Source of the DNA: Actinomycetota bacterium
GTDB lineage: Bacteria > Actinomycetota > Actinomycetes > S36-B12
Direction: 5' to 3'
Length of the DNA stretch: 64,000 nt
Assembly (NCBI GenBank): GCA_017856385.1
Contig: JAFMFD010000004.1
Location: 2,828 to 66,827, forward strand
Part shown: positions 1-64,000 of the stretch, piece after piece
Position numbering within the stretch: position 1 is the first letter of the stretch
How the letters are laid out: every line of letters begins with the position of its first letter
Notes under the pieces: model-generated
Database searches by the model: none
Told to the model about the DNA's origin: nothing
What the model saw: the letters and a program-made list of their open reading frames with translations, nothing else
Made by a program: the position numbers and the translations under genes

Positions 1-161
1 GACAGCTCGGTGACTCCGATCTCGCGCCGGCCGTAGGAGAACTCCTTGAGCACGCGGGCCGCGTTCCGCACGCTCGACAGCGACGAGTGCTGCCGGCCCT
101 CGCCTCCCTCCCTGACCTCGGGTGGATCCGCTGACGGCTCCTCGCGCGCACCGGGGGTCAT
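1..161 (-). CDS. IclR-family transcriptional regulator, N-terminal part only (gene continues past the left edge)
   Basis: Own minus-strand translation from ATG at 161: MTPGAREEPSADPPEVREGGEGRQHSSLSSVRNAARVLKEFSYGRREIGVTELS. This fits the winged-helix N-terminus pattern of IclR regulators. There is an ATGA start/stop overlap (158-161) with the upstream ORF. It is absent from the ORF track because it is truncated. Confidence 0.55.
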   Translation of the reverse strand, partial: MTPGAREEPSADPPEVREGGEGRQHSSLSSVRNAARVLKEFSYGRREIGVTEL

Positions 162-862
162 CGGGGCTCCCGGGAGACGGCCAGCAGTCGTCGTCGTGAC
201 TGCTCCGGAGGTGTGGTGGACAGGTCCCAGCCGGCGAGCTGGTCGTCGCCCGGTGCGATGGCTCGCGCGAGGAGCAGGGTGGCGGCACCGAGGTCGGACA
301 GCTCGGCGGCGCGCATCTCGGCGACGAGCCGCTCCTGGCGGGGGAGCAGGTGGGTGAGGGCGTCGTAGTCGCGGACGGCTGCCGCATGCGTGTGGGCCAG
401 GCCGGTTCCCGCGTGCTGCGCGTGATGGGCGGTCAGGCCCCCGCCCGGCGGCACCGTCAGGTGGTAGACGATCGTGCTCAGCCCCAGGAGCCCCCGGATC
501 CGCTCTCCGGAGCCGGGTGAGGTGTCGTCCAGCATGCCCAGGGCGGGCAGCACGACCGGGTCGAAGAAGCGCACGACCCACTCCAGGTCCCCCTCGCGCC
601 CGTCGATCACGACCTCGGGGCCGGCAGGTGCGGGCAGGGCGTCGGTCGTCCCGACCACGTGCAGGTTGCGGGCCCCGACAGCGGCGACCGTGAAGCGGCC
701 GGCGCGCAGGAGGGGCAGCCGGGCGCGGTCCCCGGGGGTCAGTCCGACGATGGCGTCGAGGTAGGCGCGGTGGAGCGAGGCGATGTAGGCGGCCATCGCC
801 GCGCGCATCCCGGCCGGGTCACCTGCAGGCCCTCCCCGCTCCGTGGGCACCTCGGGCTCCAT
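158..862 (-). CDS. hypothetical protein, family not recognised; apparently co-transcribed with the IclR gene
   Basis: ORF 158..961 trimmed to the ATG at 862 (MEPEVPTERGG...). Composition is coding-like. Its stop overlaps the IclR start. I recognise no motif. Start is uncertain; MRAAMAAY is an alternative. Confidence 0.45.
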   Translation of the reverse strand: MEPEVPTERGGPAGDPAGMRAAMAAYIASLHRAYLDAIVGLTPGDRARLPLLRAGRFTVAAVGARNLHVVGTTDALPAPAGPEVVIDGREGDLEWVVRFFDPVVLPALGMLDDTSPGSGERIRGLLGLSTIVYHLTVPPGGGLTAHHAQHAGTGLAHTHAAAVRDYDALTHLLPRQERLVAEMRAAELSDLGAATLLLARAIAPGDDQLAGWDLSTTPPEQSRRRLLAVSREPR

Positions 863-884
863 GGGCCCGGACGCTAGCACGAGC

Positions 885-946
885 GTCCCGCATATGGGGA
901 CATTGTGCTTCCATGCGGGACACCCTGTGCCTAGCCTCCCGCACAT
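885..946. promoter_or_regulatory. candidate operator: three copies of TCCCGCA(T/C)AT-like half-sites in the divergent intergenic region
   Basis: tcccgcatat at 886-895 and tcccgcacat at 937-946, both direct. atgcggga at 913-920 is the inverted copy. Together gtcccgcat (885-893) and atgcgggac (913-921) form a 9-nt inverted repeat with a 19-nt spacer. The sites lie between the divergent starts at 862 and 1006. Confidence 0.4.
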
Positions 947-1005
947 CGTGGTCTTGGTCACATGCCACCGCGACAGGACCGCACAGCGAGCAGACCGGAG
1001 GAGCC

Positions 1006-1914
1006 ATGGGAATCCTGCGCTTGGGCCACGTCGACGTCACGGTGACCGATCTGGACCTGGCCACGGCGTACTACACCGAGGTGATCGGGCTGCTCGAGGT
1101 CGAGCGCGACGACGACTCGGTCTACCTCAAGTGCTGGGACGAGCCCAACCACCACTCCCTCCGGCTCATCTACGGCCCGCGGGTCGGCTTCGACCAGATG
1201 TCCTTCAAGGTCGAGCGGGAGTCCGACCTCGACGACTTCGAGAACGCCGTCCAGCGCTACGGGTTCCCCGTCCGCCGCGTCTCCAAGGGCGAGTCGGTGG
1301 GCCAGGGGGAGTCGATCCGGTTCGAGACGCCCTCGGGCCAGCAGATGGAACTGGTCCACGACGTCGAGATGACCGGCCGCGCGACGGCACGCATCAACCC
1401 TGCTCCCTTCGTGGAGGGACTGCGGGGCATCGCACCTCCACGGCTGGACCACGTGCTGGTGACCGCGGAGGAGGTGGGCGACTCGGCGCAGTTCTACCAG
1501 GACGTGTTCGGGTTCCGCCTGACCGAGCAGCTCATCGACGGGGCTGGGCACCAGATGGCGGTCTGGATGGAGACGTCCGGCCGCCCGCACGACCTCGCCA
1601 TCGTGTCGGGTCGCAACGGCGGCCTGCACCACTTCGCGTGGTGGCTCGACGACTGGGATCACGTGCGCAAGTCGGCCGACATCCTCGCCTACAACGGGAT
1701 CCAGATCGACGTCGGTCCGACGCGCCACGGGATCACCCGCGGCAACACCATCTACTTCTTCGACCCACTGGGCACGCGCAACGAGGTGTTCACCGGCGGC
1801 TATAAGCCCGATCCGGACTTCCCGACCATCACCTGGACCGAGGACAACATCGGCCGGGCCGTCTTCTACTACGAGGGTGAAGTGAACCAGCGCTTCATGA
1901 CGGTGCACACATGA
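1006..1914 (+). CDS. type I extradiol dioxygenase (catechol 2,3-dioxygenase-like, VOC superfamily), paralog 1
   Basis: ORF 913..1914 trimmed to ATG 1006, preceded by GGAGGAG at 997-1003. Two-domain VOC layout with LDHVLV, GLHHFAWW and FFDPLGTRNEVF, the His/His/Glu positions typical of Fe(II) extradiol enzymes. Confidence 0.85.
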   Translation: MGILRLGHVDVTVTDLDLATAYYTEVIGLLEVERDDDSVYLKCWDEPNHHSLRLIYGPRVGFDQMSFKVERESDLDDFENAVQRYGFPVRRVSKGESVGQGESIRFETPSGQQMELVHDVEMTGRATARINPAPFVEGLRGIAPPRLDHVLVTAEEVGDSAQFYQDVFGFRLTEQLIDGAGHQMAVWMETSGRPHDLAIVSGRNGGLHHFAWWLDDWDHVRKSADILAYNGIQIDVGPTRHGITRGNTIYFFDPLGTRNEVFTGGYKPDPDFPTITWTEDNIGRAVFYYEGEVNQRFMTVHT

Positions 1915-2822
1915 GCATCCTGAGACTTTCCCATGTCGAGATCCGCGTGCCGGATCTCGAGTTGGCCACCGCGTACTACACCGAGGTGGTCGGCATGTAC
2001 GAGACCGCCCGGGAGCCCGACCGCGTCTTCCTGAAGTGCTGGGACGAGCACCAGCACCACTCGCTCATCCTCACGTTCGCGCCCACCTACGGCCTGAACC
2101 ACATGGGCTGGAAGGTCTCCGAGCGTGCAGACCTCGACCACTACGCCGGTCGCCTCGAGGCCGCGGGCGTCGATGTCGTGCGCTTCGCCGCCGGCGAGAT
2201 AGGACCCGGACACGGCGAGGCCATCCGCTTCACGATGCCGAGCGGCCATGTGATGGAGCTCGTCCACGGCATGGAGCAGGTCGGGAACCTGCTGCCCAAC
2301 ACCAACCCCCCGCCGCGGCCCATCGGCCTCGTGGGATTCGCGCCGCCGCGCCTGGACCACGTGTTCCTCACCTGCGAGGACGTCGCGGGCAACACGTCCT
2401 TCCTCGTCGACGTGCTCGACTTCCACCTGACGGAGCAGATCCTCGGTGACGACGGGTTCCAGGTGGCGACGTGGCTGGAGCACTCGCACCACAGCCACGA
2501 CATCGCCCTGGTCACCGGGCAGGACCGGGGCCTGCACCACTTCGCGTGGTGGGTCGACGACTGGAATGCGATCCGTGAGGTAGCCGACGTTCTCGCGTAC
2601 CACGGTGTGCGGATCGAGACGAACCCGACGCGGCACGGTGCCACGCGTGGCCACTGCATCTACTTCTTCGACCCGGCGGGCAACCGCAACGAGGCGTTCA
2701 CCGGTGGCTACTGGGTCGACCCGGACGAGCCGCCCGTCACGTGGACCGAGGCGGAGATGGGGCGAGCCATCTTCTACTACGACGGCGTCGTGAACCAGCG
2801 ATTCCTGACCGTGCACAGCTGA
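1911..2822 (+). CDS. type I extradiol dioxygenase (catechol 2,3-dioxygenase-like), paralog 2
   Basis: ATGA overlap with paralog 1 at 1911-1914. Motifs LDHVFL, GLHHFAWW and FFDPAGNRNEAF. Collinear with paralog 1 over the full length. Confidence 0.85.
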   Translation: MSILRLSHVEIRVPDLELATAYYTEVVGMYETAREPDRVFLKCWDEHQHHSLILTFAPTYGLNHMGWKVSERADLDHYAGRLEAAGVDVVRFAAGEIGPGHGEAIRFTMPSGHVMELVHGMEQVGNLLPNTNPPPRPIGLVGFAPPRLDHVFLTCEDVAGNTSFLVDVLDFHLTEQILGDDGFQVATWLEHSHHSHDIALVTGQDRGLHHFAWWVDDWNAIREVADVLAYHGVRIETNPTRHGATRGHCIYFFDPAGNRNEAFTGGYWVDPDEPPVTWTEAEMGRAIFYYDGVVNQRFLTVHS

Positions 2823-2828
2823 GAGGCG

Positions 2829-3950
2829 ATGATGACGACATCCGAGCTCCAGCCGCCGGCCGCGCTCCCGCGGACCGAGCGCAACGATGCTCCGGCCTAC
2901 CTGCAGCGCTACCTCGACCGCGAGGGCCGCGGTGGCAAGCCGCACGAGGTGGACGATCGCGGTGGCGAGTCGGATGCGCCGCTCTACCTGCGCCGCTTCC
3001 GCGACCGGCGTACGGGAGCGAACCCGCTCGAGCAGCCCGTGCCCGAGTGGCAGGGCTCGGACCTCGGCGTCACGCAGGCCCGCGCCCGCCAGACGAAGTC
3101 CAAGGAGATCGTGCCGCCCGACACCGCTGCCGCCGGACCCAGGACGGTCACGCAGGTGCACATCATCCGGCATGGCGAGACCCAGGGGTACAGCACCGAG
3201 AGCGGGCTCACCCCGCTCGGCAGCTGGCAGGCCCACCGTCGCGGCTTCGACATCAGCAAGGGCGTGCGTGAGGGCGAGCGCATCCGGATCGTGTGCGCGG
3301 AGACCAACCGCGCCCGGCAGACCGCGGAGCAGATCCGCAAGGGCCTGCTCGACGGCCTGACCATGTGGGGACGCTCGGCGGACGTCTCGGCCGAGATCGA
3401 GGGCATGGAGGAGTTCCGCAACTTCCAGGTCTGGACCCCGGAGGGACTGCGCGACGTCACGGGGGCCTTCCGGCTCTACCAGAAGGAGATGGAGCGGTAC
3501 GAGCGGGTGGCGCACGGTGATCGCCCGCTGTGGCTGGTCGAGATCGACCGGTTCTGGCGGACCCAGCAGGGCGGCGGCGACCCCATCACGTACTGGACGC
3601 AGATACCGATGCTGTGCTTCGAGCCGCCGTCGGCCACCATCCGCCGATTCTGGGCCGGCATCCGTCGTGTGCGCGAGGGGACCCCCGGCGACCGCATCAT
3701 CGTCGCGACGCACTCCGGGCCCATCCGCGTCTTCGCGATGGCCGCCCACGGGTACGACCCTGGCGAGCCCTACAACACCGAGGAGGTCATCGTGAAGCTC
3801 CTCGAGGGTGACACCGGGGCCTTCCTGGCGTACCGGAACCGGGTCTCCGAGGTGCAGGTGCCGGCGCTGGACGAGCTGCCGGACTGGTGGGAGGGGCTGT
3901 CGGGCAGCGCTGTGCCCTCATCCCTGAGGGCGAAGGAGGTCTCGGCATGA
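2829..3950 (+). CDS. histidine phosphatase superfamily protein with an N-terminal extension of about 110 aa
   Basis: IIRHGETQGY (RHG catalytic motif) at about aa 112-121 and VATHSGPIR later in the protein. The N-terminal extension carries an internal repeat, APAYLQRYLDR / APLYLRRFRDR. Confidence 0.75.
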   Translation: MMTTSELQPPAALPRTERNDAPAYLQRYLDREGRGGKPHEVDDRGGESDAPLYLRRFRDRRTGANPLEQPVPEWQGSDLGVTQARARQTKSKEIVPPDTAAAGPRTVTQVHIIRHGETQGYSTESGLTPLGSWQAHRRGFDISKGVREGERIRIVCAETNRARQTAEQIRKGLLDGLTMWGRSADVSAEIEGMEEFRNFQVWTPEGLRDVTGAFRLYQKEMERYERVAHGDRPLWLVEIDRFWRTQQGGGDPITYWTQIPMLCFEPPSATIRRFWAGIRRVREGTPGDRIIVATHSGPIRVFAMAAHGYDPGEPYNTEEVIVKLLEGDTGAFLAYRNRVSEVQVPALDELPDWWEGLSGSAVPSSLRAKEVSA

Positions 3951-5026
3951 GCGGCTACGTGATGTGGTTCGAGGGCTACTGGGAGGGCCTGAAGCCGGAG
4001 GTCGGCGGCAAGGCGGCGAGCCTGGGGGAGATGACCGGCGCCGGCCTGCCGGTGCCACCCGGCTTCGCCCTGACCACGGCGGCGTTCCGGGACTCGCGTG
4101 ATGCGGCCGACCTCGACGCGACGCTCGCGCGACTGCTGCACGGCCTCGACACTGACGACACGGGCATGGTCGCGGACCGCTGCGGGCAGATCCGCGAGCA
4201 GATCACCCGGATGCCGGTCCCTGCGAACGTGGAGCAGTCGCTGCGGGACGCCTACGCGGAACTGTGCCGCCGCTGCGGGGTGTCCGACGTCCCCGTCGCC
4301 GTCCGGTCGTCGGCGACCAGCGAGGACTCCCCGGACGCCTCCTTCGCAGGCGAGCACGACACATACCTGTGGGTGCGCGGTGCAGATGATGTCGTGGACG
4401 CCGTGCGGCGCTGCTGGGCGTCCCTGTTCACCGATCGCGCCACCTGCTACCGCGTCGAGATGGGCTACGAGCACCGCACGGTGGAGATGAGCGTGGTGAT
4501 CCAGAAGATGGTCCGCCCGGTGTCCGCCGGGGTGGCCTTCACGCTCAACCCGTCGGACGGCGACCGTTCGACGATCGCCATCGACTCGGCCTGGGGGTTC
4601 GGCGAGGGTGTCGTCTCCGGTGAAGTCACCCCTGACAACTTCCTCGTCGACAAGGTCCTGTACGAGATCACCCGGCGGCGTGTCTGCGCCAAGGAGGTCG
4701 AGTTCACGCTCGACGGCGGTGATCGCGTCGTCAAGAGGCCACTGGAGGGGGAGCGCGCATCCGCCGCATCCCTTACCGACGACCAGATCAAGGCCATCGC
4801 GCGCCTGGCCCGCACCGCCGAGCGGCACTACGGATGCCCGCAGGACATCGAGTGGGCCGTCGACGCCGACCTCGGACAGGACAGCGCGATCGTGCTGCTC
4901 CAGGCGCGGCCCGAGACGGTGTGGAGCAAGAAGTCGGCAGAAGCCCCGTCTCCCGCAGCCGGAGCAGACATGATGTCCAGCATCGTCTCCACGCTCATGA
5001 ACCCGCTGAACAGTCGCAAGAGCTAG
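3947..5026 (+). CDS. PEP/pyruvate-binding (PPDK N-terminal, ATP-grasp) domain protein; ATP-binding subunit of a split PEP-synthase-like kinase (PpsB-like)
   Basis: ORF 3887..5026 trimmed to ATG 3947 (ATGA overlap with the upstream stop). Motifs GGKAASLGEM, VAVRSSATSEDSPDASFAGEHDTYL, SVVIQKMV and QDIEWAVD are typical of the nucleotide-binding domain of PEP synthase and PPDK. Confidence 0.85.
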   Translation: MSGYVMWFEGYWEGLKPEVGGKAASLGEMTGAGLPVPPGFALTTAAFRDSRDAADLDATLARLLHGLDTDDTGMVADRCGQIREQITRMPVPANVEQSLRDAYAELCRRCGVSDVPVAVRSSATSEDSPDASFAGEHDTYLWVRGADDVVDAVRRCWASLFTDRATCYRVEMGYEHRTVEMSVVIQKMVRPVSAGVAFTLNPSDGDRSTIAIDSAWGFGEGVVSGEVTPDNFLVDKVLYEITRRRVCAKEVEFTLDGGDRVVKRPLEGERASAASLTDDQIKAIARLARTAERHYGCPQDIEWAVDADLGQDSAIVLLQARPETVWSKKSAEAPSPAAGADMMSSIVSTLMNPLNSRKS

Positions 5027-5087
5027 CACAGCACGAGCCCCAGCACGGTACGACCCACCACCAGTCACGACACTCAAGGGAGTTCGC

Positions 5088-6896
5088 ATGGCAGATCGGT
5101 TCCCCAGCCCCTTCGACATCGCGGCACCCGAGGGTGCCGAGGGTTGGCAGCAGCTGTACACCTATTCGTCGCTGTTCTCCGAGGGGCGACGCGCATATGA
5201 GGACTCCATGTTCTGGTTCCAGGACGGCGTCCACTGGCCCACGGCCCTGCGCCCCTGGGACGCGACGCTGTTCGAGTACGCGATCACATCGCTCTCGCAG
5301 TACAACACCCGGCACCTGCAGGTCCCGCCTGCCAACGGCATCGACTTCCGGATCCTGAACGGCTACGCCTACCTCACTCCTGTTCCGGCCCCGGAGGCCG
5401 ACATCGAGGCCCGCGTGGCGAACTTCATGGATCGTGCCGGCTTCTACTTCATGAACTGGAACGACCTGTACGACAAGTGGATGGTGAAGATCCGCGATCT
5501 CGTCAAGGAGCTCGAGACCATCGACTTCGACCCGCTGCCCGAGCTCGAGGACGCTGACGGCATCGTCAAGTCGGGTGCGGGCCTGGGATCCGGCTGGAAG
5601 ATCCAGGCCGACTACCACAAGCTCCTGGACCTCGCGCTCAAGCTGTGGCAGTACCACTTCGAGTTTCTCAACCTCGGCTATGCGGCCTACTTGGACTTCT
5701 TCGGCTTCTGCAAGCAGTCCTGGCCGAACATCCCGGACCTGGCGATCGCCAAGATGGTCGCCGGTGTCGAGGTCGACCTGTTCCGTCCGGACGAGGAGCT
5801 GAAGCGCCTTGCGCGCCTCGCCCTCGACTCGGGAATTGCCGAGGCGTTCGCCACGGGCGATGTGGACGCCACATGCCAGATCCTCAAGGGCAGCGACGCG
5901 GGCAACGCCTGGATCGCCTCGTTCCAGGAGTCCGCGGAGCCGTGGTTCAACTTCTCGACCGGCTCGGGCTTCTACCACTCCGACAAGATCTGGATCGAGA
6001 ACGTCGAGATCCCGTTCGACTTCATCAGCAACTACATCAGCAAGCTGCAGAAGGGCGAGGATCTCGCGCGGCCGATGGAGGCCATCCGGGCGGAGCGCGA
6101 CCGGATCGTCAACGAGTACGCCGAGCTGCTCCCCAGCGATGCGGACCGCGAGGCATTCCAGGGCAAGCTGGGCCTGGCCCGCGTGGTGTTCCCGTACGTC
6201 GAGAACCACAACTTCTACGTCGAGCACTGGAGCCATTCGGTGATCTGGCGGAAGATGCGCCAGCTGGGCGAGCTGTTCGTCAAGGAGGGCTTCTGGACCG
6301 AGGCGAACGACATCTTCTTCCTCAAGCGCACCGAGGTGGAGGACGCCCTGTTCGACTACTTCCACTCGTGGGCGACCCCGGCCCCCGCGGCCGGTCCCTC
6401 CCACTGGCCGCAGGAGATCGAGCGGCGCCGGAGGATCCACTCGGCCCTCGCCGCGTGGAAGCCGACGCCGGCGATGGGCGTGCCGCCGGAGGTCATCACC
6501 GAGCCGTTCACCGTCATGCTGTGGGGCATCACCACCGACAGCGTTAGCGCCTGGCTCGGCGGCGGAGCGGGCGAGGACGGCGAGCTGCGCGGCATGTCGG
6601 CCTCGCCGGGCGTCGTCGAGGGCCTGGCCCGGGTCATCTTCTCCCCGGACCAGATCAGCGAGGTCCAGGAGGGCGAGATCCTGGTCGCCCCCCTCACGGC
6701 ACCGTCGTGGGCGCCCATCTTCGGCAAGATCCAGGCGACCGTCACGGACACCGGCGGCATGATGAGCCACGCCGCCATCGTCTGCCGCGAGTACGGCCTC
6801 CCGGCTGTCACCGGTACCGGGTTTGCCACGTCGACGATCAAGACGGGCGACCGGATCCGCGTCGACGGCACCAACGGCGTGGTCACGCTGGTCTGA
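5088..6896 (+). CDS. PEP-utilising enzyme mobile (swivel His) domain protein with a large unassigned N-terminal domain (PpsA-like subunit)
   Basis: C-terminal SPGVVEGLARVI...EGEILVAPLTAPSWAPIF...TDTGGMMSHAAIVCREYGLPAVTG is the phosphohistidine swivel domain. The first roughly 480 aa match no family I recognise. AAGGGAG lies upstream of the ATG. Confidence 0.85.
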   Translation: MADRFPSPFDIAAPEGAEGWQQLYTYSSLFSEGRRAYEDSMFWFQDGVHWPTALRPWDATLFEYAITSLSQYNTRHLQVPPANGIDFRILNGYAYLTPVPAPEADIEARVANFMDRAGFYFMNWNDLYDKWMVKIRDLVKELETIDFDPLPELEDADGIVKSGAGLGSGWKIQADYHKLLDLALKLWQYHFEFLNLGYAAYLDFFGFCKQSWPNIPDLAIAKMVAGVEVDLFRPDEELKRLARLALDSGIAEAFATGDVDATCQILKGSDAGNAWIASFQESAEPWFNFSTGSGFYHSDKIWIENVEIPFDFISNYISKLQKGEDLARPMEAIRAERDRIVNEYAELLPSDADREAFQGKLGLARVVFPYVENHNFYVEHWSHSVIWRKMRQLGELFVKEGFWTEANDIFFLKRTEVEDALFDYFHSWATPAPAAGPSHWPQEIERRRRIHSALAAWKPTPAMGVPPEVITEPFTVMLWGITTDSVSAWLGGGAGEDGELRGMSASPGVVEGLARVIFSPDQISEVQEGEILVAPLTAPSWAPIFGKIQATVTDTGGMMSHAAIVCREYGLPAVTGTGFATSTIKTGDRIRVDGTNGVVTLV

Positions 6897-6916
6897 CCAC
6901 CGAGCACTGCACCATG

Positions 6917-6959
6917 GGTTCCGTCGGGCGGGAGGCACCAGGGCCCGCCCGACGGAACC
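6917..6959 (+). terminator. perfect 16-bp-stem hairpin (possible terminator, attenuator or processing site) between the kinase genes and the Rieske oxygenase
   Basis: ggttccgtcgggcggg (6917-6932) pairs with cccgcccgacggaacc (6944-6959), leaving an 11-nt loop. There is no T-tract. It sits 21 nt after the stop at 6896. Confidence 0.5.
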
Positions 6960-7032
6960 GCGTAGGGATCCAACAGCCTGCACGGCACTCACCACCGATC
7001 GATGCACCACCGCACCACGAGAGGACACCACG

Positions 7033-8292
7033 ATGCTGACCGTCGAACAGAACGAGGAGCTCACCCGCGTCGGACCGGGAACGCCCATGGGCGAGCTGCT
7101 GCGGCGCTACTGGTACCCCATCGCCTTCGAGCAGGACTTCGACACCGTCCCGACCAAGACGGTGCGTCTGCTGGGGGAGAACTGGACGCTGTTCAAGACG
7201 CCCAAGGGCGGTCGGTACGGCATCGCGGCGGAGGCGTGCCCGCACCGCAATGCCTCCCTTACCTACGGCGTCGTTCACGAGGACGGCATCCGCTGCGGGT
7301 ACCACGGGTGGAAGTGGGACTTCGACGGCAACTGCGTCGAGCAGCCTGCCGAGGCGGACAACGAGAACTTCCGCACGCGCGTGAAGCAGAAGGTCGGCAA
7401 GGCCGAGGTGATGGGCGGCATGGTCTGGGTCTACGTCGGGCCGAGTCCCGCCCCGGAGCTGCCGCGCTTCGACGTCTTCGTCATGGACGGCGTCAAGGAC
7501 GTCGGCCACGCGACCCTGCCCTGCAACTGGCTCCAGATCATGGAGAACTCCGTGGATCCGCACCACGTCGAGTGGCTGCACGGCTACTACTTCGAGTTCC
7601 TCGGGCAGACGGAGGGGTTCGACGCACCCAAGGCCTTCCAGAAGAAGCACCTGCGCACCGGCTTCGAGGAGATGGAGTGGGGGATCCTCAAGAGGCGTGT
7701 GCTCGAGGGCGGCTCGGAGGAGAACGACGACTGGAAGGTCGGTCACCCGCTGGTGTTCCCCTTCTACATGCGCGTGGGCGGAGCGGGGATCGACCAGATG
7801 CAGATCCGGGTGCCCATCGACGACACCACCACGTGGAAGCTCTTCTACTCCAACCATGCACCCGAGGCGGGTGTCTGGGAGCCGCAGGACCGTCCGGTCG
7901 TCTACGAGTACCGGTGGCGCGATGAGCAGGGCCGCTTCATCACCGACTACATCGAGGGCCAGGACATCATGGCCTGGGTCTCGCAGGGCCCGATCACCGA
8001 TCGCACGCAGGAGCATCTCGGTCGCTCCGACGCGGGCGTGGCGATGCTGCGGAAGATGTTCAAGGAGAACATGAGGAAGGTCGCAGCCGGCGAGGATCCC
8101 CTGGGCACGGTCCGTGAGAAGCACGACATCATCCCGCTGCCCTGCGAGCGCGACAAGTTCGGTGCCGAGCGGGAGTTCGCCGAGGCCTTCATCACGATGG
8201 GCTCCATGCGGTACAGCCCCAACAAGCAGGCCCTGCTGGACCTCCACGCCGACGCCTGGGCACGCCGCGAGGGCGCCAAGGCGAAGGCGTGA
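7033..8292 (+). CDS. Rieske [2Fe-2S] non-heme iron oxygenase, alpha subunit only (phthalate-dioxygenase-like family)
   Basis: ORF 6823..8292 trimmed to ATG 7033 (GAGAGGA upstream). The N-terminus MLTVEQNEELTRVGPGTPMGELLRRYWYPI is typical of the family. Rieske motif CPHRNASL...CGYHGW. Mononuclear iron motif NSVDPHHVEWLH. No beta subunit gene is present. Confidence 0.85.
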   Translation: MLTVEQNEELTRVGPGTPMGELLRRYWYPIAFEQDFDTVPTKTVRLLGENWTLFKTPKGGRYGIAAEACPHRNASLTYGVVHEDGIRCGYHGWKWDFDGNCVEQPAEADNENFRTRVKQKVGKAEVMGGMVWVYVGPSPAPELPRFDVFVMDGVKDVGHATLPCNWLQIMENSVDPHHVEWLHGYYFEFLGQTEGFDAPKAFQKKHLRTGFEEMEWGILKRRVLEGGSEENDDWKVGHPLVFPFYMRVGGAGIDQMQIRVPIDDTTTWKLFYSNHAPEAGVWEPQDRPVVYEYRWRDEQGRFITDYIEGQDIMAWVSQGPITDRTQEHLGRSDAGVAMLRKMFKENMRKVAAGEDPLGTVREKHDIIPLPCERDKFGAEREFAEAFITMGSMRYSPNKQALLDLHADAWARREGAKAKA

Positions 8293-8546
8293 GCGTGATG
8301 CTCCCGCCTGACCCGCACCGGCTCCCGCCGCCCAGCGCGTGGTTCGCCAGGGATGCCGAGCGTCACCTGCTCGACCGTCCGCGGTTCTGTCCCATGTGCG
8401 GTGAGGGCCTCGACACCGACGGCGGCATCACAACGGAGTACTGGGCTGGCGACGCCCGGCACTTCATGACCTGGTGCGGGGAGTGCAGCTGGTTCGGCGA
8501 GGTCGTGCGCTTCGACATGGTCACGATCACCGAGGCGGAGCACTGA
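8289..8546 (+). CDS. small four-Cys (zinc-ribbon or rubredoxin-like) protein, 85 aa
   Basis: GTG start with a GTGA overlap on the Rieske stop (8289-8292). CPMCG and CGEC motifs lie 25 residues apart. Third codon positions are mostly G/C, as in neighbouring genes. I recognise no family. Confidence 0.5.
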   Translation: MSVMLPPDPHRLPPPSAWFARDAERHLLDRPRFCPMCGEGLDTDGGITTEYWAGDARHFMTWCGECSWFGEVVRFDMVTITEAEH

Positions 8547-9211
8547 CCCTGGGAGCGGGCGAGGCGAGGGCCCTGGTCCTCGATTTCGGAGGGCCCGTGC
8601 TCCTCACCCCGTTCGAGCTCCGCCATGTGGGCGAGCGCAACCTGGGGCTGGCCACTGGCAAGTTCGCCTGGACCGGTCCCTTCGATCCCGAGGCCGACGC
8701 CGACTGGCAGGCCTTCCAGTCCGGGGGCATGAACGAGCGCGAGTACTGGGCGCGGCGTGCCGAGGAGTTCAGCGCGCTGACCGGACAGCCCGCCACGATG
8801 CCGGCACTCTTCGCACCGATGTACGCCGGGACGGAAGACGAGCTCGTGCGGCCCGCCGCGCGTCGGCTCATCGCCGACGCCCGAGCCGCCGGCATCCCTG
8901 TCGGGGTGCTGACCAATGACCTGACCAGCTTCCACGATCGGGAGTGGCTCGAGCGCATGACGATCCTGCGGGAGTTCGACGTGATCGTGGACGGCCGGAC
9001 CGAGGGTGTCTACAAGCCCGACCCGGCGGCCTACCGGCTCATCGTCGAGCGGATGGGCATCGATCCGACGACGACCGTCTTCGTCGACGACCAGCCGGTC
9101 AACCTGCGCGGATCCGAGGCGGTCGGGCTGGTGCCCGTGCACCTGGATCCCACGGACCCCGGGCCAGGGTTTAGGTTGGCCCGGTCGCTGTTGGGCCTTT
9201 CACAGGAGTAG
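8474..9211 (+). CDS. HAD-superfamily hydrolase
   Basis: Motifs LVLDFGGPVL (motif I), GVLTND, YKPDPAAY and VFVDDQ. The start is unresolved. GTG 8474 would overlap the small ORF by 73 nt. In-frame CTG 8543/8549 or GTG 8576 are alternatives. Confidence 0.7.
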   Translation: MRGVQLVRRGRALRHGHDHRGGALTLGAGEARALVLDFGGPVLLTPFELRHVGERNLGLATGKFAWTGPFDPEADADWQAFQSGGMNEREYWARRAEEFSALTGQPATMPALFAPMYAGTEDELVRPAARRLIADARAAGIPVGVLTNDLTSFHDREWLERMTILREFDVIVDGRTEGVYKPDPAAYRLIVERMGIDPTTTVFVDDQPVNLRGSEAVGLVPVHLDPTDPGPGFRLARSLLGLSQE

Positions 9212-9213
9212 CC

Positions 9214-10557
9214 ATGCGCGTTGCCGTCGTCGGTTCGGGTCCCTCGGGCGTGTACGCGGCCGATGCCCTCGTGTCGCAGGACGAGATCCCCGTCGAGGTC
9301 GACATCATCGACCGGCTGCCGGTCCCGTTCGGGCTGGTCCGCTACGGCGTCGCCCCGGACCACCTCAGCATCCGCTCGGTCCGCGACACCCTGAACAAGG
9401 TGCTCGCCAAGCCCGGGGTGCGCTTCCTCGGCAATGTCGTCGTGGGCCAGGACGTCTCGACGGCGGAACTGCTCGCCCACTACGACGCCGTGGTGCTCAC
9501 CTACGGCGCCTCGCGCGACCGGCGCCTGGGCATCCCCGGTGAGGACCTCGACGGGAGCGTCGCGGCCACGGACTTCGTCGCGTGGTACTGCGGCCATCCC
9601 GACGCTGACCGTGAGCTCTTCGAGCGGCTGCTCCCCACGGCCACGTCCGCAGTGGTCGTGGGTGTCGGCAATGTCGCCGTGGACGTCACCCGCGTGCTGG
9701 CCAAGACGGTCGGCGAGCTCGACCACACAGACATGCCCCAGCACGTGCTGGACACCCTGGCGGCCTCGTCGATCACGGACGTGCACCTGCTCGGCAGGCG
9801 GGGTCCGGCCCAGGCGACCTTCACGACCAAGGAGCTCAAGGAGCTCGGCGAGCTGATCGACGCCGACGTGATCGTCCACCCCGACGAGATCGAACTGGAC
9901 GAGCCCAGCGCCGCACTCGCTGCCGAGGATCGCGCGGTGGGCAGGAACGTCGACGTGATCCGCGGATGGGCGGACCGACCGAATACGGGACGGGGCCGGC
10001 GCATCCATGTGCGGTTCCTGAGCCGACCGGTCGAACTGCTCGGCGATGACCGGGTTCGCAGCGTCGTCGTCGAGCGCACGCGACTGACACCGGATGGCGG
10101 CGTGGAGGGCACGGGCCAGATGGAGGAGATCGCGGCGGACCTGGTCGTCCGGTCGGTGGGATACCGCGGCACGCCGCTGGAGGGCCTGCCGTTCGACGAG
10201 CGCCGCAACGTGATCCCCCACGTCGACGGTCGGGTCGTCGACGGGGACTCCCCGGTGCGCGGCATGTACGTGGCTGGCTGGATCAAGCGCGGCCCGACCG
10301 GGATCATCGGAACCAACAAGAAGGACGCGGTCGGCACGGTCGAGTCGCTCCTGGCCGACGCGCGGGCCGGGGTGCTGCCGGCCCCCGCATCGCCCGAGCC
10401 CATCGAGGATCTGCTGGCATCACGCGGCGTGGACGTCGTCACGACCTCGGGGTGGGACGCCATCGATGCTGCCGAGCAGGCACTGGGCCAGCAGTCCGGA
10501 CGCGAGCGGACGACGATCCACGAGCGTGACCGCATGCTGGAGATCGCGCAAGGCTGA
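9214..10557 (+). CDS. fprA: FprA-type (adrenodoxin-reductase-like) NADPH:ferredoxin oxidoreductase
   Basis: MRVAVVGSGPSGVYAAD (FAD fold) and a second dinucleotide motif, VVVGVGNVAVDV. Length is 447 aa. The start lies 2 nt after the HAD stop. Confidence 0.8.
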   Translation: MRVAVVGSGPSGVYAADALVSQDEIPVEVDIIDRLPVPFGLVRYGVAPDHLSIRSVRDTLNKVLAKPGVRFLGNVVVGQDVSTAELLAHYDAVVLTYGASRDRRLGIPGEDLDGSVAATDFVAWYCGHPDADRELFERLLPTATSAVVVGVGNVAVDVTRVLAKTVGELDHTDMPQHVLDTLAASSITDVHLLGRRGPAQATFTTKELKELGELIDADVIVHPDEIELDEPSAALAAEDRAVGRNVDVIRGWADRPNTGRGRRIHVRFLSRPVELLGDDRVRSVVVERTRLTPDGGVEGTGQMEEIAADLVVRSVGYRGTPLEGLPFDERRNVIPHVDGRVVDGDSPVRGMYVAGWIKRGPTGIIGTNKKDAVGTVESLLADARAGVLPAPASPEPIEDLLASRGVDVVTTSGWDAIDAAEQALGQQSGRERTTIHERDRMLEIAQG

Positions 10558-10565
10558 CCCGGCGG

Positions 10566-11519
10566 CTAGTGCCAGTGCGCGGCGGCGGCGGGTGTTCCGG
10601 TCTCCCAGCGATGCACCGGCGTCGGCTCCGCTCCGCAGGACTCGGGCCGCCTCTGCTGACCGGTCACCGGTCGCACGGGCACCCGCCACGCGCGGCCGTC
10701 CGCATGCCGGACCTCCAGCTCTGACTCCACGGTCGGCACCGCCCACCCTGCGTCGACGGGCACGGCGCGGCCGTTGACGACGGCGAGCACGTCGAGGACG
10801 TCGGCACGGTCCTCGACCAGCGCCTGACGGACGGCGATCTCGGCGGCCTGCATCGGTGCGGGCAGTGCGGTCCGGCCACGCAACCGGTCGACGATCACGC
10901 GATCGGAGTCGAGCAGCGCGGCCGCCTCATCGACCGTCACGCGACCATGCACCATGCCGCTCGGCAGGCTCAGGGTCACCGGGGCGAAGCGGTGGCCGCC
11001 GAGGTGGCTGCACTCCCAGATCCGGGCGGACTGCTCGGGTGTGGCGAGGGCGGCCAGCGTGTCCAGCAGGCCCCGTCCGAGCCGGGCGCAGCAGGCGTCC
11101 CGTCGACCATGCGTGCAGACGAGCAGGACCGGCTCCCGGGTGCCCTGCTCGAGCGCGGGCAGCCGACCGGCGGCAAGGTCCGCCGGGTCGACACGTGCCA
11201 GGTCGCCGAGGTCGGCCAGGTCCGGCACCACCGCGCGTCGTGTGTAGGCCCCGCCCGGGGCGGTGCGCGCCACCAGCACGACGGTGCCGTGGGCGGCCTC
11301 GCGGCGCCCCGGCCGGCGCATGAGCACGACCTGCACGCCTGCGGCCTTGAACGCGAGCAGCAGTGCGCGGGTCGCATCGGGCAGGACGCTTTCCGCGATT
11401 GCATCGCGTCCCCATGGCCCGGGATGCTCCACCGCAACCCAGGTGAGGGCGTGCGGCGCGGTCCCGGCCAGCGGTTCGCCGATCTCCGCGGAGAGCAGTG
11501 AGCAGGGCTCGGTCACCAT
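10566..11519 (-). CDS. sucrase/ferredoxin-like (thioredoxin-like [2Fe-2S]) family protein
   Basis: ORF 10566..11648 trimmed to ATG 11519 (MVTEPCSLL). Motifs [17 protein letters not shown] and [13 protein letters not shown]. Its start overlaps the parC stop by 7 nt. Confidence 0.65.
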
Positions 11520-13957
11520 GTCCCCGCCACGGCATCGATAGGTGCGGTGCCGCCCGTTCCGGCACTGTCCCGACGCGGGTCGGGGTCGGGCAGCGCGACG
11601 GGGACGCCGGAGGCCGTCGCCGCACGTGCGGGCCCCGATCCGGCCCATGCAGTGATGATGCGGTCCTCACCGGACCGGAACCGGTGGCACCGGACCCCCG
11701 CGGTGCCCCGGCCCTTGCGGGGATACTCCAGCAGGGGCGTGACCTTGACGCTGCCCGCCTCGGTCCCGGGCAGGGCGGCGGAGGAGCCGGAGATGGTCAC
11801 GACCTGCGCGCGGTCGTCGGCCGGCACGGCAGCGAATGCCACGGCCACTGCGCCGGGGGACAGTCGGATCCCGGCCATGCCGGCGGCCGAGCGGCCCTGG
11901 GGGCGCACCGAGGCCGCGGGCATGCGCAGGAGCTGCGCATCGGACGTGATGAAGACCAGGTCGGCGGTCTCGGCAAGACCCTCGGGCAGGCGCGCGACTC
12001 CCACGACCTCGTCGCCGTCGTCCAGCCGGATGACCTCCCAGGCCGACTTGCTCTGCAGCGTCTCGGGCACGACCCGCTTGACGGTCCCCTGCGCTGTGCC
12101 GAGGGCGAGGGCACCCGCCTCGTCGAGCGTCGTGAGGCACAGCGGGCGCTCGCCCGAGGGCAGGTCGACGAACGCCCCCAGCGGCGCGCCGCCCGACAGG
12201 CTGGGTGTGCCGGCGACCGCAGGCAGGCCGGGCAGGTCGAGAACGGCGAGCCGGTGGATGCGTCCGGCGGACGTCACCAGGCCGATCTCGCCCTTGGTGG
12301 TGGCTGGCACCACGCTGACGACGACATCGTGCGAGGACCGCGAGTCCATCGTGGGCAGGGCGCTGCCGCTCGGCTCCGGCATCCGGGCGAGCAGGCCCGT
12401 GCTCGACATCAATACCAGGCAGGGCCCGTCGTCGACCTCGAGCGGCACTGCGGCGCTCACCGGGGCCGATCCCTCCATCAGCAGGGTGCGCCGCGGCGTG
12501 GCATGCGCCTGGGCGGCCTCACCGATCTCCCGCGACACCTGGGCGCGCAGTTCGGCCGGGTCGCCCAGGATGCGGGTCAGCTCGTCGATGGTCCTGCGCA
12601 GCTCGTCCTGCTCCGCTTCCAGCTCGATCCGTGAGAACTTCGTCAACCGCCGCAGCGGCATGTCGAGGATGTAGTTGGCCTGCTCCAGTGAGAGGTCGAA
12701 CACCGTCATGAGGCGCTCGCGAGCCTTGGCCGCATCGTCGGACTCCCGGATGAGCTGGATGACCTCGTCGATGTCGATGATCGCGACCAAGAGTCCCTCG
12801 ACGAGGTGCAGCCGCTCGCGGGCGCGGGTGCGTCGGTAGTCGCTGCGCCGGCGCACCACGTCGAGCCGGTGGTCCAGCCAGACCTGCAGAAGGGCGCGCA
12901 GCCCGAGCGTCTGGGGCTGACCGTCGACCAGGGCGACGGCGTTGATCGTGAAGGTGTCCTCCATCGGCGTGAGCCGGTACAGCTGCTCGAGGATCGCCTC
13001 GGCGTGGAAGCCGTTCTTGACCTCGATGACCAGGCGGAGGCCCGAGTCGCCATCCGTCAGGTCGATGACATCGGAGATGCCCTGGAGTCGTTTGGACTGG
13101 ACGGCGTCCTTGATCCGGTCGATCACCTTCTCCGGACCTATGCCGTACGGCAACTCTGTGACGACGATGCCGCGGCGACGCGCACTGGTCTGCTCGATGC
13201 GGGTCCGGGCGCGCACGCGGAACGTGCCGCGTCCGGACGCATAGGCGTCGCGGACACCGTCCAGTCCCACGATGACCCCGCCGCCGGGCAGGTCGGGGCC
13301 GGGGAGGAGGGTCATGAGGTCGGCGAGGGTGGCCTCCGGGTGCTCGAGCAGGTGCCGCGCCGCATTGAGGACCTCGCCTAGGTTGTGCGGTGCGAGTGAC
13401 GTGGCCATGCCCACCGCGATGCCAGCACCGCCGTTGACCAGCAGCTGGGGAATCGCCGCGGGCAGGACCTCGGGCTCGCGCTCCCGACCGTCGTAGTTGG
13501 GCACGAAGTCGACGACGTCCTCGTCGAGGCCTGCGGTCATGTCGAGTGCCGGCGGAGCGAGCCGCGCCTCGGTATAGCGCATCGCGGCAGGGCCGTCGTC
13601 AAGCGACCCGAAGTTGCCGTGGCCGTCAATCATCGGCAGGCGAAGGCTGAACGGCTGCGCCATCCGCACCAGTGCGTCGTAGATGGCGGAGTCGCCATGG
13701 GGGTGGAGCCGGCCCATGACCTCGCCGACCACGCGTGCGCTCTTGACGTGGCCGCGGTCCGGACGCAGGCCCATCTGAGCCATCTGGAACAGGATGCGAC
13801 GCTGGACAGGCTTCAGGCCGTCGCGGGCGTCGGGCAGGGCCCGTGAGTAGATGACCGAGTAGGCGTACTCCAGGAAGGATCCGCGCATCTCCGCGGCGAC
13901 GTCGATGTCGACGATCCGCCCGGGGCCCTCGGGCGGGGCGGGAGTGCGGCGAGGCAT
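11513..13957 (-). CDS. parC: DNA topoisomerase IV subunit A
   Basis: The 1327-aa ORF is trimmed to ATG 13957 ([20 protein letters not shown]...). Motifs [49 protein letters not shown] and AMRYTEARL (active-site Tyr region). The trimmed protein is 814 aa. Confidence 0.85.
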
Positions 13958-14086
13958 GCGGGCCCTTCTCGGTGTCTTGCTCGTGCGAACCAGGTGTGGA
14001 GTCGATTCTCGTGCCTGGCGCGGGTCAGGCCGGGATCGACACGTCGACACCCGTCGCCTGCCCGGCCGTCGGGGGGCAGTGGAAGA

Positions 14087-14680
14087 ATGCCACGCATGAG
14101 TGATCCGGCCCTCGCGACCCGCCTGCGCAGTGACATCCAGAGGTCGGGCTACTACCCGGACCTCGTCGCCGATGCGCTGGACACCGCCCTCGCCGGGGAG
14201 CCCCTGGTGTCGTACGTCGTTCACCACGAGGCCACCTTCGATCGCGACGAGCTGCGCCGTCACATCACGGTGCTGGCCCTGACGCCGACGCGGCTCATCG
14301 TCGAGCACACCGACGAGCACCCGGCGGACGAGGCCCACGCAGTCGCCTCCGCCACCGCCTCGACCGAGGCCGTCCGCATCGAGCGCGTGGACTCCGTCGT
14401 GGTATCGCGCGTCGTGAGCGACCCCGCGCGCCATGCCCCGGGCGGCTCGGCCGCGGAGGTGGTCCTCACCATCGGCTGGGGGGCGGTCAGCCGCCTGGAC
14501 CTCGAGCCGGCGAGCTGCGGCGACCCCTCCTGCGATGCCGACCACGGGTACACCGGGACCTCGAGCAACGACGACCTGTCGGTCCGGGTGTCCGAGGCGG
14601 CCGACGGTGCTGACGTCGTCGCCCAGGTGCTCGCCTTCGCCGCCGCCCTGTCGCTGGCGACGGCAGAGCGAGTGCGCTGA
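14087..14680 (+). CDS. conserved actinobacterial protein (recalled as DUF5998 family)
   Basis: ORF 13994..14680 trimmed to [27 protein letters not shown] (ATG 14087 or 14096). The family assignment is from memory only. Confidence 0.55.
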
Positions 14681-14683
14681 CCT

Positions 14684-15778
14684 GTGGCGGACCGCCTCGT
14701 CACCCTCGCGGACGTCGGCACCTCCGCCGCAGCAGCATTGGGCCTGCCCGGCTGCAGTGATCGGATCGGGCTCGGCTCGGCACGCGCGGTCGTCGTGTGC
14801 CTGATCGACGGTCTCGGCTGGCAGTCCCTGCAGGACCACACAACCAGCGCGCCCTTCCTCGCGAGCATGGCGGGTCGGTCCATCGCGGCGGCCTTCCCGA
14901 CCACGACGCCGGTGGGCCTGGCCAGCCTGGGCACCGGCCTGCTCGCCGGTGCCCACGGGCTGGTGGGGGCTGCGTTCGAACTGCCGGAGACCGGCGAGGT
15001 GCTCGCTCCCCTGCAGTGGGGCCATCGACCGAACGCCCTGGCGGTGCAGCCGGACCCGACCCTTTTCGAGCGCATGGCCTCCCACGGCATCCGGGTGAGC
15101 ACACTGAGTCCGTCCGCCTACGAGCAGTCCGGCCTGACGCGCGCGGTGCTGCGCGGCGGCGCGTATGAAGCGGTGGAGGACATCGGATCCCGGGTCGAGC
15201 GGGTGCGTGCACTCACCGCTGACCCGGCACGCTCGTTCACATACGTCTACTGGGGTGAGCTGGACCGCGTGGGCCACGAGCATGGCGTCGACAGCGCGGC
15301 CTGGCGCGACGCGCTGAGCAGGGTCGATCGGCTGGTGGAGCGCCTCAGCGAGGCCCTCGCCCCAGGAACCTGCATGGTCGTGACGGCCGACCACGGGATG
15401 GTCGACAGCCCGCCGCATGCGAGGTTCGACCTGGACGCGGAGCCCCTGCTTCGGGCCGGAGTCCGCCGCTGGGCAGGGGAGCCCCGCATGCGCCACGTGT
15501 ACACCGACGAGCCCGAGTGGGTGGCGGCCGCGTGGCGTGACGTGCTCGGCGCACGGGCCGACGTCCTGACTCGCGACGAGATGGTGGACCGGGGACTGAT
15601 GGGGCCTTTGTCACCGGACCACGTGGACCGCGTGGGAAACGTCCTCGCCATCGCCCGGGACCACTGGATCCTCGCCAGCCGGGTGGATGCGCTCGTCTCC
15701 GGGCTGCGCGGCCAGCATGGCGGCCTGACGCCGCAGGAGGTGCTCATCCCCGCGCTCGTCGAGCGCACTGCCGACTGA
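14684..15778 (+). CDS. alkaline phosphatase / nucleotide pyrophosphatase-phosphodiesterase family protein
   Basis: Motifs [35 protein letters not shown] and VVTADHGM are the metal-ligand pattern of the alkaline-phosphatase superfamily. GTG start lies 3 nt after the upstream stop. Confidence 0.7.
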
Positions 15779-15785
15779 GGCGGCG

Positions 15786-16526
15786 TCAGTCCTCGCTGCG
15801 GCCGGCGCCGAAGAGGATCTCGTCCCAGCTCGGGACGCTTGCGCGTCCCTTGCGACCCCGGGCCTTGCGCGGCTCGCGCGGCGGGGGAGGGGTCTCGGGT
15901 GCAGCCGGTTCGGCCTCCTGCGGGCGTGGGTCGCCGTCGGGGCGGGGGATGGTGAGGGTCTGCTGCTCTGCTCGGGCCGTGGCCGGATGCGACATGCCCT
16001 GGGCCTGTGGCTCCTCGTGATCGTCGGGATCGGCCTCATCGCTGGGCACGGCGACGAGGTGGGGACGGGCTGCGGTCTCGCTGCGCACGAGCGCCACGTC
16101 CGAGGCGAGGTCCAGGGCAGCGGCGATGTCGACCTCGGCGTCGGCCGTCACGGCGTCCACGGGTGCCGCCCCCATCAGCGCCCGCGCACGATCGTTCAGT
16201 GCGTGCAGGTTGCGCCCGGCGGGGTCGTAGGTCCACTCCGCGAGGCTGCGGCCGCCGGCATCCGCGGAGACGATCCAGCGGCCGTCCGCACGGCGGTGGG
16301 AGTCCCAGGTGAGCTGCCGGGCATCGGTGCCGAGCGCCTGCTCGACGGCCTCCGCCAGCGTCGCGCCGCCGCCGGAGCGTCGTACCTCGACTGCGCGTGC
16401 CTGCTCCGCGATGTAGCCGCGCTCGGCGAGCATCGGCTCGGCATAGCGCAGCACCTTGGCCATGTCCCACCCGGTGCTGGCCGCCACGTCCTCGGCCGAC
16501 TCGCCGGCGCGCACGCGAGCCTGCAC
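15786..16526 (-). CDS. SepH-like (DUF3071) septation-associated protein, N-terminally short
   Basis: PREVQARVRAGESAEDVAASTGWDMAKVLRYAEPMLAERGYIAEQA, followed by TWDSHRRADGRWIV and EWTYDP, with a basic C-terminal tail ...ASVPSWDEILFG. The start is GTG 16526, or GTG 16595 at most, because an in-frame stop sits at 16596-16598. Confidence 0.65.
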   Translation of the reverse strand: MQARVRAGESAEDVAASTGWDMAKVLRYAEPMLAERGYIAEQARAVEVRRSGGGATLAEAVEQALGTDARQLTWDSHRRADGRWIVSADAGGRSLAEWTYDPAGRNLHALNDRARALMGAAPVDAVTADAEVDIAAALDLASDVALVRSETAARPHLVAVPSDEADPDDHEEPQAQGMSHPATARAEQQTLTIPRPDGDPRPQEAEPAAPETPPPPREPRKARGRKGRASVPSWDEILFGAGRSED

Positions 16527-16634
16527 CTCACGGGGGCTGAAGGCGTCCAGAACTGCTCCTGCGGTCGGGGGCGGGGACTTCCCGCAAGGGCGAACCTACC
16601 GGTTTCCCGGCGGTCGTGGGGCACAGGGCGCGCG

Positions 16635-17921
16635 TCAGGGTCGTTCGTCGACGGGGGACCCGGGCGTCGGGCCCGGTACCGGGTCATTGACGGGAACGAC
16701 GGGCGGAGCCGACTCCTCGTCGGACACGGGCGCGTCGGCGAAACGTCGACGGCCGACGACCGCCGCCACAACGGTGGCCGCGGCGCCGGCGATCGACAGG
16801 ACGAAGCCGATGGAGGTGCCGCGATCGTCGACGACGAATCCCGCGACCGCGGTGCCGAGCGCGAACCCCAGTGCCAGGCCGGAGGCGGTCCAGGTGAGCC
16901 CTTCGGTCATCTGCCGCCCGGGAACGAGTCGCTGGGTGAGGGTGAAGAGGGTGATGAGCGTGGGTGCCACCGCGAAGCCCCCGAGGATGGTGACGAGGCT
17001 CAGCGTGACCACCGTGGGCATGAAGGGCGCCGGCAGCAGGGTGAGGGTGAGGATCGCCGGCAGCATGACCATTTGGCGATCGAGGCCCATACGCCAGTGG
17101 CGGGCACCGAACCAGAGCCCACCCACCATGCTCGACAGCGCCCACAGGCCGATGATGACGCCTGAAGCACCCGCGGCGTCGCGCCCGGCGGTGAAGGCGA
17201 CCACGCTCACCTCGTAGGAGCCGAAGACCGAACCCGTGGCGATCGCCGCGGCGAACAGCGTGGGCATGCCCGGGTGCGCGAGCGCGCCGGGGCGACGAGC
17301 GCCGTCGTGGGCGCCCGCATCCCGATGCACGGGTGGCTCACTGCGGCGCTGGAGTGCCAGGGCGATCGTGCCCGCGAGACCGAGGGCCGCGGCGACAATC
17401 AGCGGCAGCGGAAGGGCGACGTGGACCGCGAGCATGGCGGTGAGCGGGGGGCCGATCGAGAAGACGATCTCGTCGACGACTCCCTCGAGGGCGAAGCCGC
17501 CGCGTAGTGCCCTGCCGTCCGTCGTGGCCGCAGACCATCGGGCGCGCACCATCGCACCGATCGCCGGCTGGGTGACGCCGGCGCCCGCCGCCGCAAGCAG
17601 CTGCAGAAGCAGGGGTGCGCCCGCCTCGACGGCGATCACGAGCGTGACGAGGAGCAGCGCGTTGGCCGCAGCGAGCCAGGGCAGCACCCGGTGCTGTCCG
17701 AGCCGATCCGCCCAGCGGCTCGTCACGACGGCGCCGAGCGCGGCCGGGAGCTGGAAGGCCGCCGAGAGGATGCCGGCCACGGCGTACGAGCCGGTCCGCT
17801 CGCTGACGAGCAGCACGATGCCGAGCGACACCATCGCCATGGGAAGACGTGCAACGAAGCCCGTGCTGCTGAAGCGCACGGAACCCGGCACGGAGAGGGC
17901 CTGCCGGTAGGTGCTCAGCAC
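16635..17921 (-). CDS. MFS transporter
   Basis: 428 aa with about 12 hydrophobic segments and SRWADRLGQHR, a loop 2-3 motif. GTG start. Confidence 0.8.
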   Translation of the reverse strand: MLSTYRQALSVPGSVRFSSTGFVARLPMAMVSLGIVLLVSERTGSYAVAGILSAAFQLPAALGAVVTSRWADRLGQHRVLPWLAAANALLLVTLVIAVEAGAPLLLQLLAAAGAGVTQPAIGAMVRARWSAATTDGRALRGGFALEGVVDEIVFSIGPPLTAMLAVHVALPLPLIVAAALGLAGTIALALQRRSEPPVHRDAGAHDGARRPGALAHPGMPTLFAAAIATGSVFGSYEVSVVAFTAGRDAAGASGVIIGLWALSSMVGGLWFGARHWRMGLDRQMVMLPAILTLTLLPAPFMPTVVTLSLVTILGGFAVAPTLITLFTLTQRLVPGRQMTEGLTWTASGLALGFALGTAVAGFVVDDRGTSIGFVLSIAGAAATVVAAVVGRRRFADAPVSDEESAPPVVPVNDPVPGPTPGSPVDERP

Positions 17922-17965
17922 GTGTCCGACGCTATCGCGCGCGGGCGACCCGCAAGGATGGGCGC

Positions 17966-18814
17966 ATGGCGTCCACCGACCGAGTTGTTGACACCCCCGT
18001 CCTCGCGGACCTGCTCACCCTCCATGAGTCGCTCCCCGCGGCATGGCTGGCGGCGACGTCGGCCGGCGCATTCCTGCGCGACGAGCGCCCGCGCTCACTG
18101 GAGTTCGACACCAAGAGCACTCCCACGGACGTCGTGTCGGTAATGGACAGGGCGGCGGAGCAGCTCATCGTGGGAACGCTCCTGGACCGGCACCCGGGCG
18201 ACGGATTCCTCGGCGAGGAGGGTGGCGAGCGCGCAGGACGGACGGGCCGGCGCTGGGTCGTCGATCCTCTAGACGGGACGGTGAACTACCGCTACTCCAT
18301 CCCCCTGTGGGGTGTGTCCGTGGCTCTGGAGGACGCGGACGGCACGGCCCTCGGTGTCATCGCACTGCCGGAGTCGCACGAAGCCTTCGTGGCCGTGCGC
18401 GGCGCAGGGGCATGGCAGGTCCGGGGCCCGGCCGTCTCACGACTTGCCGGGAGCGCCTGCACGGAGCTGTCGCTGGCCATGGTCGGGACGGGTTTCGGCT
18501 ACGCCGCCCCACGTCGGGTCCGGCAGGCCGAGGTCGTCCGCGAACTGATCGGCGAGGTGCGAGACGTCCGACGGACGGGCTGCGCCGTCGTCGACCTGTG
18601 CTGGACCGCCATGGGCAGGCTCGATGCGTACTACGAGTTCGGGCTCAACGCCTGGGACGTGTGTGCAGGCGCGTTGATCTGCCAGGAGGCCGGCGTTGCC
18701 GTGTCGGGACTTCGCGATGACTCCCTCGAGCCACTGATGGTCGCCTCCGCGCCGGGCGTGGCAAACGAGCTGAAGGAGCTGCTGCTGCGACTCGGAGCCG
18801 ATGACATGCCCTGA
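17966..18814 (+). CDS. inositol monophosphatase family protein
   Basis: Motifs FLGEEGG, WVVDPLDGTVNY and WDVCAG. Confidence 0.85.
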   Translation: MASTDRVVDTPVLADLLTLHESLPAAWLAATSAGAFLRDERPRSLEFDTKSTPTDVVSVMDRAAEQLIVGTLLDRHPGDGFLGEEGGERAGRTGRRWVVDPLDGTVNYRYSIPLWGVSVALEDADGTALGVIALPESHEAFVAVRGAGAWQVRGPAVSRLAGSACTELSLAMVGTGFGYAAPRRVRQAEVVRELIGEVRDVRRTGCAVVDLCWTAMGRLDAYYEFGLNAWDVCAGALICQEAGVAVSGLRDDSLEPLMVASAPGVANELKELLLRLGADDMP

Positions 18815-18840
18815 GCAACCTGCGAAGGGGCGGGGTCGCG

Positions 18841-19359
18841 TCAGTCGATGCGCCGGAGTTCCGCTGCGTACCAGTGCGCATTGCGCACGTAGGTCGCGAC
18901 GGCCCGCTCGAACTCGCCCTCGGTCACCGCGTTCTCGGTGATGCGTGCGGGCACTCCCAGGGCACGGCTGAGGGGTGGCACGACCTTGTCGTTGCCGACC
19001 ACCGCTCCCGCGCCGACGAGGGCGTGTGGCCCGACTGTGGCGCGATGCAGGATGACGGCACCCGAGCCGATCAGAGAGTCATCCTCGATCCTGCACCCCT
19101 CGAGGTGCGCGTTGTGGCCGATCACGCAGCGGTCGCCGATGACGGTGTCGAGTTCTGCGGTGCAGTGCACGACGGTGCCGTCCTGCACGGAGGTCCGTGC
19201 GCCGACGACGATGCGGCCGTGATCGCCCCTCAGGACGGTGGTCGGCCAGACCGTCGATTCCGGCCCGATGGTCACGTCGCCGATGACCACCGCGTCCGGG
19301 TGCACGAAGGCCGAGGGGTCGATCGACGGCGTGCGATCCCCGAGTGCATACAGCGGCAT
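18841..19359 (-). CDS. gamma-carbonic-anhydrase-like / hexapeptide-repeat (LbH) protein
   Basis: MPLYALGDRTPSIDPSAFVHPDAVVIGDVTIG followed by repeated hexapeptide units. 172 aa. Confidence 0.85.
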   Translation of the reverse strand: MPLYALGDRTPSIDPSAFVHPDAVVIGDVTIGPESTVWPTTVLRGDHGRIVVGARTSVQDGTVVHCTAELDTVIGDRCVIGHNAHLEGCRIEDDSLIGSGAVILHRATVGPHALVGAGAVVGNDKVVPPLSRALGVPARITENAVTEGEFERAVATYVRNAHWYAAELRRID

Positions 19360-19484
19360 TCCGCCTCCCGTTCCCGGCCGTCCGCCGGCTCGTGCCTACC
19401 CTGCCATGCCTCCGTCATCTCGATGAGGCACAATCTCCGCGCATGCCCCGCGCGGGGGAAGCGACGAGGGAAGGGCGAGGATCC

Positions 19485-19781
19485 ATGGCCACCGATTACG
19501 ACGCGCCTCGGAAGACCGATGAGGAGCTCGCGGAGGACAGCCTCGAGGAGCTGAAGGCCCGTCGTGCGGACAAGGCCTCGTCCGCGGTCGACGTCGACGA
19601 GGCCGAGCTGGCGGAGAGCCTCGAGCTCCCGGGCGCCGACCTGTCGGACGAGAGCCTGAGCGTTCGGGTCCTCCCGCGCCAGTCGGACGAGTTCACCTGC
19701 GTCTCGTGCTTCCTCGTCCAGCACCGCAGCCAGCTCGACCACGAGGGCAAGTCCGGGCCGGTGTGCCGGGAGTGCGCCTGA
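19485..19781 (+). CDS. conserved small acidic protein with C-terminal CxxC...CxxC (recalled as DUF4193)
   Basis: ORF 19344..19781 trimmed to ATG 19485 (MATDYDAPRKTDEE...). C-terminal FTCVSCFLVQHRSQL...PVCRECA. Confidence 0.65.
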   Translation: MATDYDAPRKTDEELAEDSLEELKARRADKASSAVDVDEAELAESLELPGADLSDESLSVRVLPRQSDEFTCVSCFLVQHRSQLDHEGKSGPVCRECA

Positions 19782-19806
19782 GCAGTCTGCGCCGGACCCG
19801 CGACCC

Positions 19807-20103
19807 TCAGTCGGTTCGTGCCCCGAGCTGGTTGGCGATGCGGTAGACCGCAACCTCGACCACGGCAGCCGTCGCTGCTGTGACCGCGGTCCAGGCGACC
19901 GCCCGGGCGAAGGACACCTGCGGGTCTCGGGGTGCGGGGGCCGGATGGCCGGTCGCGCGCTCGTACCCCGAGGTGAGCAGTTTGCGCACCAGCAGGGTGG
20001 CGCCGATCGCCGCCAGGGGCGCGATGAGGTGCGCGAGCGGGTTGACGTGCACATCCGCGGGTGCCGGGTCTGTGCTGGAACCTGCCGTTGGGTGTTCGCT
20101 CAT
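19807..20103 (-). CDS. small membrane protein (recalled as DUF4235)
   Basis: ORF trimmed to ATG 20103 (MSEHPTAGSS...). Contains two hydrophobic helices. 4-nt overlap with the upstream gene. Confidence 0.55.
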   Translation of the reverse strand: MSEHPTAGSSTDPAPADVHVNPLAHLIAPLAAIGATLLVRKLLTSGYERATGHPAPAPRDPQVSFARAVAWTAVTAATAAVVEVAVYRIANQLGARTD

Positions 20104-20597
20104 GGTCGCTCCGACTCCTCGGTGTCGCTCGCCTCTGCAGGGGAGCCCATCGTTGCAGTCAGCGCGCCTGCGAGTCGATCGGGGTGGCGGCTGCTGACGA
20201 TCCACGCCGGATGCGGATCGTCCGGATCATCGAGTCGCACCAGCACGGCCTTCGACGAGGCCCACGGGCGGAGGAGCGTGTAGGCGCGTGCATCTGCGCC
20301 CGGGGCACGCAGAGCGACCAGCGCCTCGCGATCCAGCACTCGCGCGCCGGAGACGGATGTCCGAGGCAGGCGGGCCCGCCCTGCGCACAGGCTGGACTCA
20401 TCGACGCGGATGACGGGTGACGTGCCCACGAGCAGTGCCGTCACGAGGGTTCCAGCAACAAGTCCCACGGCGAGGCCGGACAGGCCGCCGATTGCTGCGC
20501 CGTAGGCGACCGAGATCATCGCCACCAGTCCTGCGGCGACCACCCACGCCCCCCAGCCGGGCAGCAGTCGCTCGTGATGGAGTGAAGGACCCGGCAT
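20100..20597 (-). CDS. membrane protein (recalled as DUF3093)
   Basis: The 454-aa ORF is trimmed to ATG 20597 (MPGPSLHHERLLPGWGAWVV...). Two TM helices are followed by RVDESSLCAGRARLP. Confidence 0.55.
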   Translation of the reverse strand: MPGPSLHHERLLPGWGAWVVAAGLVAMISVAYGAAIGGLSGLAVGLVAGTLVTALLVGTSPVIRVDESSLCAGRARLPRTSVSGARVLDREALVALRAPGADARAYTLLRPWASSKAVLVRLDDPDDPHPAWIVSSRHPDRLAGALTATMGSPAEASDTEESERP

Positions 20598-20639
20598 GAG
20601 CACAGCCTGACATGCCGGGGGCGGGGGTACCCTCACCCG

Positions 20640-21260
20640 GTGACGAATCCGACCTCCAGCGCGGACGCCGCCGGCCCGCGGTGGAGCGCCCCGCCGACCG
20701 CGGTCCTTCCCGAGCGCTCGCCCTTGGCCCCAGCCCCGGGGGAGGAGATCCCGTCCCACTACCGCTGGTGCTTCGGCTGCGGCGTCGACCACCCGACGGG
20801 CCTGCACATGTCGATCATGGCGGGGGAGGGGCTGACCGTGACAGGCGTGTTCCGGGTGACCGAGCACCACCAGGGGGCTCCCGGCCTGGCGCACGGCGGC
20901 GTGCTGAGCACGGCGCTGGACGAGATCCTCGGCTCCTTGAACTGGCTCCTCGCCGGACCAGCGGTGACCGGGCGCCTGGAGTGCGAGTTCCGGCGCCCGG
21001 TGCCCGTGGGCACCGACCTGGTGGTCCGGGCGGAGGTCACCGGGGTGCAGGGGCGCCGGGTCTACACCAAGGCGATCGGATGCCTGGACCACGCCGAGGG
21101 TCCTCGTGCCGTCGGCGCAGCGGCGGTCTTCGTGCAGGTGCCGCTGCAGCACTTCCTCGACAACGGCGATCCGGATCTCGTGCGGACCGCACTGCAGGAT
21201 CGGGCGAACGGGGCGCCGCGCTGGCGCGCCGACGAGTCCGGATTCGAGCTGAATCCATGA
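20640..21260 (+). CDS. PaaI-family (hotdog fold) thioesterase-like protein
   Basis: Motifs HHQGAPGLAHGGVLSTALDEILG, RLECEFRRPVPVG and VVRAEV. GTG start. Confidence 0.6.
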   Translation: MTNPTSSADAAGPRWSAPPTAVLPERSPLAPAPGEEIPSHYRWCFGCGVDHPTGLHMSIMAGEGLTVTGVFRVTEHHQGAPGLAHGGVLSTALDEILGSLNWLLAGPAVTGRLECEFRRPVPVGTDLVVRAEVTGVQGRRVYTKAIGCLDHAEGPRAVGAAAVFVQVPLQHFLDNGDPDLVRTALQDRANGAPRWRADESGFELNP

Positions 21261-21715
21261 GACCCGCCATCCTGCTGTGCATGCTCGACCCCGACCTGCC
21301 GAGCCCGGCGTACGAGCACCCGGGCGATGCCGGCCTGGACCTGCGCGCACGCCACGACGTCCGGCTCGAGCCGGGTGAGCGGGCGCTCGTGCCCACGGGG
21401 GTGAGCATCGCGCTGCCCCCGGGCTACGTCGGTCTCGTCTGTCCACGCAGTGGACTCGCGGCACGGCACGGGGTGGGGCTGGTGAACGCTCCGGGCGTCA
21501 TCGATGCCGGCTACCGTGGAGAGATCAGCGTCGTCCTGGTCAACCACGACACAAGCCGCGCGGTCGACCTGGCTCGAGGCGACCGGGTGGCGCAACTGGT
21601 GGTGACGCCAGTGGCCAGCGTCGACCTCGTCCCGGTCGCCGAGCTGCCCGGCTCGCACCGCGGCGGCGGAGGATTCGGCTCGACCGGTGGCTTCGGGCCC
21701 GGGCATGGTGGGTAA
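21257..21715 (+). CDS. dut: dUTP diphosphatase
   Basis: C-terminal part of ORF 20612..21715, starting at ATG 21257 (ATGA overlap). Motifs GDAGLDL, PRSGLA, GVIDAGYRGEI, RVAQLV and GFGSTG. Confidence 0.9.
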   Translation: MRPAILLCMLDPDLPSPAYEHPGDAGLDLRARHDVRLEPGERALVPTGVSIALPPGYVGLVCPRSGLAARHGVGLVNAPGVIDAGYRGEISVVLVNHDTSRAVDLARGDRVAQLVVTPVASVDLVPVAELPGSHRGGGGFGSTGGFGPGHGG

Positions 21716-21750
21716 CGTTGCGGGCATTCGCCGCAGGTGAGGAGGGACGG

Positions 21751-22359
21751 ATGGACGTGCGCACCGCTGGTCCCTGGGACCTGACCGAGACCGATGGCTC
21801 GATCGATCGGCTCGACATGGGATCCCTGCTGATCACCCCGGCACCGGGCATCGAGATCCAGGCGCAGGCGGACCAGGCGACCGGAACGGTCTCGCAGCTG
21901 ACGTTCCGCAACGCGGACTCGATGGTGCAGGTCCAGCCATACGCAGCGCCGCGCAGCGGTGGTTTCTGGGAGGAGATCCGCGGGCAGATCTCCTCCTCGA
22001 TCAATGCCTCCGGTGGACTCGTCGAGGTGGCGGAGGGCCCCTTCGGTCCTGAGCTGCGCGCCCAGGTTGTGCCCTCCGAAGGGGGGCAGCAGCTGCAGCC
22101 GGCGCGATTCTGCGGAATCGAGGGGCCACGCTGGTTCCTGCGGGCGGTCTTCCTCGGTGCCGCAGCGCGGCCGGGAGACGCGGCCACGATCCTGGAGGAC
22201 ATGATCCGCGGCCTCGTCGTCGTCCGCGGCATGGAGGCCATGCCGGTGGGCGCACCGCTGCCACTGCGGCTGCCGAACACCGGTTCCCCCGAGCCTGAGT
22301 CCGCCCCCTCGCCCCCCTCGCCCTTCGAGCGCGGACCTGAGATCACCGAGATCCGCTGA
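21751..22359 (+). CDS. conserved actinobacterial protein (recalled as DUF3710)
   Basis: MDVRTAGPWDLTE... ATG 21751 is preceded by GGAGGG. TTG 21718 is an alternative start. Confidence 0.6.
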   Translation: MDVRTAGPWDLTETDGSIDRLDMGSLLITPAPGIEIQAQADQATGTVSQLTFRNADSMVQVQPYAAPRSGGFWEEIRGQISSSINASGGLVEVAEGPFGPELRAQVVPSEGGQQLQPARFCGIEGPRWFLRAVFLGAAARPGDAATILEDMIRGLVVVRGMEAMPVGAPLPLRLPNTGSPEPESAPSPPSPFERGPEITEIR

Positions 22360-22766
22360 TGTCCGCGGCGCGTGCGCGCGAGGCGTCGGCCGCGACCTCC
22401 CGTCCCGGCTGGTGGGCAAGACTGACGAGCACTCGCAGCGAGGCCGAGGCGCAGGGCCTGCGCGAGGACGTTCGGGCCGAGGCGGATCCCGACGTCACGC
22501 TCATCGACCAGTGCACCCCGGGGGAGCGCGTGGTGGTGCGCGGGATCGTGCGCAGCGTGACCGTGCCTGCCGAGGGCGCCATCCCCGCGGTCGAGATCGA
22601 CCTCGATGACGGTTCGGGCCGGGTGCGCGTGGTGTGGTTGGGCCGGCGCCGGATCCCGGGCATCGACCCGGGACGGGCCATGGTGGTCCGGGGCCGACTG
22701 GCCCGGGCGGACGAGCGTCCGACGATCTACAACCCGCGCTACGAGCTCAAGCCGAGTGCCGGATGA
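22359..22766 (+). CDS. OB-fold nucleic-acid-binding domain protein
   Basis: TGATG overlap with the upstream stop. Motifs VVVRGIVRSV, VEIDLDDGSGRVRVVW and VVRGRL form a beta-rich OB-like pattern. Confidence 0.55.
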   Translation: MSAARAREASAATSRPGWWARLTSTRSEAEAQGLREDVRAEADPDVTLIDQCTPGERVVVRGIVRSVTVPAEGAIPAVEIDLDDGSGRVRVVWLGRRRIPGIDPGRAMVVRGRLARADERPTIYNPRYELKPSAG

Positions 22767-23503
22767 CCGTGTCCGACGACCCGTCGAGGGATGCAGACTC
22801 CGAGCACGAGTCCCCGGGGGTGACCCCGCAGGAGTCCCCGCCGGCGTCGGACGCGGACGCCTCTCCCGGCATCGAGTCGCCGGGTGATGTGCGACAGGAG
22901 GCGATCCTGCTCGAGCGCGCACTGGGCGGGTGGCGGGGGATCATCGACTCCGGGCTGCCCACCGTGGTGTTCGTCGTGGCCTACCTCGTGACGGGCAGCG
23001 AGCTGCGACCGTCGCTCATCGCCGCCCTGGTCGCGGGCGGGCTGATCGTCGTGTGGCGCCTGGTCCGGCGCCAGCCGCTGCAGCAGGTACTGGCCGGATT
23101 CATCGGTCTGCTCATAGCCGCATGGTTCTCCTCGCGCACCGGGCGCGCCGAGGATGTATTCCTCCCGGGCCTGCTGCTGAACATCGGCTATCTCAGTGCC
23201 TTCCTGGTCTCGATCCTCGTGCGGTGGCCCCTGCTGGGGATCGCCATGGGGTTCCTGACCGGCGAGGGCACATCGTGGCGGCGAGATCCCGGCCTCCGAC
23301 GCGTCTACGCAGCAGCATCCTGGATCTGGGTGGGAGTCTTCGGCCTGCGCATCGCTGTCCAGGTCCCGCTCTATCTGGCCGGTGCAGTCGCGCCCCTGGG
23401 AGTCGCCAAGGTCATCCTGGGCTGGCCGCTGTACCTCGCTGCCGCCTACGCGACGTACCGGGTACTGGCGCCGGTCTACCGCGCCAAGCGCGCTCAGGCG
23501 TGA
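22763..23503 (+). CDS. integral membrane protein (recalled as DUF3159)
   Basis: ORF 22634..23503 trimmed to ATG 22763 (ATGA overlap). An acidic N-terminus is followed by several TM helices. Confidence 0.6.
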   Translation: MTVSDDPSRDADSEHESPGVTPQESPPASDADASPGIESPGDVRQEAILLERALGGWRGIIDSGLPTVVFVVAYLVTGSELRPSLIAALVAGGLIVVWRLVRRQPLQQVLAGFIGLLIAAWFSSRTGRAEDVFLPGLLLNIGYLSAFLVSILVRWPLLGIAMGFLTGEGTSWRRDPGLRRVYAAASWIWVGVFGLRIAVQVPLYLAGAVAPLGVAKVILGWPLYLAAAYATYRVLAPVYRAKRAQA

Positions 23504-24153
23504 CCGAGCAGCCGCTGCAGTTCAGGCTCGTTGTCCGGGGCCGCGACGAAGAGCAGCTCGTCACCGACATCGAGTGGGTCGTCACCTGAGGGCGCGAACA
23601 CCCTGGGTCCTCGGACGATGGCAACCAGAGCGGTGTCCTGTGGCCACGTCTGGTCGCCCACACGCTGGCCCACTACCGGTGAGTCCGACGACAGCGTGAT
23701 CTCCACGAGGTTCGCCTCGCCCTGACGGAAGGAGAACAGGCGCACGAGATCACCGACGGAGACGGCCTCCTCGACCAGCGCCGAGAGCATGCGCGGCGTG
23801 GAGACAGCCACATCGACGCCCCAGGACTCGTCGAACATCCACTCGTTCTTGGGGTGGTTCACCCGCGCGACGACACGGGGGACCCCGTACTCCGTCTTGG
23901 CCAGGAGGGACACCACGAGGTTCACCTTGTCGTCACCCGTTGCAGCGACGACGACCTGGCAGGTCGACAGCTGCGCTTCGTCGAGTGCCGTGATCTCGCA
24001 GGCGTCGGCCATGAGGGTGTCAGCACCCTCAACCACGCCGGGTCTGGCGAGCTCGGCGTCGCGATCGATCAGCAGCACCTGATGCCCGTTGGACACCAGC
24101 TCACGCGCAATGGCGCGGCCCACCTTCCCTGCCCCCGCGATGGCGACGCGCAT
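23494..24153 (-). CDS. trkA: TrkA-family K+ transport regulatory protein (RCK)
   Basis: MRVAIAGAGKVGRAIARELVSNGHQVLLIDRD (Rossmann fold) plus a C-terminal TrkA_C-like part. Confidence 0.85.
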   Translation of the reverse strand: MRVAIAGAGKVGRAIARELVSNGHQVLLIDRDAELARPGVVEGADTLMADACEITALDEAQLSTCQVVVAATGDDKVNLVVSLLAKTEYGVPRVVARVNHPKNEWMFDESWGVDVAVSTPRMLSALVEEAVSVGDLVRLFSFRQGEANLVEITLSSDSPVVGQRVGDQTWPQDTALVAIVRGPRVFAPSGDDPLDVGDELLFVAAPDNEPELQRLLGHA

Positions 24154-24815
24154 CAGGCCTCCTGTGGTCCGTGCTCGAACACGCGCTCGACCCGCTCACG
24201 GATCCCGTCCTCGAAGAGGCAGTGCACGAGGTCACCGTCCTGGACGACTGTCTGGTCGTCCGGCAGCAGACCCTCGCCGTACCTGGTGATGAAGGCGATC
24301 CGCGCCCCACTGGCCAGGCCGAGATCGGAGGAACGCCGGCCCAGCCAGTAGGCCCCCACATGGACCTCGGCAAGCACGATCCGACCGCTGGCATCGCGGT
24401 ACTCGTCTTCGGCCCCGAGCGGAAGCATGCGCCGCAGGAACTGGCCAGCCGTCCAGGAGACGGTCGCCACCGTCGGGATGCCGAGCCGCTCATAGACCTG
24501 AGCTCGGCGCGGGTCGTAGATGCGGGCCACGACCTGCTCGACGCCGTATGTCTCGCGGGCCACCCGGGCGGCGAGGATGTTGGAGTTGTCGCCAGAGCTC
24601 ACCGCGGCGAAGGCGCGCGCCCGTTTGATCCCCGCACTCTCCAGGGTCTCGCGGTCGAATCCGACACCCGTGACCGTCTGCCCGGTGAAGTCCGGGCTCA
24701 GCTTGCGGAACGCGGAGGCATCCTGGTCGACGACCGAGACCGAGTGGCCGAGCTCATCCAGGCGGTGCGCGAGGAGGGCACCCACCCGACCGCAGCCGAG
24801 GATCACGATGTGCAC
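24153..24815 (-). CDS. trkA: TrkA-family K+ transport regulatory protein (RCK), second copy
   Basis: MHIVILGCGRVGALLAHRLDELGHSVSVVDQD. TGATG overlap with the downstream copy. Confidence 0.85.
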   Translation of the reverse strand: MHIVILGCGRVGALLAHRLDELGHSVSVVDQDASAFRKLSPDFTGQTVTGVGFDRETLESAGIKRARAFAAVSSGDNSNILAARVARETYGVEQVVARIYDPRRAQVYERLGIPTVATVSWTAGQFLRRMLPLGAEDEYRDASGRIVLAEVHVGAYWLGRRSSDLGLASGARIAFITRYGEGLLPDDQTVVQDGDLVHCLFEDGIRERVERVFEHGPQEA

Positions 24816-24878
24816 GGATGCACGCTACACGCACGCTGGACGAAGTATCGGGTCGTCGCGGGGGTAGGCTCGCTGGAC

Positions 24879-26813
24879 GTGCCGACCTCCGATCTGCTCA
24901 AGCGGCTCTTCGTCGGTCGCGCCCTGAGCAATGAGCGGCTAGGGGAGACGATGCTCCCCAAGCGGATCGCCCTGCCTGTCTTCGCCAGCGATGCTCTGTC
25001 GTCCAATGCCTATGCCACGCAGGAGATCCTCGTGGTGCTGTCACTCGGCGGCTTCTCGATGTACCAGTTCGGGCCCTGGGTGGCGCTGGCAGTCATCGTC
25101 GTCTTCTTCACCGTCATCGCCTCCTACCGCCAGACCGTCCACGCCTACCCGAATGGAGGCGGCGACTACGAGGTCGTCAGCACAAACCTCGGGCGCAACT
25201 GGGGGGTGTTCGTCGCCAGCTCGCTGCTGATCGACTACGTCCTCACGGTCGCGGTGTCCATCTCGGCCGCCGTGGCGAACCTCGGATCGATCATCCCGTT
25301 CGTCGAGAAGCACAACGTCTGGTTCGCGGTGGGACTGGTCGTACTGGTCATGATCATGAACCTGCGCGGGGTCAAGGAGTCCGGCGCGTTCTTCGCCATC
25401 CCGGTCTACCTGTTCATCGGATCGGTGTTCGCGATGATCGGCTGGGCGTTCGTCGAGATCCTCCTGTTCGGTCAGACCCTGCTCGCCGAGAGCGCAGGCT
25501 GGGAGGTCGTCGCGGAGGATGCGTTCGCCGGACTCGCTCTTGCGCTGCTGGTCGCGCGCGCCTTCTCGTCGGGCACGACGGCACTGACGGGCATCGAGGC
25601 CGTGGCGAACGGCGTCCCGGCATTCCGCGAGCCGAAGTCCCGGAATGCGGCGACGACTCTGGCACTGCTCGGCGTCATCTCCATGACGATGTTCGCGGGC
25701 ATCACCTGGCTCGCCCTGACCACGCAGGTCAAGGTCGCTGACTCCGACGAGTCGCTGCTGGGACTGCCTGCGGGCCAGGCGCAGAAGACCGTCATCGTGC
25801 AGGTGGCCGATGCTGTGTTCCATCGCTCGAGCCTCCCCGTCCTGGTCATCGCCATCGCGACCGCGACGATCCTCGCGCTGGCGGCGAACACGGCCTTCAC
25901 CGGATTCCCGGTGCTCGGCTCGGTCCTCGCGCGCGACGGATACCTGCCCCGGCAGCTGCACACGCGAGGAGATCGCCTCGCCTACAGCAATGGGATCATG
26001 GTGCTTGCGGCGATGGCGGTCCTGCTCATCGTCATCTTCCAGGCCGACGTCAGCAGCCTCATCCAGCTCTACATCATCGGTGTCTTTGTGTCCTTCACGC
26101 TGAGCCAGATCGGCATGGTGCGGCACTGGAACCGGCTCCTGCGTGATCCGGCCGGAGCGGGCGATCGTGGGCGGATGCTGCGATCTCGGGCGATCAACTC
26201 GTTTGGCCTGGTCATGACCGGCACCGTGCTCACGATCGTGCTCGTCACCAAGTTCACCAAGGGCGCCTGGATCGTGGTGGTGCTGATGCCATTGCTCTTC
26301 CTGCTCATGCGCGCGATCCATCGCCACTACGACAGGGTCCGCACGGAGGTCATGACCTTCGGCGACGCGAAGGTGACCCTTCCGGCGCGTGTCCACGTGA
26401 TCGTTCTGGTCAGCAAGCTCCACAAGCCGACCATCCGGGCACTGTCCTACGCACGTGCGTCGCGTCCCACGACGCTGGAGGCTGTGACCGTCGACGTCGA
26501 CCGCGACGAGACGCTCGCCCTCCAGCGCGAGTGGCAGCGGCAGGGCGTGCCTGTTCCGCTGAAGGTCCTCGCATCGCCCTACCGGGAGATCACCCGCCCG
26601 GTCCTGGACTACGTCCGGATGCTCCGGCAGGAGAGCCCGCAGGACCTCGTCACGATTTTCATCCCCGAGTACGTCGTCGGTCGCTGGTGGGAGCAGGTGC
26701 TGCACAACCAGTCCGCTCTGCGACTCAAGAGCCGCCTGCTGTTCATGCCGGGCGTCATGGTGACGAGCGTCCCGTGGCAGCTCGAGGACAGTCGCGACAA
26801 TGCCCGCGACTGA
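24879..26813 (+). CDS. APC-superfamily permease (amino-acid or cation transporter family)
   Basis: The 880-aa ORF is trimmed to GTG 24879 (VPTSDLLKRLFVGRALSNERLGETMLPKRIALPVFASDALSS). Many TM helices are followed by a cytoplasmic C-terminal domain. Confidence 0.8.
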   Translation: MPTSDLLKRLFVGRALSNERLGETMLPKRIALPVFASDALSSNAYATQEILVVLSLGGFSMYQFGPWVALAVIVVFFTVIASYRQTVHAYPNGGGDYEVVSTNLGRNWGVFVASSLLIDYVLTVAVSISAAVANLGSIIPFVEKHNVWFAVGLVVLVMIMNLRGVKESGAFFAIPVYLFIGSVFAMIGWAFVEILLFGQTLLAESAGWEVVAEDAFAGLALALLVARAFSSGTTALTGIEAVANGVPAFREPKSRNAATTLALLGVISMTMFAGITWLALTTQVKVADSDESLLGLPAGQAQKTVIVQVADAVFHRSSLPVLVIAIATATILALAANTAFTGFPVLGSVLARDGYLPRQLHTRGDRLAYSNGIMVLAAMAVLLIVIFQADVSSLIQLYIIGVFVSFTLSQIGMVRHWNRLLRDPAGAGDRGRMLRSRAINSFGLVMTGTVLTIVLVTKFTKGAWIVVVLMPLLFLLMRAIHRHYDRVRTEVMTFGDAKVTLPARVHVIVLVSKLHKPTIRALSYARASRPTTLEAVTVDVDRDETLALQREWQRQGVPVPLKVLASPYREITRPVLDYVRMLRQESPQDLVTIFIPEYVVGRWWEQVLHNQSALRLKSRLLFMPGVMVTSVPWQLEDSRDNARD

Positions 26814-27945
26814 GGCTGCATCCGATCTGCGGGTCGGCCAGGAGGTCGAGGTCGACGTGCTGCGGGTAGCCCATGGTGGCCACTGCATCGCCCACTTCGG
26901 CGGTCGGACGCTCTTCGTGCGTCACGCGCTGCCGGGCGAACGGGTCCTGGCCCGGATCACCCAGGTCTCGCGCAAGATCGTGCGTGCCGATGCGATCCGC
27001 GTCCTCTGGCCGTCGCCCTCGCGGGTCGAGGCCCCCTGCCGCTGGGCGGCCCCGGGGGCATGCGGTGGCTGCGATCTCCAGCACGTCCTCCCTGCGGCCC
27101 AGCGGGACTGGAAGACGGAGGTGCTCCGCAGCAGTCTCGCACGCTTCGCCGGCCTCGATCCCGAGCTGCCGCCGGTGGGCACGTGCTCGGTCGAGCAGCT
27201 CCCCGGAAGCGCGGACGGACTGCACTGGATGACCAGGGTGCGCTGGGCCACGGCGGCCGACGGCACTCGGGGACTGCGCGGCCACCGATCCCACGAGGTC
27301 GTGCCGGTCGACCACTGCCTGATCGCCGAGGAGCGGATCGACAGCCCGGACACCCACGCCGCGCCCACCACGGTGCGCCAGGTCCGCCATCGGCGATGGG
27401 AGGTACCGGCGCCCGTGTTCTGGCAGGTCCACCACGCACTGCCCGAGGCACTCGTGGGGGAGGTGCTCGACCAGGGCAGACCCGAGGCGGGGGAGACCTG
27501 GTGGGACCTCTTCTCCGGCGCGGGGCTGATGGCCGCATTCCTCGGCGAGGCAGTCGGAGCGGGAGGAGCCGTGGTGGCCGTGGAGTCCGATGCTGCCGCT
27601 GTCGGGTGCGGCGAGGAGGCCCTGGCGGACCTGCCGATGGTGCAGTTCGTGCGTGCGGACGTCGACGCGTGGATACACGACCGTCCGTCGGGCGATGCGA
27701 CGTCCGCCCCTGCCGGCATCGTCGTCGACCCCCCAAGGTCAGGCGCCGGCGAGGGGCTGATGTGTCGGCTCCTGGCAGTGCGGCCCTCCCGACTGGTGTA
27801 CGTCGCGTGTGACCCGGTGGCGCTCGCCCGCGATGCGCGCGTGGCCATGACCTGCGGCTACCGACTCGAGCGGCTCCGTGCATTCGACGCCTTCCCGATG
27901 ACGCACCACTTCGAGTCGGTCGCCCTCTTCGTGCCGGACTCCTGA
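26800..27945 (+). CDS. TRAM-domain class I SAM-dependent RNA (uracil-5) methyltransferase, TrmA/RlmD family
   Basis: N-terminal TRAM-like VGQEVEVDVLRVAHGGHCIA. A Cys cluster, CRWAAPGACGGCDLQH. Motifs DLFSGAG, VVDPPRSG and YVACDP. Confidence 0.8.
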   Translation: MPATEAASDLRVGQEVEVDVLRVAHGGHCIAHFGGRTLFVRHALPGERVLARITQVSRKIVRADAIRVLWPSPSRVEAPCRWAAPGACGGCDLQHVLPAAQRDWKTEVLRSSLARFAGLDPELPPVGTCSVEQLPGSADGLHWMTRVRWATAADGTRGLRGHRSHEVVPVDHCLIAEERIDSPDTHAAPTTVRQVRHRRWEVPAPVFWQVHHALPEALVGEVLDQGRPEAGETWWDLFSGAGLMAAFLGEAVGAGGAVVAVESDAAAVGCGEEALADLPMVQFVRADVDAWIHDRPSGDATSAPAGIVVDPPRSGAGEGLMCRLLAVRPSRLVYVACDPVALARDARVAMTCGYRLERLRAFDAFPMTHHFESVALFVPDS

Positions 27946-27971
27946 CCGGGGAACCCCTCTCGGCATGCGAT

Positions 27972-27987
27972 ATCTTGACGTCAAGAT
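27972..27987. promoter_or_regulatory. perfect 16-bp palindrome ATCTTGACGTCAAGAT upstream of acn (candidate operator; contains a TTGACG -35-like hexamer)
   Basis: Read directly at 27972-27987, ending 24 nt upstream of the acn GTG at 28012. It lies within a locally AT-rich patch. Confidence 0.45.
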
Positions 27988-28011
27988 TGTTTTGCGGACG
28001 AAGGGATCCTC

Positions 28012-30669
<2,658 letters not shown>

Positions 30670-30676
30670 CCGGCGA

Positions 30677-31030
30677 ATGGCCGCTGCCCCCGCCGGCTGG
30701 CCGCGCGACCTGCCGCCACCTGGGACACCCGAGTTCGATGAGCGGGTGACGAGTTGGCTCCTCGACCGGGGTCCAGAGGGGCTGCGCACGAGTGATCTGC
30801 GGCACCTGCCGCATGCGTTGGCGCGCGTCGTGGACCATTTCGTGGCCGGAGCCCTCCAGGGCATGCGCCAGGCGTACGCCACCGCACGCGGCGACCTGGC
30901 GGACACGGTCGAGCCCGACGAGCTCACGCGCGTGCTCGTCGCCCTCGAGGCTGAGGGAGCCCGGCTCCTCCAGGTGCAGCGGGAGGTCCGGATCGTCGGA
31001 CGCCACGTGGCTGCCGGCCGGTCCTCCTGA
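30677..31030 (+). CDS. hypothetical protein (117 aa)
   Basis: An ORF with coding-like composition between acn and dxs. I recognise no motif. Confidence 0.4.
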   Translation: MAAAPAGWPRDLPPPGTPEFDERVTSWLLDRGPEGLRTSDLRHLPHALARVVDHFVAGALQGMRQAYATARGDLADTVEPDELTRVLVALEAEGARLLQVQREVRIVGRHVAAGRSS

Positions 31031-31066
31031 TCGGCGGGGCGCCCGCCCATCACCTACGATCTGCGA

Positions 31067-33019
31067 GTGCCTCTCCTCGACAGGATCCGCGACCCTCGCG
31101 ACCTTCGCGCCGTGGCCCCCGAGGACCTGCCGGCCCTGGCTGAGGAGATCCGTGCCTTCCTCGTCGATCGGGTCTGCGCCACCGGTGGCCACCTGGGGCC
31201 GAACCTCGGTGTCGTTGAGCTGACCATCGCCCTGCATCGGGTCTTCGTGTCCCCGGACGACCTGATCCTGTGGGACACCGGGCATCAGGCCTACGTCCAC
31301 AAGATGCTCACGGGGCGGTCGGAGGGATTCACCCGCCTCCGACAGCGCGGCGGGCTCTCCGGCTACCCGAGCCGTGCAGAGAGCATCCATGACGTGATCG
31401 AGAACTCGCACGCCTCGACAGCGCTGTCCTACGCCGACGGCATCGCCAAGGCCTGGCAGGTCACCGGCGACCTCGACCGCAGGCACGTGGTCGCCGTCGT
31501 CGGTGACGGAGCTCTGACCGGGGGCATGGCCTGGGAGGCACTCAACAACATCGCCGCCTCGGAGCGGCCCGTCGTGATCGTCGTGAACGACAATGCGCGC
31601 TCGTACGCCCCGACGATCGGCGGCCTCGCCCACCACCTGGCAACGTTGCGCACCACCCGCGGGTACGAGCGCGTCATGGACTGGGGGAAGCGCGTGCTGC
31701 ACCGCACGCCCGTGGTGGGTGATCCCCTCTACGGCGCGTTGCACGGCATGAAGAAGGGCATGAAGGACATCGTCGCCCCGCAGGGGCTTTTCGAGGATCT
31801 CGGCCTGAAGTACATCGGGCCCGTCGACGGTCATGACGAGGCCGAGCTGGAATTCGCGCTGAGCCGCGCCCGCGACTTCGACGGACCAGTGATCGTGCAT
31901 GCGATCACGCACAAGGGCCATGGCTACGCACCCGCGGAGAGCGACCTCGCCGATCACTTCCACGGGGTGGGCGTGATCGATCCGGACACAGGCCGTCCGG
32001 TCACGCAGACTGGCCCGACGTGGACTTCGGCGCTCTCCGACGAGCTCGTTCGCCTTGGCAGGGAGCGGGAGGACATCGTCGCGATCACCGCGGCCATGCT
32101 CGGACCCACCGGCCTTGATCGTTTCAGCCGGGAGTTCCCCGAGAGGACGTTCGACGTCGGCATCGCCGAGCAGCACGCGGCGACCAGCGCTGCGGGCCTC
32201 GCCTACGCCGGCATGCATCCCGTGGTGGCCGTCTACGCGACGTTCCTCAACCGCGCCTTCGACCAGGTCCTCCTCGACTGTGCGCTGCACAGGGCCGGGG
32301 TGACGTTCGTTCTCGACCGTGCGGGTGTCACGGGTGACGACGGCGCGTCGCACAACGGCGTCTGGGACCTGGCCATGCTCCAGGTGGTACCGCACCTGCG
32401 CATCGCCGCGCCCCGCGACGAGGCCACGCTCCGGTCCCTCCTCCGGGCTGCTGTTGCGGTCGCGGACGCACCGACCGTGGTCCGCTTCCCGAAGGGAGCC
32501 CTCGGACCGGCTATCCCAGCCTTGCGCAGCGAACTCGGCTATGACGTGATCGCGGAGACCGGCGATCCCGACGTGCTGCTCGTGTCCGTCGGCAGCATGG
32601 CCACGCTCGCCGTCGACGTCGCCGCGCGCCTGCAGGCCCAGGGCATCGGCGTGCTGGCCGTGGATCCGGGCTGGGTCAAGCCGGTGCACCCGGAGCTCGT
32701 CCGGCTCGCCCGTGGGCATCGACTCGTGGTCGTCGTCGAGGACGGGGCGCGTGTCGGAGGTGTGGGCTCCGCCGTCGGCATGGCGCTGCAGGATGCCGGC
32801 GTGGACGTCCCGGTGCGTTGCCTTGGGCTGCCTGACCGGTTCCTCGACCAGGGCAAGAGGTCAGAGGTGCTGGCCGAGGCCGGCCTGACCTCCCAGGACA
32901 TCTCCCGCAGCGTGGTGGAGACCATGGCGCAGCTCGCCGAGACCGACCGCACGGACGCCGACCGCACGGAGGCTGACGGACTGATCGCCGGCCCGCGCCT
33001 CCAGCCGCCGACCCCCTAG
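31067..33019 (+). CDS. dxs: 1-deoxy-D-xylulose-5-phosphate synthase
   Basis: Motifs [50 protein letters not shown] and DGASHNG. Confidence 0.95.
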
Positions 33020-35121
33020 GCGGGCACGGACGCGACGCCCGGGGCCAGGAACCGGCCCACTGCGTCGGAGGCACCTGAACGGTCGAGGTACGGCGTCAGC
33101 CCGCCGAGCCAGAACGGCCAGCCCGCGCCCATGATCATGCACAGGTCGATGTCCTGCGGCTCCGCCACCACGGACTCGTCAAGCATCCGGCGTGCCTCGT
33201 CGGCGAGGGCGAGGGACACGCGCTGAAGGAGCTGCTCGGCCGTGGACGGCGAGTCGCCCTGCACGAGCAGTTCGGCGAATCGGGGATCGATCACCTTCGT
33301 GCCGTCGTCGGCCTTGGTCCAGATCGCGGTCACCCCGGCCTCGACGATGCGGCGGAGGTTGTCCGAGACTCCGAAGCGGTCGGGAAAGGCCGCATGCATG
33401 GTCTCGGATACGTGCAGGGCCACGCCCGGACCCACCAGGGCGAGCAGGTCCAGCGGCGCCATGGGCAGGCCGAGCAACTGGCTCGCACGATCGGCCACCT
33501 GTGGGGGAGTGCCCTCATCGACGGCGGCCAGCACCTCGTTCAGGTACCGCGTGAGCAGCCGGTTGACGACGAATGCGGGGGCGTCCTTGACCAGGACGCA
33601 GGTCTTCTTCAGCTGCTTGCCGACCGCGAATGCTGTGGCGACGGTGGGGTCGTCGGTCCGCTCGGCCCGCGCGATCTCCAGCAGCGGCATCACGGCGACG
33701 GGGTTGAAGAAGTGGAAGCCCACCACGCGCTCGGGATGTGCCAGGTGCTCGGACATCGCGGTGACGGACAGAGATGACGTGTTGGTCGCCAGGATGCACT
33801 CGGATGTCACGACCTGCTCGAGCGACGCGAAGACCTGACGCTTGACCTCCAGCTCCTCGAAGACCGCCTCGATCACGAAGTCCGCGTCGGCGAAGACGGA
33901 GGTGTCGGTCGATCCGGTGACGAGGGCACGAAGCCGGTTCGCCCGATCCGTCGACATCCGGCCCTTGTCGACGTCGGCCTGGATCTGTGCACGCACGTAG
34001 TCCAGTCCCTTCGTCACGCGCGCATCGTCGAGGTCGGTCATCACGACCGGCACGAGCAGCCGCTTCGCGAAGAGCAGCGCGAGCTGGCTGGCCATGAGGC
34101 CGGCGCCCACGATCCCGACCTTGGCGACCTTGCGGGCGAGAGCGGGGTCGGGTACGCCGACGGGCTTCTTCGCCCGCCGCTGGACCAGGTCGAACGCGTA
34201 GAGGGAGGCCCGAAGGTCTTCACCCATGACGAGGTCGGCCAGCGCCTCGTCCTCGGCGGCGAAACCCTCGGTTCGCGTCGATGTCCGCGCGGCGCGCACG
34301 AGTTCCAGTGCGCGATAGGGGGCGGGAGTGGCCCCGTGGACACGGTCATCGAGCATGGCGGTCGCGAAGTCCACCACGCCATCCCACGAGTCACGGTCGA
34401 CCGGCGCCCGCTCGACGGCGATGGTCCCGGTCAGCACGCCTGCCGTCCAGCGAATCGACTCCTCGAGGAAGTCGGCGGAATCGAGCACGACATCGACGAC
34501 ACCGAGCCGCAGCGCATCCGCGGGCCTGAGCTGGCGGTTCTGCTGAAGGGGATTGGCCACGATGACCTCGAGGGCATTGGCCGGCCCGATCAGGTTGGGC
34601 AGCAGCCATGAGCCGCCCCAGCCCGGGACCAGGCCGAGGAAGACCTCCGGCAGGGACATCGCGGCAGCGGCAGATGACATCGTGCGATACGTGCAGTTGA
34701 GGGCGAGCTCGGTGCCGCCGCCCATGGCGGCCCCGTTGACGAACGCAAAGGTCGGGACACCGAGCTCCGAGAGTCGTCCGAACACGCGGTGACCGAGTCG
34801 ACCGAACTCCTCGATCACCGCGCGGTCGCGCACGAGCCCGATGGCCGAGAGATCAGCACCCACCGCGAAGAAGAACGGCTTTCCGGTCACGGCCACGGCG
34901 GCGATGTCGCCCATGGCACTGACGGCATCGATGGCGGCGTCAAGCGAGGCGAGACCACCCGGGCCGAAGGTCGTTGGTCGTGTGTGGTCCCGGTCGTTGT
35001 CCAGGGTGATCAGAGCGAGGGTGCCCGCCCCCGCGGGCATCTCGACCCGGCGCACGCGGGCGTGGGTCACGACCTCGTCGTGGCTGCCCTGCTGGTCCTG
35101 CTCCCGCGTCGTGGCGCTCAT
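33016..35121 (-). CDS. fadB: bifunctional enoyl-CoA hydratase / 3-hydroxyacyl-CoA dehydrogenase
   Basis: The 1007-aa ORF is trimmed to ATG 35121 ([10 protein letters not shown]..., ATGA overlap with the fadA stop). Crotonase part FFFAVGADL. Dehydrogenase part [14 protein letters not shown] and FHFFNPV. Confidence 0.9.
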
Positions 35122-36317
35122 GCCGCACTCTCCGTGTGACCGATGTTCTCCCAGATGACCGTCCCGCCCATGCCCAGACCGATGCACATGGTGGTGAGCC
35201 CATAGCGGGCGGATGGCGTGCGCTCGAAATCCCTCATGAGGTTGCCCATCAGCCTGATCCCACTGGAGGCGAGGGGATGGCCCACGGCGATCGCGCCGCC
35301 CATGGGGTTCACCCTTGGGTCGTCGTCCGGTATCCCGAAGTGGTCGAGGAATGCGAGCACCTGCACAGCGAAGGCCTCGTTGATCTCGAAGAGGTCGATG
35401 TCCCCGATCGTCAGGCCCGCACTCTCGAGCGCCTTCTGCGTGCTGGGCACCGGGCCGACGCCCATGACCTCCGGCTCGACGCCGGCGAAGGCGAACGACA
35501 CCATTCGCATGCGCTTGGCCAGGCCGAGTTCGTCGGCCATCTCCTCCGATGCGAGCAGCGCGGCCGTGGCGCCATCGGTGAGCCCGGACGAGTTGCCCGC
35601 GGTGACCCGACCGTGCGGTCTGAACGGAGTCTTGAGCGACGCGAGCCCCTCGAGCGTGGTCTCGGGCCGCATGGCCTCGTCGGCGGTGAGCAGGCCCCAC
35701 CCGTGCTCTGCTGAACGGGCCGCGACAGGGACGAGATCGGGCTGGATCCAACCCTCTGCGTACGCGTGCGCCGTCTTCGTCTGCGAACCGAGGGCGTAGG
35801 CATCGGCGCGCTGCTTGGTGAGCTGGGGGAACCGGTCGTGCAGGTTCTCGGCCGTGGCGCCCATGATCAGCGCGTCGGTGTCGACGAGCCGCTCGGCGAG
35901 GAAGCGCGGATTGGGGTCCATGCCCTGGCCCATGGGATGACGCGACATGCTCTCGACGCCACCGGCCAGGGCGACATCGTAGGCGCCGGCCATGATCCCC
36001 GAGGACAGCGTCGTCACCGCGGTCATCGCGCCGGCGCACATGCGGTCGATCGAGTAGCCGGGCACCGACCTGGGGATCCCGGCCAGCAGTGGGGCGGAGC
36101 GTCCGAGGGTCATGCCCTGGTCGCCGGTCTGGGTTGCCGCGGCGACTGCGATGTCGTCGATCCGCTCGGGCGGCAGCTGAGGATTGCGCCTGAGGATCTC
36201 GCGGAAGATGCGCACGACGAGGTCGTCGGCCCTGGTCTCGGCCAGTGCGCTCCCCGCTCGACCGAAGGGTGTGCGGACAGCGTCGACGAGCACGACGTCG
36301 CGGAGCATGCGGGACAC
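35118..36317 (-). CDS. fadA: acetyl-CoA C-acyltransferase (thiolase)
   Basis: Motifs RMCAGAMTA (active-site Cys), NEAFAVQ, GGAIAVGHPLASSG and CIGLGMG. Confidence 0.9.
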   Translation of the reverse strand: MSRMLRDVVLVDAVRTPFGRAGSALAETRADDLVVRIFREILRRNPQLPPERIDDIAVAAATQTGDQGMTLGRSAPLLAGIPRSVPGYSIDRMCAGAMTAVTTLSSGIMAGAYDVALAGGVESMSRHPMGQGMDPNPRFLAERLVDTDALIMGATAENLHDRFPQLTKQRADAYALGSQTKTAHAYAEGWIQPDLVPVAARSAEHGWGLLTADEAMRPETTLEGLASLKTPFRPHGRVTAGNSSGLTDGATAALLASEEMADELGLAKRMRMVSFAFAGVEPEVMGVGPVPSTQKALESAGLTIGDIDLFEINEAFAVQVLAFLDHFGIPDDDPRVNPMGGAIAVGHPLASSGIRLMGNLMRDFERTPSARYGLTTMCIGLGMGGTVIWENIGHTESAA

Positions 36318-36344
36318 GATGGGACCTCTCGCCGGGGACGGTTA

Positions 36345-36372
36345 CCGGATATTACCCGTCAGTAACTTCCGG
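36345..36372. promoter_or_regulatory. imperfect inverted repeat CCGGAtaTTAC-N6-GTAActTCCGG upstream of fadA (candidate TetR/FadR-type operator)
   Basis: Arms at 36345-36355 and 36362-36372 match at 9 of 11 positions. The locally AT-rich site lies 28-55 nt upstream of the fadA start (36317, minus strand). Confidence 0.3.
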
Positions 36373-36375
36373 CCG

Positions 36376-37635
36376 CTACCGCTCGGCTGGAGGTTCGGGC
36401 GCGCAGGCAGCTACCAGGTCCGGCAGTACCAGTTCCACCTGCCACGCCCGTGCTCCACCGTCGAGCAGGGCCTGCTCGATCATCGCCTCGTCCGCCGGCA
36501 CAGGGGGTTCCCAGCAGATGCGCCGGACCAGGTCGGGGGCGAGCAGGTTCTCGACGGGCATGCCGACGGCCTCGGCCTTGTGGGCCAGCGCCTCGCGGGC
36601 GGCGACGAGCCGACGATGGGCCGCCGGCTGGCGCTCTGCCCAGGCGCGCGGAGGCGGGGGCCCCTCGCCCCGGGTGGCGCGTGCGGGCAGCTGGTCATCC
36701 GGCAGGTGCCGTGCCCGGTCGTAGGCGGCCCACCACTGCCGTGCATACCGCTGCGCTCCGCGGCCGTGGAATCCGTCGACGGCGAGGAGTTCGGCCATCG
36801 TCCCAGCGCTGGCGAGCGCAGCGGCGATGATGGCGGAGTCCGGCAGCAGGCGGCCGACAGCGACATCGCGCTCGGCGGCGATCGCATCACGCTGGCCCCA
36901 CAACTCTCGCACTATCGCAAGGCCACGGGGACTGCGCACCCGGTGCAGTGAGGAGGTGCGACGCCAGTCCTCCGCAGTCCGCGGTCGAGGTGTGAACGCC
37001 AGGAGCGCCGTGAACTCCTGCCTCGCGTAGTCAACCTTGCCCGCCTCCTGCAGTGAGGCCTCAAGGCTGTTGCGCAGCTCGACCAGCAGCTCGACGTCCA
37101 AGGTCGCGTAGCGCAGCTGCGCGTCGGACAGCGGTCGCTGCGACCAGTCGGTGGCACCGTGCCCCTTCTCCAGGTGGGCACCCAGCTCTGACATCACGAG
37201 CGCAGAGAGGCTGACCCGTTCGCGCCCTAGCAGGCGACCGGCCAGCTCGGTGTCGAACAGGGCCTGCGGGTGGAGGCCGAGCTCGGCCAGGCACGGCAGG
37301 TCCTGCGTCGCTGCGTGCAGGATCCACTCGGGCCCCGACAGCACCTCGGCAAGAAGCGCAAGGTCCGGCACGGCGATCGGGTCGATGAGGCCGCTGCCCG
37401 AGCCCTCGCGGCGCACCTGGATCAGGTAGGCCCGCTGGCTGTAGCGGAAGCCCGAGGCACGCTCCGCGTCGATGGCCACCGGCCCATGCCCGGCGCGCAG
37501 GCGCCGGCAGAACTCGTTCAAGGCAGCGGCGTCGGCGATGAGGTCGGGGACACCGTCGCGGGGCTCGAGCGGTGGAGGCAGGTCGACGGCGGCGGGCTGC
37601 CCGTCGGCGGGCTGGTCGTCGGCGGGCGCGGTCAA
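36376..37635 (-). CDS. rnd: ribonuclease D-like 3'-5' exonuclease with HRDC domain
   Basis: The 505-aa ORF is trimmed to TTG 37635 (TTGA overlap with the upstream stop). Motifs VAIDAERASGFRY, AYLIQVRR, WILHAATQDL and YATLDVE form the DEDD pattern. Confidence 0.7.
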   Translation of the reverse strand: MTAPADDQPADGQPAAVDLPPPLEPRDGVPDLIADAAALNEFCRRLRAGHGPVAIDAERASGFRYSQRAYLIQVRREGSGSGLIDPIAVPDLALLAEVLSGPEWILHAATQDLPCLAELGLHPQALFDTELAGRLLGRERVSLSALVMSELGAHLEKGHGATDWSQRPLSDAQLRYATLDVELLVELRNSLEASLQEAGKVDYARQEFTALLAFTPRPRTAEDWRRTSSLHRVRSPRGLAIVRELWGQRDAIAAERDVAVGRLLPDSAIIAAALASAGTMAELLAVDGFHGRGAQRYARQWWAAYDRARHLPDDQLPARATRGEGPPPPRAWAERQPAAHRRLVAAREALAHKAEAVGMPVENLLAPDLVRRICWEPPVPADEAMIEQALLDGGARAWQVELVLPDLVAACAPEPPAER

Positions 37636-38228
37636 CTCCTGACCCGACGGCGGCGCTGGTCGACCACTGCGACACCCGGCGGGATCGGCGGCAGGCCCGC
37701 CGCCTGGCCTACGAGGTCGAGCCAAGCCTCGGCATGCACGGCGATGCTGTCGACGAGGTGCCCTGCGGAGTCGTCGGAGGGCGTCCACGAGGCGCGGATC
37801 TCCAGATGGCCCTCGCCCGGACGGTCGGACAGTGTGCCGAACGACCGGCCGGACGACCGGGTAACAGTCCCGCCGAGGTGGGTCACGTGGCATGAGCGCA
37901 GCGCAATGACCTCCTCCACCCAGCTCCAGGCGACATCGGTGAGCAGGGCGTCATCGATCAGGTCGGACTCCACCTGGGCGCGCACGAAGACCACTGCCCG
38001 GAAGGAGCCGCCCCACTCGTCCACGCCGTCGGGATCGTGGAGCAGCACGAAGCGGCCGCTGGCGAGATCGGACTCCGGATCGGCCATCTCCACAGTCACC
38101 GCCAGGGTCGAGGGTGCCAGACGCGCGGGAGCCGGTGCCTCGCGGAGCAGGAACTCCGGTCGCACGTTCAGTGCAGCCAACTGGGCCACAGCCACCGCGA
38201 ACGCATCGTCCTCAGGGATCGGTCTCAC
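37632..38228 (-). CDS. conserved actinobacterial protein (recalled as DUF3000)
   Basis: 198-aa ORF located directly upstream of rnd, as I recall from other actinobacteria. Confidence 0.6.
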   Translation of the reverse strand: MRPIPEDDAFAVAVAQLAALNVRPEFLLREAPAPARLAPSTLAVTVEMADPESDLASGRFVLLHDPDGVDEWGGSFRAVVFVRAQVESDLIDDALLTDVAWSWVEEVIALRSCHVTHLGGTVTRSSGRSFGTLSDRPGEGHLEIRASWTPSDDSAGHLVDSIAVHAEAWLDLVGQAAGLPPIPPGVAVVDQRRRRVRS

Positions 38229-38296
38229 GTGGTGAGGGTACGTTTTCGCTCCGCCCCCTCCCGGGTGGCGCGCCGCTGCACTCCTAGGGTGGCGGA

Positions 38297-39127
38297 ATGG
38301 GAGCGCTCCTCGCCCTCTCGGCGAGCCTGATGTGGGGTGCCGCGGACTTCCTCGGCGGAGCCCTCTCCCGACGCATGCCGGCCCTCGCGGTGTACGGGCT
38401 GAGCCAGGTCGTCGGCCTTGCCGCGCTCATCGTCTTCGCCACGGCCACGGGCGCCTGGGACGCAGATCCGGCCTTCTGGCCCTGGGCCATCGGTGCCGGT
38501 GTGCTCGGGATCGTGTCGATGGTGACGTTCTACGCGGCCCTCGCGATCGGTCCCATGGGCATCATCTCGCCGCTGGTGGCGCTCTCCGTCCTGATCCCCG
38601 TGGGCTACGGGCTGCTGCGTGGCGAACAGCCTGCGGGCATCGCGATGGTGGGCATCCTCGTCGCCGTGGTCGGTGTCCTGCTGGCCAGTGGGCCGGAGCT
38701 CTCCGGGGGACAGTCGCCCCGGGCACTGGTGCTCGCCGGCACGTCCGCACTGGCGTTCGGCGTGATCGTCATCTTCATGGCGGAGGGCAGCAAGTACAGC
38801 GCGACGATGACGGTCACCGGAATGCGCATCACGGCGGTGACATGCCTGATGTGCGCAGCTGTCTGGGCGCGCAGTGTCGGCAACCCGACCTCGCGCGACA
38901 TTCTGCCGCTGGTCGCCATCGGCATTTTCGACGCCGCAGCCAACGTAGCGTTCGGGATGGCCACCGCCCTCGGCATGCTCGCGACGGTCTCGGTGCTCGC
39001 CGCGCTCTATCCGGTCGTGACAGCGGTGCTGGCCGCGATCGTGCTGCGCGAGCGGCTGAAGCCGGTGCAGTACATCGGAGTCACGGGCGCGATCATCGGT
39101 GTCGTCATGATCAGCGCAGGTGCGTGA
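38297..39127 (+). CDS. EamA/DMT-family transporter
   Basis: 276 aa with about 10 TM helices and LMWGAADFLGG at the N-terminus. Confidence 0.8.
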   Translation: MGALLALSASLMWGAADFLGGALSRRMPALAVYGLSQVVGLAALIVFATATGAWDADPAFWPWAIGAGVLGIVSMVTFYAALAIGPMGIISPLVALSVLIPVGYGLLRGEQPAGIAMVGILVAVVGVLLASGPELSGGQSPRALVLAGTSALAFGVIVIFMAEGSKYSATMTVTGMRITAVTCLMCAAVWARSVGNPTSRDILPLVAIGIFDAAANVAFGMATALGMLATVSVLAALYPVVTAVLAAIVLRERLKPVQYIGVTGAIIGVVMISAGA

Positions 39128-39128
39128 C

Positions 39129-39578
39129 CTAGGTCGGCTCGAACGTGAGGCTCACCGAGTTGATGCAGTACCGCTGATCCGTGGGCGTCGCATAGCCCTC
39201 ACCGGTGAAGACGTGGCCCAGGTGCCCGCCGCACGACGCGCAGCGCACCTCGGTCCTCATCATGCCGAGGGAGGTGTCCTCGAGCAGGATCACCGAGTCT
39301 CCTGCCAGCGGCGTGAAGAAACTCGGCCACCCGCAGTGGCTGTCGAACTTCGCGTCGCTGCGGAACAGCTCGGCCCGACAGGCACGGCACCTGTAGACAC
39401 CCACGTCGTGGTTGTCGGTGTACGCACCGGTGAACGGTGCCTCGGTCCCGCCGGCTCGCAGGACGCGGTACTCGTCCGGCGCCAGCTCCTCGCGCCACTC
39501 CGCCTCGGAGCGTGCCCGTGGGTAGGCGGTGCCGTCAGGGCGCTCGGGTCCATCCGATGCGGGAGTGCTGTGGGCCAT
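39129..39578 (-). CDS. msrB: peptide-methionine (R)-S-oxide reductase
   Basis: Motifs YRCRACRAELF, HCGWPSF, CASCGGHLGHVF and RYCINS. Confidence 0.9.
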   Translation of the reverse strand: MAHSTPASDGPERPDGTAYPRARSEAEWREELAPDEYRVLRAGGTEAPFTGAYTDNHDVGVYRCRACRAELFRSDAKFDSHCGWPSFFTPLAGDSVILLEDTSLGMMRTEVRCASCGGHLGHVFTGEGYATPTDQRYCINSVSLTFEPT

Positions 39579-39679
39579 GCGGGGACCCTAGGCCAGCACG
39601 CGTGCCCGCGCACGCGCGCGGACGGGTCGACAGGCTCGCGCGGCGCCCTGCGCGCTTTCGTGGGCGGTAGGGTCGCGGC

Positions 39680-40216
39680 GTGAGCGAGATGCTGGACACG
39701 CGAGGTGCATGGCTGCGTGACGATGAGCTGGCGTCGGCGCGCGAGCGGCTGCCGATCGTCTACATCGATGCGGTGCCGGTGCGCACGGATCCCAGGGGGG
39801 AGATCTCCTCGATCGGTCTCCTGCTGCGGGCCATGCCCGACGGGAGCATCTCGCGGGCGATCGTCTCCGGTCGGGTGCTCTACGGCGAGCGGGTGCGCGA
39901 TGCCCTCCTGCGCCACCTCGAGAAGGATCTCGGGCCCGTCGCGCTGCCGCGCGTGGCGCCGTCGCCCCAGCCCTTCACCGTCGTTGAGTACTTCCCCGAT
40001 CCCCAGGTGACCGGGTTCCACGACCCTCGCCAGCACGCGGTCTCGCTCGCGTTCATCGTCCCCCTCGACGGGGACTGCTCACCCTCGCAGGAGGCGCTCG
40101 ACCTGGTGTGGGTCACGCCCGAGCAGGCGCTGTCCCCGCAGTTCGAGGCGGAGATGGAGGGCGGTCAGGGCCGGCTCGTGCGCATGGCCCTCGCCCATTG
40201 CGGGCTCCTGCCCTGA
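39680..40216 (+). CDS. NUDIX-fold-like protein (recalled as DUF4916)
   Basis: GTG start. LPIVYIDAVPV...IGLLLR... has NUDIX-like topology, but I do not see a clean GX5EX7REUXEEXGU box. Confidence 0.5.
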   Translation: MSEMLDTRGAWLRDDELASARERLPIVYIDAVPVRTDPRGEISSIGLLLRAMPDGSISRAIVSGRVLYGERVRDALLRHLEKDLGPVALPRVAPSPQPFTVVEYFPDPQVTGFHDPRQHAVSLAFIVPLDGDCSPSQEALDLVWVTPEQALSPQFEAEMEGGQGRLVRMALAHCGLLP

Positions 40217-40264
40217 GGCGCAGGCGGCCGCGCCAGCCTCAGTGCCGGTACTGAGCCCTGACTG

Positions 40265-40729
40265 CTAGTACGGGTCGATGCCCAGCAGCGTCTCGTCCTC
40301 CGGTGTCAGGTCGGTGGGTCGGTCGGCGAACTGGTCGTAGTAGGGGTCCGCCCGCTCGGCATCGGTCTCGTCGTCGACGTAGGAGTCCTGCTCGGGGTCC
40401 AGCAGGTTGACCACGTGCATCGCCGACTGCTCCGCCGGCAGCCATGGCCGCGGGGTCAGGCCCCCGGCGTGCATCGGGTCGTCGCTGGCATCCTCGGCGT
40501 CCTCGATGGCCAGCGTGGACTCGATGGCCTCGAGCGGGAAGAGCAGGCCGTCGAGATCACCCTCCCCGCCACCGCCGTTGAGCGCGTTGTGCGTGGCCTC
40601 GGCCTCCATGATCATCGAGAGCCGCTCGGCCTGATCGGCAGCGTCACCGGCGGAATCACCGTGCGATGCCGTCGCCCGTGCCACCTGCGAGGGCGACGAT
40701 GCATCGACCACTTCCTCGTTCATGGCCAC
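40265..40729 (-). CDS. highly acidic conserved protein (recalled as DUF5709)
   Basis: 154 aa, rich in Asp and Glu, ending ...TPEDETLLGIDPY. Confidence 0.45.
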   Translation of the reverse strand: MAMNEEVVDASSPSQVARATASHGDSAGDAADQAERLSMIMEAEATHNALNGGGGEGDLDGLLFPLEAIESTLAIEDAEDASDDPMHAGGLTPRPWLPAEQSAMHVVNLLDPEQDSYVDDETDAERADPYYDQFADRPTDLTPEDETLLGIDPY

Positions 40730-40796
40730 CTCCTGATGGGTTCCCTCTCACGGTAGACCCGCGCGGCCTGCGATCGCATCCGCTGGAGACAGGAGT

Positions 40797-41627
40797 TCAG
40801 GCGTCCGTTCCCGGTCCGATGCCGAGGGGGGAGCCGACGGAGACGGCGAGGGCACGGATCCGCGCGAGCGTCGCGTCGTCGCGCACCACCCCGACTCCGG
40901 CTCCCGTCGACTTCGAGAGTTTGATGCCCGCGACGTCCACGACCAGACCGTGGTGGCGGATCCGCGTGGCGAGGAAGGCGGGGTTCGGCAGGTACTGCGC
41001 AAGGTGGACCTGCGCTGCCGACGACTCGCGCAGGTCCTCGCCCCGCAGGATGTGCGTGACACCGTCCGCCGTGTCCTCGATGAGGGAGACCCACTGGTAC
41101 GCAGGGATGTCATCGCGCCGCCAGATAACGAAGTCGCCCATGGCGACGTCGAGGCGCACGACCTGACCGTCCATGTTGATCGCGGTTCCCTCGGGCACGG
41201 CGATGCGCAGGGCGGTGCGCCCGGCCTCCAAGGTGAGCCCGCGCGTTCGGCAGCCACCCGGGCAGCCGCCGGTCGGGATGCGCGTGACCTGGCTGCGGCT
41301 GCACGCACAGGCGTAGGCGGGCAGGCCCGCGGTGCGCGCCTCCTCCAGTGCACGGCGGGCCTCGGCGACACGATCGGACCGTCGCGCATGCGCCTCGTCC
41401 GGGGTGCGTGGGCCGTTCATCCACGTCACACCGAGCCAGTCCAGTACCTCGAAGACGTCCTCGAGGTACTCCTCGCGCAGCCGACCCTCGTCGACATCGT
41501 CGATCCGCAGGTCGAGGCGAGCGCCGAGCTCGCGGGCCCACCACGACGCGAGCAGGAAGTTCACCGCATTGCCCTCGTGGAGCCGCCCGCTCGGTGTGGG
41601 CGCGATACGCGTGACGGGCCCGATCAT
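40797..41627 (-). CDS. gluQ: glutamyl-Q tRNA(Asp) synthetase-like truncated class I GluRS paralog
   Basis: Motifs RIAPTPSGRLHEGNA (HIGH-like), a Cys cluster CACSRSQ...GGCPGGC, WRRDDIPAYQW, HILRGEDL and KLSKS. 276 aa, with no anticodon-binding domain. Confidence 0.7.
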   Translation of the reverse strand: MIGPVTRIAPTPSGRLHEGNAVNFLLASWWARELGARLDLRIDDVDEGRLREEYLEDVFEVLDWLGVTWMNGPRTPDEAHARRSDRVAEARRALEEARTAGLPAYACACSRSQVTRIPTGGCPGGCRTRGLTLEAGRTALRIAVPEGTAINMDGQVVRLDVAMGDFVIWRRDDIPAYQWVSLIEDTADGVTHILRGEDLRESSAAQVHLAQYLPNPAFLATRIRHHGLVVDVAGIKLSKSTGAGVGVVRDDATLARIRALAVSVGSPLGIGPGTDA

Positions 41628-41695
41628 GCGGCGAGCCTAGGAGGGCGTCGGCACGCCTCCTGCCGCGGCACGGGTCGACGTGGCACTCTGGTCAG

Positions 41696-43090
41696 GTGCT
41701 TCCCCGGCTTCTGGTGTCCATCCTCGTGTCCGGGGCCCTGTGCGTGGGTGCGGCGGTGCCCGCGACCGCTGCGACCCGCGACTGGGAACCCTCGTCGTGG
41801 ACGGGCGTGGCGCTCGGGGCGCCGGTCCCGGCGGCCGGCCTGACGGCACCCATGCCAGCCCCGTTGCCGCCCACGGCCTACCTGCCGATCGCCTACGAGG
41901 GGCAGACCGGCTGCGACTCCACCCCGAAGCCGGGCGCGCTCTACTTCGCCGCGCTCATCCGCGCCACCTACGGCAGCGAGCAGTCGATCGGCATCCCCCG
42001 TGGCTGCGAGGTCGGCGGCCGCAGCGAGCACAAGGAGGGGCGCGCAGTTGACTGGATGATCGACGTGCGTGACCCTGCCGAGCGCGCCAAGGCGGAGGCG
42101 TTCCTGAACTGGCTGCTCGGTCCCGATCAGGCGGGTCGGCCGCACGGTCACGCGATGCAGCTCGGCGTCATGTACATCGGGTGGCATGACCGAATGTGGC
42201 GCGGATACCGGCCTGAGGTGGGGTGGACCGAGCTCAAGAGCTGTTTCAGCACACCCGACCCGAAGTACGACAACCACTGCCATCGCAATCACATCCACAT
42301 CTCCCTCACCTGGGCAGGGTCTGCATCGGCCACGGCTCCCGCACCCGGTGCCCCCGTCGCCCCGGCCCGTCCCGCGGCGCCGGCGCAGCCGGGGCTGGAC
42401 AACGACGACTTCATGTCAGTCGGCTCCGAGCTCGGCTTCATGACCGAGGAGGGCGACCCTCTCGAGCCGGGCGAGCTGCGCACGGTCGACCTCGCCCCTG
42501 TGGCCTCGAACGCCGGCACGGCGCTCGTTCTCGTGACCTCCCAGAGCACCGAGAGCGATGGCCGGCTCCGTATCGGCATGGTCGAGGCGAAGGCCTCTGT
42601 CGGCGTCGACATGGGCAAGCGTCGGATGCGGACATCCGTCGTCGAGGTTCCGGTCGCGAACGGCCAGGTGCAGATCGCCGCGCCCAAGTCCGGTGCCGTC
42701 GATGTGCGCGTCGACGTTCTCGGCTACACGATCGCGGGCGGAAGGCATCGCGCCATCGCGATCACGCCGGTGACCCTCGCCAAGGGACGCTTCCGGCCGG
42801 GCAGGGTCCTGGACCTCAGGGTCCGGGGCGAGGGCGATGTGCCCCGCAAGCGGTCACGTGCGACAGCCGTGCTCCTGCGAGTGACCAGCGAGGGCAGGGG
42901 GCAGGCGGGTCGCTTCGTCGCGTACCCGACCAAGGGTGCAGAACTCGGCACGTCGGCCGCGCGGGTCCTGGAGTCCGGTGTCGCCACGAGTGTCATCGCT
43001 GCCGATATAGGGGCCGACGGCAAGGTCGCGCTGGCGACATCAGTGCCGACCAAGGCGCGCGTCGAGATCATCGGTTACGTCGCCGGCTGA
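41696..43090 (+). CDS. secreted LAS-type (M15-like) metallopeptidase-fold protein with two C-terminal beta-rich repeats
   Basis: GTG start and a signal peptide, MLPRLLVSILVSGALCVGAAVPATAA. SEHKEGRAVD matches SxHxxGxAxD. HRNHIHIS supplies the HxH motif. A Pro/Ala linker is followed by two modules ending VDVLGYT and VEIIGYVAG. Confidence 0.6.
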   Translation: MLPRLLVSILVSGALCVGAAVPATAATRDWEPSSWTGVALGAPVPAAGLTAPMPAPLPPTAYLPIAYEGQTGCDSTPKPGALYFAALIRATYGSEQSIGIPRGCEVGGRSEHKEGRAVDWMIDVRDPAERAKAEAFLNWLLGPDQAGRPHGHAMQLGVMYIGWHDRMWRGYRPEVGWTELKSCFSTPDPKYDNHCHRNHIHISLTWAGSASATAPAPGAPVAPARPAAPAQPGLDNDDFMSVGSELGFMTEEGDPLEPGELRTVDLAPVASNAGTALVLVTSQSTESDGRLRIGMVEAKASVGVDMGKRRMRTSVVEVPVANGQVQIAAPKSGAVDVRVDVLGYTIAGGRHRAIAITPVTLAKGRFRPGRVLDLRVRGEGDVPRKRSRATAVLLRVTSEGRGQAGRFVAYPTKGAELGTSAARVLESGVATSVIAADIGADGKVALATSVPTKARVEIIGYVAG

Positions 43091-43190
43091 GACTCGCGCC
43101 TTGGTCGGTTCCGGACGTCGAGTCTGGGGCGCCGGCGCGAGATGACCGGGAGAAGTTACGCACAGGTGCTGCTTCCGGGCCCCAATCCGT

Positions 43191-43217
43191 CGTTTGTCCC
43201 GTGTCGCGGGACAAACG
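43191..43217 (-). terminator. 11-bp-stem hairpin downstream of tRNA-Leu (candidate terminator)
   Basis: cgtttgtcccg (43191-43201), loop tgtcg, cgggacaaacg (43207-43217). There is no U-tract. Confidence 0.4.
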
Positions 43218-43278
43218 AACGAGACGTGGCCGAATCCGGGGGTTTTAGCTCGGTTCTCCCGTGTCGCGGGACAAACGA
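43198..43278. repeat. 21-nt direct repeat CCCGTGTCGCGGGACAAACGA, two copies exactly 60 nt apart
   Basis: Copies at 43198-43218 and 43258-43278. The first lies within the full hairpin. The second retains only the right arm. Confidence 0.8.
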
Positions 43279-43284
43279 GCGGGT

Positions 43285-43371
43285 TGGTGTCCGAGGGGGG
43301 ACTTGAACCCCCATGCCCCTGAGGGCACTAGCACCTCAAGCTAGCGCGTCTGCCAATTCCGCCACCCGGAC
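43285..43371 (-). tRNA. tRNA-Leu (anticodon GAG), class II with long variable arm, CCA encoded
   Basis: Reverse complement: GTCCGGG-TG-GCG-GAATTGGCAGA-CGC-G-CTAGC-TTGAGGT-GCTAG-TGCCCTCAGGGGCAT-GGGGG-TTCAAGT-CCCCC-CTCGGAC-A-CCA. The 7-bp acceptor stem has one G-T pair. The anticodon loop is TT-GAG-GT. Confidence 0.9.
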
Positions 43372-43427
43372 GAGTGCGCCGTCACTATACAAGCGCGCGC
43401 AGGTGCCCGACGCGGCAGGATGGGTCC

Positions 43428-44744
43428 ATGCCGGTGACCAGCACTCCCGAGGACGAGGTCGTCTCCATCACCGCAGACCTGATACGGATCGACACCTCGA
43501 ACTTCGGCGCATCGGACGAGACGGTCGGGGAGGCCGCGGCGGCGGACTACCTCGCCCAGCGCCTGATCGAGGTGGGCCTGGAGCCCGAGGTCATCGTCAC
43601 CACCTCGGATGCGCGCAGGGCGGTGACCCTGCGCATCCCTGGGACCGATCCCGACGCTGGCGCCCTGCTTCTCCACGGCCACATCGACACCGTGCCCGCG
43701 GTCGCAAGCGACTGGAGCCACCCTCCATTCGGCGCGGACATGGACGACGGCTACGTCTGGGGCCGAGGTGCGGTGGACATGAAGGACATGGACGCCATGA
43801 TCCTTTCGGTCATCCGTTCCTGGGCACGCGAAAGCGTGCGTCCTCGACGCGACATCGTCGTGCTGTTCCTGCCCGACGAGGAGGCGGGCGGCCGTCACGG
43901 GGGCCACTGGCTCGTCGAGAACAGGCCCGACATCTTCACCGGCGTGACCCACGCCGTGGGCGAGGTCGGCGGGTTCTCGATCACCGTGAATGACGACCTG
44001 CGCCTGTATCCGATCCAGACGGCGGAGAAGGGCATCCGCTGGCTCACCCTGCGTGCCCAGGCCCGCGCGGGCCATGGCTCGATGATCCACCCGGACAACG
44101 CGGTGACCCAGATCGCCTCGGCGGTGGCACGCATCGGCGGATTCGCCTGGCCACGGCGCCGCACCCGGACGGTCGACCGGTTCCTGCAGGACCTGGGCGA
44201 GGCGTACGGGATCGAGGTCGACATGGACGACCCCGGGCCGCTGCTCGAGCGCCTCGGGACACTGGGCTTCCTCGTCGGAGCGACGCTGCAGAACACGGCC
44301 AACCCGACCATCCTCACCGCGGGCTACAAGCACAACGTCATCCCCGGCACGGCCACCGCGGGCATCGACGGCCGGGTGCTGCCCGGCTACGAGGAGGAGT
44401 TCGAGGAGACCATCCGTGCCCTCGTGGGCCCCGGCATCGACATCGAGCACGAGACCGTCGATATCGCGCTCGAGGCGCCGCTCGACGGCCCGCTCCTGGA
44501 CCTCATGGCATCAGTCCTGCGAGCCGAGGATCCCGGCGCCCGGCCCATCCCGTACATGATCAGCGGAGGCACCGATGCCAAGGCGTTCTCCCGGCTGGGC
44601 ATCGAGTGCTACGGGTTCAGCCCGCTGCGCATGCCTGCCGACCTGGACTACTGGCGGCTGTTCCACGGTGTCGACGAGCGCGTGCCGATCGAGGGGCTGC
44701 AGTTCGGGGTCCGGGTGCTGGACCGCTTCCTGCGGGCCTGCTGA
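43428..44744 (+). CDS. M20/M25/M40-family metallopeptidase
   Basis: ORF trimmed to ATG 43428. Motifs LLLHGHIDTVP, GRGAVDMKD, FLPDEEAGG and SGGTDAK. Confidence 0.8.
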   Translation: MPVTSTPEDEVVSITADLIRIDTSNFGASDETVGEAAAADYLAQRLIEVGLEPEVIVTTSDARRAVTLRIPGTDPDAGALLLHGHIDTVPAVASDWSHPPFGADMDDGYVWGRGAVDMKDMDAMILSVIRSWARESVRPRRDIVVLFLPDEEAGGRHGGHWLVENRPDIFTGVTHAVGEVGGFSITVNDDLRLYPIQTAEKGIRWLTLRAQARAGHGSMIHPDNAVTQIASAVARIGGFAWPRRRTRTVDRFLQDLGEAYGIEVDMDDPGPLLERLGTLGFLVGATLQNTANPTILTAGYKHNVIPGTATAGIDGRVLPGYEEEFEETIRALVGPGIDIEHETVDIALEAPLDGPLLDLMASVLRAEDPGARPIPYMISGGTDAKAFSRLGIECYGFSPLRMPADLDYWRLFHGVDERVPIEGLQFGVRVLDRFLRAC

Positions 44745-44745
44745 C

Positions 44746-44774
44746 CCGCCTGATGCGGCAGGCGCATCAGGCGG
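44746..44774. terminator. 12-bp-stem hairpin between convergent genes (candidate bidirectional terminator)
   Basis: ccgcctgatgcg (44746-44757), loop gcagg, cgcatcaggcgg (44763-44774). It overlaps the stop of the small minus-strand ORF. Confidence 0.5.
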
Positions 44775-44964
44775 TGCGCTGCATCCGGTAGATGCGCCGG
44801 CGCAGCCGGATCACGCGGTGGCCGTCCGCGTGCAGGTGCACCCGATCGAGCTCCCAGCGACCGGTGTCCGCGGCCGCCGTCAGGTGCTGCCGCGCCGACT
44901 CCCTGGACTGGTCACGCGACAGCCACACCTCGCGGAACTCCCACTCGGGCGCGCGCGACTCCAT
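44767..44964 (-). CDS. small conserved protein, 65 aa (recalled as DUF5703)
   Basis: Only the C-terminal 65 codons of ORF 44767..45603 are kept (MESRAPEWEFREVWLSRDQSRESARQHL...). The ATG at 44964 lies 3 nt downstream of the AKR stop. Confidence 0.45.
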   Translation of the reverse strand: MESRAPEWEFREVWLSRDQSRESARQHLTAAADTGRWELDRVHLHADGHRVIRLRRRIYRMQRTA

Positions 44965-44966
44965 GG

Positions 44967-45950
44967 CTACCGTCGCTGGGCCCAGCCGGCTTCGGGGTAG
45001 CCCAGGGGCGGGGCCGACACATCGTCCAGCGCGGTGAGGATCTCCTCGGGCAGCTCGAGCTCCTCCGACGCCAGCGCGGCGACCAGTTGCTGCACGGTGC
45101 GAGCGCCGAGGATCGGGGCGACGACGCCGGGCCGGTCGCGCAGCCATGCGAGGGCGACCTCGGCCGGTGCCGCGCCCAGGCCTTCGGCGGCCGTGGACAG
45201 CGCGTCGACGATCCGCCGTGCGCGGTCGTCGAGGTACGCCTGCACGAATCCCGCGGTGTCCGGATTTGCGCCGCGGGAGTCGAGGGGGAGGCTGTGGCGG
45301 TACTTGCCGGTGAGCACGCCCCGACCGAGCGGGGACCACGCGAGGATCCCCATCCCGAGCCCCTGGGCCGCCGGCACGATCTCGCGCTCGATGCCGCGCT
45401 CGAGGAGCGAGTACTCCATCTGCGCCGTGACCAGCGGGGCGCGCAGTTCGCCCGCCTGCTGATGCGTCGCCGCACGCGCCGTCTGCCAGCCGGAGAAGTT
45501 GCTGACGCCTGCGTACCGGACCTTCCCGGAGCTCACCGCGGAGTCGATCGCGGCGAGGGTCTCCTCCATGGGCGTCCACGGGTCCCACGAGTGCAGGCTC
45601 CACAGGTCGATCGTGTCCGTGCGCAGGCGGGCGAGGGAGGCCTCGAGGCTGCGCAGCAGGTGGCGCCGTGAGGTGTCCACCCGCCTGCCCGGTCCGGCCA
45701 CTGCTCCGGCCTTCGTCGACAGCACGATGTCGTCGCGGACCTCGAACTCCTCGATCAACTCGCCGAGCAGCGCCTCGGCACCTCCATCGGCGTAGACGTC
45801 AGCCGTGTCGATGAGCGTCCCACCGGCATCGAGGAAGGCGGCCAGCTGGTCCCGAGCGTCGTACTCGTCCGTGCCCCGCGTCCACGTCGCGGTGCCGAGG
45901 GCGAGACGGCCCACCCATACGCCGGACCTGCCCAGCGGCCGTGTCTCCAT
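44967..45950 (-). CDS. aldo/keto reductase
   Basis: Motifs LGTATW, FLDAGGTLIDTADVYADG, LSTK, LWSLHSWD and YAGVSNF. Confidence 0.85.
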   Translation of the reverse strand: METRPLGRSGVWVGRLALGTATWTRGTDEYDARDQLAAFLDAGGTLIDTADVYADGGAEALLGELIEEFEVRDDIVLSTKAGAVAGPGRRVDTSRRHLLRSLEASLARLRTDTIDLWSLHSWDPWTPMEETLAAIDSAVSSGKVRYAGVSNFSGWQTARAATHQQAGELRAPLVTAQMEYSLLERGIEREIVPAAQGLGMGILAWSPLGRGVLTGKYRHSLPLDSRGANPDTAGFVQAYLDDRARRIVDALSTAAEGLGAAPAEVALAWLRDRPGVVAPILGARTVQQLVAALASEELELPEEILTALDDVSAPPLGYPEAGWAQRR

Positions 45951-46013
45951 GACAGCACGCTACTGCGGGTCCGCAGAGCATGGCCCTAGGCTCGCCATGA
46001 CGAAGGGAGCCCC

Positions 46014-47060
46014 ATGAAGCTGGGCGTCAACCTCGGGTACTGGGGAGCCGGCAACGACGCCGACAACCTGGTCCTCGCGCAGGAGGCAGACCGACTCGGC
46101 TACTCGGTCGCCTGGGCGGCCGAGGCCTACGGCTCGGATGCGGCCACTGTCCTGACCTGGATCGCGGCCCAGACATCCTCGATTGACGTGGGGTCCGCCG
46201 TGTTCCAGATCCCGGGTCGGACGCCGGCCAACACCGCGATGACGGCGGCGACCCTCGACACCCTGTCCGGGGGCCGGTTCCGCCTCGGCCTGGGCGTCTC
46301 CGGACCCCAGGTGTCCGAGGGGTGGCACGGCGTGCGGTTCGACCGGCCGCTCGTCCGCACCCGGGAGTACGTCGACATCGTGCGCATGGCCCTGTCGCGT
46401 CAGCGGGTGCAGTACCAGGGGGAGTTCTTCACCCTGCCCCTGCCGGACGGGCCGGGCAAGGCGCTCACCCTGACCGTGCACCCGGTGCGCGAGTCGATTC
46501 CCATCTACCTCGCCGCCATCGGGCCGAAGAACCTCGAGCTCACCGGGCAGATCGCCGACGGATGGCTGGCGATCTTCTTCTCGCCGGAGGCGGCGGGGGA
46601 GATCATGGCGCCGATGGTCAGCGCGCGTGAGGCCACGGGCCGCACGATGGACGGCTTCGACGTCGTCCCGACCGTGCCCGTGGTGCTGGGCGCCGACCCC
46701 GTCGCCGCCGCCGACGCTGTGCGCTTCTACTCGGCGCTCTACATCGGGGGCATGGGCAGCCGCGAGCGCAACTTCTACCACCAGCTCGCGTGCCGCATGG
46801 GGTACGAGGAGGCTGCCGGTCGCATCCAGGACCACTACCTCGCCAGGGAGTACGACGCGGCGATGGCCGCGGTGCCGTTCGAGTTCATGGACCGCACGTC
46901 CCTGCTCGGACCGCCGGACCGGATCCGGGAGCGCCTCCAGGCGTATGCCGATGCCGGCGTGACCACGCTCACCCTGGCGCCGTACGCCGGTGACGCCGCC
47001 GAGCGGCGCCGCACCCTGCAGGTGATGGTGGACCTCGTCGAGCAGGCGGGGCTGGCCTGA
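46014..47060 (+). CDS. LLM-class (luciferase-like) flavin/F420-dependent oxidoreductase
   Basis: Motifs MKLGVNLGYWG, AEAYGSDAATVL, GRFRLGLGVSGPQV and GWHG. Confidence 0.8.
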   Translation: MKLGVNLGYWGAGNDADNLVLAQEADRLGYSVAWAAEAYGSDAATVLTWIAAQTSSIDVGSAVFQIPGRTPANTAMTAATLDTLSGGRFRLGLGVSGPQVSEGWHGVRFDRPLVRTREYVDIVRMALSRQRVQYQGEFFTLPLPDGPGKALTLTVHPVRESIPIYLAAIGPKNLELTGQIADGWLAIFFSPEAAGEIMAPMVSAREATGRTMDGFDVVPTVPVVLGADPVAAADAVRFYSALYIGGMGSRERNFYHQLACRMGYEEAAGRIQDHYLAREYDAAMAAVPFEFMDRTSLLGPPDRIRERLQAYADAGVTTLTLAPYAGDAAERRRTLQVMVDLVEQAGLA

Positions 47061-47062
47061 CG

Positions 47063-47884
47063 GTGACCTGGCTTGAGGCGGTCGTCCTCGGGGTGATTCA
47101 GGGACTCACCGAGTTCCTGCCGATCTCCTCCAGCGCGCACCTGCTGATCGTGTCCCAGCTGCTCGGCTGGGGTGATCCAGGAGCCGCGTTCACGGCTGTC
47201 AGCCAGATCGGCACCGAGTGCGCGGTGATCGTGTACTTCCGGAGGGAGATCGCGGCGATCCTGCGTGCCTGGGCGCGGTCACTTGTCAGCGCCGATGCCC
47301 GCAGCGATCCCGATGCGCGCATGGGCTGGCTCGTCATCATCGGCACCCTGCCCATCGCCGTGCTCGGCCTGGCGTTCTCGAAGCAGATCGAGACGGTGGC
47401 GCGCAACCTCTGGCTGACCGCGGCCATGCTCATCGTGTTCGCGCTGCTCCTTGGCGCTGCGGATCGACTCGGCACACGGCTCAAGACCGAGCGCGACCTC
47501 ACGTGGCGCGACGGCATCCTCTTCGGCCTCGCGCAGGCTCTTGCCCTCATCCCGGGCGTGTCCCGCTCCGGCGCGACGATCACCGCAGGGCTGGCCCTCG
47601 GCTACACCCGCGCCGCCGCCGCCCGCTACGCCTTCCTATTGGCCATCCCTGCGGTCCTCGCCTCCGGCCTCTACGAGGCGACGAAGATCGGTGACGACGC
47701 GACCGCCGCATGGGGGCCGACGATCCTGGCGACCGTGATCGCGTTCGGCGTCGGATTCGCCGTGATCGCATGGCTGATGCGCTGGCTGACCACCCGCAGC
47801 TACCTGCCGTTCGTGGTGTACCGGCTGGCACTGGGATCCCTGCTCATCGTCCTCCTGGCGACAGGCGTGCTCAGCGCGACCTGA
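47063..47884 (+). CDS. uppP: undecaprenyl-diphosphate phosphatase
   Basis: GTG start. Motifs GVIQGLTEFLPISSSAHL and PGVSRSGATI. Confidence 0.9.
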   Translation: MTWLEAVVLGVIQGLTEFLPISSSAHLLIVSQLLGWGDPGAAFTAVSQIGTECAVIVYFRREIAAILRAWARSLVSADARSDPDARMGWLVIIGTLPIAVLGLAFSKQIETVARNLWLTAAMLIVFALLLGAADRLGTRLKTERDLTWRDGILFGLAQALALIPGVSRSGATITAGLALGYTRAAAARYAFLLAIPAVLASGLYEATKIGDDATAAWGPTILATVIAFGVGFAVIAWLMRWLTTRSYLPFVVYRLALGSLLIVLLATGVLSAT

Positions 47885-47911
47885 GCGGTCGGCATGGCAG
47901 GTCGCGGGGGG

Positions 47912-48922
47912 TCAGAGCCAGCCGGACCGGCGGAACGCCCGGTACATCAGGGTGCAGGTCCCGCCCATGATCAGCAGGATCATCGGGTAGCCGAACGCCC
48001 AGTGCAGCTCGGGCATGGAGTCGAAGTTCATGCCGTAGATGCCCGCGATCATCGTGGGCACCGCGGCGATCGCCACCCATGCGGAGATCTTGCGCATGTC
48101 GCGGTTCTGCTGCAGGTCCTGCAGGCTTGTCGACGCCATCAGCATCGTCATGAGGAGCGTGTCCGACGCCTCGGTCGAATCATGTGCGCGCAACAGATGG
48201 TCGCCGACGTCGCGGAAGTAGGGGCGCATCGTCTCGGGCACCCAGTCCGCGCGCTCCGAGATGGCGTCCAGCGCCCATGGCACCAGCGGCTGGACCGCCC
48301 TGCGGATCTCGACGTTCTCGCGCTTGAGGCGGTAGATGGCATTCGTCGAGTCGACCGAGGGATTCGCGGCGAAGATGCTCGCCTCGAGGGTCTCGACGTC
48401 CATCGAGACCTCGTTGGCCACGGCGAGGTACCCGTCGACGGTGCGGTCCAGCACGGCGTAGAGCACGCCGATCGGGCCGGACCCCCGTAGGTCGGCGCTC
48501 TCGTCGAGCCGCGCCCGGATGGGGGCGAGATCCACCGCCCGGCCGTAGCGGACCGTGAGTGCGAACCCGTCGCCGAGGTACACCGACACCTGACCGGTCG
48601 TGACGTCGGACGTATCCTCGACGTAGTCGAGCACCTTCAGCAGGGCCAGGCCGTGGCCGTGGTCGTCGATCTCGAACTTCGGCCGCTGGTCGACGTTGGT
48701 GATGTCCTCCATCTGCAGGTGGGGGATGCCGAAGACGTCGCGCACCATGGCCGTCTCCGCGGCGGTGGGCTCGAACAGGCCCACCCACACAAACCCCTCG
48801 TGCTTCGTTCGACACGCGTCGCGCAGCTCGCGCAGGCGGGGCTCGGGGTCGAGGTCCCCGGGGTTCTCCCACGTGTGCACGTCCTCCAGGGGCGTGACGT
48901 GGTCGGGGGCGTACAGGCCCAT
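47912..48922 (-). CDS. corA: CorA-family Mg2+/Co2+ transporter
   Basis: The 398-aa ORF is trimmed to ATG 48922 (GTG 48934 is an alternative). Contains the YGMNF motif and two C-terminal TM helices. Confidence 0.8.
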   Translation of the reverse strand: MGLYAPDHVTPLEDVHTWENPGDLDPEPRLRELRDACRTKHEGFVWVGLFEPTAAETAMVRDVFGIPHLQMEDITNVDQRPKFEIDDHGHGLALLKVLDYVEDTSDVTTGQVSVYLGDGFALTVRYGRAVDLAPIRARLDESADLRGSGPIGVLYAVLDRTVDGYLAVANEVSMDVETLEASIFAANPSVDSTNAIYRLKRENVEIRRAVQPLVPWALDAISERADWVPETMRPYFRDVGDHLLRAHDSTEASDTLLMTMLMASTSLQDLQQNRDMRKISAWVAIAAVPTMIAGIYGMNFDSMPELHWAFGYPMILLIMGGTCTLMYRAFRRSGWL

Positions 48923-48979
48923 GCCGCGGATCACATGCGCATTCTGCCGCCTCAACGGTAACGATCTACGCTGGAGGGC

Positions 48980-49663
48980 ATGTCGACGGTGCTCCTCGTC
49001 CGCCATGGGCGGACGACCGCCAACGCCGGCGGCATCCTCGCGGGTCGCCAGCCGGGCGTTCACCTCGACGACACCGGTCGGGAGCAGGCCGCGGCCCTCG
49101 GCGGGCACCTCGCCGAGGTGCCGCTCGTCGCGGCGGTCACCTCACCGCTGGAGAGGTGCCGGGAGACGCTGGACCTGCTCCTCGGCGACCGCCCAGACGT
49201 GCCCGTGCACGTCGACGAACGGCTCTCCGAGTGCGATTACGGGGACTGGTCGGGGCGATCGCTGAAGGAGCTCGCTCGTGAGCCCGCCTGGAAGGTCGTG
49301 CAGGGCCACGCCAGCGCTGCTGGGTTCCCCGGCGGCGAGACCCTGCTGCAGATGCAGGGACGTGCAGTGGACGCGATCCGTGACTGGAACACCGTGCTTG
49401 GGGACTCCGCGGTCTACCTCGTGGTGAGCCATGGCGACGTGATCAAGTCCATCCTCGCGGATGCCCTCGGAATGCACCTGGACCAGTTCCAGCGGATCCG
49501 CGTGGACCCGGCGTCCACGAGCGTCGTGGAGTACACCGTCCTGCGGCCCTTCGTCGACCGCATGAACGACACCGGTCCAGGGGCAGCGCGCCTGGCGACT
49601 CGACGGCCGCGGCGTGGTCGCCGGCGCGGCGAAGCTGTCGTCGGTGGGGGTGGCGGGTCATGA
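48980..49663 (+). CDS. histidine phosphatase family protein (actinobacterial putative-phosphomutase type found near mshC)
   Basis: Motifs LLVRHGRTTAN, SPLERCRET and VVSHGDVIK. Confidence 0.8.
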   Translation: MSTVLLVRHGRTTANAGGILAGRQPGVHLDDTGREQAAALGGHLAEVPLVAAVTSPLERCRETLDLLLGDRPDVPVHVDERLSECDYGDWSGRSLKELAREPAWKVVQGHASAAGFPGGETLLQMQGRAVDAIRDWNTVLGDSAVYLVVSHGDVIKSILADALGMHLDQFQRIRVDPASTSVVEYTVLRPFVDRMNDTGPGAARLATRRPRRGRRRGEAVVGGGGGS

Positions 49664-50223
49664 CGCGGCACGTCTTCGACTTCGACGCGACCGAGCGCTT
49701 CGTGCTCGGCACGGTCGGCATGCCGGGTGAGCGGACCTTCTTCCTCCAGGCGCGGCAGACGGGCATGCTCACCAGCGTCATCCTCGAGAAGGCCCAGGCG
49801 GCCGCTCTCGCCGACCGGGTCGACCAGCTGCTCGACGAGGCACGGGCGCGTGGCCACGAGGACGTCATCCCGGCAGATGCCGCGGTCACCATCACGGACA
49901 CCGCGCCGCTCGATGCCCCGATCGTCGAGGAGTTCCGCGTGGGGGCCATGGCCCTCGGCTGGGACGAGGCCAGCCGCCGCGTCGTCATCGAGGCCCATGC
50001 CGTCGCGGACGAGCCGGCGTCGATCCCCGACATCGGCGACGACGACGCCCCGGGACCGGACACCCTGCGGGTCTGGCTGTCGGCGGCCATGGCCCGGGCG
50101 TTCGCGGACCGTGCACGCAGCGTCGTCTCCGCAGGCCGCCCGCCCTGCCCGTTCTGCAGCCAGCCGCTCGATCCCGAGGGCCACATCTGCCCGCGCTCCA
50201 ACGGGTACCGCCGGCGATCGTGA
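49660..50223 (+). CDS. conserved actinobacterial protein with C-terminal CxxC...HxC (recalled as DUF3090)
   Basis: ATGA overlap at the start. Motifs FVLGTVGMPGERTFFLQA and CPFCSQPLDPEGHICPRSNGY. Confidence 0.65.
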   Translation: MTRHVFDFDATERFVLGTVGMPGERTFFLQARQTGMLTSVILEKAQAAALADRVDQLLDEARARGHEDVIPADAAVTITDTAPLDAPIVEEFRVGAMALGWDEASRRVVIEAHAVADEPASIPDIGDDDAPGPDTLRVWLSAAMARAFADRARSVVSAGRPPCPFCSQPLDPEGHICPRSNGYRRRS

Positions 50224-51002
50224 TGCCCGTGGACGCCTTCGCGCTGCTCACCGAGGCCGAGCTGACGATCGAAGGACGGCTGCTGAGCGCGTCCAACGCC
50301 ACGCTGCGGGCCCGTCTCGGCGACGACGGTCCCCGCTGCGTGGTCAAGCCGGTCGCCGGTGAGCGCCCCCTGTGGGACTTCCCCGACGGCACGCTCACCG
50401 GTCGGGAGCTTGCAGCCCATGCGCTCTCCGAGCTGCTCGGATGGGGGCTGGTCCCACCGACCGTATGGCGCGACGATCCTGAGCTCGGCCCGGCGATGTG
50501 CCAGTGGTGGATCGACGAGGTCCCTCACCTTCGGCCCGTCGCGGTGGTCGCACCCGACGCCGTTCCCGAAGGATGGGCCGCCGTGCTGGAGGCCGAGGAC
50601 GGCCGCGGTGCTCCGGTGGTCCTGGTCCACAGCCGTTCACCGCAACTGGAGAGGCTCGCCGTGTTCGACGCCGTCGCCAACAATGCCGACCGCAAGGGCG
50701 GCCACGTGCTCGTGGATTCCGAGGGGGCGGTCTGGGGGATCGACCATGGCGTGTGCTTCTCCGATGAGCCCAAGCTGCGGACTGTCCTGTGGGGCTGGAG
50801 CGGCGAGCCGATCGGCGAGGAGATCCTCACAGACCTGCAGCGCCTGCGGGACGACCTCGACGAGGGCGTCGACGCCATCGACCGCTGGCTTGACGGGCAC
50901 GAGCGGGAGGCCCTGCGCGCACGGGTGGGCCGACTCCTCCGCCGAGGCACCCACCCGGAGCCCTCAACCCGCTGGCCCGCCATCCCGTGGCCGGTGTTCT
51001 GA
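50220..51002 (+). CDS. SCO1664-family protein (PI3/PI4-kinase-like signature)
   Basis: GTGA overlap at the start (50220-50223). NNADRKGGHVLV and WGIDHGVCF resemble the catalytic and activation loops of atypical kinases. Confidence 0.65.
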   Translation: MMPVDAFALLTEAELTIEGRLLSASNATLRARLGDDGPRCVVKPVAGERPLWDFPDGTLTGRELAAHALSELLGWGLVPPTVWRDDPELGPAMCQWWIDEVPHLRPVAVVAPDAVPEGWAAVLEAEDGRGAPVVLVHSRSPQLERLAVFDAVANNADRKGGHVLVDSEGAVWGIDHGVCFSDEPKLRTVLWGWSGEPIGEEILTDLQRLRDDLDEGVDAIDRWLDGHEREALRARVGRLLRRGTHPEPSTRWPAIPWPVF

Positions 51003-51030
51003 CCTGCTCATCCGTCACTAGGCTCGCCCT

Positions 51031-52245
51031 GTGGAGGCGTGGTCGGTGCCGCAGGTTCCCCTCCTGCCCGGCAGGGGGCTCACCCTCGCACTCCATGACA
51101 CCGCGACCGGCGAAGTCCGTCCGACGTCCCCTGGCCCGGTTGCGCGCATGTACGTGTGCGGCATCACGCCCTACGACGCCACGCACCTGGGCCATGCGTT
51201 CACGTACGTCACGTTCGACCTGATTTATCGCGCCTGGCGCGACGCCGGCCACGAGGTCCACTACGTCCAGAACGTCACCGACATAGACGACCCGCTCCTC
51301 GAGCGTGCCGTCGCGACGGGCCAGGACTGGCGGGCGATCGCCGATCGCGAGACCGCGCTGTTCCGCGAGGACATGGCCGCCCTCAACGTCCTGCCCCCGC
51401 GTGACTACATCGGCGCGGTCGAGGCCATCCCGTCAGTGGCGCAGTACGTCGAGGACCTGCAGGAGCGAGGTGCGGTCTACGCCGTCGACGACGACCTCTA
51501 CTTCTCTGTGTCCGCGGACCCGGGCTTCGGCTCGGTGAGCGGCCTGGACCGCGACGAGATGCTCCGGATCTTCGCCGAGCGGGGCGGCGACCCGCAGCGC
51601 CCCGGCAAGGCCGACCCGCTCGACTGCCTCGTCTGGCAGTCCGAGCGACCCGACGAGCCTGCCTGGACGACGTCGCTCGGCCACGGTCGGCCGGGATGGC
51701 ACATCGAGTGCACGGCGATCGCGCTCGACCATCTCGGGATGGGCTTCGACATCCAGGGCGGCGGGCGTGACCTGGTGTTCCCGCACCACGAGATGTGCGC
51801 GGCGGAGGCGCAGGCGCTGACGGAGTCAGTCCCCTTCGCGCAGCACTACGTCCACTCCGCAATGGTCGCCTGGCAGGGGCACAAGATGTCGAAGTCACGG
51901 GGCAACCTTGTCTTCGTGTCGGCCCTGCGCCATGCCGGCGCCGACCCTGCCGCTATTCGACTCGCCCTGCTCGCGCATCACTACCGGAACGACTGGGAGT
52001 GGGTCGACGAGGACCTCGTCACCGCGCAGCAGCGGCTCGACCTCTGGCGCTCCGCAGTCGCATCGGACGCCGGGCCCGATGCCACGCAGACCATCCAGTG
52101 GATGCGGCGGGCCCTGGCCGACGATCTCCAGGCGCCCGCAGCCCTCGATGCCGTGGACGAATGGTGCCGGGGTGCGGGCACGAGCCCCGAGGGACCAGGG
52201 CTCATCGCCGACGCTGTCGACGCGCTCCTCGGAGTCCGGCTCTAG
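51031..52245 (+). CDS. mshC: L-cysteine:1D-myo-inositol 2-amino-2-deoxy-alpha-D-glucopyranoside ligase (mycothiol biosynthesis)
   Basis: GTG start. Motifs [42 protein letters not shown] and KMSKSRGN. About 400 aa, with no anticodon domain. Confidence 0.9.
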
Positions 52246-53279
52246 GAGCCCTTCTCCGCATGTCCGCCGAACTCCTTGCGCATCGCACTGAGGACCCTGC
52301 CCGCGAAGACCCCTGATCCCTGGGACTCTAAGCGCTCGTACAGGGCCGCGGTCAGGACCGGCGCCGGGACGCCCTCCTCGATGGCCGCGATGGCGGTCCA
52401 CCGCCCCTCCCCGGAGTCGGACACGCGGCCGCTGAACTCGGCCAGGTCGGGGGACGAGTGCAGGGCGCTCGCCGTGAGGTCCAGAAGCCATGAGCCCACC
52501 ACGGATCCCCGGCGCCACAGCTCCGCGATCGCCGGGATGTCGAGGTCGTACTGGTAGTACTGGGGGTCCGATAGGGGAGCCGTCTCGGCGTCCGCATCGC
52601 GACTCAGCCGGCCTGCATCGGCGTGCTTGAGGATGTTCAGGCCCTCGGCGTACGCGGCCATGAGCCCATACTCGATCCCGTTGTGCACCATCTTGACGAA
52701 GTGGCCCGCCCCTCCGGGCCCGCAGTGCAGCCAGCCGTGCTCCTCCGGTGCGGGCGCTCCCGAGCGTCCGGGCGTGCGGGCGGCTGCGCCCGTACCGGGG
52801 GCGATGGTGTCCCACAGTGGTGCGAGGCGCGCGACCGCGTCGTCCGGGCCGCCGATCATCAGGCAGTAGCCGCGCTCGAGCCCCCAGACACCGCCGGACG
52901 TGCCCACGTCGAGGTACTCGATCCCCTGCTCGGCAGCCGCGGCACCCCGGCGTATGTCGTCCCGGTAGTACGAATTGCCGCCGTCGATGATGCAGTCGCC
53001 CGCGTCGAGCTCGGCGATCAGCTGCGACACCACCGACTCGGTGACCTCGCCGGCCGGGACCATGACCCAGACCGTGCGTGGCGCGGGCAGCGCGGCGACC
53101 AGGTTCGCAATCGACGACGCGCCGACCGCGCCTTCCGCGACCAGCTCAGCCACCGCATCCGGGCGGGGGTCGAAGGCGTGGAGGGTGTGGCCACCCGACA
53201 TCGCCCGCCGGACCAGGTTCGCGCCCATGCGCCCCAGGCCGACCATCCCCAGGGTGACGCTCGATTCGGACGGTGGCAC
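52242..53279 (-). CDS. gnd: 6-phosphogluconate dehydrogenase, decarboxylating (short form)
   Basis: Motifs [45 protein letters not shown] and MRKEFGGH. The start is GTG 53279 (GGAGGA upstream) or ATG 53246. Confidence 0.85.
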
Positions 53280-53374
53280 GGTTCCTCCCGGTTCCAGGTG
53301 TCGGCTGCCCACGCATCGCCGAGTCTTCGTCACGCTAGTCGCTCCGGCGTGCGACTGCATGGAAGGCTGCCCCC

Positions 53375-55009
53375 ATGACCGAGAGCATTCATCCACCCGT
53401 CATCGACCCCACCACTGTGCCGGCGTGGGAGAACCTGATGGCCCTGGCGGCGGAGCTCGAGGGCACGACGATCCGCGACCTCATCGATGCCGACCCTGCG
53501 AGGGCATCGGCCCAGACGCACACGGCCGCCCGGGTGCACCTCGACCTGTCGCGCCAGCGCATCACGCCCGCGATCCTCGACCAGCTCCTCGCGCTCGCGG
53601 ACCAGACCGGTGTCCTCGCACTCCGCGATGCCATGCTGGCAGGGCAGAACATCAACACCACCGAGGGCCGGGCCGTGCTGCACACGGCACTGCGGCTCCC
53701 GGCGAGCGTGTCGCTCATCGTCGACGGTGTCGACGCTGTCCGGGAGGTCCATGACGTCCTCGACCGCATGGGTGCCTTCGCCGGAGATGTCCGCAGCGGC
53801 CGATGGCAAGGTGCGACGGGCGAGCGCATCGCTCACGTGATCAACATCGGCATCGGCGGATCCGACCTCGGGCCGGCGATGGCGCGGATCGCCCTGGCGG
53901 CCTTCGCCACGCCCGACATCGACTTCCACTTCGTGTCCAATGTCGACCCGACCGACATCAGCCTCGCGCTAGCCGCGTGCAATCCCGCGTCGACGCTCGT
54001 CATCGTCGCCTCCAAGACCTTCACGACCCTGGAGACGATGACCAACGCGCACGCGGCGCGCGAGTGGATCGTGAGCGCGCTGGGGGAGGCGGCCGTCGCA
54101 CGTCACTTCGCCGCAGTGTCGACGAACACCGAGAAGGTCATCGAGTTCGGCATCGACCCAACCCTGATGTTCGGCTTCTGGGACTGGGTGGGGGGCCGGT
54201 ACTCGATGGAGTCGTCGATCGGCCTGAGCACCATGATCGCCATCGGGCGCGAGGGATACGACCAGCTGCTGGCGGGCTTCCACGCGATGGACGTGCATTT
54301 CGCGACAGCAGATCCTGCGTCCAACCTCCCGCTGCTCATGGGGTTGGTCGCCGTGTGGAACCGCGACTTCCTCGGTGTCGGTACCACCGCGGTGCTGCCC
54401 TACTCGCAGTACCTCTCGCGCTTTCCGGCGTACCTGCAGCAGCTCACCATGGAGAGCAACGGCAAGTCTGTCCGACGTGACGGGTCGGCGGTCGGCTACC
54501 CGACGGGCGCCATCTTCTGGGGGGAGCCGGGCACGAACGGGCAGCACTCGTTCTACCAGCTGTTGCATCAGGGCACGACGACCGTCGCATGCGACATCGT
54601 CGTCATCGCGCGCAGTGAGGATCCGCTCACAGACCAGCAGGACATGCTCGTGGCCAACGCACTCGCGCAGGCCGCCGTGCTCGCGCGGGGGCGGACCGCC
54701 GAGGAGGTAGCCGCGGATGGCACGCCCCTCGAGCTCGTACCGCACAAGGTCATGCCGGGCAATCGTCCCGTGTCGGTGATCATGGTCGATCGGCTTGATC
54801 CGTACACGCTGGGTGCGCTGGTGGCCCTGTACGAGCACAGCGTGATGGTCCAGGGCGCTGTGTGGGGCATCGACTCGTTCGACCAATGGGGCGTCGAGCT
54901 CGGCAAGAAGGTGGCCCTCGGCATTCTCGCCGCACTGACCGGACCGGCCGCCGGGGGATTCGACCCCTCGACCGACGCCTCGATCGCGCTGTACCGCCGA
55001 CTCCGCTAG
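53375..55009 (+). CDS. pgi: glucose-6-phosphate isomerase
   Basis: Motifs NTTEGRAVLHTALR, IGIGGSDLGP, SKTFTTLET, ESNGK and GTNGQHSFYQLLHQG. Confidence 0.95.
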   Translation: MTESIHPPVIDPTTVPAWENLMALAAELEGTTIRDLIDADPARASAQTHTAARVHLDLSRQRITPAILDQLLALADQTGVLALRDAMLAGQNINTTEGRAVLHTALRLPASVSLIVDGVDAVREVHDVLDRMGAFAGDVRSGRWQGATGERIAHVINIGIGGSDLGPAMARIALAAFATPDIDFHFVSNVDPTDISLALAACNPASTLVIVASKTFTTLETMTNAHAAREWIVSALGEAAVARHFAAVSTNTEKVIEFGIDPTLMFGFWDWVGGRYSMESSIGLSTMIAIGREGYDQLLAGFHAMDVHFATADPASNLPLLMGLVAVWNRDFLGVGTTAVLPYSQYLSRFPAYLQQLTMESNGKSVRRDGSAVGYPTGAIFWGEPGTNGQHSFYQLLHQGTTTVACDIVVIARSEDPLTDQQDMLVANALAQAAVLARGRTAEEVAADGTPLELVPHKVMPGNRPVSVIMVDRLDPYTLGALVALYEHSVMVQGAVWGIDSFDQWGVELGKKVALGILAALTGPAAGGFDPSTDASIALYRRLR

Positions 55010-55016
55010 CCGGTCA

Positions 55017-55865
55017 TCAGCTCTCGCTGCCCCGACGGCGCAGGTAGCGCTCGAACTCACGGGCGATGGCCTCCCCGCTCGCCTCGGGCAGGTCGACGGC
55101 GTCCCGCACCTCCTCGAGCTGACGGACGTACTCCGCGATCTCCTCGTCCTCGCCGGCGAGCTCGTCCACACCCACCTCCCACGCCCGCGCCTCCTCGACG
55201 AGGTCGCCCAGCGGGACGGGGACGTCGAGGATGTCCTCGACGCGCCGCACGAGGGCGAGGGTCGCCTTGGGGCACGGTGGCTGCGCGACGTAGTGCGGGA
55301 CGGCGGCCCACAGCGAGAGTGCCGACATGCCGAACCTGCCGCAGGCCTCCTGCAGCACGCCGACGATGCCGGTGGGGCCCTCGTACGTCGAGGCCTCGAG
55401 CTGGTGTAGCGACTGCAGGGTCGGATCGGAGGACGTGCTGGTCACCGGTACGGGGCGCGAATGGGGCGTGTCGGACAGCAGTGCACCGAGGGTGATGATC
55501 ATCGACACGTCGAGCTCGGCGGCGAGTCCGAGGATCTCGCGGACGAACTGCTGCCACTTCATGTTCGGCTCAATGCCCTGGACGAGGACGATGTCGCGGG
55601 GGAAGAGCGGCACGCGGGCGACATAGATGCGCGTGGCGGGCCACGTCAGGCTGCGGATCCCGGACTCGTCGACGGCGATGATAGGCCGGTTGACCTGGTA
55701 GTCGTAGTACTCCTCGGAGTCCAGGTCGGCGAGCGGCTGGGCATCCCACATGTCGCGAAGGTGCGCGATCGCTCCGGAGGCCGCTTCGCCCGCGTCGTTC
55801 CAGCCCTCGAAGGCTGCGACCATCACCGGGTCGACCAACTCAGGGAAGTCCTCGAGCTCGATCAC
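55017..55865 (-). CDS. PAC2-family (proteasome assembly chaperone-like) protein
   Basis: ORF trimmed to GTG 55865, preceded by GGAGGTGGA. Motifs MVAAFEGWNDAGEAAS and VQGIEPNMKW. Confidence 0.7.
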   Translation of the reverse strand: MIELEDFPELVDPVMVAAFEGWNDAGEAASGAIAHLRDMWDAQPLADLDSEEYYDYQVNRPIIAVDESGIRSLTWPATRIYVARVPLFPRDIVLVQGIEPNMKWQQFVREILGLAAELDVSMIITLGALLSDTPHSRPVPVTSTSSDPTLQSLHQLEASTYEGPTGIVGVLQEACGRFGMSALSLWAAVPHYVAQPPCPKATLALVRRVEDILDVPVPLGDLVEEARAWEVGVDELAGEDEEIAEYVRQLEEVRDAVDLPEASGEAIAREFERYLRRRGSES

Positions 55866-56021
55866 TCCACCTCCAGATCGCACGCTCCCGAACGCACGCG
55901 TGCCCACCCTATGCCCTAGGACCGCGCATCCTCCGGCGTCCGCGGGGGTCCATCCGGGGGTGCATTCGGGGTGCAGAGCGCCGTTCGGCGCGATGCGTGT
56001 TGCTCGGTAGGCTGAGGCACC

Positions 56022-59572
<3,551 letters not shown>

Positions 59573-59576
<4 letters not shown>

Positions 59577-60253
59577 CGTCGTCGCTGCCCCACGCCGTCC
59601 TGTTCGACATGGACGGCACCCTGGTCGACACGGAGGGCCTCTGGCTCGAGGCCGAGATCGAGGTCATGGGCGCGCTCGGGTCCAGCTGGACGGACGAGGA
59701 TCAGGAGCTGTGCCTCGGCGGGCCGCTGGAGCGGGTGACGGAGCACATGAGGGCACGGTCGGGCTCGGACACCGATCCGGTGCTCATCGGGGAGATGCTC
59801 CTCGATGCCATGGAGTCCCGGCTGTGGGCGCGTCCGCCGCAGTGGCGCCCGGGTGCCCGGGAGGTCATCGTGGACTGCCACGAGCACCGCGTGCCCACAG
59901 CACTCGTGTCGGCGTCGTGGACCCGGCTCATCCGCGCCGTCCAGGGTGCCATCGATGCGCAGTTCGGCAGGTCCCCGTTCGACGTGGTCGTCGCAGGCGA
60001 CGACGTCACGCACAGCAAGCCGCACCCGCAGCCGTACCTCGAGGCGGCACGCCTGCTCGGGGTCGATGCCGCACAGTGCCTCGCCCTGGAGGACTCGCCC
60101 ACCGGGGTCGTGTCCGCGCGGGACGCCGGATGCCGCGTCGTCGCGATCCCGCACCTGGCTCCGGTGGAGCACCTGGGCACGGCGGTCGTCGGGAGCCTCT
60201 CCGGGCGCGGCGTCTACGACCTGTGGGCCCTGGCCCGGGCCTCAGGCGGGTGA
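59573..60253 (+). CDS. HAD-superfamily hydrolase (phosphatase or beta-phosphoglucomutase-like subfamily)
   Basis: ATGA overlap with the metH stop. Motifs VLFDMDGTLVDTE, ALVSAS, HSKPHPQPY and LEDSPTG. Confidence 0.8.
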
Positions 60254-61120
60254 GACCCGCCCGCGCCGAGGCGTGATGGCGGTGGGCCACTCCGCGCGGG
60301 GCGGCAGGGGCGGGAGCTCACCACCCTGCGCCGGGCACAGCCGCCGGTGGCTGCACCAGTCGCACAGCCGCGAGGGCGAGGGATCGAAGCGTCCGGCGTC
60401 CGCCGCGCGTGCGATCGCGTCACGCACCGCGAGGATCCGGCGCTCCGTCGCCTGGAGCCCCTCGAGGTCGGGCTCGTACCGAAGGCTGCGCGCATCGGCG
60501 AGGTACATCAGCTGCAGCATCCGCGGGACCTCGCCCGTCATGCGCCACCACGCGAGCGCGTAGAAGCGCATCTGGAACATGGCGCTGCCCGAGTGCGCCT
60601 CCGACGGCGCCCTGCCCGTCTTGTAGTCGACGATGCGCACGAGGCCGTCGGGACTGACGTCGACACGATCGATGAATCCCCGCACCTCGAAGGCCGGCTC
60701 GAGCAGCGCCGACACCGCGACCTCGCGTGCGTGCGGCTCAAGGCGACGGGGGTCCTCCAGCCGGAAGTAGCCGGTGATCAGGTGGTCGACCTCGAGCTCC
60801 GCGGGTGCACCCGCGGAGGGTCGCAGCACATCGGCCTCGGCGGGCGACACCTCCTCGAGCTCGGTCAGCGCCCGCTGGACGAGCGTGCGCGCGGCCTCGT
60901 GGTCACGCTGCGTCGCCGGCAGATCGAAGAGCCACTCCAGTGCGCGGTGGACCACGGTCCCGCGAACGGCTGCAGGCGACGGCTCCTCCGGGAGCCGGTC
61001 GATCGAGCGGAACCGGAACAGCAGCGGACAGGTCGTGAAGTCGGATGCACGAGAGGGGGACAGTGAGGTCGGGAAGGCATCAGCGGTCGGGAGGGCTTCG
61101 GCGGTCACGACGTCAGGCAT
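60242..61120 (-). CDS. RecB-family PD-(D/E)XK nuclease with C-terminal Cys cluster
   Basis: ORF trimmed to ATG 61120. Motifs SPSRASDFTTCPLLFRF, GFIDRVD, IVDYKTG, QMRFYAL and CDWCSHRRLC. Confidence 0.7.
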   Translation of the reverse strand: MPDVVTAEALPTADAFPTSLSPSRASDFTTCPLLFRFRSIDRLPEEPSPAAVRGTVVHRALEWLFDLPATQRDHEAARTLVQRALTELEEVSPAEADVLRPSAGAPAELEVDHLITGYFRLEDPRRLEPHAREVAVSALLEPAFEVRGFIDRVDVSPDGLVRIVDYKTGRAPSEAHSGSAMFQMRFYALAWWRMTGEVPRMLQLMYLADARSLRYEPDLEGLQATERRILAVRDAIARAADAGRFDPSPSRLCDWCSHRRLCPAQGGELPPLPPRAEWPTAITPRRGRVSPA

Positions 61121-61160
61121 CGCGCGCGAGCCTAGTACCGTTCCGCCCGTGCAGTCGTCG

Positions 61161-62105
61161 ATGGCGCGTTCGCGACGACGCGGACCTTTTAACGAGGGAG
61201 ACCTCGTCCAGCTCACCGATCCGCGTGGTCGGATGCACACGATCACGCTTCAGGCAGGAGCCTCGTACCACACCCACCGCGGCTCGCTGCCGCATGACGA
61301 CATCCTCGGCCGGCCCGAGGGGGTCGTGGTGACCTCCAGCAACGGAACAGCATTCCTCGCGCTGCGTCCCATCCTCGACGACTTCGTCCTGTCGATGCCC
61401 CGTGGTGCGCAGGTCATCTACCCCAAGGACGCTGCGCGGATCGTGGGCCTCACCGGCCTCGGCCCGGGGGCCCGGGTCGCCGAGGCGGGAGTCGGCTCGG
61501 GCGCACTCACCTGCTCCCTGCTCAAGGCCGTGGGCGACGACGGCGAGGTACACAGCTACGAGCGCCGGACGGAGTTCGCCGCTGTGGCCGAGGCCAACGT
61601 CGAGCGCTGGTTCGGCTTCCGGCCGTCGTGCTGGAGCCTGCACCTCGGCGACATGGCGCACGACCTCGCGGAGCGCGATCTCGACGCGGTGGTGCTCGAC
61701 ATGCTCGCCCCATGGGAGTGCCTCGACTCCGTGGCCGCCGCGCTGGCACCCGGAGGCGTGCTCGTCGGATACGTGGCCACGACGACGCAGCTGTCACGGC
61801 TCGTCGAGTCGATGCGCGTGACGGGGGACTGGACAGAGCCTCGTGCGGAGGAGTCGCTGCTGCGCACCTGGCACCTCGAGGGGCTCTCGGTGCGTCCTGA
61901 CCATCGGATGAACGGACATACGGCGTTCCTCGTCACCGCGCGGCGACTCGCACCCGGGACGGTGCTGCCGCCGCGGCGCCGGCGGCCCGCACCCGGGGCC
62001 TACGGCGAGGACTACTCCGGACCCGGGGGCCCGCAGGGGATGGCGCAGGACCCTGCCGGGACACCCGACGCCACGGACGCCGTCTCGGACGGCTTGGACG
62101 GGTAG
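61161..62105 (+). CDS. trmI: tRNA (adenine-N1)-methyltransferase
   Basis: ORF trimmed to ATG 61161. Motifs GPFNEGDLVQLTD, MPRGAQVIYPKDAA, EAGVGSGALT, VLDMLAPWE and GHTAFLVTARR. Confidence 0.85.
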   Translation: MARSRRRGPFNEGDLVQLTDPRGRMHTITLQAGASYHTHRGSLPHDDILGRPEGVVVTSSNGTAFLALRPILDDFVLSMPRGAQVIYPKDAARIVGLTGLGPGARVAEAGVGSGALTCSLLKAVGDDGEVHSYERRTEFAAVAEANVERWFGFRPSCWSLHLGDMAHDLAERDLDAVVLDMLAPWECLDSVAAALAPGGVLVGYVATTTQLSRLVESMRVTGDWTEPRAEESLLRTWHLEGLSVRPDHRMNGHTAFLVTARRLAPGTVLPPRRRRPAPGAYGEDYSGPGGPQGMAQDPAGTPDATDAVSDGLDG

Positions 62106-62168
62106 CTCGCCCACCTCGGGGTTACAGTGGCAGCCCGGCCCTCCGCCGGGACCTCGAGAGGAGCCGGG

Positions 62169-63827
62169 ATGACTGCCGAGCCGGGGTGGGCCGCACGGGT
62201 CCACGACCTCGAGACGGCCCTCACCGAGATCCGCGGAGAGCTCGCGGCCCAGAGGGACCACAACGCCCGGCTGATCCGCACCCTGCGCGACGCGCGCGAC
62301 CAGATCGTCACGCTCAAGGAGGAGGTCGACCGACTCGGCCAGCCACCGAGCTCGTTTGGGACCCTGCTCAGCATGGACGACGACGGCCGCGCGACCATCA
62401 CAGCGTCGGGCCGCAAGCTCAGGGTGGCGGTCAGCCCAGCCGTCGACGCCGCCGACCTGCGTCCGGGTCGCGAGCTCGTCCTGAACGAGTCCATGACGGT
62501 CATCGAGGCGCTGGCGTTCGAGGACGTGGGCGAGCTGGTGATCTTCAAGGAGCTGCTCGAGGACGGTCTGCGGGCCGTCGTCGTCGGGCACACCGACGAG
62601 GAGCGGGTCGTGCGCGTGGCCGATCCGCTGAAGTCGATCCGCCTGCGCGCGGGCGACTCCCTGCTGTGCGACGTGCGGACCGGCGTGGTCTACGAGCGAA
62701 TCCCCAAGTCGGAAGTCGAGGAGCTCGTCCTCGAGGAGGTCCCCGACATCAGCTACGAGGACATCGGGGGACTCGGCGACCAGATCGAGGCCATCTGCGA
62801 TGCGGTCGAACTGCCGTTCCTCCACCCGGACCTCTTCACCGAGCATGCGCTCAAGCCGCCCAAGGGGATCCTTCTCTACGGCCCGCCGGGCTGCGGGAAG
62901 ACGCTGATCGCCAAGGCGGTGGCCAACTCGCTGGCCCGCAAGGTCGCCGAGCGGACCGGGGTCTCGGCGCGCTCCTACTTCCTGAACATCAAGGGGCCCG
63001 AGCTGCTCAACAAGTACGTGGGGGAGACCGAGCGCCACATCCGCCTGGTGTTCCAGCGTGCGCGCGAGAAGGCCTCCGAGGGTCTGCCGGTCATCGTGTT
63101 CTTCGACGAGATGGACTCTCTCTTCCGCACGCGTGGCTCCGGGGTGTCGAGCGACGTCGAGAACACGATCGTCCCGCAGCTGCTCAGCGAGATCGACGGC
63201 GTCGAGCGGCTGGAGAACGTCATCGTGATCGGCGCGTCCAACCGCGAGGACATGATCGACCCGGCGATCCTGCGCCCGGGTCGCCTGGACGTAAAGATCA
63301 AGATCGAGCGGCCCGACGCGGAGTCCGCACAGGACATCTTCAGCAAGTACCTCGTGCCCTCCCTCCCGCTGCACCCGGACGACCTGGCGGAGCACGGTGG
63401 CGATCCACAGCTCGCCTGCCGCGCGATGATCGAGCGGGCCGTCGAGACCATGTACGCGGAGTCCGACGAGAACATGTTCCTCGAGGTGACGTACGCCAAC
63501 GGCGACAAGGAGACCCTGTACTTCAAGGACTTCAACTCCGGCGCCATGATCGAGAACATCGTTGCGCGAGCGAAGAAGTCCGCGATCAAGGACTTCCTCG
63601 ACACGGGCGAGAAGGGCATCAGGGTTCAGCATGTGCTGGCCGCATGCCTCGACGAGTTCCGTGAGAACGAGGACCTGCCCAACACCACAAATCCCGACGA
63701 CTGGGCACGCATCTCCGGCAAGAAGGGCGAGCGCATCGTCTTCATCCGCACCCTCATCCAGGGCAAGAAGGGCTCGGAGCCGGGACGGTCCATCGAGAAC
63801 GTGGCGAACACGGGGCAGTACCTGTAG
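62169..63827 (+). CDS. arc: proteasome-associated AAA ATPase (ARC/Mpa)
   Basis: Coiled-coil N-terminus ...[19 protein letters not shown]. Walker A GPPGCGKT. Walker [11 protein letters not shown]-terminal ...TGQYL. GTG 62127 is an alternative start. Confidence 0.9.
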
Positions 63828-64000
63828 ATGTCCGTCCACCGGGTCATGGGGATCGAGACCGAGTACGGCATCGCGGTCCCCGGCTACCCGACCCTCAACC
63901 CCACGGTGTCCAGCGCGCAGATCGTCACGGCCTATGGGCAGCATGTCTCGCCCGGCGGGGATCGGACGGGACGGTGGGACTACGAGCTGGAGTCACCGCT
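63828..64000 (+). CDS. dop: Pup deamidase/depupylase (Dop/PafA family), N-terminal fragment running off the right edge
   Basis: Own translation from ATG 63828, immediately after the arc TAG: MSVHRVMGIETEYGIAVPGYPTLNPTVSSAQIVTAYGQHVSPGGDRTGRWDYELESP. The GIETEYGI and RWDYE.ESP motifs favour Dop over PafA. Confidence 0.7.
   Translation, partial: MSVHRVMGIETEYGIAVPGYPTLNPTVSSAQIVTAYGQHVSPGGDRTGRWDYELESP

Follow-up and report, generated by a model that had tools for sequence, protein, structure and literature searches.

A conserved actinobacterial gene cluster joining a predicted phenolic dikinase and a Rieske oxygenase to catechol meta-cleavage genes

Several aerobic catabolic pathways begin with a kinase: CreHI/CreJEF/CreD acts on 4-cresol, and HpeHI/HpeCBA/HpeD and AcvAB act on acetovanillone (PMC12167813, PMC9618137). 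In the Cre pathway, the aryl phosphate is the substrate of a P450, after which a phosphohydrolase acts, and in the Hpe pathway the phosphate is removed by a HAD phosphatase (PMC12167813, PMC9618137); HpeHI has been suggested to serve for trapping at trace concentrations (PMC12167813). A dikinase pair is also required for hydroxylation of 3-hydroxypyridine (bioRxiv 10.1101/2020.01.08.898148). Aniline dioxygenase offers a further precedent, in which ATP-dependent activation and a reversing hydrolase are combined with a Rieske dioxygenase to give catechol. The locus considered here has a kinase pair of the type found in the Cre, Pps, and Hpe/Acv systems; the partner enzymes of all of these are absent from it. 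A preliminary description of this DNA knew of no characterized pathway with its gene combination. Kinase-first catabolism of phenols or of hydroxylated heteroaromatics is in fact established (Cre, Hpe/Acv, and 3-hydroxypyridine), but the combination itself (a dikinase, a phthalate-family Rieske oxygenase, a histidine phosphatase, a HAD hydrolase, and tandem catechol 2,3-dioxygenases, or C23Os) is apparently uncharacterized, and our literature search found no paper on this cluster.

The cluster comprises nine plus-strand genes, here g1 to g9, near the left edge of the window (the whole 64-kb stretch of DNA analyzed). We reproduced the coordinates, overlaps, and gaps of these tightly packed reading frames as first described, and the original domain calls all held in Pfam, NCBIfam, and PDB searches. 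The g1/g2 and g3/g4 junctions are ATGA overlaps and the g6/g7 junction is a GTGA overlap; the gaps measure 6 nt (g2/g3), 2 nt (g8/g9), 61 nt (g4/g5), and 136 nt (g5/g6). The g7/g8 junction, passed over earlier, is odd: the start codon of g8 (8474–9211) is uncertain. From the g7 stop (8546) to the codon for the HAD nucleophile Asp (8582) there is no ATG, GTG, or TTG, and the nearest in-frame starts (GTG 8474 and GTG 8483) both lie within g7, which itself starts at GTG 8289 or, alternatively, ATG 8298.

The first two genes, g1 (1006–1914) and g2 (1911–2822), encode catechol 2,3-dioxygenase paralogues that are 54% identical to each other, g1 being assigned to the type I extradiol class. They score 369.4 and 366 bits, respectively, against the catechol 2,3-dioxygenase equivalog model TIGR03211 (cut-off 320.2 bits). 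The g1 product matches XylE (1MPY) at E = 2e-73 and retains the motifs LDH, HD(L)A, GLHHF, TRHG, IYFFDP, and RNE, and the g2 product matches 5ZNH at E = 3e-76.

On the divergent side, an IclR-family regulator is indeed encoded on the opposite strand, but the gene adjacent to g1 is not this regulator: it is g0 (158–862, minus strand), the first gene of a leftward operon, which encodes a conserved 234-aa protein. Of the regulator gene, the window includes just the initial 53 codons (1–161, minus strand), the remainder lying past its left edge; the translation of 161..1, ...VRNAARVLKEFSYGRREIGVTEL, is identical to the start of a 287-aa HTH_IclR/IclR_C protein on contigs L081 and L082, metagenome-derived relatives 99.85% identical to the window. 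Such a contig reaches 4.9 kb further left, and the leftward divergent strand of L082 carries g0, the regulator, two FAA-family hydratase/decarboxylase genes (the decarboxylase being 4-OD), an acetaldehyde dehydrogenase, the aldolase DmpG, the tautomerase 4-OT, and a small Rieske ferredoxin. The reported absence of lower meta-cleavage genes is thus an artefact of the window edge, which cuts the divergent operon. Most relatives show linkage of lower-pathway genes to the cluster, and some encode a semialdehyde dehydrogenase and a hydrolase in addition; of 40 fully flanked loci, 11 have no lower-pathway genes within 10 kb. The divergent promoter region contains an inverted repeat, GTCCCGCATATGGGGAC-N11-ATGCGGGAC, at 885–921 (detected as a stem-loop at 885–901), and about 40 related loci likewise have the arrangement GTCCCGCAT...ATGCGGGAC upstream of g1. 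We infer that this repeat is a candidate operator to which the IclR regulator binds, and through which it probably controls both operons. Pfam and NCBIfam searches with the g0 protein gave nothing even at E = 10, its 462 homologues are all unnamed or "hypothetical," and its AlphaFold2 model (pLDDT 89) had no PDB match by Foldseek (best E = 0.24, TM 0.13); its invariant residues include a cluster of histidines (H145, H146, H149, H156, and H158).

Judged by their sequences, g4 (3947–5026) and g5 (5088–6896) form a full-length two-component phenolic dikinase that keeps the catalytic-His motif, with g4 as the ATP-grasp (beta) subunit and g5 as the substrate-binding and swivel-His (alpha) subunit. 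The g4 product matches Pfam PPDK_N (E = 3.5e-112), has HpeI (9GOJ) as its best PDB match (E = 1.9e-83), and is 50% identical to a CreI-type subunit and 48% to PpsB. The g5 product belongs to the PRK08296 family (850 bits), with a PEP-utilizers swivel domain at residues 527–597 and the C-terminal motif GGMMSHAAIVCREYG; over its full length it is 54% identical to a CreH-type, 47% to PpsA, and 43% to an Acv/Hpe-type alpha subunit, the compared alpha subunits being encoded in Cre-, Pps-, and Acv-type clusters. These identities bear out the original assignment to the phenylphosphate-synthase type. As also first described, no UbiD/UbiX-type carboxylase accompanies the kinase: tblastn of the 64-kb window with Azoarcus PpcABDG, UbiD, and UbiX as queries found neither UbiD/UbiX nor a Ppc carboxylase.

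The oxygenase gene g6 (7033–8292) encodes an alpha-only, phthalate-family Rieske non-haem-iron enzyme (Pfam Rieske and LigXa_C) with the motifs CPH...CGYH and E-x3-D-x2-H-x4-H, and the cluster contains no beta-subunit gene for it. Its best PDB matches are PDO_KF1 (7FJL, E = 2.8e-46), RO_CH34 (7FHR), and 9INA. The closest solved relatives bind aromatic carboxylates via basic residues; g6 lacks conserved counterparts of the PDO phthalate-binding residues Arg207 and Arg244 and keeps the residue aligned with Arg231 (RR in ...LKRRV...). We know of no Rieske oxygenase that acts on an aryl phosphate. For electron supply, g9 (9214–10557) encodes an FprA/adrenodoxin-reductase-type NADPH-ferredoxin reductase (E = 1.1e-107 against M. 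tuberculosis FprA, 1LQT). It is a lineage-specific member of the cluster: FprA follows g8 in 22 of 63 relatives and an FNR+Fer2 reductase stands there in 24 others, including Nocardioides-type relatives in which this protein, of the phthalate-dioxygenase-reductase (PDR) type, replaces FprA directly after the HAD gene. A dedicated reductase is not nearby in 9 of 40 fully flanked loci. The earlier statement that a canonical Rieske reductase or ferredoxin is lacking does not stand, given these FNR+Fer2 reductases and the small Rieske-type ferredoxin, which is part of the conserved cluster. In loci L054 and L057, the Rieske ferredoxin and a HAD-like domain form one fusion protein, a link between phosphatase and oxygenase system.

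Two phosphatase-type genes flank the kinase and oxygenase. The product of g3 (2829–3950) is a divergent histidine-phosphatase-superfamily enzyme (His_Phos_1, E = 6e-12) with an N-terminal extension of about 100 aa; its sequence had no PDB match, and its AlphaFold2 core matches histidine acid phosphatases, PhoE, PSP, and CobC at E of about 2e-7. R114 and H115 (of the RHG motif) and H295 are invariant. The g8 product is a HAD-superfamily hydrolase of subfamily IA (Pfam Hydrolase and HAD_2; TIGR02247 and TIGR01509) in which motif I is a DxG variant; in nearly every relative examined the motif DFGGPVLLTPFE is almost unchanged. Between g6 and g8, g7 (8289–8546) encodes an 82–85-aa protein with four cysteines (CPMC...CGEC) that gave no family match and only sub-threshold zinc-ribbon matches; it is probably a zinc ribbon.

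Among 63 related loci with sufficient flanking DNA (61 for the regulator and g0), g1, g2, g5, g6, and g7 are present in 63, g3 and g4 in 62, g8 in 61, the IclR-family regulator in 61/61, and g0 in 59/61; g7 lies between g6 and g8 in every one of the 63. All of g1 to g8 are colinear in 56 of the 63, spanning Nanopelagicales-type MAGs, Nocardioides, Micromonospora, Blastococcus, Nostocoides, Longivirga, and Acidimicrobiia. The cluster is therefore real and conserved widely among actinobacteria, far beyond a chance arrangement, and g1 to g8 form a single conserved functional unit, in line with the preliminary description. That the dioxygenase pair, the kinase, housekeeping phosphatases, or FprA are unrelated units brought together by chance is very improbable: FprA is a housekeeping enzyme in mycobacteria, is found in only 22/63 loci, and is followed by core chromosome genes downstream of the cluster, but colinearity holds across several actinobacterial orders, reading frames overlap or nearly abut, and the candidate operator is conserved. 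For g0 to g8, synteny effectively refutes chance adjacency.

In these clusters, the kinase–Rieske–phosphatase genes make up the sole feeder module; in related loci, conserved linkage was seen neither for a phenol hydroxylase or dihydrodiol dehydrogenase nor for any alcohol or aldehyde dehydrogenase, carboxylase, or transporter. We read the nine genes as the likely upper part of a full meta-cleavage route through catechol that would serve small monophenols: phenol or cresol (possibly guaiacol) would be converted to an aryl phosphate, oxygenated by the Rieske enzyme, relieved of phosphate to give a catechol, and meta-cleaved; we assign this reading a probability of roughly 0.5. Phenol and cresols would be the likeliest substrates, with guaiacol-type compounds possible. 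The g4/g5 pair would phosphorylate the phenolic hydroxyl via a phospho-His on g5, converting ATP to AMP and Pi, and a freely diffusing phenol would thereby be trapped and gain an anionic handle. The g6 enzyme, whose relatives all act on anionic aromatics, would then oxygenate the aryl phosphate adjacent to the phosphoester, with electrons passing from NAD(P)H via FprA (or, in other lineages, the PDR-type reductase) and a possible contribution from the small Rieske ferredoxin encoded in the divergent operon. Phosphate might leave spontaneously following ipso,ortho-dioxygenation, or g3 and/or g8 might hydrolyze 2-hydroxyphenyl phosphate following mono-oxygenation or O-demethylation. Alternatively, either g3 or g8 may serve as a safety valve, turning surplus aryl phosphate back into phenol. 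Finally, g1/g2 would cleave catechol or methylcatechol, and the divergent operon would process the product.

The similarity of g5 to the CreH-type subunit (54%), the Cre-like gene order (beta then alpha), and the IclR regulator in both clusters could instead point to phosphorylation of a 4-alkylphenol, oxidation of its alkyl group by g6 in the manner of TsaM/CreJ, and release of a 4-hydroxybenzyl product by the phosphatases, the neighboring catechol pathway serving another purpose or a later intermediate. Methyl mono-oxygenases that attack para-substituted anionic toluenes, TsaM among them, do occur in the phthalate family (PMC10579966). We consider this route unlikely, as no CreG/CreC-type alcohol or aldehyde dehydrogenase is conserved in the cluster, homologues of CreJ, CreD, CreE, and CreF are absent, and the expected 4-hydroxybenzoate would not enter cleavage by a catechol 2,3-dioxygenase, whereas the operon is headed by two C23O genes with the lower catechol pathway as constant partner. 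Similarly doubtful is a scheme in which the oxygenase never meets phosphate, the kinase merely capturing or detoxifying phenols, the phosphatases releasing them on demand, and g6 hydroxylating the free phenol to catechol. Two conserved phosphatases would suit such a release role, and phosphorylation-based scavenging has been proposed for HpeHI (PMC12167813); against this, the cycle would consume ATP futilely with no chemical gain, the relatives of g6 within the phthalate family bind substrates that are anionic, and the next enzyme in all characterized kinase-initiated pathways takes only the phosphorylated compound (PMC9618137). We hold it to be quite improbable that the dikinase activates an aromatic amine (aniline to phenylphosphoamidate) or a hydroxylated N-heterocycle for dioxygenation to catechol. 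Homologous synthases phosphorylate aniline in Desulfatiglans anilini (PMC7500099), 3-hydroxypyridine hydroxylation requires a dikinase pair, and aniline dioxygenase likewise couples activation to a subsequent Rieske step; however, g5 is nearer to CreH and PpsA than to anything amine-linked in our comparison, ammonia- or nitrogen-handling genes are not conserved in the cluster, and the ring-cleavage enzymes are of catechol type, not (amino)hydroquinone or dihydroxypyridine type.

Several observations sit uneasily with the aryl-phosphate route to catechol. They include the loci with no lower-pathway genes or dedicated reductase nearby and the want of a known Rieske precedent for aryl phosphates. 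If g6 itself expelled phosphate, the strict conservation of two phosphatases would be puzzling, and even if it does not, the pair lacks a clear reason. The g5 subunit is nearest to CreH-type kinases, whose pathway oxidizes the side chain and not the ring; g0 and g7 are conserved yet have no role in the model; and two ATP equivalents per phenol hydroxylation require a rationale. The most economical reading is nonetheless an aerobic oxygenase pathway that passes through a transiently formed aryl phosphate, much as the preliminary description suggested for a phenolic or catecholic intermediate. Pathways that open by phosphorylating a phenol are on record; what is apparently uncharacterized is the combination of this step with a Rieske enzyme and catechol cleavage.

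The nine plus-strand genes at 1006–10557 (g1–g9), together with all of the junctions listed in a preliminary description of the region, were found in the window as claimed: start and stop codons overlap as ATGA at 1911–1914 and 3947–3950 and as GTGA at 8289–8292, and the gaps between operon genes are 6, 61, 136, and 2 nt. Each of the domain calls made there was borne out by searches of Pfam, NCBIfam, and the PDB: two catechol 2,3-dioxygenases (C23Os; g1 and g2), a His_Phos_1 protein (g3), a PPDK_N ATP-grasp protein (g4), a protein with a C-terminal PEP-utilizers swivel domain (g5), a Rieske/LigXa_C oxygenase (g6), a small four-Cys protein (g7), a HAD hydrolase (g8), and an FprA-type reductase (g9). 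The window DNA is actinobacterial and high-GC (about 65%–75% GC). To the right of g9 (10566–16530 and beyond) lies core chromosome, the catabolic cluster being embedded in a housekeeping region that includes a Suc_Fer-like gene that runs toward g9 and has its stop codon 8 nt from that of g9, a topoisomerase IV/gyrase A-like gene, DUF5998, a phosphodiesterase/PglZ-like protein, DUF3071, and an MFS transporter; synteny between g9 and g10 is kept in close relatives only.

The left flank had been read as encoding an IclR regulator divergent from g1, and here the description must be revised. No IclR domain is present in the divergent ORF (158–961), which is instead g0 (158–862, minus strand), a conserved 234-aa protein without a family match that is found with this cluster only. 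The IclR gene proper begins at 161 and continues past the left edge of the window (161..1), so that only its first 53 codons are inside. Three metagenome contigs (L081 and L082 among them) encode the exact g5 protein and are 99.85%–99.89% identical to the window, and one of them, L082, reaches 4.9 kb further left. Its extension carries minus-strand genes transcribed away from g1: g0, a 287-aa IclR regulator, an FAA-family hydratase/decarboxylase, an acylating acetaldehyde dehydrogenase (DmpF type), a 4-hydroxy-2-oxovalerate aldolase (DmpG type), a second FAA-family enzyme, a 65-aa 4-oxalocrotonate tautomerase, and a small Rieske protein. The lower meta-cleavage genes and the Rieske ferredoxin, both previously listed as absent, are therefore present, as is the regulator, on a contig 99.85% identical to ours and immediately to the left, merely beyond the window edge. 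An inverted repeat (GTCCCGCAT-N19-ATGCGGGAC, inner ATGGGGAC) lies at 885–921, in the g0–g1 intergenic region that holds the divergent promoters, and the GTCCCGCAT...ATGCGGGAC arrangement is conserved in this intergenic region in about 40 related loci; it is a plausible candidate for an IclR operator serving both operons. Apart from this operator stem, promoter, terminator, and Rfam scans of 1–12000 returned nothing.

The association of these genes, noticed in this one stretch, recurs across a broad set of relatives. A scan based on g5, with one genome taken per species, gave 80 loci (66%–95% identity) from Nanopelagicales-labelled MAGs, Nocardioides, Micromonospora, Actinokineospora, Blastococcus, Nostocoides, Longivirga, Pseudonocardiales, and Acidimicrobiia. 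Counted over the 63 loci with sufficient flank, g1, g2, g5, g6, and g7 are present in all 63, g3 and g4 in 62, and g8 in 61, and the kinase pair, histidine phosphatase, Rieske oxygenase, and tandem dioxygenases co-occur in a largely fixed arrangement, with g1–g8 colinear on a single strand in 56/63. The divergent g0 is found in 59/61 loci and the IclR gene in 61/61. Lower-pathway genes are linked to the cluster in 29 of the 40 fully flanked loci, either upstream and divergent, as in the lineage of the window, or downstream of g8, as in the Nocardioides and Micromonospora types, which at that position also encode a 2-hydroxymuconic-semialdehyde-type aldehyde dehydrogenase and an alpha/beta hydrolase. 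In one sub-lineage, which includes Longivirga aurantiaca, an FAA-family gene (2-oxopent-4-enoate hydratase/4-oxalocrotonate decarboxylase-like, around 13450–14220) is recurrently inserted between g7 and g8 (L003, L025, L028–L032, L038, L040, and L049). Extra genes in some Nocardioides-type loci were considered as clues to the substrate and rejected as unrelated insertions. Database names of the homologues are generic ("PEP-utilizing enzyme" for g5, "hypothetical protein" for g0, and "broad specificity phosphatase PhoE" for g3).

In two-component phenolic dikinases, an ATP-grasp subunit of roughly 40 kDa is paired with a subunit of roughly 66–70 kDa that binds the substrate in its N-terminal region and ends in a swivel domain. 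The catalytic His lies in a GGxxS/C-H-AAIV motif no more than about 50 residues from the C terminus (PMC12167813). The split architecture is seen in g4 (359 aa; PPDK_N, E = 3.5e-112) and g5 (602 aa; PEP-utilizers at 527–597). The g5 motif TDTGGMMSHAAIVCREYGLP aligns with that of CreH-type, PpsA, and Acv-type references, and the catalytic GGMMSHAAIV is intact, with Ser before the His as in PpsA and CreH (PMC12167813); among solved structures, g4 is matched best by HpeI from Rhodococcus rhodochrous (9GOJ, E = 1.9e-83). Reference alpha and beta subunits were taken from plasmid-collection clusters of four types: the Cre-type cluster of a Rhodococcus ruber Y14 plasmid (HD phosphohydrolase, IclR, P450, CreI, CreH, SDR, ferredoxin, reductase, HD, and aldehyde dehydrogenase), the ppsABC-ppcBDAG-ubiD-ubiX cluster of Azoarcus KH32C, a Rhizobium cluster of the Acv/Hpe type with biotin carboxylase and HAD genes, and a Thermomicrobium roseum megaplasmid (L088) on which the dikinase pair stands beside a xanthine-dehydrogenase-family enzyme. 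Over its full length, g5 is 54% identical to the Cre-type alpha subunit, 47% to PpsA, 43% to the Acv/Hpe type, and 46% to that of Thermomicrobium (the first three over at least 598 residues), and g4 is 50%, 48%, 41%, and 42% identical to the Cre-type, PpsB, Acv/Hpe-type, and Thermomicrobium beta subunits. These values fall in the same range as the mutual identity of HpeH, CreH, and PpsA (about 45%), and for g5 the similarity extends well beyond the swivel domain alone. Identities within the subfamily range, together with an intact catalytic motif, make membership of g4 and g5 in the phenolic dikinase subfamily PpsAB/CreHI/HpeHI well supported at the level of sequence; the pair is predicted to convert ATP to AMP and Pi, moving the beta-phosphate onto a phenolic hydroxyl. 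In the plasmid collection, the only homologues belong to types linked to Cre, Pps, Acv, or xanthine dehydrogenase; their identity is ≤54%, and a g6-like gene accompanies none of them. The Thermomicrobium pairing recalls the 3-hydroxypyridine system; in Nocardioides aquiterrae, genes for CO-dehydrogenase/xanthine-dehydrogenase-type FAD and 2Fe-2S/CoxG subunits (L042, 1–2109) lie just past a gene fusing a Rieske protein with a hydrolase.

The oxygenase g6 has the marks of a phthalate-family enzyme: a Rieske motif (CPH...CGYH), a mononuclear-iron motif ENSVDPHHVEWLH (E-x3-D-x2-H-x4-H), Pfam Rieske and LigXa_C domains, and no beta-subunit gene in the cluster. Its closest solved relatives, phthalate dioxygenase PDO_KF1 (7FJL), RO_CH34 (7FHR), and 9INA, share with it the alpha-only composition and the Rieske and mononuclear-iron ligands. 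PDO holds the carboxylates of its substrate through Arg207 and Arg244 (PMC8649396). In the alignment with g6 the first of these positions is deleted and the second is Val, and the residue aligned with the pocket Arg231 is retained, which argues that g6 acts on a different substrate that is probably still anionic. A role as phthalate 4,5-dioxygenase proper is rejected on the loss of these two arginines and the lack of the partner dihydrodiol dehydrogenase: neither a cis-dihydrodiol dehydrogenase nor a decarboxylase is encoded alongside g6, and the former absence argues for mono-oxygenation, O-dealkylation, or dioxygenation followed by spontaneous elimination. On the side of electron supply, g9 matches Mycobacterium tuberculosis FprA (1LQT) over residues 3–445 (E = 1.1e-107), placing it with the FprA/adrenodoxin reductases. 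The reductase following g8 is FprA in 22 of the 63 loci and an FNR+Fer2 protein of the phthalate dioxygenase reductase (PDR) type in 24, with neither in some; the canonical Rieske reductase missed in the window is thus carried by Nocardioides-type relatives. The small Rieske protein is a separate gene product of about 105–125 aa in most loci. In several Nocardioides, Micromonospora, and Nostocoides loci (L042, L044, L059, L060, L062–L065, L068, and L069, around 3800–4200), it is fused to an alpha/beta hydrolase, likely the meta-cleavage-product hydrolase, and in two MAGs (L054 and L057, around 3800–4100) to a HAD-like domain (WDMGGI..PTPFE).

Both dioxygenases are type I extradiol C23Os with the two-domain VOC fold. 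They score 369.4 (g1) and 366.0 bits (g2) against TIGR03211 (cut-off 320.2), match XylE (1MPY) at E = 2e-73 and 5e-65, and are 54% identical to each other. Both carry LDH, HD[LI]A, GLHHF, TRHG, IYFFDP, and RNE, aligned with solved C23Os; as in XylE, these would supply the Fe(II) ligands (His, His, and Glu) and the catalytic residues (His, His, and Tyr). The enzymes that would follow (tautomerase [4-OT], decarboxylase [4-OD], hydratase, DmpG aldolase, and DmpF dehydrogenase) are encoded on L082, outside the window, and in relatives the meta pathway has two branches, one through the dehydrogenase and 4-OT and one through the hydrolase. This half of the system closely resembles the dmp/xyl phenol meta operons, in which a di-iron or flavin hydroxylase converts free phenol to catechol and a multicomponent phenol hydroxylase is encoded with C23O, XylT/DmpQ, and the lower pathway. 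The type I.2-like C23O, 4-OT, 4-OD, hydratase, aldolase, and acylating acetaldehyde dehydrogenase are common to both, HMSD and HMSH have counterparts in relatives of the cluster, and a small ferredoxin is linked to C23O in each, although it is of the plant type in dmp/xyl and of the Rieske type here. The position occupied by phenol hydroxylase in dmp-type operons is taken here by the kinase, the Rieske oxygenase, and the phosphatases.

The module of kinase, Rieske oxygenase, and phosphatase is the only candidate feeder of a complete catechol meta pathway, and since it stands where the phenol hydroxylase would be expected, we propose a route through an aryl phosphate. A monophenol would be phosphorylated by g4/g5 and the aryl phosphate oxygenated by g6 ortho to the ester, with electrons from FprA or the PDR-type reductase, possibly via the Rieske ferredoxin; the phosphate would be lost spontaneously after ipso,ortho attack or removed by g3/g8, and the resulting catechol or methylcatechol would pass to g1/g2 and the lower pathway. 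We put the probability of this general scheme, from phenol through aryl phosphate and catechol to meta-cleavage, at about 0.5. Each element of its logic is supported by precedent. CreJ acts on 4-methylphenyl phosphate, and dephosphorylation by CreD follows (PMC12167813); HpeCBA works on the ketone only in its phosphorylated form, and the phosphate is taken off by the HAD protein HpeD; and hydroxylation of 3-hydroxypyridine needs a dikinase pair. In the aniline (AtdA1-A5) and 1-naphthylamine (NpaA1-A5) systems, an ATP-dependent enzyme adds an anionic group to the heteroatom, a hydrolase can reverse this, and a Rieske dioxygenase takes only the activated compound and gives catechol directly, ahead of ring cleavage. 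The logic matches our proposal, but the proteins are unrelated: activation there is gamma-glutamylation by a glutamine-synthetase-like enzyme rather than phosphorylation, and the oxygenase has two subunits (alpha/beta), whereas g6 is alpha-only. In keeping with the proposal that phenols entering passively are trapped by phosphorylation, no transporter is conserved in the cluster. The scheme also has weak points: we know of no Rieske oxygenase that acts on an aryl phosphate, the scheme offers no reason for two phosphatases, it gives no part to g0 and g7, and g5 is nearest to the CreH type, whose pathway oxidizes a side chain.

That last point bears on the possibility that this cluster, too, serves side-chain oxidation. 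The 4-cresol pathway of Corynebacterium glutamicum is likewise aerobic and actinobacterial, with a split dikinase in the order beta to alpha (CreI, then CreH) and an IclR regulator; once its dikinase has phosphorylated the phenol, the aryl phosphate is oxidized by a P450 oxygenase with redox partners, and the phosphate is then released by a phosphohydrolase (PMC12167813). Apart from the dikinase itself, however, the likeness is limited to this gene order and the regulator. The Cre oxygenase, a P450 partnered by a 2Fe-2S ferredoxin and an FAD reductase, has its place taken here by a Rieske oxygenase; the Cre phosphatase is an HD-domain protein, whereas a histidine phosphatase and a HAD protein are encoded here; and alcohol and aldehyde dehydrogenases lead the Cre pathway to 4-hydroxybenzoate, in contrast to the two C23O genes and meta-cleavage pathway of the present cluster. 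Searches with the R. ruber Cre-type proteins CreJ, CreD, CreE, CreF, and CreG found no counterpart in the window or L082, and we regard Cre-like side-chain oxidation as unlikely. Nor did tblastn against the window and L082 turn up homologues of the partner enzymes of the other two characterized pathways, Hpe/Acv and Pps. The Hpe (R. rhodochrous GD02) and Acv (Sphingobium SYK-6) systems combine, as we propose here, a dikinase, an enzyme restricted to the phosphorylated intermediate, and a phosphatase, and share a HAD protein; their middle enzyme, however, is a biotin-dependent carboxylase acting on an acetyl side chain, and their gene order is alpha to beta rather than beta to alpha. No biotin carboxylase was matched in the window or L082, and g8 gave no match to the Acv-type HAD, a NagD-like phosphatase, at E ≤ 1e-3. 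PpsABC with phenylphosphate carboxylase, from anaerobic phenol degradation in Thauera and Azoarcus, uses the same dikinase family, but the context here is oxygen-dependent; tblastn with Azoarcus KH32C proteins (E ≤ 1e-3) found no PpsC (CBS), PpcABDG, or UbiD/UbiX in the window or L082, in agreement with the preliminary description on the lack of a UbiD/UbiX-type carboxylase.

The order of the steps could also be different, with phosphorylation serving to trap the phenol and g6 acting on the free phenol after release. The pocket of g6 points to a probably anionic substrate, and we hold trap-and-release to be about as improbable as side-chain oxidation. An amine or heterocycle as substrate, for which the aniline, naphthylamine, and 3-hydroxypyridine systems offer parallels, is less probable still, the dikinase subfamily to which g4/g5 are assigned being a phenolic one. 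Chance adjacency of the genes is very improbable: the set from g1 to g8 is kept in one order in most of the loci, across several actinobacterial groups. The route through an aryl phosphate to catechol is our preferred reading.

For the proteins to which this preferred route assigns lesser or no roles, the evidence is of several kinds. In g3, R114 and H115 (RHG) and the second catalytic His, H295, are invariant, as expected of the histidine phosphatase superfamily; a PDB sequence search gave no match, and a fold search with the modelled core, which places g3 at superfamily level only, matched histidine acid phosphatases and PhoE/PSP/CobC-type enzymes (E about 2e-7). Ahead of this core, the N-terminal 100 residues (2829–3140) hold two conserved copies of [A/T]P-x-YL-x-R-[Y/F], DAPAYLQRYLDR and DAPLYLRRFRDRR, with invariant P14, R18, D20, P22, Y24, L25, Y28, and R31, and P51–R58 and R60; they have no Pfam match and are predicted, at low confidence, to form short helices, and may be a docking segment. 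The second phosphatase, g8, is a HAD-IA protein (TIGR02247-like) whose motif DFGGPVLLTPFE is almost the same in nearly all relatives examined. It weakly matches the glucose-1-phosphatase YihX family, which shares its DxG form of motif I. No ATG, GTG, or TTG follows the g7 stop (8546) before the Asp codon of the HAD nucleophile (8582); the nearest in-frame starts (GTG 8474 and GTG 8483) overlap g7 by 64–73 nt, and the public gene call (204 aa from 8597) would remove the catalytic Asp. Most relatives have an ATG or GTG 6–8 codons before the Asp, and several close ones (L009, L015, L021, and L033) have CTG at that position or no start at all, which points to a non-canonical start, to re-initiation in coupling with g7, or to a frameshift at the g7/g8 junction. 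No recognizable membership in the ferredoxin or rubredoxin families was found for g7, and both assignments were rejected; its zinc-ribbon matches all fall below threshold, and it is probably a zinc ribbon. As for g0, no Pfam or NCBIfam match appeared even at E = 10, all homologues are unnamed or "hypothetical," and a confident AlphaFold2 model (pLDDT 89) found no fold match in the PDB by Foldseek. Its invariant His-rich stretch (HHAxHxGTGLxHxH) looks like a metal site.

A full-text literature search, to which most subscription journals were closed, returned no paper on a cluster of kinase, Rieske oxygenase, and C23O, and gave only work on Cre, Hpe, Acv, Pps, and 3-hydroxypyridine. The principle is already known; judging from gene content, what would be new is the enzyme set and its destination, catechol meta-cleavage. 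Phosphorylation as the opening of aerobic aromatic catabolism has been recognized only recently (Cre, Hpe/Acv), and those who study the kinases regard its rationale as an open question. To this the cluster would add another downstream chemistry, in which a Rieske oxygenase, probably acting on an aryl phosphate, leads straight into catechol meta-cleavage. More tentatively, g6 may found an aryl-phosphate class of Rieske oxygenases and, with the dikinase, stand in for the flavin and di-iron enzymes as an ATP-driven "phenol hydroxylase." Such a system would be widespread among Actinomycetota of freshwater and soil, where it would provide high-affinity access to trace phenolics, and it would need new accessory proteins (g0, the g7 zinc ribbon, and the capped histidine phosphatase). 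At least 60 species-level genomes, drawn from several actinobacterial orders, contain the cluster; abundant freshwater lineages are among its carriers, as are culturable strains of Nocardioides, Micromonospora, Blastococcus, and Longivirga. If confirmed, the proposed route would establish a new substrate class for Rieske oxygenases, provide a functional context for the conserved g0 and g7, offer a tractable test system for phosphorylation as both substrate trap and anionic handle, and explain how phenols are funnelled into the meta pathway by a cluster that contains no classical phenol hydroxylase.

Follow-up and report, generated by a model that had tools for sequence, protein, structure and literature searches.

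CreHI, the 4-methylphenol kinase of Corynebacterium glutamicum, is a two-component enzyme of an aerobic host, encoded in the order I then H. Besides an IclR regulator and an oxygenase with the redox partners that serve it, its cluster encodes dedicated phosphohydrolases, and it leads to 4-hydroxybenzoate. Phenylphosphate synthase (PpsABC) of Thauera and Aromatoleum is built from the same two polypeptides, but acts anaerobically, is encoded H then I and is accompanied by the CBS protein PpsC and by PpcABDG with UbiD/UbiX. In the hydroxyphenylethanone kinases HpeHI/AcvAB the order is likewise H then I, the hosts are aerobic, the H component has a fold like that of rifampin phosphotransferase (RPH), and the kinase is coupled to a dedicated phosphatase, a biotin-dependent carboxylase and a CoA ligase. 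RPH-Lm (PDB 5fbt, 5hv1) follows the same three-domain logic in a single 860-aa chain, with an antibiotic as substrate and outside catabolic operons. Both the two-component aerobic homologues CreHI and HpeHI/AcvAB and the RPH-like fold of HpeH have already been reported (PMC9618137, PMC12167813). Descriptions of aerobic members go back to 2016, so an aerobic setting is by itself no novelty.

The window (the whole 64-kb stretch of DNA analysed) contains an I-H pair that resembles Cre in gene order, regulator and overall cluster logic, and its swivel motif (TD-x-GGMMSH) is identical. The partners, on the other hand, differ. No homologues of the Cre P450, 2Fe-2S ferredoxin, ferredoxin reductase, HD-domain phosphohydrolases, SDR or aldehyde dehydrogenase, nor of the Hpe biotin carboxylase, were found in the whole 64-kb window, which also holds no CoA ligase of the Hpe kind. 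As the first-pass annotation had noted, a PpsC-like CBS protein and a carboxylase are missing as well: tblastn searches of the entire window with Azoarcus PpsC, PpcA/B/D/G and UbiD/UbiX were empty. Instead, the pair lies between O2-dependent enzymes, with two catechol 2,3-dioxygenases (C23Os) on its 5' side and a Rieske non-haem iron oxygenase on its 3' side, together with a histidine phosphatase and a HAD hydrolase, and the predicted end product is a catechol for meta-cleavage. The annotation had presented this aerobic context as a surprise; the context is real, the novelty is not. What is really unexplained is the set of partners, which it had noticed in general terms only, and we found no paper describing this combination of kinase, Rieske oxygenase and C23O.

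The I and H proteins and their clade

The I gene starts at an ATG preceded by GAAGGAGG, and the H gene at an ATG that follows AAGGGAG; GC3 of 0.89-0.93 in a genome of 70% GC marks both as real genes. The first-pass annotation had read the 359-aa protein (3947-5026) as an isolated ATP-grasp domain and had placed a phosphohistidine swivel domain at the C-terminus of the 602-aa protein, and both assignments were borne out. PPDK_N is the sole Pfam match of I (E 2.9e-112, profile positions 2-319 of 328), and that of H is the PEP-utilizers mobile domain (residues 527-597, E 3.3e-25), with the motif GGMMSHAAIVCREYGLPAV at residues 556-574, in which H561 is, by analogy, the predicted catalytic swivel histidine. 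The top PDB match of I is a 387-aa stand-alone ATP-grasp chain, 9goj (1.9e-83), which is presumably HpeI. The first ~500 residues of H gave no Pfam domain, yet their modelled fold is that of the rifampin phosphotransferase substrate-binding domain: in Foldseek, the AF2 model (pLDDT 83, pTM 0.86) matched RPH-Lm over its full length (E 4e-15, ~600-626 aligned columns, 16-17% identity). Furthermore, NCBIfam PRK08296.1-2 spans the entire H protein with 849.6 bits (cut-off 650). On the basis of domain content, this above-cut-off match, the structural match and the swivel motif, I and H are solidly assigned to the PpsAB/CreHI/HpeHI (AcvAB) family of two-component small-molecule dikinases.

It is most improbable that the pair represents an RPH-like resistance or detoxification kinase, or a split PEP synthase or PPDK of central metabolism. 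The fold does match RPH, and NCBIfam PEP synthase models match I and the swivel domain of H, each only partially; against this, identity to RPH is low, the pair lies inside a catabolic operon, Pfam detects no PEP/pyruvate-binding domain in either protein, and none of the PEP synthase or RPH models comes anywhere near its cut-off. The family-wide motif TDTGGMMSH (T-x-x-G-G-x-M-S-H) has a Met where PEP synthase has its regulatory Thr, a criterion taken from PMC12167813.

In the comparison, CreHI was represented by syntenic Rhodococcus plasmid clusters (L084, L086), PpsABC by the pAZKH cluster of Azoarcus sp. KH32C (L085) and HpeHI/AcvAB by clusters of Rhodococcus sp. JS3073 (L087) and Rhizobium (L089). 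The pair falls among these kinases, apart from PEP synthase and PPDK. H is 54% identical to the Cre-type, 47% to the Pps-type and 44-48% to the Hpe-type proteins, and I 47-48% (48% for Pps) to the Pps- and Cre-type components, all from clusters that were typed by synteny and are distinct from the characterised proteins. In neighbour-joining trees with few reference sequences, the window clade is monophyletic in 187 (H) and 197 (I) of 200 bootstraps and sister to the Cre type, with which it has the I-then-H order in common, in 183 (H) and 143 (I). This grouping and the RPH-Lm match agree with the likeness to the PpsAB split and to single-chain rifampin phosphotransferase drawn in the first-pass annotation, whose proposal of a substrate-binding H N-terminus stands because that region corresponds, in the model, to a known domain with the expected role. 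What appears to be new, as far as sequence comparison goes, is a separate clade of dikinases together with its pathway.

The conserved operon around the kinase

In a survey of 80 species-level Actinomycetota genomes or loci (H 66-95% identical), a fixed block runs from two C23Os through the histidine phosphatase and the I and H components to a Rieske oxygenase of the phthalate family and a small protein with four cysteines (Table 1). The Rieske gene directly follows H in 71/71 loci, and linkage is equally strict for C23Oa (69/69) and C23Ob (72/72), with the histidine phosphatase at 72 of 73; the HAD gene lies directly 3' of the block in 60/67. The lower meta-cleavage pathway is complete, and its genes (hydratase, DmpF, DmpG, 4-OD, 4-OT and aldehyde dehydrogenase) always adjoin the block, on a side that differs by lineage.

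Table 1. Features of the operon and its surroundings in the window
Feature	Position	Strand	Remarks
IclR/PcaR-type regulator, 5' end (first 53 codons)	3..161	-	remainder before window start
unk240, conserved protein of no named family	158..880	-	about 216-240 aa; divergent from operon
Catechol 2,3-dioxygenase paralogue a	1006..1914	+	302 aa; TIGR03211 catechol_2_3, 369 bits (cut-off 320)
Catechol 2,3-dioxygenase paralogue b	1911..2822	+	303 aa; TIGR03211, 366 bits
Divergent histidine phosphatase, His_Phos_1 branch	2829..3950	+	373 aa; Pfam His_Phos_1, 6e-12
I component, ATP-grasp	3947..5026	+	359 aa, 38.9 kDa; nucleotide-binding stand-alone dikinase protein
H component	5088..6896	+	602 aa, 67.5 kDa; predicted substrate-binding domain 1 to ~500, phospho-histidine swivel ~500-602
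Rieske non-haem iron oxygenase, alpha-only, phthalate-dioxygenase family	7033..8292	+	419 aa; Pfam Rieske and LigXa_C
Cys4 protein (CPMC...CGEC)	8298..8546	+	82 aa; zinc-ribbon or rubredoxin-like; four conserved cysteines; 69/69 loci
HAD-IA hydrolase	8474..9211	+	Pfam Hydrolase, 3.2e-17
FprA/GltD-like FAD-NAD(P)H reductase	9214..10557	+	447 aa; Pyr_redox_2

The regulator, present at 62/64 related loci, belongs to the NCBIfam PcaR/PcaU/PobR family (8e-54); in tblastn, the IclR protein of metagenome contig L002, a contig identical to the window, is 100% identical over residues 1-53. The divergent gene unk240 (63/67 loci; GC3 0.88; conserved part beginning at the Met at 808) comes from a family of 765 proteins in which none is named or carries a Pfam domain and seven histidines are invariant, and a structure search with its AF2 model (pLDDT 92.6) gave no PDB neighbour. 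Both C23Os are closest to true catechol 2,3-dioxygenases: the best PDB matches of paralogue a are 5znh, XylE (1mpy) and 3hpv, and paralogue b, whose start overlaps the stop of a, is 54% identical to it. The histidine phosphatase has an N-terminal extension of ~100 aa and catalytic motifs (RHGET and THSGP) that are intact and invariant in 75 homologues; its stop overlaps the start of I (ATGA), which predicts translational coupling. For the HAD hydrolase, the usual gene call begins at GTG 8597, downstream of the conserved nucleophile motif L-D-F-G-G; this motif I is conserved at the protein level in 68 loci.

The Rieske oxygenase matches phthalate dioxygenase (PDO; 7fjl, 2.8e-46), and all 76 sequences compared keep its ligands C69, H71, C88, H91, D175, H178, H183 and D311. 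With PDO_KF1 (7fjl), RO_CH34 (7fhr) and 9ina it shares the alpha-only organisation, identical metal ligands and a basic residue at the position of PDO Arg231, here inside an invariant K220-R221-R222. Its closest relatives use anionic aromatics, among them phthalate and isophthalate. The block holds no dihydrodiol dehydrogenase, an enzyme that is present with 47%-identical Rieske relatives; unlike the phthalate and isophthalate dioxygenases, the oxygenase adjoins neither this enzyme nor a decarboxylase, and is linked to a kinase and phosphatases instead. The 82-aa Cys4 protein is predicted to be the oxygenase partner, as a Rieske gene of 48% identity on a kinase-free Peribacillus plasmid is followed by the gene for a 66-aa homologue (43% identity, 4e-12). 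Electrons are probably supplied by the FprA/GltD-like reductase in the window's lineage. This reductase is found at only 23/60 loci; its position is taken in Nocardioides, Micromonospora and Blastococcus by a PDR/VanB-type reductase of 322 aa, a type shared with phthalate/isophthalate dioxygenases and present in many carriers. On contig L002 a Rieske-type ferredoxin lies upstream. The redox partner is swapped between lineages (FprA-type reductase with Rieske ferredoxin, or PDR/VanB-type reductase), whereas kinase, oxygenase and phosphatase are kept together.

Possible routes to catechol

With little better than even confidence, we favour a route in which a phenolic is phosphorylated, the Rieske enzyme oxidises the aryl phosphate, and the catechol so formed is fed into meta-cleavage. 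Clade position, gene structures and strict linkage, domain architecture, catalytic motifs and fold are what the data show; we infer that the substrate is phenolic, that the oxygenase acts on it once phosphorylated, and which chemistry it then performs. By analogy with the PpsAB/CreHI/HpeHI family and rifampin phosphotransferase, I would bind ATP and H561 would accept the beta-phosphate, yielding AMP and Pi; phospho-H561 would then swing over to H's N-terminal domain, where it would phosphorylate the hydroxyl of a bound phenolic. In the window's lineage, the kinase would in this manner catalyse the first step encoded by an aerobic operon. The aryl phosphate might be the substrate of the adjoining oxygenase, acting together with the Cys4 partner and a reductase, with the phosphate as an anionic handle, an analogy in nature because PDO's carboxylate-binding Arg207, Arg244, Ser179 and Ser182 are not conserved. 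The Rieske enzyme could hydroxylate or O-demethylate beside the phosphate ester, followed by phosphate removal by the histidine phosphatase, usually with the HAD hydrolase; alternatively, it could dihydroxylate the ipso and ortho carbons, after which phosphate would leave spontaneously. Against the latter, spontaneous loss would make the universally conserved phosphatase needless; against the former, monooxygenase activity would depart from the enzyme's dioxygenase relatives. Either option would give a catechol or alkylcatechol for cleavage by the two C23Os and degradation by the neighbouring lower pathway. Phenol, cresols, alkylphenols and guaiacols are candidate substrates not separable by sequence. 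An uncharacterised kinase branch in an O2-dependent operon points in this way to an undescribed route from phenols to catechols.

A Cre-like side-chain route, in which the kinase would phosphorylate a 4-alkylphenol, the Rieske enzyme would replace P450 CreJ on the alkyl or methyl group and a phosphatase would free hydroxybenzyl alcohol or hydroxybenzoate, seems improbable. The sister relationship to Cre-type kinases, the shared gene order and the presence of phosphatases, as in cre clusters, are in its favour, and methyl monooxygenases occur among phthalate-family Rieske enzymes. However, the block is without an alcohol or aldehyde dehydrogenase equivalent to CreG/CreC, and the products would head to protocatechuate, while the block is invariably fused to two genuine C23Os and the catechol meta-pathway.

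The closest Rieske relatives take carboxylates and work with a dihydrodiol dehydrogenase, which also weighs against the favoured reading. We consider it unlikely that kinase and oxygenase are non-sequential, with the Rieske enzyme turning a non-phosphorylated aromatic anion (hydroxy- or aminobenzoate) directly into catechol, and kinase and phosphatase trapping or scavenging a phenolic, or serving in protection or regulation. The nearest relatives indeed act on carboxylated aromatics without a kinase, the Cys4 partner also occurs without one, and substrate trapping has been proposed as a role of such kinases (Dexter et al.). Nevertheless, the adjacency of H and Rieske genes is unbroken across Actinomycetota orders although redox partners and the lower-pathway side vary, and there is no decarboxylase or dehydrogenase such as the relatives' clusters carry.

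With an arylamine substrate, the kinase would make a phenylphosphoamidate, a reaction proposed for the Pps-like enzyme of Desulfatiglans anilini, and dioxygenation by the Rieske enzyme would then release catechol; we consider such a substrate very unlikely. Aerobic aniline pathways likewise end in catechol meta-cleavage. Pps homologues that act on aniline are reported (PMC7500099); however, phenolic hydroxyls are the target of all the nearest typed relatives (Cre-, Pps- and Hpe-type), and the cluster contains nothing amine-specific. As to energetics, the favoured phosphorylation-first route would spend two ATP equivalents per phenol hydroxylation, a high price next to that of flavin or di-iron phenol hydroxylases.

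Kinship of the two-component kinase

The kinase is encoded by two plus-strand genes, I (the ATP-grasp component) and, beginning 61 nt after it, H (the substrate/swivel component). In a window of 70% GC, where real genes are clearly told by codon-position GC3, both were found where the first-pass annotation had placed them, and its reading of their domains is borne out. The sole Pfam domain in I is a full-length PPDK_N ATP-grasp (E 2.9e-112), and the sole one in H is a PEP-utilizers mobile domain at residues 527-597, whose swivel motif reads T553-D-T-G-G-M-M-S-H561, with M559 two residues ahead of the histidine. In addition, the NCBIfam model PRK08296.1-2 spans the whole of H (849.6 bits versus a cut-off of 650).

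Coordinates of the features discussed (L045, L047 and L083, further carriers of the block; L088 and L090-L092, plasmids)
Feature	Record	Position	Strand	Description
unk240	window	158-880	-	between IclR and the operon
Phosphatase N-terminal extension	window	2829-3140		about 100 aa
I gene	window	3947-5026	+	359 aa, 38.9 kDa; GAAGGAGG ahead of ATG
H gene	window	5088-6896	+	602 aa, 67.5 kDa; AAGGGAG ahead of ATG
Rieske oxygenase gene	window	7033-8292		alpha-only, phthalate family
82-aa Cys4 protein	window	8298-8546		CPxC...CGEC; after the Rieske gene in 69/69 loci
HAD motif region	window	8474-8600		upstream of GTG 8597
FprA-like reductase	window	9214-10557
Ordinary actinobacterial genes	window	10566-16526
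Aconitase	window	28012-30669		885-aa ORF
PDR/VanB-type reductase	L045	14057-15025
PDR/VanB-type reductase	L047	14090-15058
PDR/VanB-type reductase	L083	14091-15059
66-aa homologue of the Cys4 protein	L092	9320-9520		Peribacillus plasmid cluster
H/I pair and neighbours	L090	1-9948		Haladaptatus salinisoli plasmid
Split I/H pair	L091	2962-5566		Bacillus cereus plasmid p1
H/I pair	L088	8986-11917		Thermomicrobium roseum megaplasmid

The region of H ahead of the swivel domain had been left unassigned and put forward as the candidate for substrate binding. In an AlphaFold2 model of H (pLDDT 83, pTM 0.86), the six best Foldseek matches in the PDB are all Listeria rifampin phosphotransferase (RPH-Lm; E 4e-15 to 3e-11), aligned at full length over about 600-626 columns, while the remaining matches cover the swivel domain only. 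Since RPH alone matches the full-length model, the N-terminal ~500 residues of H are predicted to be the counterpart of the RPH substrate-binding domain, in keeping with that earlier suggestion. For I, the best solved structure is 9goj, a stand-alone ATP-grasp chain of 387 aa that is presumably HpeI (1.9e-83), followed by the N-domains of PEP synthase and then by RPH.

By the published definition (PMC12167813), a two-component dikinase combines a separate ATP-grasp component with an H component carrying RPH-like substrate and swivel domains, and its H motif T/S-x-x-G-G-x-x-x-H bears a Met in place of the regulatory Thr of PEP synthase. The window pair displays the separate ATP-grasp chain, the swivel motif with its Met and the RPH-like N-domain of H, and it also shows the sequence identity expected of a member (about 45% among subfamilies, together with a PRK08296 match). 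For comparison, plasmid records found by tblastn and typed by synteny were used as stand-ins for the characterised CreH, HpeH and PpsA. The Cre-type references (Rhodococcus ruber Y14 and R. oxybenzonivorans pRB98) show the order HD hydrolase, IclR, P450, I, H, SDR, ferredoxin, reductase, HD hydrolase, aldehyde dehydrogenase. The Pps-type reference (Azoarcus sp. KH32C pAZKH) has H, then I, together with a CBS protein and with ppcBDAG plus UbiD/UbiX; in the Hpe/Acv-type references (Rhodococcus sp. JS3073 and Rhizobium leguminosarum pRlBT01c), H and then I are accompanied by a biotin carboxylase system, HAD and CoA ligase. Against these synteny-typed proteins, window H is 54% identical to the Cre type, 47% to the Pps type and 44-48% to the Hpe type, with the same pattern for I, and the swivel motif is common to all of them and to every member of the window clade. 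Neighbour-joining trees, with the distant split pair of a Bacillus cereus NRPS cluster as root, recover the window clade as monophyletic (187/200 bootstraps for H, 197/200 for I) and as sister to the Cre type (183/200 and 143/200, respectively), outside the Cre-type pair. The pair is thus a new branch within the known PpsAB/CreHI/HpeHI/AcvAB kinase family, and the alignment and phylogeny place it with the Pps, Cre and Hpe kinases (44-54% identity in H) and apart from PEP synthase and PPDK.

Several better-known identities can be set aside. PEP synthase and PPDK models give partial matches only (e.g., TIGR01418, 338 and 101 bits versus a cut-off of 740) and there is no third domain, the Pfam search of H having returned no PEP-utilizers_C, the PEP/pyruvate-binding TIM-barrel. 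RPH proper is a single chain of ~860 aa, whereas here the genes are split and NF041857/NF000283 score 274 and 110 bits versus a cut-off of 999; the NCBIfam models for PEP synthase, PPDK and RPH all match just the swivel or ATP-grasp domain, far under their cut-offs. A resistance or central-metabolic role, the reading to which these partial likenesses would be relevant, is therefore exceedingly improbable. An ORF further along the window, considered as a second kinase of full-length PEP synthase or RPH type, is an aconitase, and the aromatic kinase MarK of Novosphingobium (PMC12624787) belongs to the unrelated family UPF0261 and has no bearing on membership.

The partner enzymes that define the known pathways are also missing. 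The absence of a PpsC-like CBS protein and of a carboxylase, already remarked in the first-pass annotation, was confirmed by tblastn with the Azoarcus KH32C proteins, PpsC, PpcABCD and UbiD/UbiX giving no match in the 64-kb window at 1e-3. The pair lies outside the Pps clade and has the order I then H, in contrast to H then I in Azoarcus, and so it is not phenylphosphate synthase proper. The Hpe/Acv pathway is rejected as well, there being no homologue of the HpeCBA biotin-dependent carboxylase, HpeD phosphatase or CoA ligase anywhere in the window by tblastn. The same search found no homologue of the P450 CreJ with CreEF, of the HD phosphohydrolase CreD or of the dehydrogenases CreG/CreC, and the Cre pathway itself is set aside too. 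The I-then-H order is shared with the Cre clusters, and this likeness, like the sister position in the trees, would accord with a Cre-like oxidation of a side chain; this reading is nevertheless quite unlikely, as the block lacks counterparts of CreG/CreC and is always linked to two catechol 2,3-dioxygenases.

A conserved catabolic block

An identical protein occurs on three metagenome contigs that reach further upstream than the window, and when species-representative genomes were scanned, 80 loci were found whose H is 66-95% identical. The carriers are Nanopelagicales-type and other actinobacterial MAGs, some Acidimicrobiia MAGs, and cultured Longivirga, Nocardioides, Micromonospora, Nostocoides and Blastococcus. 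Eight MAG records that carry this high-GC block (L004, L010, L011, L020, L024, L037, L052, L061) bear the names Bifidobacteriaceae, Bifidobacterium breve, Actinomyces or Rubrivirga in their titles; these labels seem at odds with the sequence and its closest relatives, and are probably taxonomic mislabels. Where enough flank is available, the order begins with IclR and unk240 on the minus strand and continues with two catechol 2,3-dioxygenases (C23Oa, C23Ob), a histidine phosphatase, I, H, the Rieske oxygenase and the 82-aa protein, usually closed by a HAD hydrolase. Counted over loci with sufficient flanking sequence, linkage to the kinase is complete for the Rieske oxygenase (71/71), the 82-aa protein (69/69), C23Oa (69/69) and C23Ob (72/72), nearly so for the phosphatase (72/73), and usual for HAD (60/67).

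The block is always adjoined by a complete lower meta-cleavage pathway (hydratase, DmpF, DmpG, 4-oxalocrotonate decarboxylase, tautomerase and aldehyde dehydrogenase). In the window's lineage this pathway lies upstream, on the opposite strand; in Nocardioides, Micromonospora and Blastococcus it lies downstream and shares the strand of the block. The redox partner varies too, from an FprA-like reductase with a Rieske ferredoxin in the window's lineage to a 322-aa PDR/VanB-type reductase (NAD_binding_1 + Fer2) at the same position in those three genera. The strongest evidence that the kinase, oxygenase, phosphatase and both C23Os act in one pathway is that they stay together while the redox module and the side of the lower pathway change. 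Against this constancy, the alternative that kinase and oxygenase merely share a locus and act independently is unlikely, even if a Rieske relative without a kinase is on record (see below). The catabolic block ends at 10557 and is chromosomal in the window; the ordinary genes that follow encode Suc_Fer-like, DNA topoisomerase IV/GyrA-like (called on metagenome contig L001), DUF5998, type I phosphodiesterase and DUF3071 proteins, and no mobile-element genes were seen among them.

Both C23Os pass the catechol 2,3-dioxygenase equivalog model, have XylE-type enzymes as their closest PDB relatives, and are 54% identical to each other. The histidine phosphatase, in which RHGET and THSGP are invariant, overlaps I by ATGA and is translationally coupled to it. 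Its N-terminal extension contains two copies of the short conserved motif AP-x-YL-x-R-[YF]-x-DR and has no family or structure match. The HAD protein conserves a nucleophile motif, L-D-F-G-G, in which the second Asp normally present is missing (D-x-G rather than D-x-D) and which lies upstream of the GTG start used in metagenome gene calls; its inclusion would need GTG 8474 or 8483, with an overlap of 64-73 nt with the preceding gene, or a non-standard start. The conserved protein unk240, which has no family assignment, is one of 765 unnamed proteins that share seven invariant histidines. A confident AlphaFold2 model of it (pLDDT 92.6) matched nothing significantly when searched with Foldseek against the PDB (best E 0.23, TM no higher than 0.21), profile searches of the phosphatase and unk240 against PDB sequences gave nothing significant, and relaxed Pfam scans of unk240, the phosphatase N-terminus and the 82-aa protein returned only noise.

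The Rieske oxygenase and a proposed aryl phosphate route

The closest PDB match of the Rieske protein is phthalate dioxygenase (PDO) 7fjl (2.8e-46), followed by RO_CH34 and 9ina, and all Rieske and mononuclear-iron ligands are invariant across 76 sequences. The residues with which PDO binds the phthalate carboxylates are known (PMC8649396). By sequence alignment, only the Arg231 position is kept, within an invariant K220-R221-R222, and Arg207, Arg244, Ser179 and Ser182 are not. The closest plasmid-borne relatives (47-48% identity) are flanked by a Gfo/Idh/MocA dehydrogenase and a PDR-type reductase, and also carry a class II aldolase-type or 4,5-dihydroxyphthalate decarboxylase; these clusters are typical dihydroxylating systems for aromatic acids. 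Neither their dihydrodiol-type dehydrogenase nor their decarboxylase is present in the window block. In a Peribacillus plasmid cluster without a kinase, a 66-aa homologue of the 82-aa Cys4 protein directly follows the Rieske gene, which is 48% identical to that of the window; this places the 82-aa protein in the oxygenase module. It appears to be a small, zinc-ribbon or rubredoxin-like partner of this Rieske subfamily that is as yet undescribed.

From family membership, and following the mechanism summarised in PMC12167813, ATP would bind to I and its pyrophosphoryl group would pass to H561; after loss of the gamma-phosphate, the beta-phosphate would be transferred to a phenolic oxygen held in the N-terminal domain of H. 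Transfer to an arylamine instead is very unlikely. The operon resembles a classical operon for phenol meta-cleavage, with kinase, Rieske oxygenase and phosphatase standing in place of the phenol hydroxylase. Because of this resemblance, we propose the aryl phosphate as the substrate of the oxygenase and a catechol as its product. Three versions can be envisaged: (a) ortho-hydroxylation and subsequent dephosphorylation; (b) O-demethylation of a guaiacyl phosphate, likewise followed by dephosphorylation; and (c) ipso/ortho dihydroxylation with spontaneous departure of the phosphate. The universal phosphatase would favour (a) or (b), whereas kinship with dioxygenases and the lack of a dihydrodiol dehydrogenase would favour (c), and any choice among them is inferred from sequence. 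We tentatively put forward, as a possibility, a hitherto undescribed aerobic route from phenols to catechols that replaces phenol hydroxylase by phosphorylation and a phosphate-directed 'phenylphosphate dioxygenase', which would attack the ester carbon and its ortho neighbour and expel the phosphate. Such a route would be common among the Actinomycetota of freshwater and soil, where it may scavenge trace phenolics.

Precedents and related kinase pairs

To our knowledge, three types of phenol-phosphorylating pathway have been described, in which the next step is catalysed by a carboxylase (Pps, Hpe/Acv) or a P450 (Cre). If correct, the route from aryl phosphate through Rieske oxygenase to catechol meta-cleavage would be a fourth, with new oxygenase chemistry and a second example of phosphate as directing or anchoring group for C-H or ring oxidation. 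The first-pass annotation had singled out a Pps-like kinase among oxygenases as unusual; the setting stands, but its novelty does not, since aerobic members are established. CreHI opens 4-cresol catabolism in Corynebacterium glutamicum, and HpeHI and AcvAB that of acetovanillone and 4-hydroxyacetophenone in Rhodococcus and Sphingobium (PMC9618137, PMC12167813). It has been reported that the kinase genes share a cluster with carboxylase genes in no more than 52/836 cases (PMC13101465); many family members must therefore operate in other, uncharacterised settings, of which the window block is one. In the full-text literature covered, which takes in a minority of subscription journals, no paper pairs the kinase with a Rieske oxygenase, a C23O or aryl-phosphate oxygenation. 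Riboflavin/lumichrome catabolism in Nocardioides (PMC12746152), with Rieske and extradiol enzymes, was discarded as a precedent, as it has no kinase.

The block is clearly delimited and widely distributed, and it can be studied in cultured carriers such as Longivirga aurantiaca CGMCC 4.7317, Nocardioides aquiterrae JCM 11813, Blastococcus jejuensis JCM 15614 and Micromonospora globispora S2901. As at least 80 species-level genomes share it, among them abundant freshwater lineages (Nanopelagicales-type MAGs) and cultured strains, it may be of importance where phenolics from lignin and humic matter are turned over at low concentration. It also provides a functional context for three families that had none, namely the 82-aa Cys4 protein, the divergent histidine phosphatase and the His-rich unk240.

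Pairs of the same family were also found elsewhere. On the Thermomicrobium roseum megaplasmid, an H/I pair 46% identical to that of the window sits in an operon without known partner enzymes, with an accC-like biotin carboxylase and a xanthine-dehydrogenase-type enzyme in the vicinity. A haloarchaeal H/I pair (about 40% identical) on the Haladaptatus salinisoli plasmid adjoins an alpha/beta Rieske ring-hydroxylating dioxygenase, a metallophosphoesterase, zinc alcohol dehydrogenase, aldehyde dehydrogenase and NUDIX hydrolase, and looks like a second, independent pairing of the kinase family with a Rieske oxygenase. Finally, the distant split pair on Bacillus cereus plasmid p1 (24% identity to the window's H and about 30% to its I) lies inside an NRPS cluster, between NRPS and thioesterase, which suggests a role in natural-product modification.

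Follow-up and report, generated by a model that had tools for sequence, protein, structure and literature searches.

A predicted phthalate/LigXa-type Rieske oxygenase in a catabolic island beside the core gene fprA in Actinomycetota

Described systems and the oxygenase of this locus

Carbazole 1,9a-dioxygenase (CARDO; CarAa/CarAc/CarAd) is a three-component system whose electron-transfer parts vary by host: the reductase is either of the FNR type with a plant-type [2Fe-2S] domain or of the glutathione-reductase (GR) type, and some car clusters are devoid of ferredoxin and reductase genes (PMC10992316). In Sphingobium SYK-6, 5,5'-dehydrodivanillate O-demethylase (LigXa/LigXc/LigXd) likewise consists of an oxygenase, a ferredoxin, and a ferredoxin reductase (PMC6874591). 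The initial annotation of the locus described here had started from the premise that alpha-only oxygenases of the phthalate family normally use a single reductase. With CARDO and LigXa as three-component systems, this premise is too narrow. Phthalate dioxygenase and its reductase PDR form a two-component system (class IA). We know of no CARDO with an adrenodoxin-reductase-type reductase.

Mycobacterial FprA is encoded by a stand-alone gene and needs a separate ferredoxin. The known partners of FprA and adrenodoxin reductase are 3Fe-4S/7Fe or adrenodoxin-type ferredoxins feeding P450s. In the literature searched, neither a Rieske-type ferredoxin nor a Rieske oxygenase is documented as their acceptor, and no paper was found that links these reductases to Rieske oxygenases.

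The window is the whole stretch of 64,000 nucleotides that was analyzed, and the genes named in the initial annotation are all real and correctly placed in it. The gene at 7033-8292 (plus strand) encodes a protein of 419 aa, whose best solved relatives in a PDB search are the phthalate-dioxygenase-type chains 7fjl (E 2.8e-46) and 7fhr (E 1.7e-44; titled “Putative phthalate 4,5-dioxygenase subunit alpha”). Its N-terminal Rieske [2Fe-2S] domain (Pfam Rieske, E 3.5e-16; CxH...CxxH motif) has the ligands C69, H71, C88, and H91, and its DPHH..H mononuclear-iron motif comprises D175, H177, H178, and H183; all of these are invariant in the alignment of oxygenases (A1). The catalytic domain matches LigXa_C (E 2.9e-15) and weakly VanA_C, and is not of the Ring_hydroxyl_A type. 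A gene for a Ring_hydroxyl_B-like beta subunit was found neither near this oxygenase nor in any of the more than 80 islands examined. Judged by these sequence features, the protein is a member of the phthalate/LigXa-type, alpha-only subfamily of Rieske non-haem iron oxygenases.

As in CARDO, an alpha-only oxygenase is combined with a small Rieske-type ferredoxin, and CarAa and CarAc are among the matches of the oxygenase and the ferredoxin, respectively. Unlike CARDO, the oxygenase resembles chains of the phthalate-dioxygenase type far more than it does CarAa (E 1e-46 vs. 1e-13), and the locus has a coupled zinc-ribbon protein and a dikinase/phosphatase operon. The LigXa_C domain is shared with LigXa, after which homologues are named by JGI (domain similarity only), but the operon context here is a dikinase, phosphatases, and extradiol dioxygenases. 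The likeness to phthalate dioxygenase/PDR lies in the closest solved oxygenases and in sister-clade islands that carry a PDR-like reductase. At this locus, however, no PDR-type gene is encoded with the oxygenase as in a class IA system (in agreement with the initial annotation, the cluster has no canonical reductase gene combining FNR and Fer2 domains), and the islands carry a separate Rieske ferredoxin, whereas class IA systems need none.

The catabolic island and its boundaries

The oxygenase belongs to an accessory island for the degradation of aromatic compounds of ~14 kb. On the plus strand, it starts with two tandem extradiol dioxygenases of the catechol 2,3-dioxygenase type (913-1914 and 1911-2822; TIGR03211, 369 and 366 bits at a cut-off of 320 bits), followed by a histidine-phosphatase-superfamily protein (2829-3950; Pfam His_Phos_1) and a putative two-part aryl dikinase. 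The latter consists of a PpsB/CreI/HpeI-like ATP-grasp subunit (3887-5026; Pfam PPDK_N, E 3.5e-112) and a PpsA/CreH/HpeH-like swivel-His subunit (5088-6896; Pfam PEP-utilizers; NCBIfam PRK08296, E 1e-255), whose gene lies directly upstream of the oxygenase gene, with synteny conserved across all 80 or more loci. The same arrangement of a two-part dikinase (PPDK_N plus swivel-His) beside an oxygenase and phosphatases is found in CreHI/CreJEF/CreD of C. glutamicum, HpeHI of Rhodococcus, and PpsAB of Thauera (PMC12167813); unlike in these systems of phosphorylation-initiated phenol catabolism, a Rieske oxygenase is present here instead of a P450 (Cre) or a carboxylase (Hpe).

Downstream of the oxygenase, the plus strand carries the gene of an 85-aa zinc-ribbon-like protein with four Cys (8289-8546) and that of an HAD-IA family hydrolase (maximal ORF 8474-9211; Pfam Hydrolase/HAD_2; NCBIfam HAD-SF-IA-v3), which is probably a phosphatase. 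The latter does lie between the oxygenase/85-aa pair and fprA, as the initial annotation had it. Between the stop codon of the 85-aa gene and the DFGG motif of the HAD ORF, there is no ATG, GTG, or TTG; hence, the HAD gene either shares 64-73 nt with the small ORF or begins at a CTG.

The opposite strand carries a divergent operon. Its first gene (158-862, minus strand) encodes a conserved protein of 235 aa with no Pfam match and no assigned function, which is conserved in nearly all islands; an IclR regulator and meta-cleavage lower-pathway genes also belong to this strand, and a Rieske-type ferredoxin lies at the far end. The operon runs off the window to the first nucleotide of the contig (G000:C130:1) and then onto contig C24, where the ferredoxin gene is located (G000:C24:19967-20353, minus strand). 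The end of C24 was joined to the start of C130 by synteny with a relative (G069) and not by assembled sequence. In island-less relatives, the genes upstream of fprA map to the end of C24. From this mapping and the synteny, the island is a clean insertion/deletion between a beta-carbonic-anhydrase-like gene and fprA, the two core genes that flank it in this lineage.

The ferredoxin matches the ferredoxin components of dioxygenases (2i7f, E 2e-10; also TodB, T4moC, BphF, and CarAc). In nine of ten island genomes, among them three with relocated islands, an ortholog (43-58% identical) is encoded 11-13 kb from the oxygenase gene and on its contig; the linkage also occurs in two outgroup genomes. 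Five island-less genomes gave only weak paralog matches. The Rieske-type ferredoxin travels with the island.

fprA as a resident core gene

The gene at 9214-10557 (plus strand) encodes a protein of 447 aa that matches M. tuberculosis FprA over residues 3-445 (1lqt, E 1.1e-107) and bovine adrenodoxin reductase (1cjc, E 5e-79). Like these enzymes, to which the similarity is full-length, it has the dinucleotide-binding motifs for FAD and NADP(H) (GSGPSG and GVGNVAVD). The Pfam scan gave Pyr_redox-type domains only and no Fe-S domain, which agrees with the earlier description of an FprA without an Fe-S cluster. By its sequence, the protein is a true member of the FprA/adrenodoxin reductase family and a predicted NADPH-dependent ferredoxin reductase. 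As its gene stands alone like that of mycobacterial FprA, it would depend on a ferredoxin supplied separately.

Our order sample comprised 151 genomes, 59 FprA-positive and 92 FprA-negative, with a family subset of 32 genomes. The gene is the sole copy in its own genome and single-copy in 32/32 family genomes, only nine of which have the oxygenase; the other 23 keep fprA without it. Downstream, fprA is convergent, with a gap of 8 nt, with the gene of a sucrase/ferredoxin-like protein (maximal ORF 10566-11648, minus strand; Pfam Suc_Fer-like, E 8e-23), a putative thioredoxin-like [2Fe-2S] protein of the Apd1/Aim32 type (TLF). The bis-His [2Fe-2S] motif of such ferredoxins, CX8C...HX3H (PMC8482512), is present as CX8C at residue 178 and HLGGH at residue 215. 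Two further redox proteins, this one and the ferredoxin on the adjoining contig, were thus not visible to the first reading. The right flank is anchored by a ParC/GyrA-like core gene (topoisomerase subunit A; 11513-13957, minus strand; from translation and synteny), whose product is 62-75% identical in island-less relatives, where it is syntenic beside the TLF gene and fprA. The TLF gene is thus also a core gene. Nine genomes without the island (L107, L109-L115, and L118) share the syntenic block fprA-TLF-parC, as do genomes with the island elsewhere (G029, G136, G064, and G144). Hence, fprA is a resident core housekeeping gene and not part of the island.

Only 2 nt separate the HAD stop codon from the fprA start, an AGGAG lies 5 nt upstream of the fprA ATG, and a simple scan of the stretch from the oxygenase gene to fprA found no site resembling a promoter or a terminator. 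Co-transcription of fprA with the upstream island genes is almost certain. The order HAD-fprA on the same strand recurs in 38 other loci, with a gap of 2-107 nt in 37 of them. The tight spacing is not specific, however, because in island-less genomes fprA follows its usual upstream neighbor, the beta-carbonic-anhydrase-like gene, just as closely (2-27 nt). We conclude that the “pairing” of oxygenase and FprA is mostly positional and that the island landed beside fprA.

In relocated islands, the HAD gene is the last one, unrelated genes lie beyond it, and fprA stays behind; in one clade of them, a reductase is missing altogether. The genus-mate G029, with its island away from fprA, carries a PDR instead. 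In Nocardioides, Micromonospora, and others, orthologous clusters have a PDR-type gene (FNR-like domains plus a C-terminal plant-type [2Fe-2S] domain, Fer2) directly after the HAD gene, in the exact slot of fprA. This PDR is the mark of a single clade (support 99) in the oxygenase tree; once rooted, the tree suggests that PDR was gained once and is not ancestral. The HAD gene and a reductase gene are both missing from five outgroup islands, whose oxygenase is 63-66% identical, and FprA was not found in two of three genomes with outgroup islands. The earlier proposal of fprA as an operon component “instead of” a canonical reductase does not fit a single-copy core gene whose block exists without the cluster and from which the island moves away. 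What stands of the proposed pairing is that fprA occupies the slot of the sister-clade PDR; its acquisition as an operon component is not supported.

Candidate electron paths to the oxygenase

A small Rieske-type ferredoxin is encoded with the oxygenase genes, as in three-component systems (class IIB/III-like), and a dedicated reductase gene of the GR or FNR type is not, fprA being a core neighbor. Our preferred reading, to which we assign a probability of roughly 55%, is a three-component system of host reductase, island ferredoxin, and oxygenase, in which fprA is resident and the island brings the ferredoxin without a reductase. Electrons would pass from NAD(P)H to a host flavoprotein reductase, from there to the island Rieske ferredoxin, and then via the Rieske center of the oxygenase to its mononuclear iron. 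A three-component chain with a ferredoxin encoded elsewhere is thus the likely design, in line with the initial annotation, the ferredoxin being the island's own, encoded on contig C24 at the far end.

By analogy, the ferredoxin could instead serve the extradiol dioxygenases, as it lies at the end of the meta-pathway operon. XylT-type ferredoxins, which serve such enzymes, are plant-type rather than Rieske-type. PDR-type islands also carry the island ferredoxin, beside a reductase with a [2Fe-2S] domain of its own; thus, the ferredoxin is a candidate for, rather than a proven, obligatory carrier.

As to the reductase of the three-component system, we infer that FprA is the most plausible host donor, because its gene is immediately downstream and almost certainly co-transcribed, because no GR-type ferredoxin reductase was found (no PF14759, Reductase_C, match in this MAG, which is 95.8% complete in 161 contigs and from whose assembly a reductase gene may be missing), and because PDR-like paralogs occur only in other clusters. 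That FprA is the physiological reductase, passing electrons from NADPH through the island Rieske ferredoxin to the alpha-only oxygenase, is a tentative proposal that we hold to be possible rather than probable. On this proposal, the catabolic operon in this order of freshwater Actinomycetota would have taken in the housekeeping fprA as its final gene, and a PDR-type reductase of its own would no longer be needed.

Clearly less probable than the preferred reading is that the adjacency is purely positional and FprA uninvolved, the oxygenase being served by a PDR-like FNR plus [2Fe-2S] reductase elsewhere or by a different flavoprotein, whether or not the island ferredoxin takes part. The genome has two PDR-like paralogs, and CARDO clusters share or lack reductases (PMC10992316). 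The relocated islands that do not bring fprA, the reductase-less islands in genomes where no FprA was found, and the equally close beta-carbonic-anhydrase-like gene, by which tightness is no sign of partnership, also point this way. The paralogs, however, share no more than 37-40% identity with the island-type PDR and lie inside clusters of their own, one with a Ring_hydroxyl_A oxygenase (C75:9428-10384) and one beside a P450 (C26). Moreover, fprA is co-oriented with and adjacent to the island in 21 of the 26 oxygenase-bearing genomes of the order sample, which argues against mere position.

The first reading, in which FprA is a selected, dedicated reductase that replaced PDR non-orthologously and is kept in the operon by need, appears improbable. 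It is consistent with the slot shared with PDR, with the PDR of the genus-mate whose island is away from fprA, and with an adjacency that persists down to identities of 76% for the oxygenase and 60% for FprA. The co-occurrence check proposed with it also gave a fitting result, as the oxygenase is present in 26/59 FprA-positive and 0/92 FprA-negative genomes of the order sample, although these counts are confounded by kinship and two of the three outgroup genomes yielded no FprA. Against it stand the single-copy core status of fprA and its retention in the 23 oxygenase-free family genomes, the fprA-TLF-parC block that is independent of the island, the relocated and outgroup islands without a reductase, and the apparent single gain of PDR.

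The 85-aa protein had been considered as an FprA-linked carrier. Its gene begins with a GTG that overlaps the stop codon of the oxygenase gene (GTGA), so that the two genes are translationally coupled, and its motifs CPMCG and CGEC form CPxCG/CxxC knuckles 25 residues apart, with the four Cys invariant in 28 homologues including those of outgroup islands (alignment A2). The AF2 model (pLDDT 84) has Rpp21/Rpb9 zinc ribbons as top fold matches (E 0.07 or weaker), and no rubredoxin is among the matches listed; the protein thus models as zinc-ribbon-like and not as a beta subunit. Despite its knuckles, invariant Cys, and coupling, an Fe(Cys)4 rubredoxin-like carrier between FprA and the oxygenase is highly improbable, since the protein accompanies the oxygenase unchanged in PDR-type, fprA-adjacent, and reductase-less clusters and therefore has no tie to FprA, its model resembles zinc ribbons, and the island already has a carrier in its Rieske ferredoxin.

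If FprA does feed the oxygenase, the reductase classes known for Rieske oxygenases would gain an adrenodoxin-reductase-type donor, and the locus would illustrate how a streamlined genome spares a gene by placing a catabolic island next to a housekeeping reductase. For annotation, the lesson is that the redox gene at the operon end is a fixed core gene, and the actual carrier of the island, the Rieske ferredoxin, is encoded ~11 kb away on the other side of a contig break. The more interesting object is the island itself, in which an aryl dikinase, phosphatases, and extradiol dioxygenases are found together with a Rieske oxygenase and its obligate zinc-ribbon partner.

Gene content and boundaries of the island

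The window (G000:C130:2828-66827) belongs to an actinobacterial MAG (2.6 Mb, roughly 70% GC, 95.8% complete, 161 contigs), the closest relatives of which are labelled Candidatus Nanopelagicales. Its plus-strand genes from 913 to 10557 form one tight row. Two catechol-2,3-dioxygenase-type genes (913-1914 and 1911-2822, TIGR03211 above cut-off) are followed by a His-phosphatase (2829-3950), an ATP-grasp protein with PPDK_N (3887-5026), a swivel-His protein (5088-6896, PRK08296), the Rieske oxygenase with a LigXa_C domain (7033-8292), an 85-aa four-Cys protein (8289-8546), a HAD-IA hydrolase (8474-9211), and a 447-aa FprA flavoprotein (9214-10557). Within 8474-8582, the HAD start is ambiguous, as the stretch from the small gene's stop (8546) to the DFGG motif offers no ATG, GTG, or TTG. 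Either translation begins at GTG 8474 or GTG 8483, in which case 64-73 nt are shared with the small gene in a different frame, or it begins at CTG 8549.

The best solved relatives of the oxygenase are phthalate-dioxygenase-type chains (7fjl, E 2.8e-46; 7fhr, E 1.7e-44), and it matches carbazole, dicamba, and ketosteroid oxygenases much more weakly. Over its full length, the flavoprotein aligns with both M. tuberculosis FprA (E 1.1e-107) and adrenodoxin reductase (E 5e-79), and it lacks an Fe-S domain. Hence, the gene content proposed in the initial annotation, a phthalate-type oxygenase followed by an FprA lacking an Fe-S domain, is correct.

The divergent arm begins with a 235-aa protein of unknown function (158-862) and continues beyond the window with an IclR regulator, a hydratase, an acetaldehyde dehydrogenase, and an aldolase. 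On contig C24 of the same genome, it holds another hydratase/decarboxylase and then a Rieske protein of ~110-130 aa. In relatives lacking the island, fprA is preceded by genes whose counterparts lie at the end of C24, the last being a beta-carbonic-anhydrase-like gene (C24:19403-19939), and in the relative G069 the sequences of the C24 end and the start of the window's contig (C130) are contiguous. The island is therefore a ~14-kb insertion or deletion between the beta-carbonic-anhydrase-like gene and fprA.

In G069, a genus-mate, a reduced island lies immediately upstream of fprA (L108, G069:C127:109500-127500, at ~4300-9630). It consists of IclR and then the two dikinase subunits (58-68% identical), without the extradiol dioxygenases, His-phosphatase, oxygenase, small protein, and HAD. 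Eight further island contigs (L027, L040, L059, L065, L066, L070, L072, and L073) carry the public titles Bifidobacteriaceae, Bifidobacterium breve, or Rubrivirga. Their oxygenases are 81-94% identical to that of the window, the contigs are placed among Nanopelagicales-labelled relatives, and these titles are probably taxonomy or binning errors.

The position of fprA in related clusters

The operon around an oxygenase with 73% identity (P0051) is fully syntenic, and there HAD is followed by a 323-aa reductase with NAD_binding_1 and Fer2 domains, i.e., of the phthalate dioxygenase reductase (PDR) type. We compared 80 genome loci with oxygenases 74-94% identical to that of the window and typed their genes by tblastn; the row counts cover these and the loci fetched separately. 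After HAD, fprA follows on the same strand in 39 rows including the window, and a PDR-type reductase in 24 rows (21 non-redundant; Nocardioides, Micromonospora, Nostocoides, Actinokineospora, and others). HAD without a reductase was seen in 14 rows, and 12 are cut by a contig end. Cultured carriers include Longivirga aurantiaca CGMCC 4.7317 with fprA next to its island (L077), and Nocardioides zhouii and N. litoris with islands of the PDR type (L090, L095). Five distant islands (oxygenases 63-66% identical) stop directly after the small protein, without HAD and without any reductase. In the oxygenase tree rooted with these five, the PDR-type islands make up a single clade (support 99), most of the reductase-less ones group in one clade (support 97), and the fprA-adjacent state makes up the remaining ingroup lineages. 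Thus, fprA really occupies the position that a canonical reductase has in a sister clade. The best-supported reading is that a reductase is optional in the island, absent from most lineages and, as a PDR-type gene, acquired a single time.

About 20 loci besides L120 (10039-10761) have an extra 240-aa gene between the zinc-ribbon gene and HAD, which is absent from the window. It has no Pfam match and shares ~28% identity with the 2-oxopent-4-enoate hydratase/decarboxylase genes of the island; as a paralog of these, it was rejected as a hidden redox protein.

Only 2 nt separate the HAD stop from the fprA ATG, with AGGAG upstream, and a simple scan of 6800-11800 gave nothing useful, with no promoter- or terminator-like site between the oxygenase and fprA. 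Across the loci, HAD and fprA are 2-21 nt apart in the window's family and 31-107 nt apart in a second one. Where no island lies at fprA, the beta-carbonic-anhydrase-like gene is 2, 24, 24, and 27 nt away in four island-less or relocated-island genomes and 101-1159 nt away in other genomes. Tight packing behind any upstream gene is typical of fprA in these genomes, and because the control gaps are equally short, we dropped spacing as an argument for partnership. The arrangement points to probable co-transcription of HAD and fprA, not to selection for partnership.

Core and island-borne candidate redox partners

In a sample of 151 genomes of the order, FprA is single-copy and present in all 32 genomes of the window's family, nine of which have the oxygenase. 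All 26 oxygenase-positive genomes of the sample contain FprA, in 21 of them at most 3.2 kb from the oxygenase. Of three outgroup genomes searched genome-wide, two yielded no FprA homolog. We fetched the fprA neighbourhoods of twelve island-less genomes and of four with the island elsewhere. The same block of fprA, a convergent Sucrase/ferredoxin-like gene, and parC is present in nine of the island-less genomes typed and in all four of the others. Being core, single-copy, and set in a block independent of the island, fprA is not an island gene.

Three relocated islands (G136, G144, and G064) stop at HAD and are followed by unrelated genes (among them DUF429, Fpg, cupin, MobA, and XdhC). In the genus-mate G029, the island (L122, G029:C1:1691500-1709500) occupies a different locus, 1.4 Mb from fprA, and carries PDR. 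That its oxygenase groups within the Nocardioides and Micromonospora sequences points to lateral transfer of the island as a whole.

The Rieske protein on C24 matches dioxygenase ferredoxin components (2i7f, E 2e-10, then TodB, T4moC, BphF, and CarAc) and the NCBIfam models AndAb and HcaC. In nine of ten island genomes tested, the three relocated islands among them, an ortholog shares a contig with the oxygenase at a distance of 11-13 kb, and two outgroup genomes show the same spacing. In PDR-type islands, the gene is found just past IclR. Five island-less genomes gave weak paralog matches or none. Given this linkage, the Fe-S carrier missed by the initial annotation is an island gene outside the window. 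The ferredoxin moves with the island, whereas fprA does not.

The 85-aa protein had been proposed as a possible carrier for FprA. Its gene overlaps the oxygenase stop and is found with the oxygenase in all types of island, PDR-bearing and reductase-less ones among them. Its four Cys as well as W, D, H, P, G, E, and R positions are invariant in the alignment. The AF2 model (pLDDT 84) has a single helix and a sheet of three strands, and its listed matches are zinc ribbons (Rpp21, Rpb9), all of them weak (E 0.07 or worse). With the four Cys invariant in all island types and a zinc-ribbon-like model, a rubredoxin-type FprA-specific carrier was rejected, and the protein does not look like one. The protein appears to be an obligate small subunit of the oxygenase and may hold a metal site.

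Elsewhere in the genome, a Reductase_C search found no glutathione-reductase (GR)-type ferredoxin reductase. There is one 3Fe-4S-type ferredoxin, near a P450, and one rubredoxin-domain match. No ortholog of the island-type PDR was found in the genome outside the window, only two PDR-like paralogs (37-40% identical). One lies in a cluster with three Ring_hydroxyl_A Rieske alpha subunits, an SDR, and an aldehyde dehydrogenase (L021, G000:C75:1-14651), and the other beside a P450 with the 3Fe-4S-type ferredoxin nearby (L127, G000:C26:9000-21291).

The core gene convergent with fprA (10566-11648, minus strand) carries CX8C...HX3H, the motif seen in Apd1/Aim32 bis-His [2Fe-2S] proteins (here CX8C and HLGGH). 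It lies 8 nt from fprA (9214-10557) beside parC (11513-13957), an adjacency kept in most genomes of the order, island present or not. The two could be a housekeeping pair of reductase and Fe-S protein.

Another locus (L128, G000:C63:34000-45000) combines MTHFR-like, pterin-binding methyltransferase, RACo-type corrinoid activase (N-terminal Fer2), and DUF1638 genes. The predicted system is corrinoid-dependent and would transfer methyl groups in the manner of an O-demethylase; the actinobacterium that carries it is apparently aerobic.

Proposed electron path and significance

The island dikinase resembles CreHI/HpeHI/PpsAB (PMC12167813). In the papers searched, we found no characterised counterpart that combines a dikinase, a Rieske oxygenase, two phosphatases, and extradiol dioxygenases. 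The gene set suggests a route in which an aryl phosphate would be oxygenated on the way to a catechol, with phenyl, cresyl, and alkylphenyl phosphates formed by the island dikinase as candidate substrates.

The enzyme is best read as a three-component Rieske oxygenase with an island-encoded ferredoxin and a reductase that is optional within the island. With the island placed directly upstream of the core fprA in this order, fprA probably becomes the last cistron of the catabolic transcript. Electron donation by FprA would be thermodynamically unproblematic. Together with the position of fprA and the GR-type reductase not found in the genome, this makes FprA a reasonable donor, plausible but unproven. 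Elsewhere, the oxygenase family evidently works without FprA, and the literature searched held no characterised example of FprA with Rieske oxygenases.

CARDO and LigXa are, like the island oxygenase, alpha-only and related to it, and variable or absent electron-transfer genes are already known from such enzymes. In CARDO, a Rieske ferredoxin is paired with a reductase of either the FNR or the GR type, and both genes are missing from some car clusters (PMC10992316). For LigXa, the partners are LigXc as ferredoxin and LigXd as reductase (PMC6874591). In light of this known variation and of a donor role that is unproven, fprA behind the Rieske oxygenase is a positional curiosity, the functional side of which is plausible.
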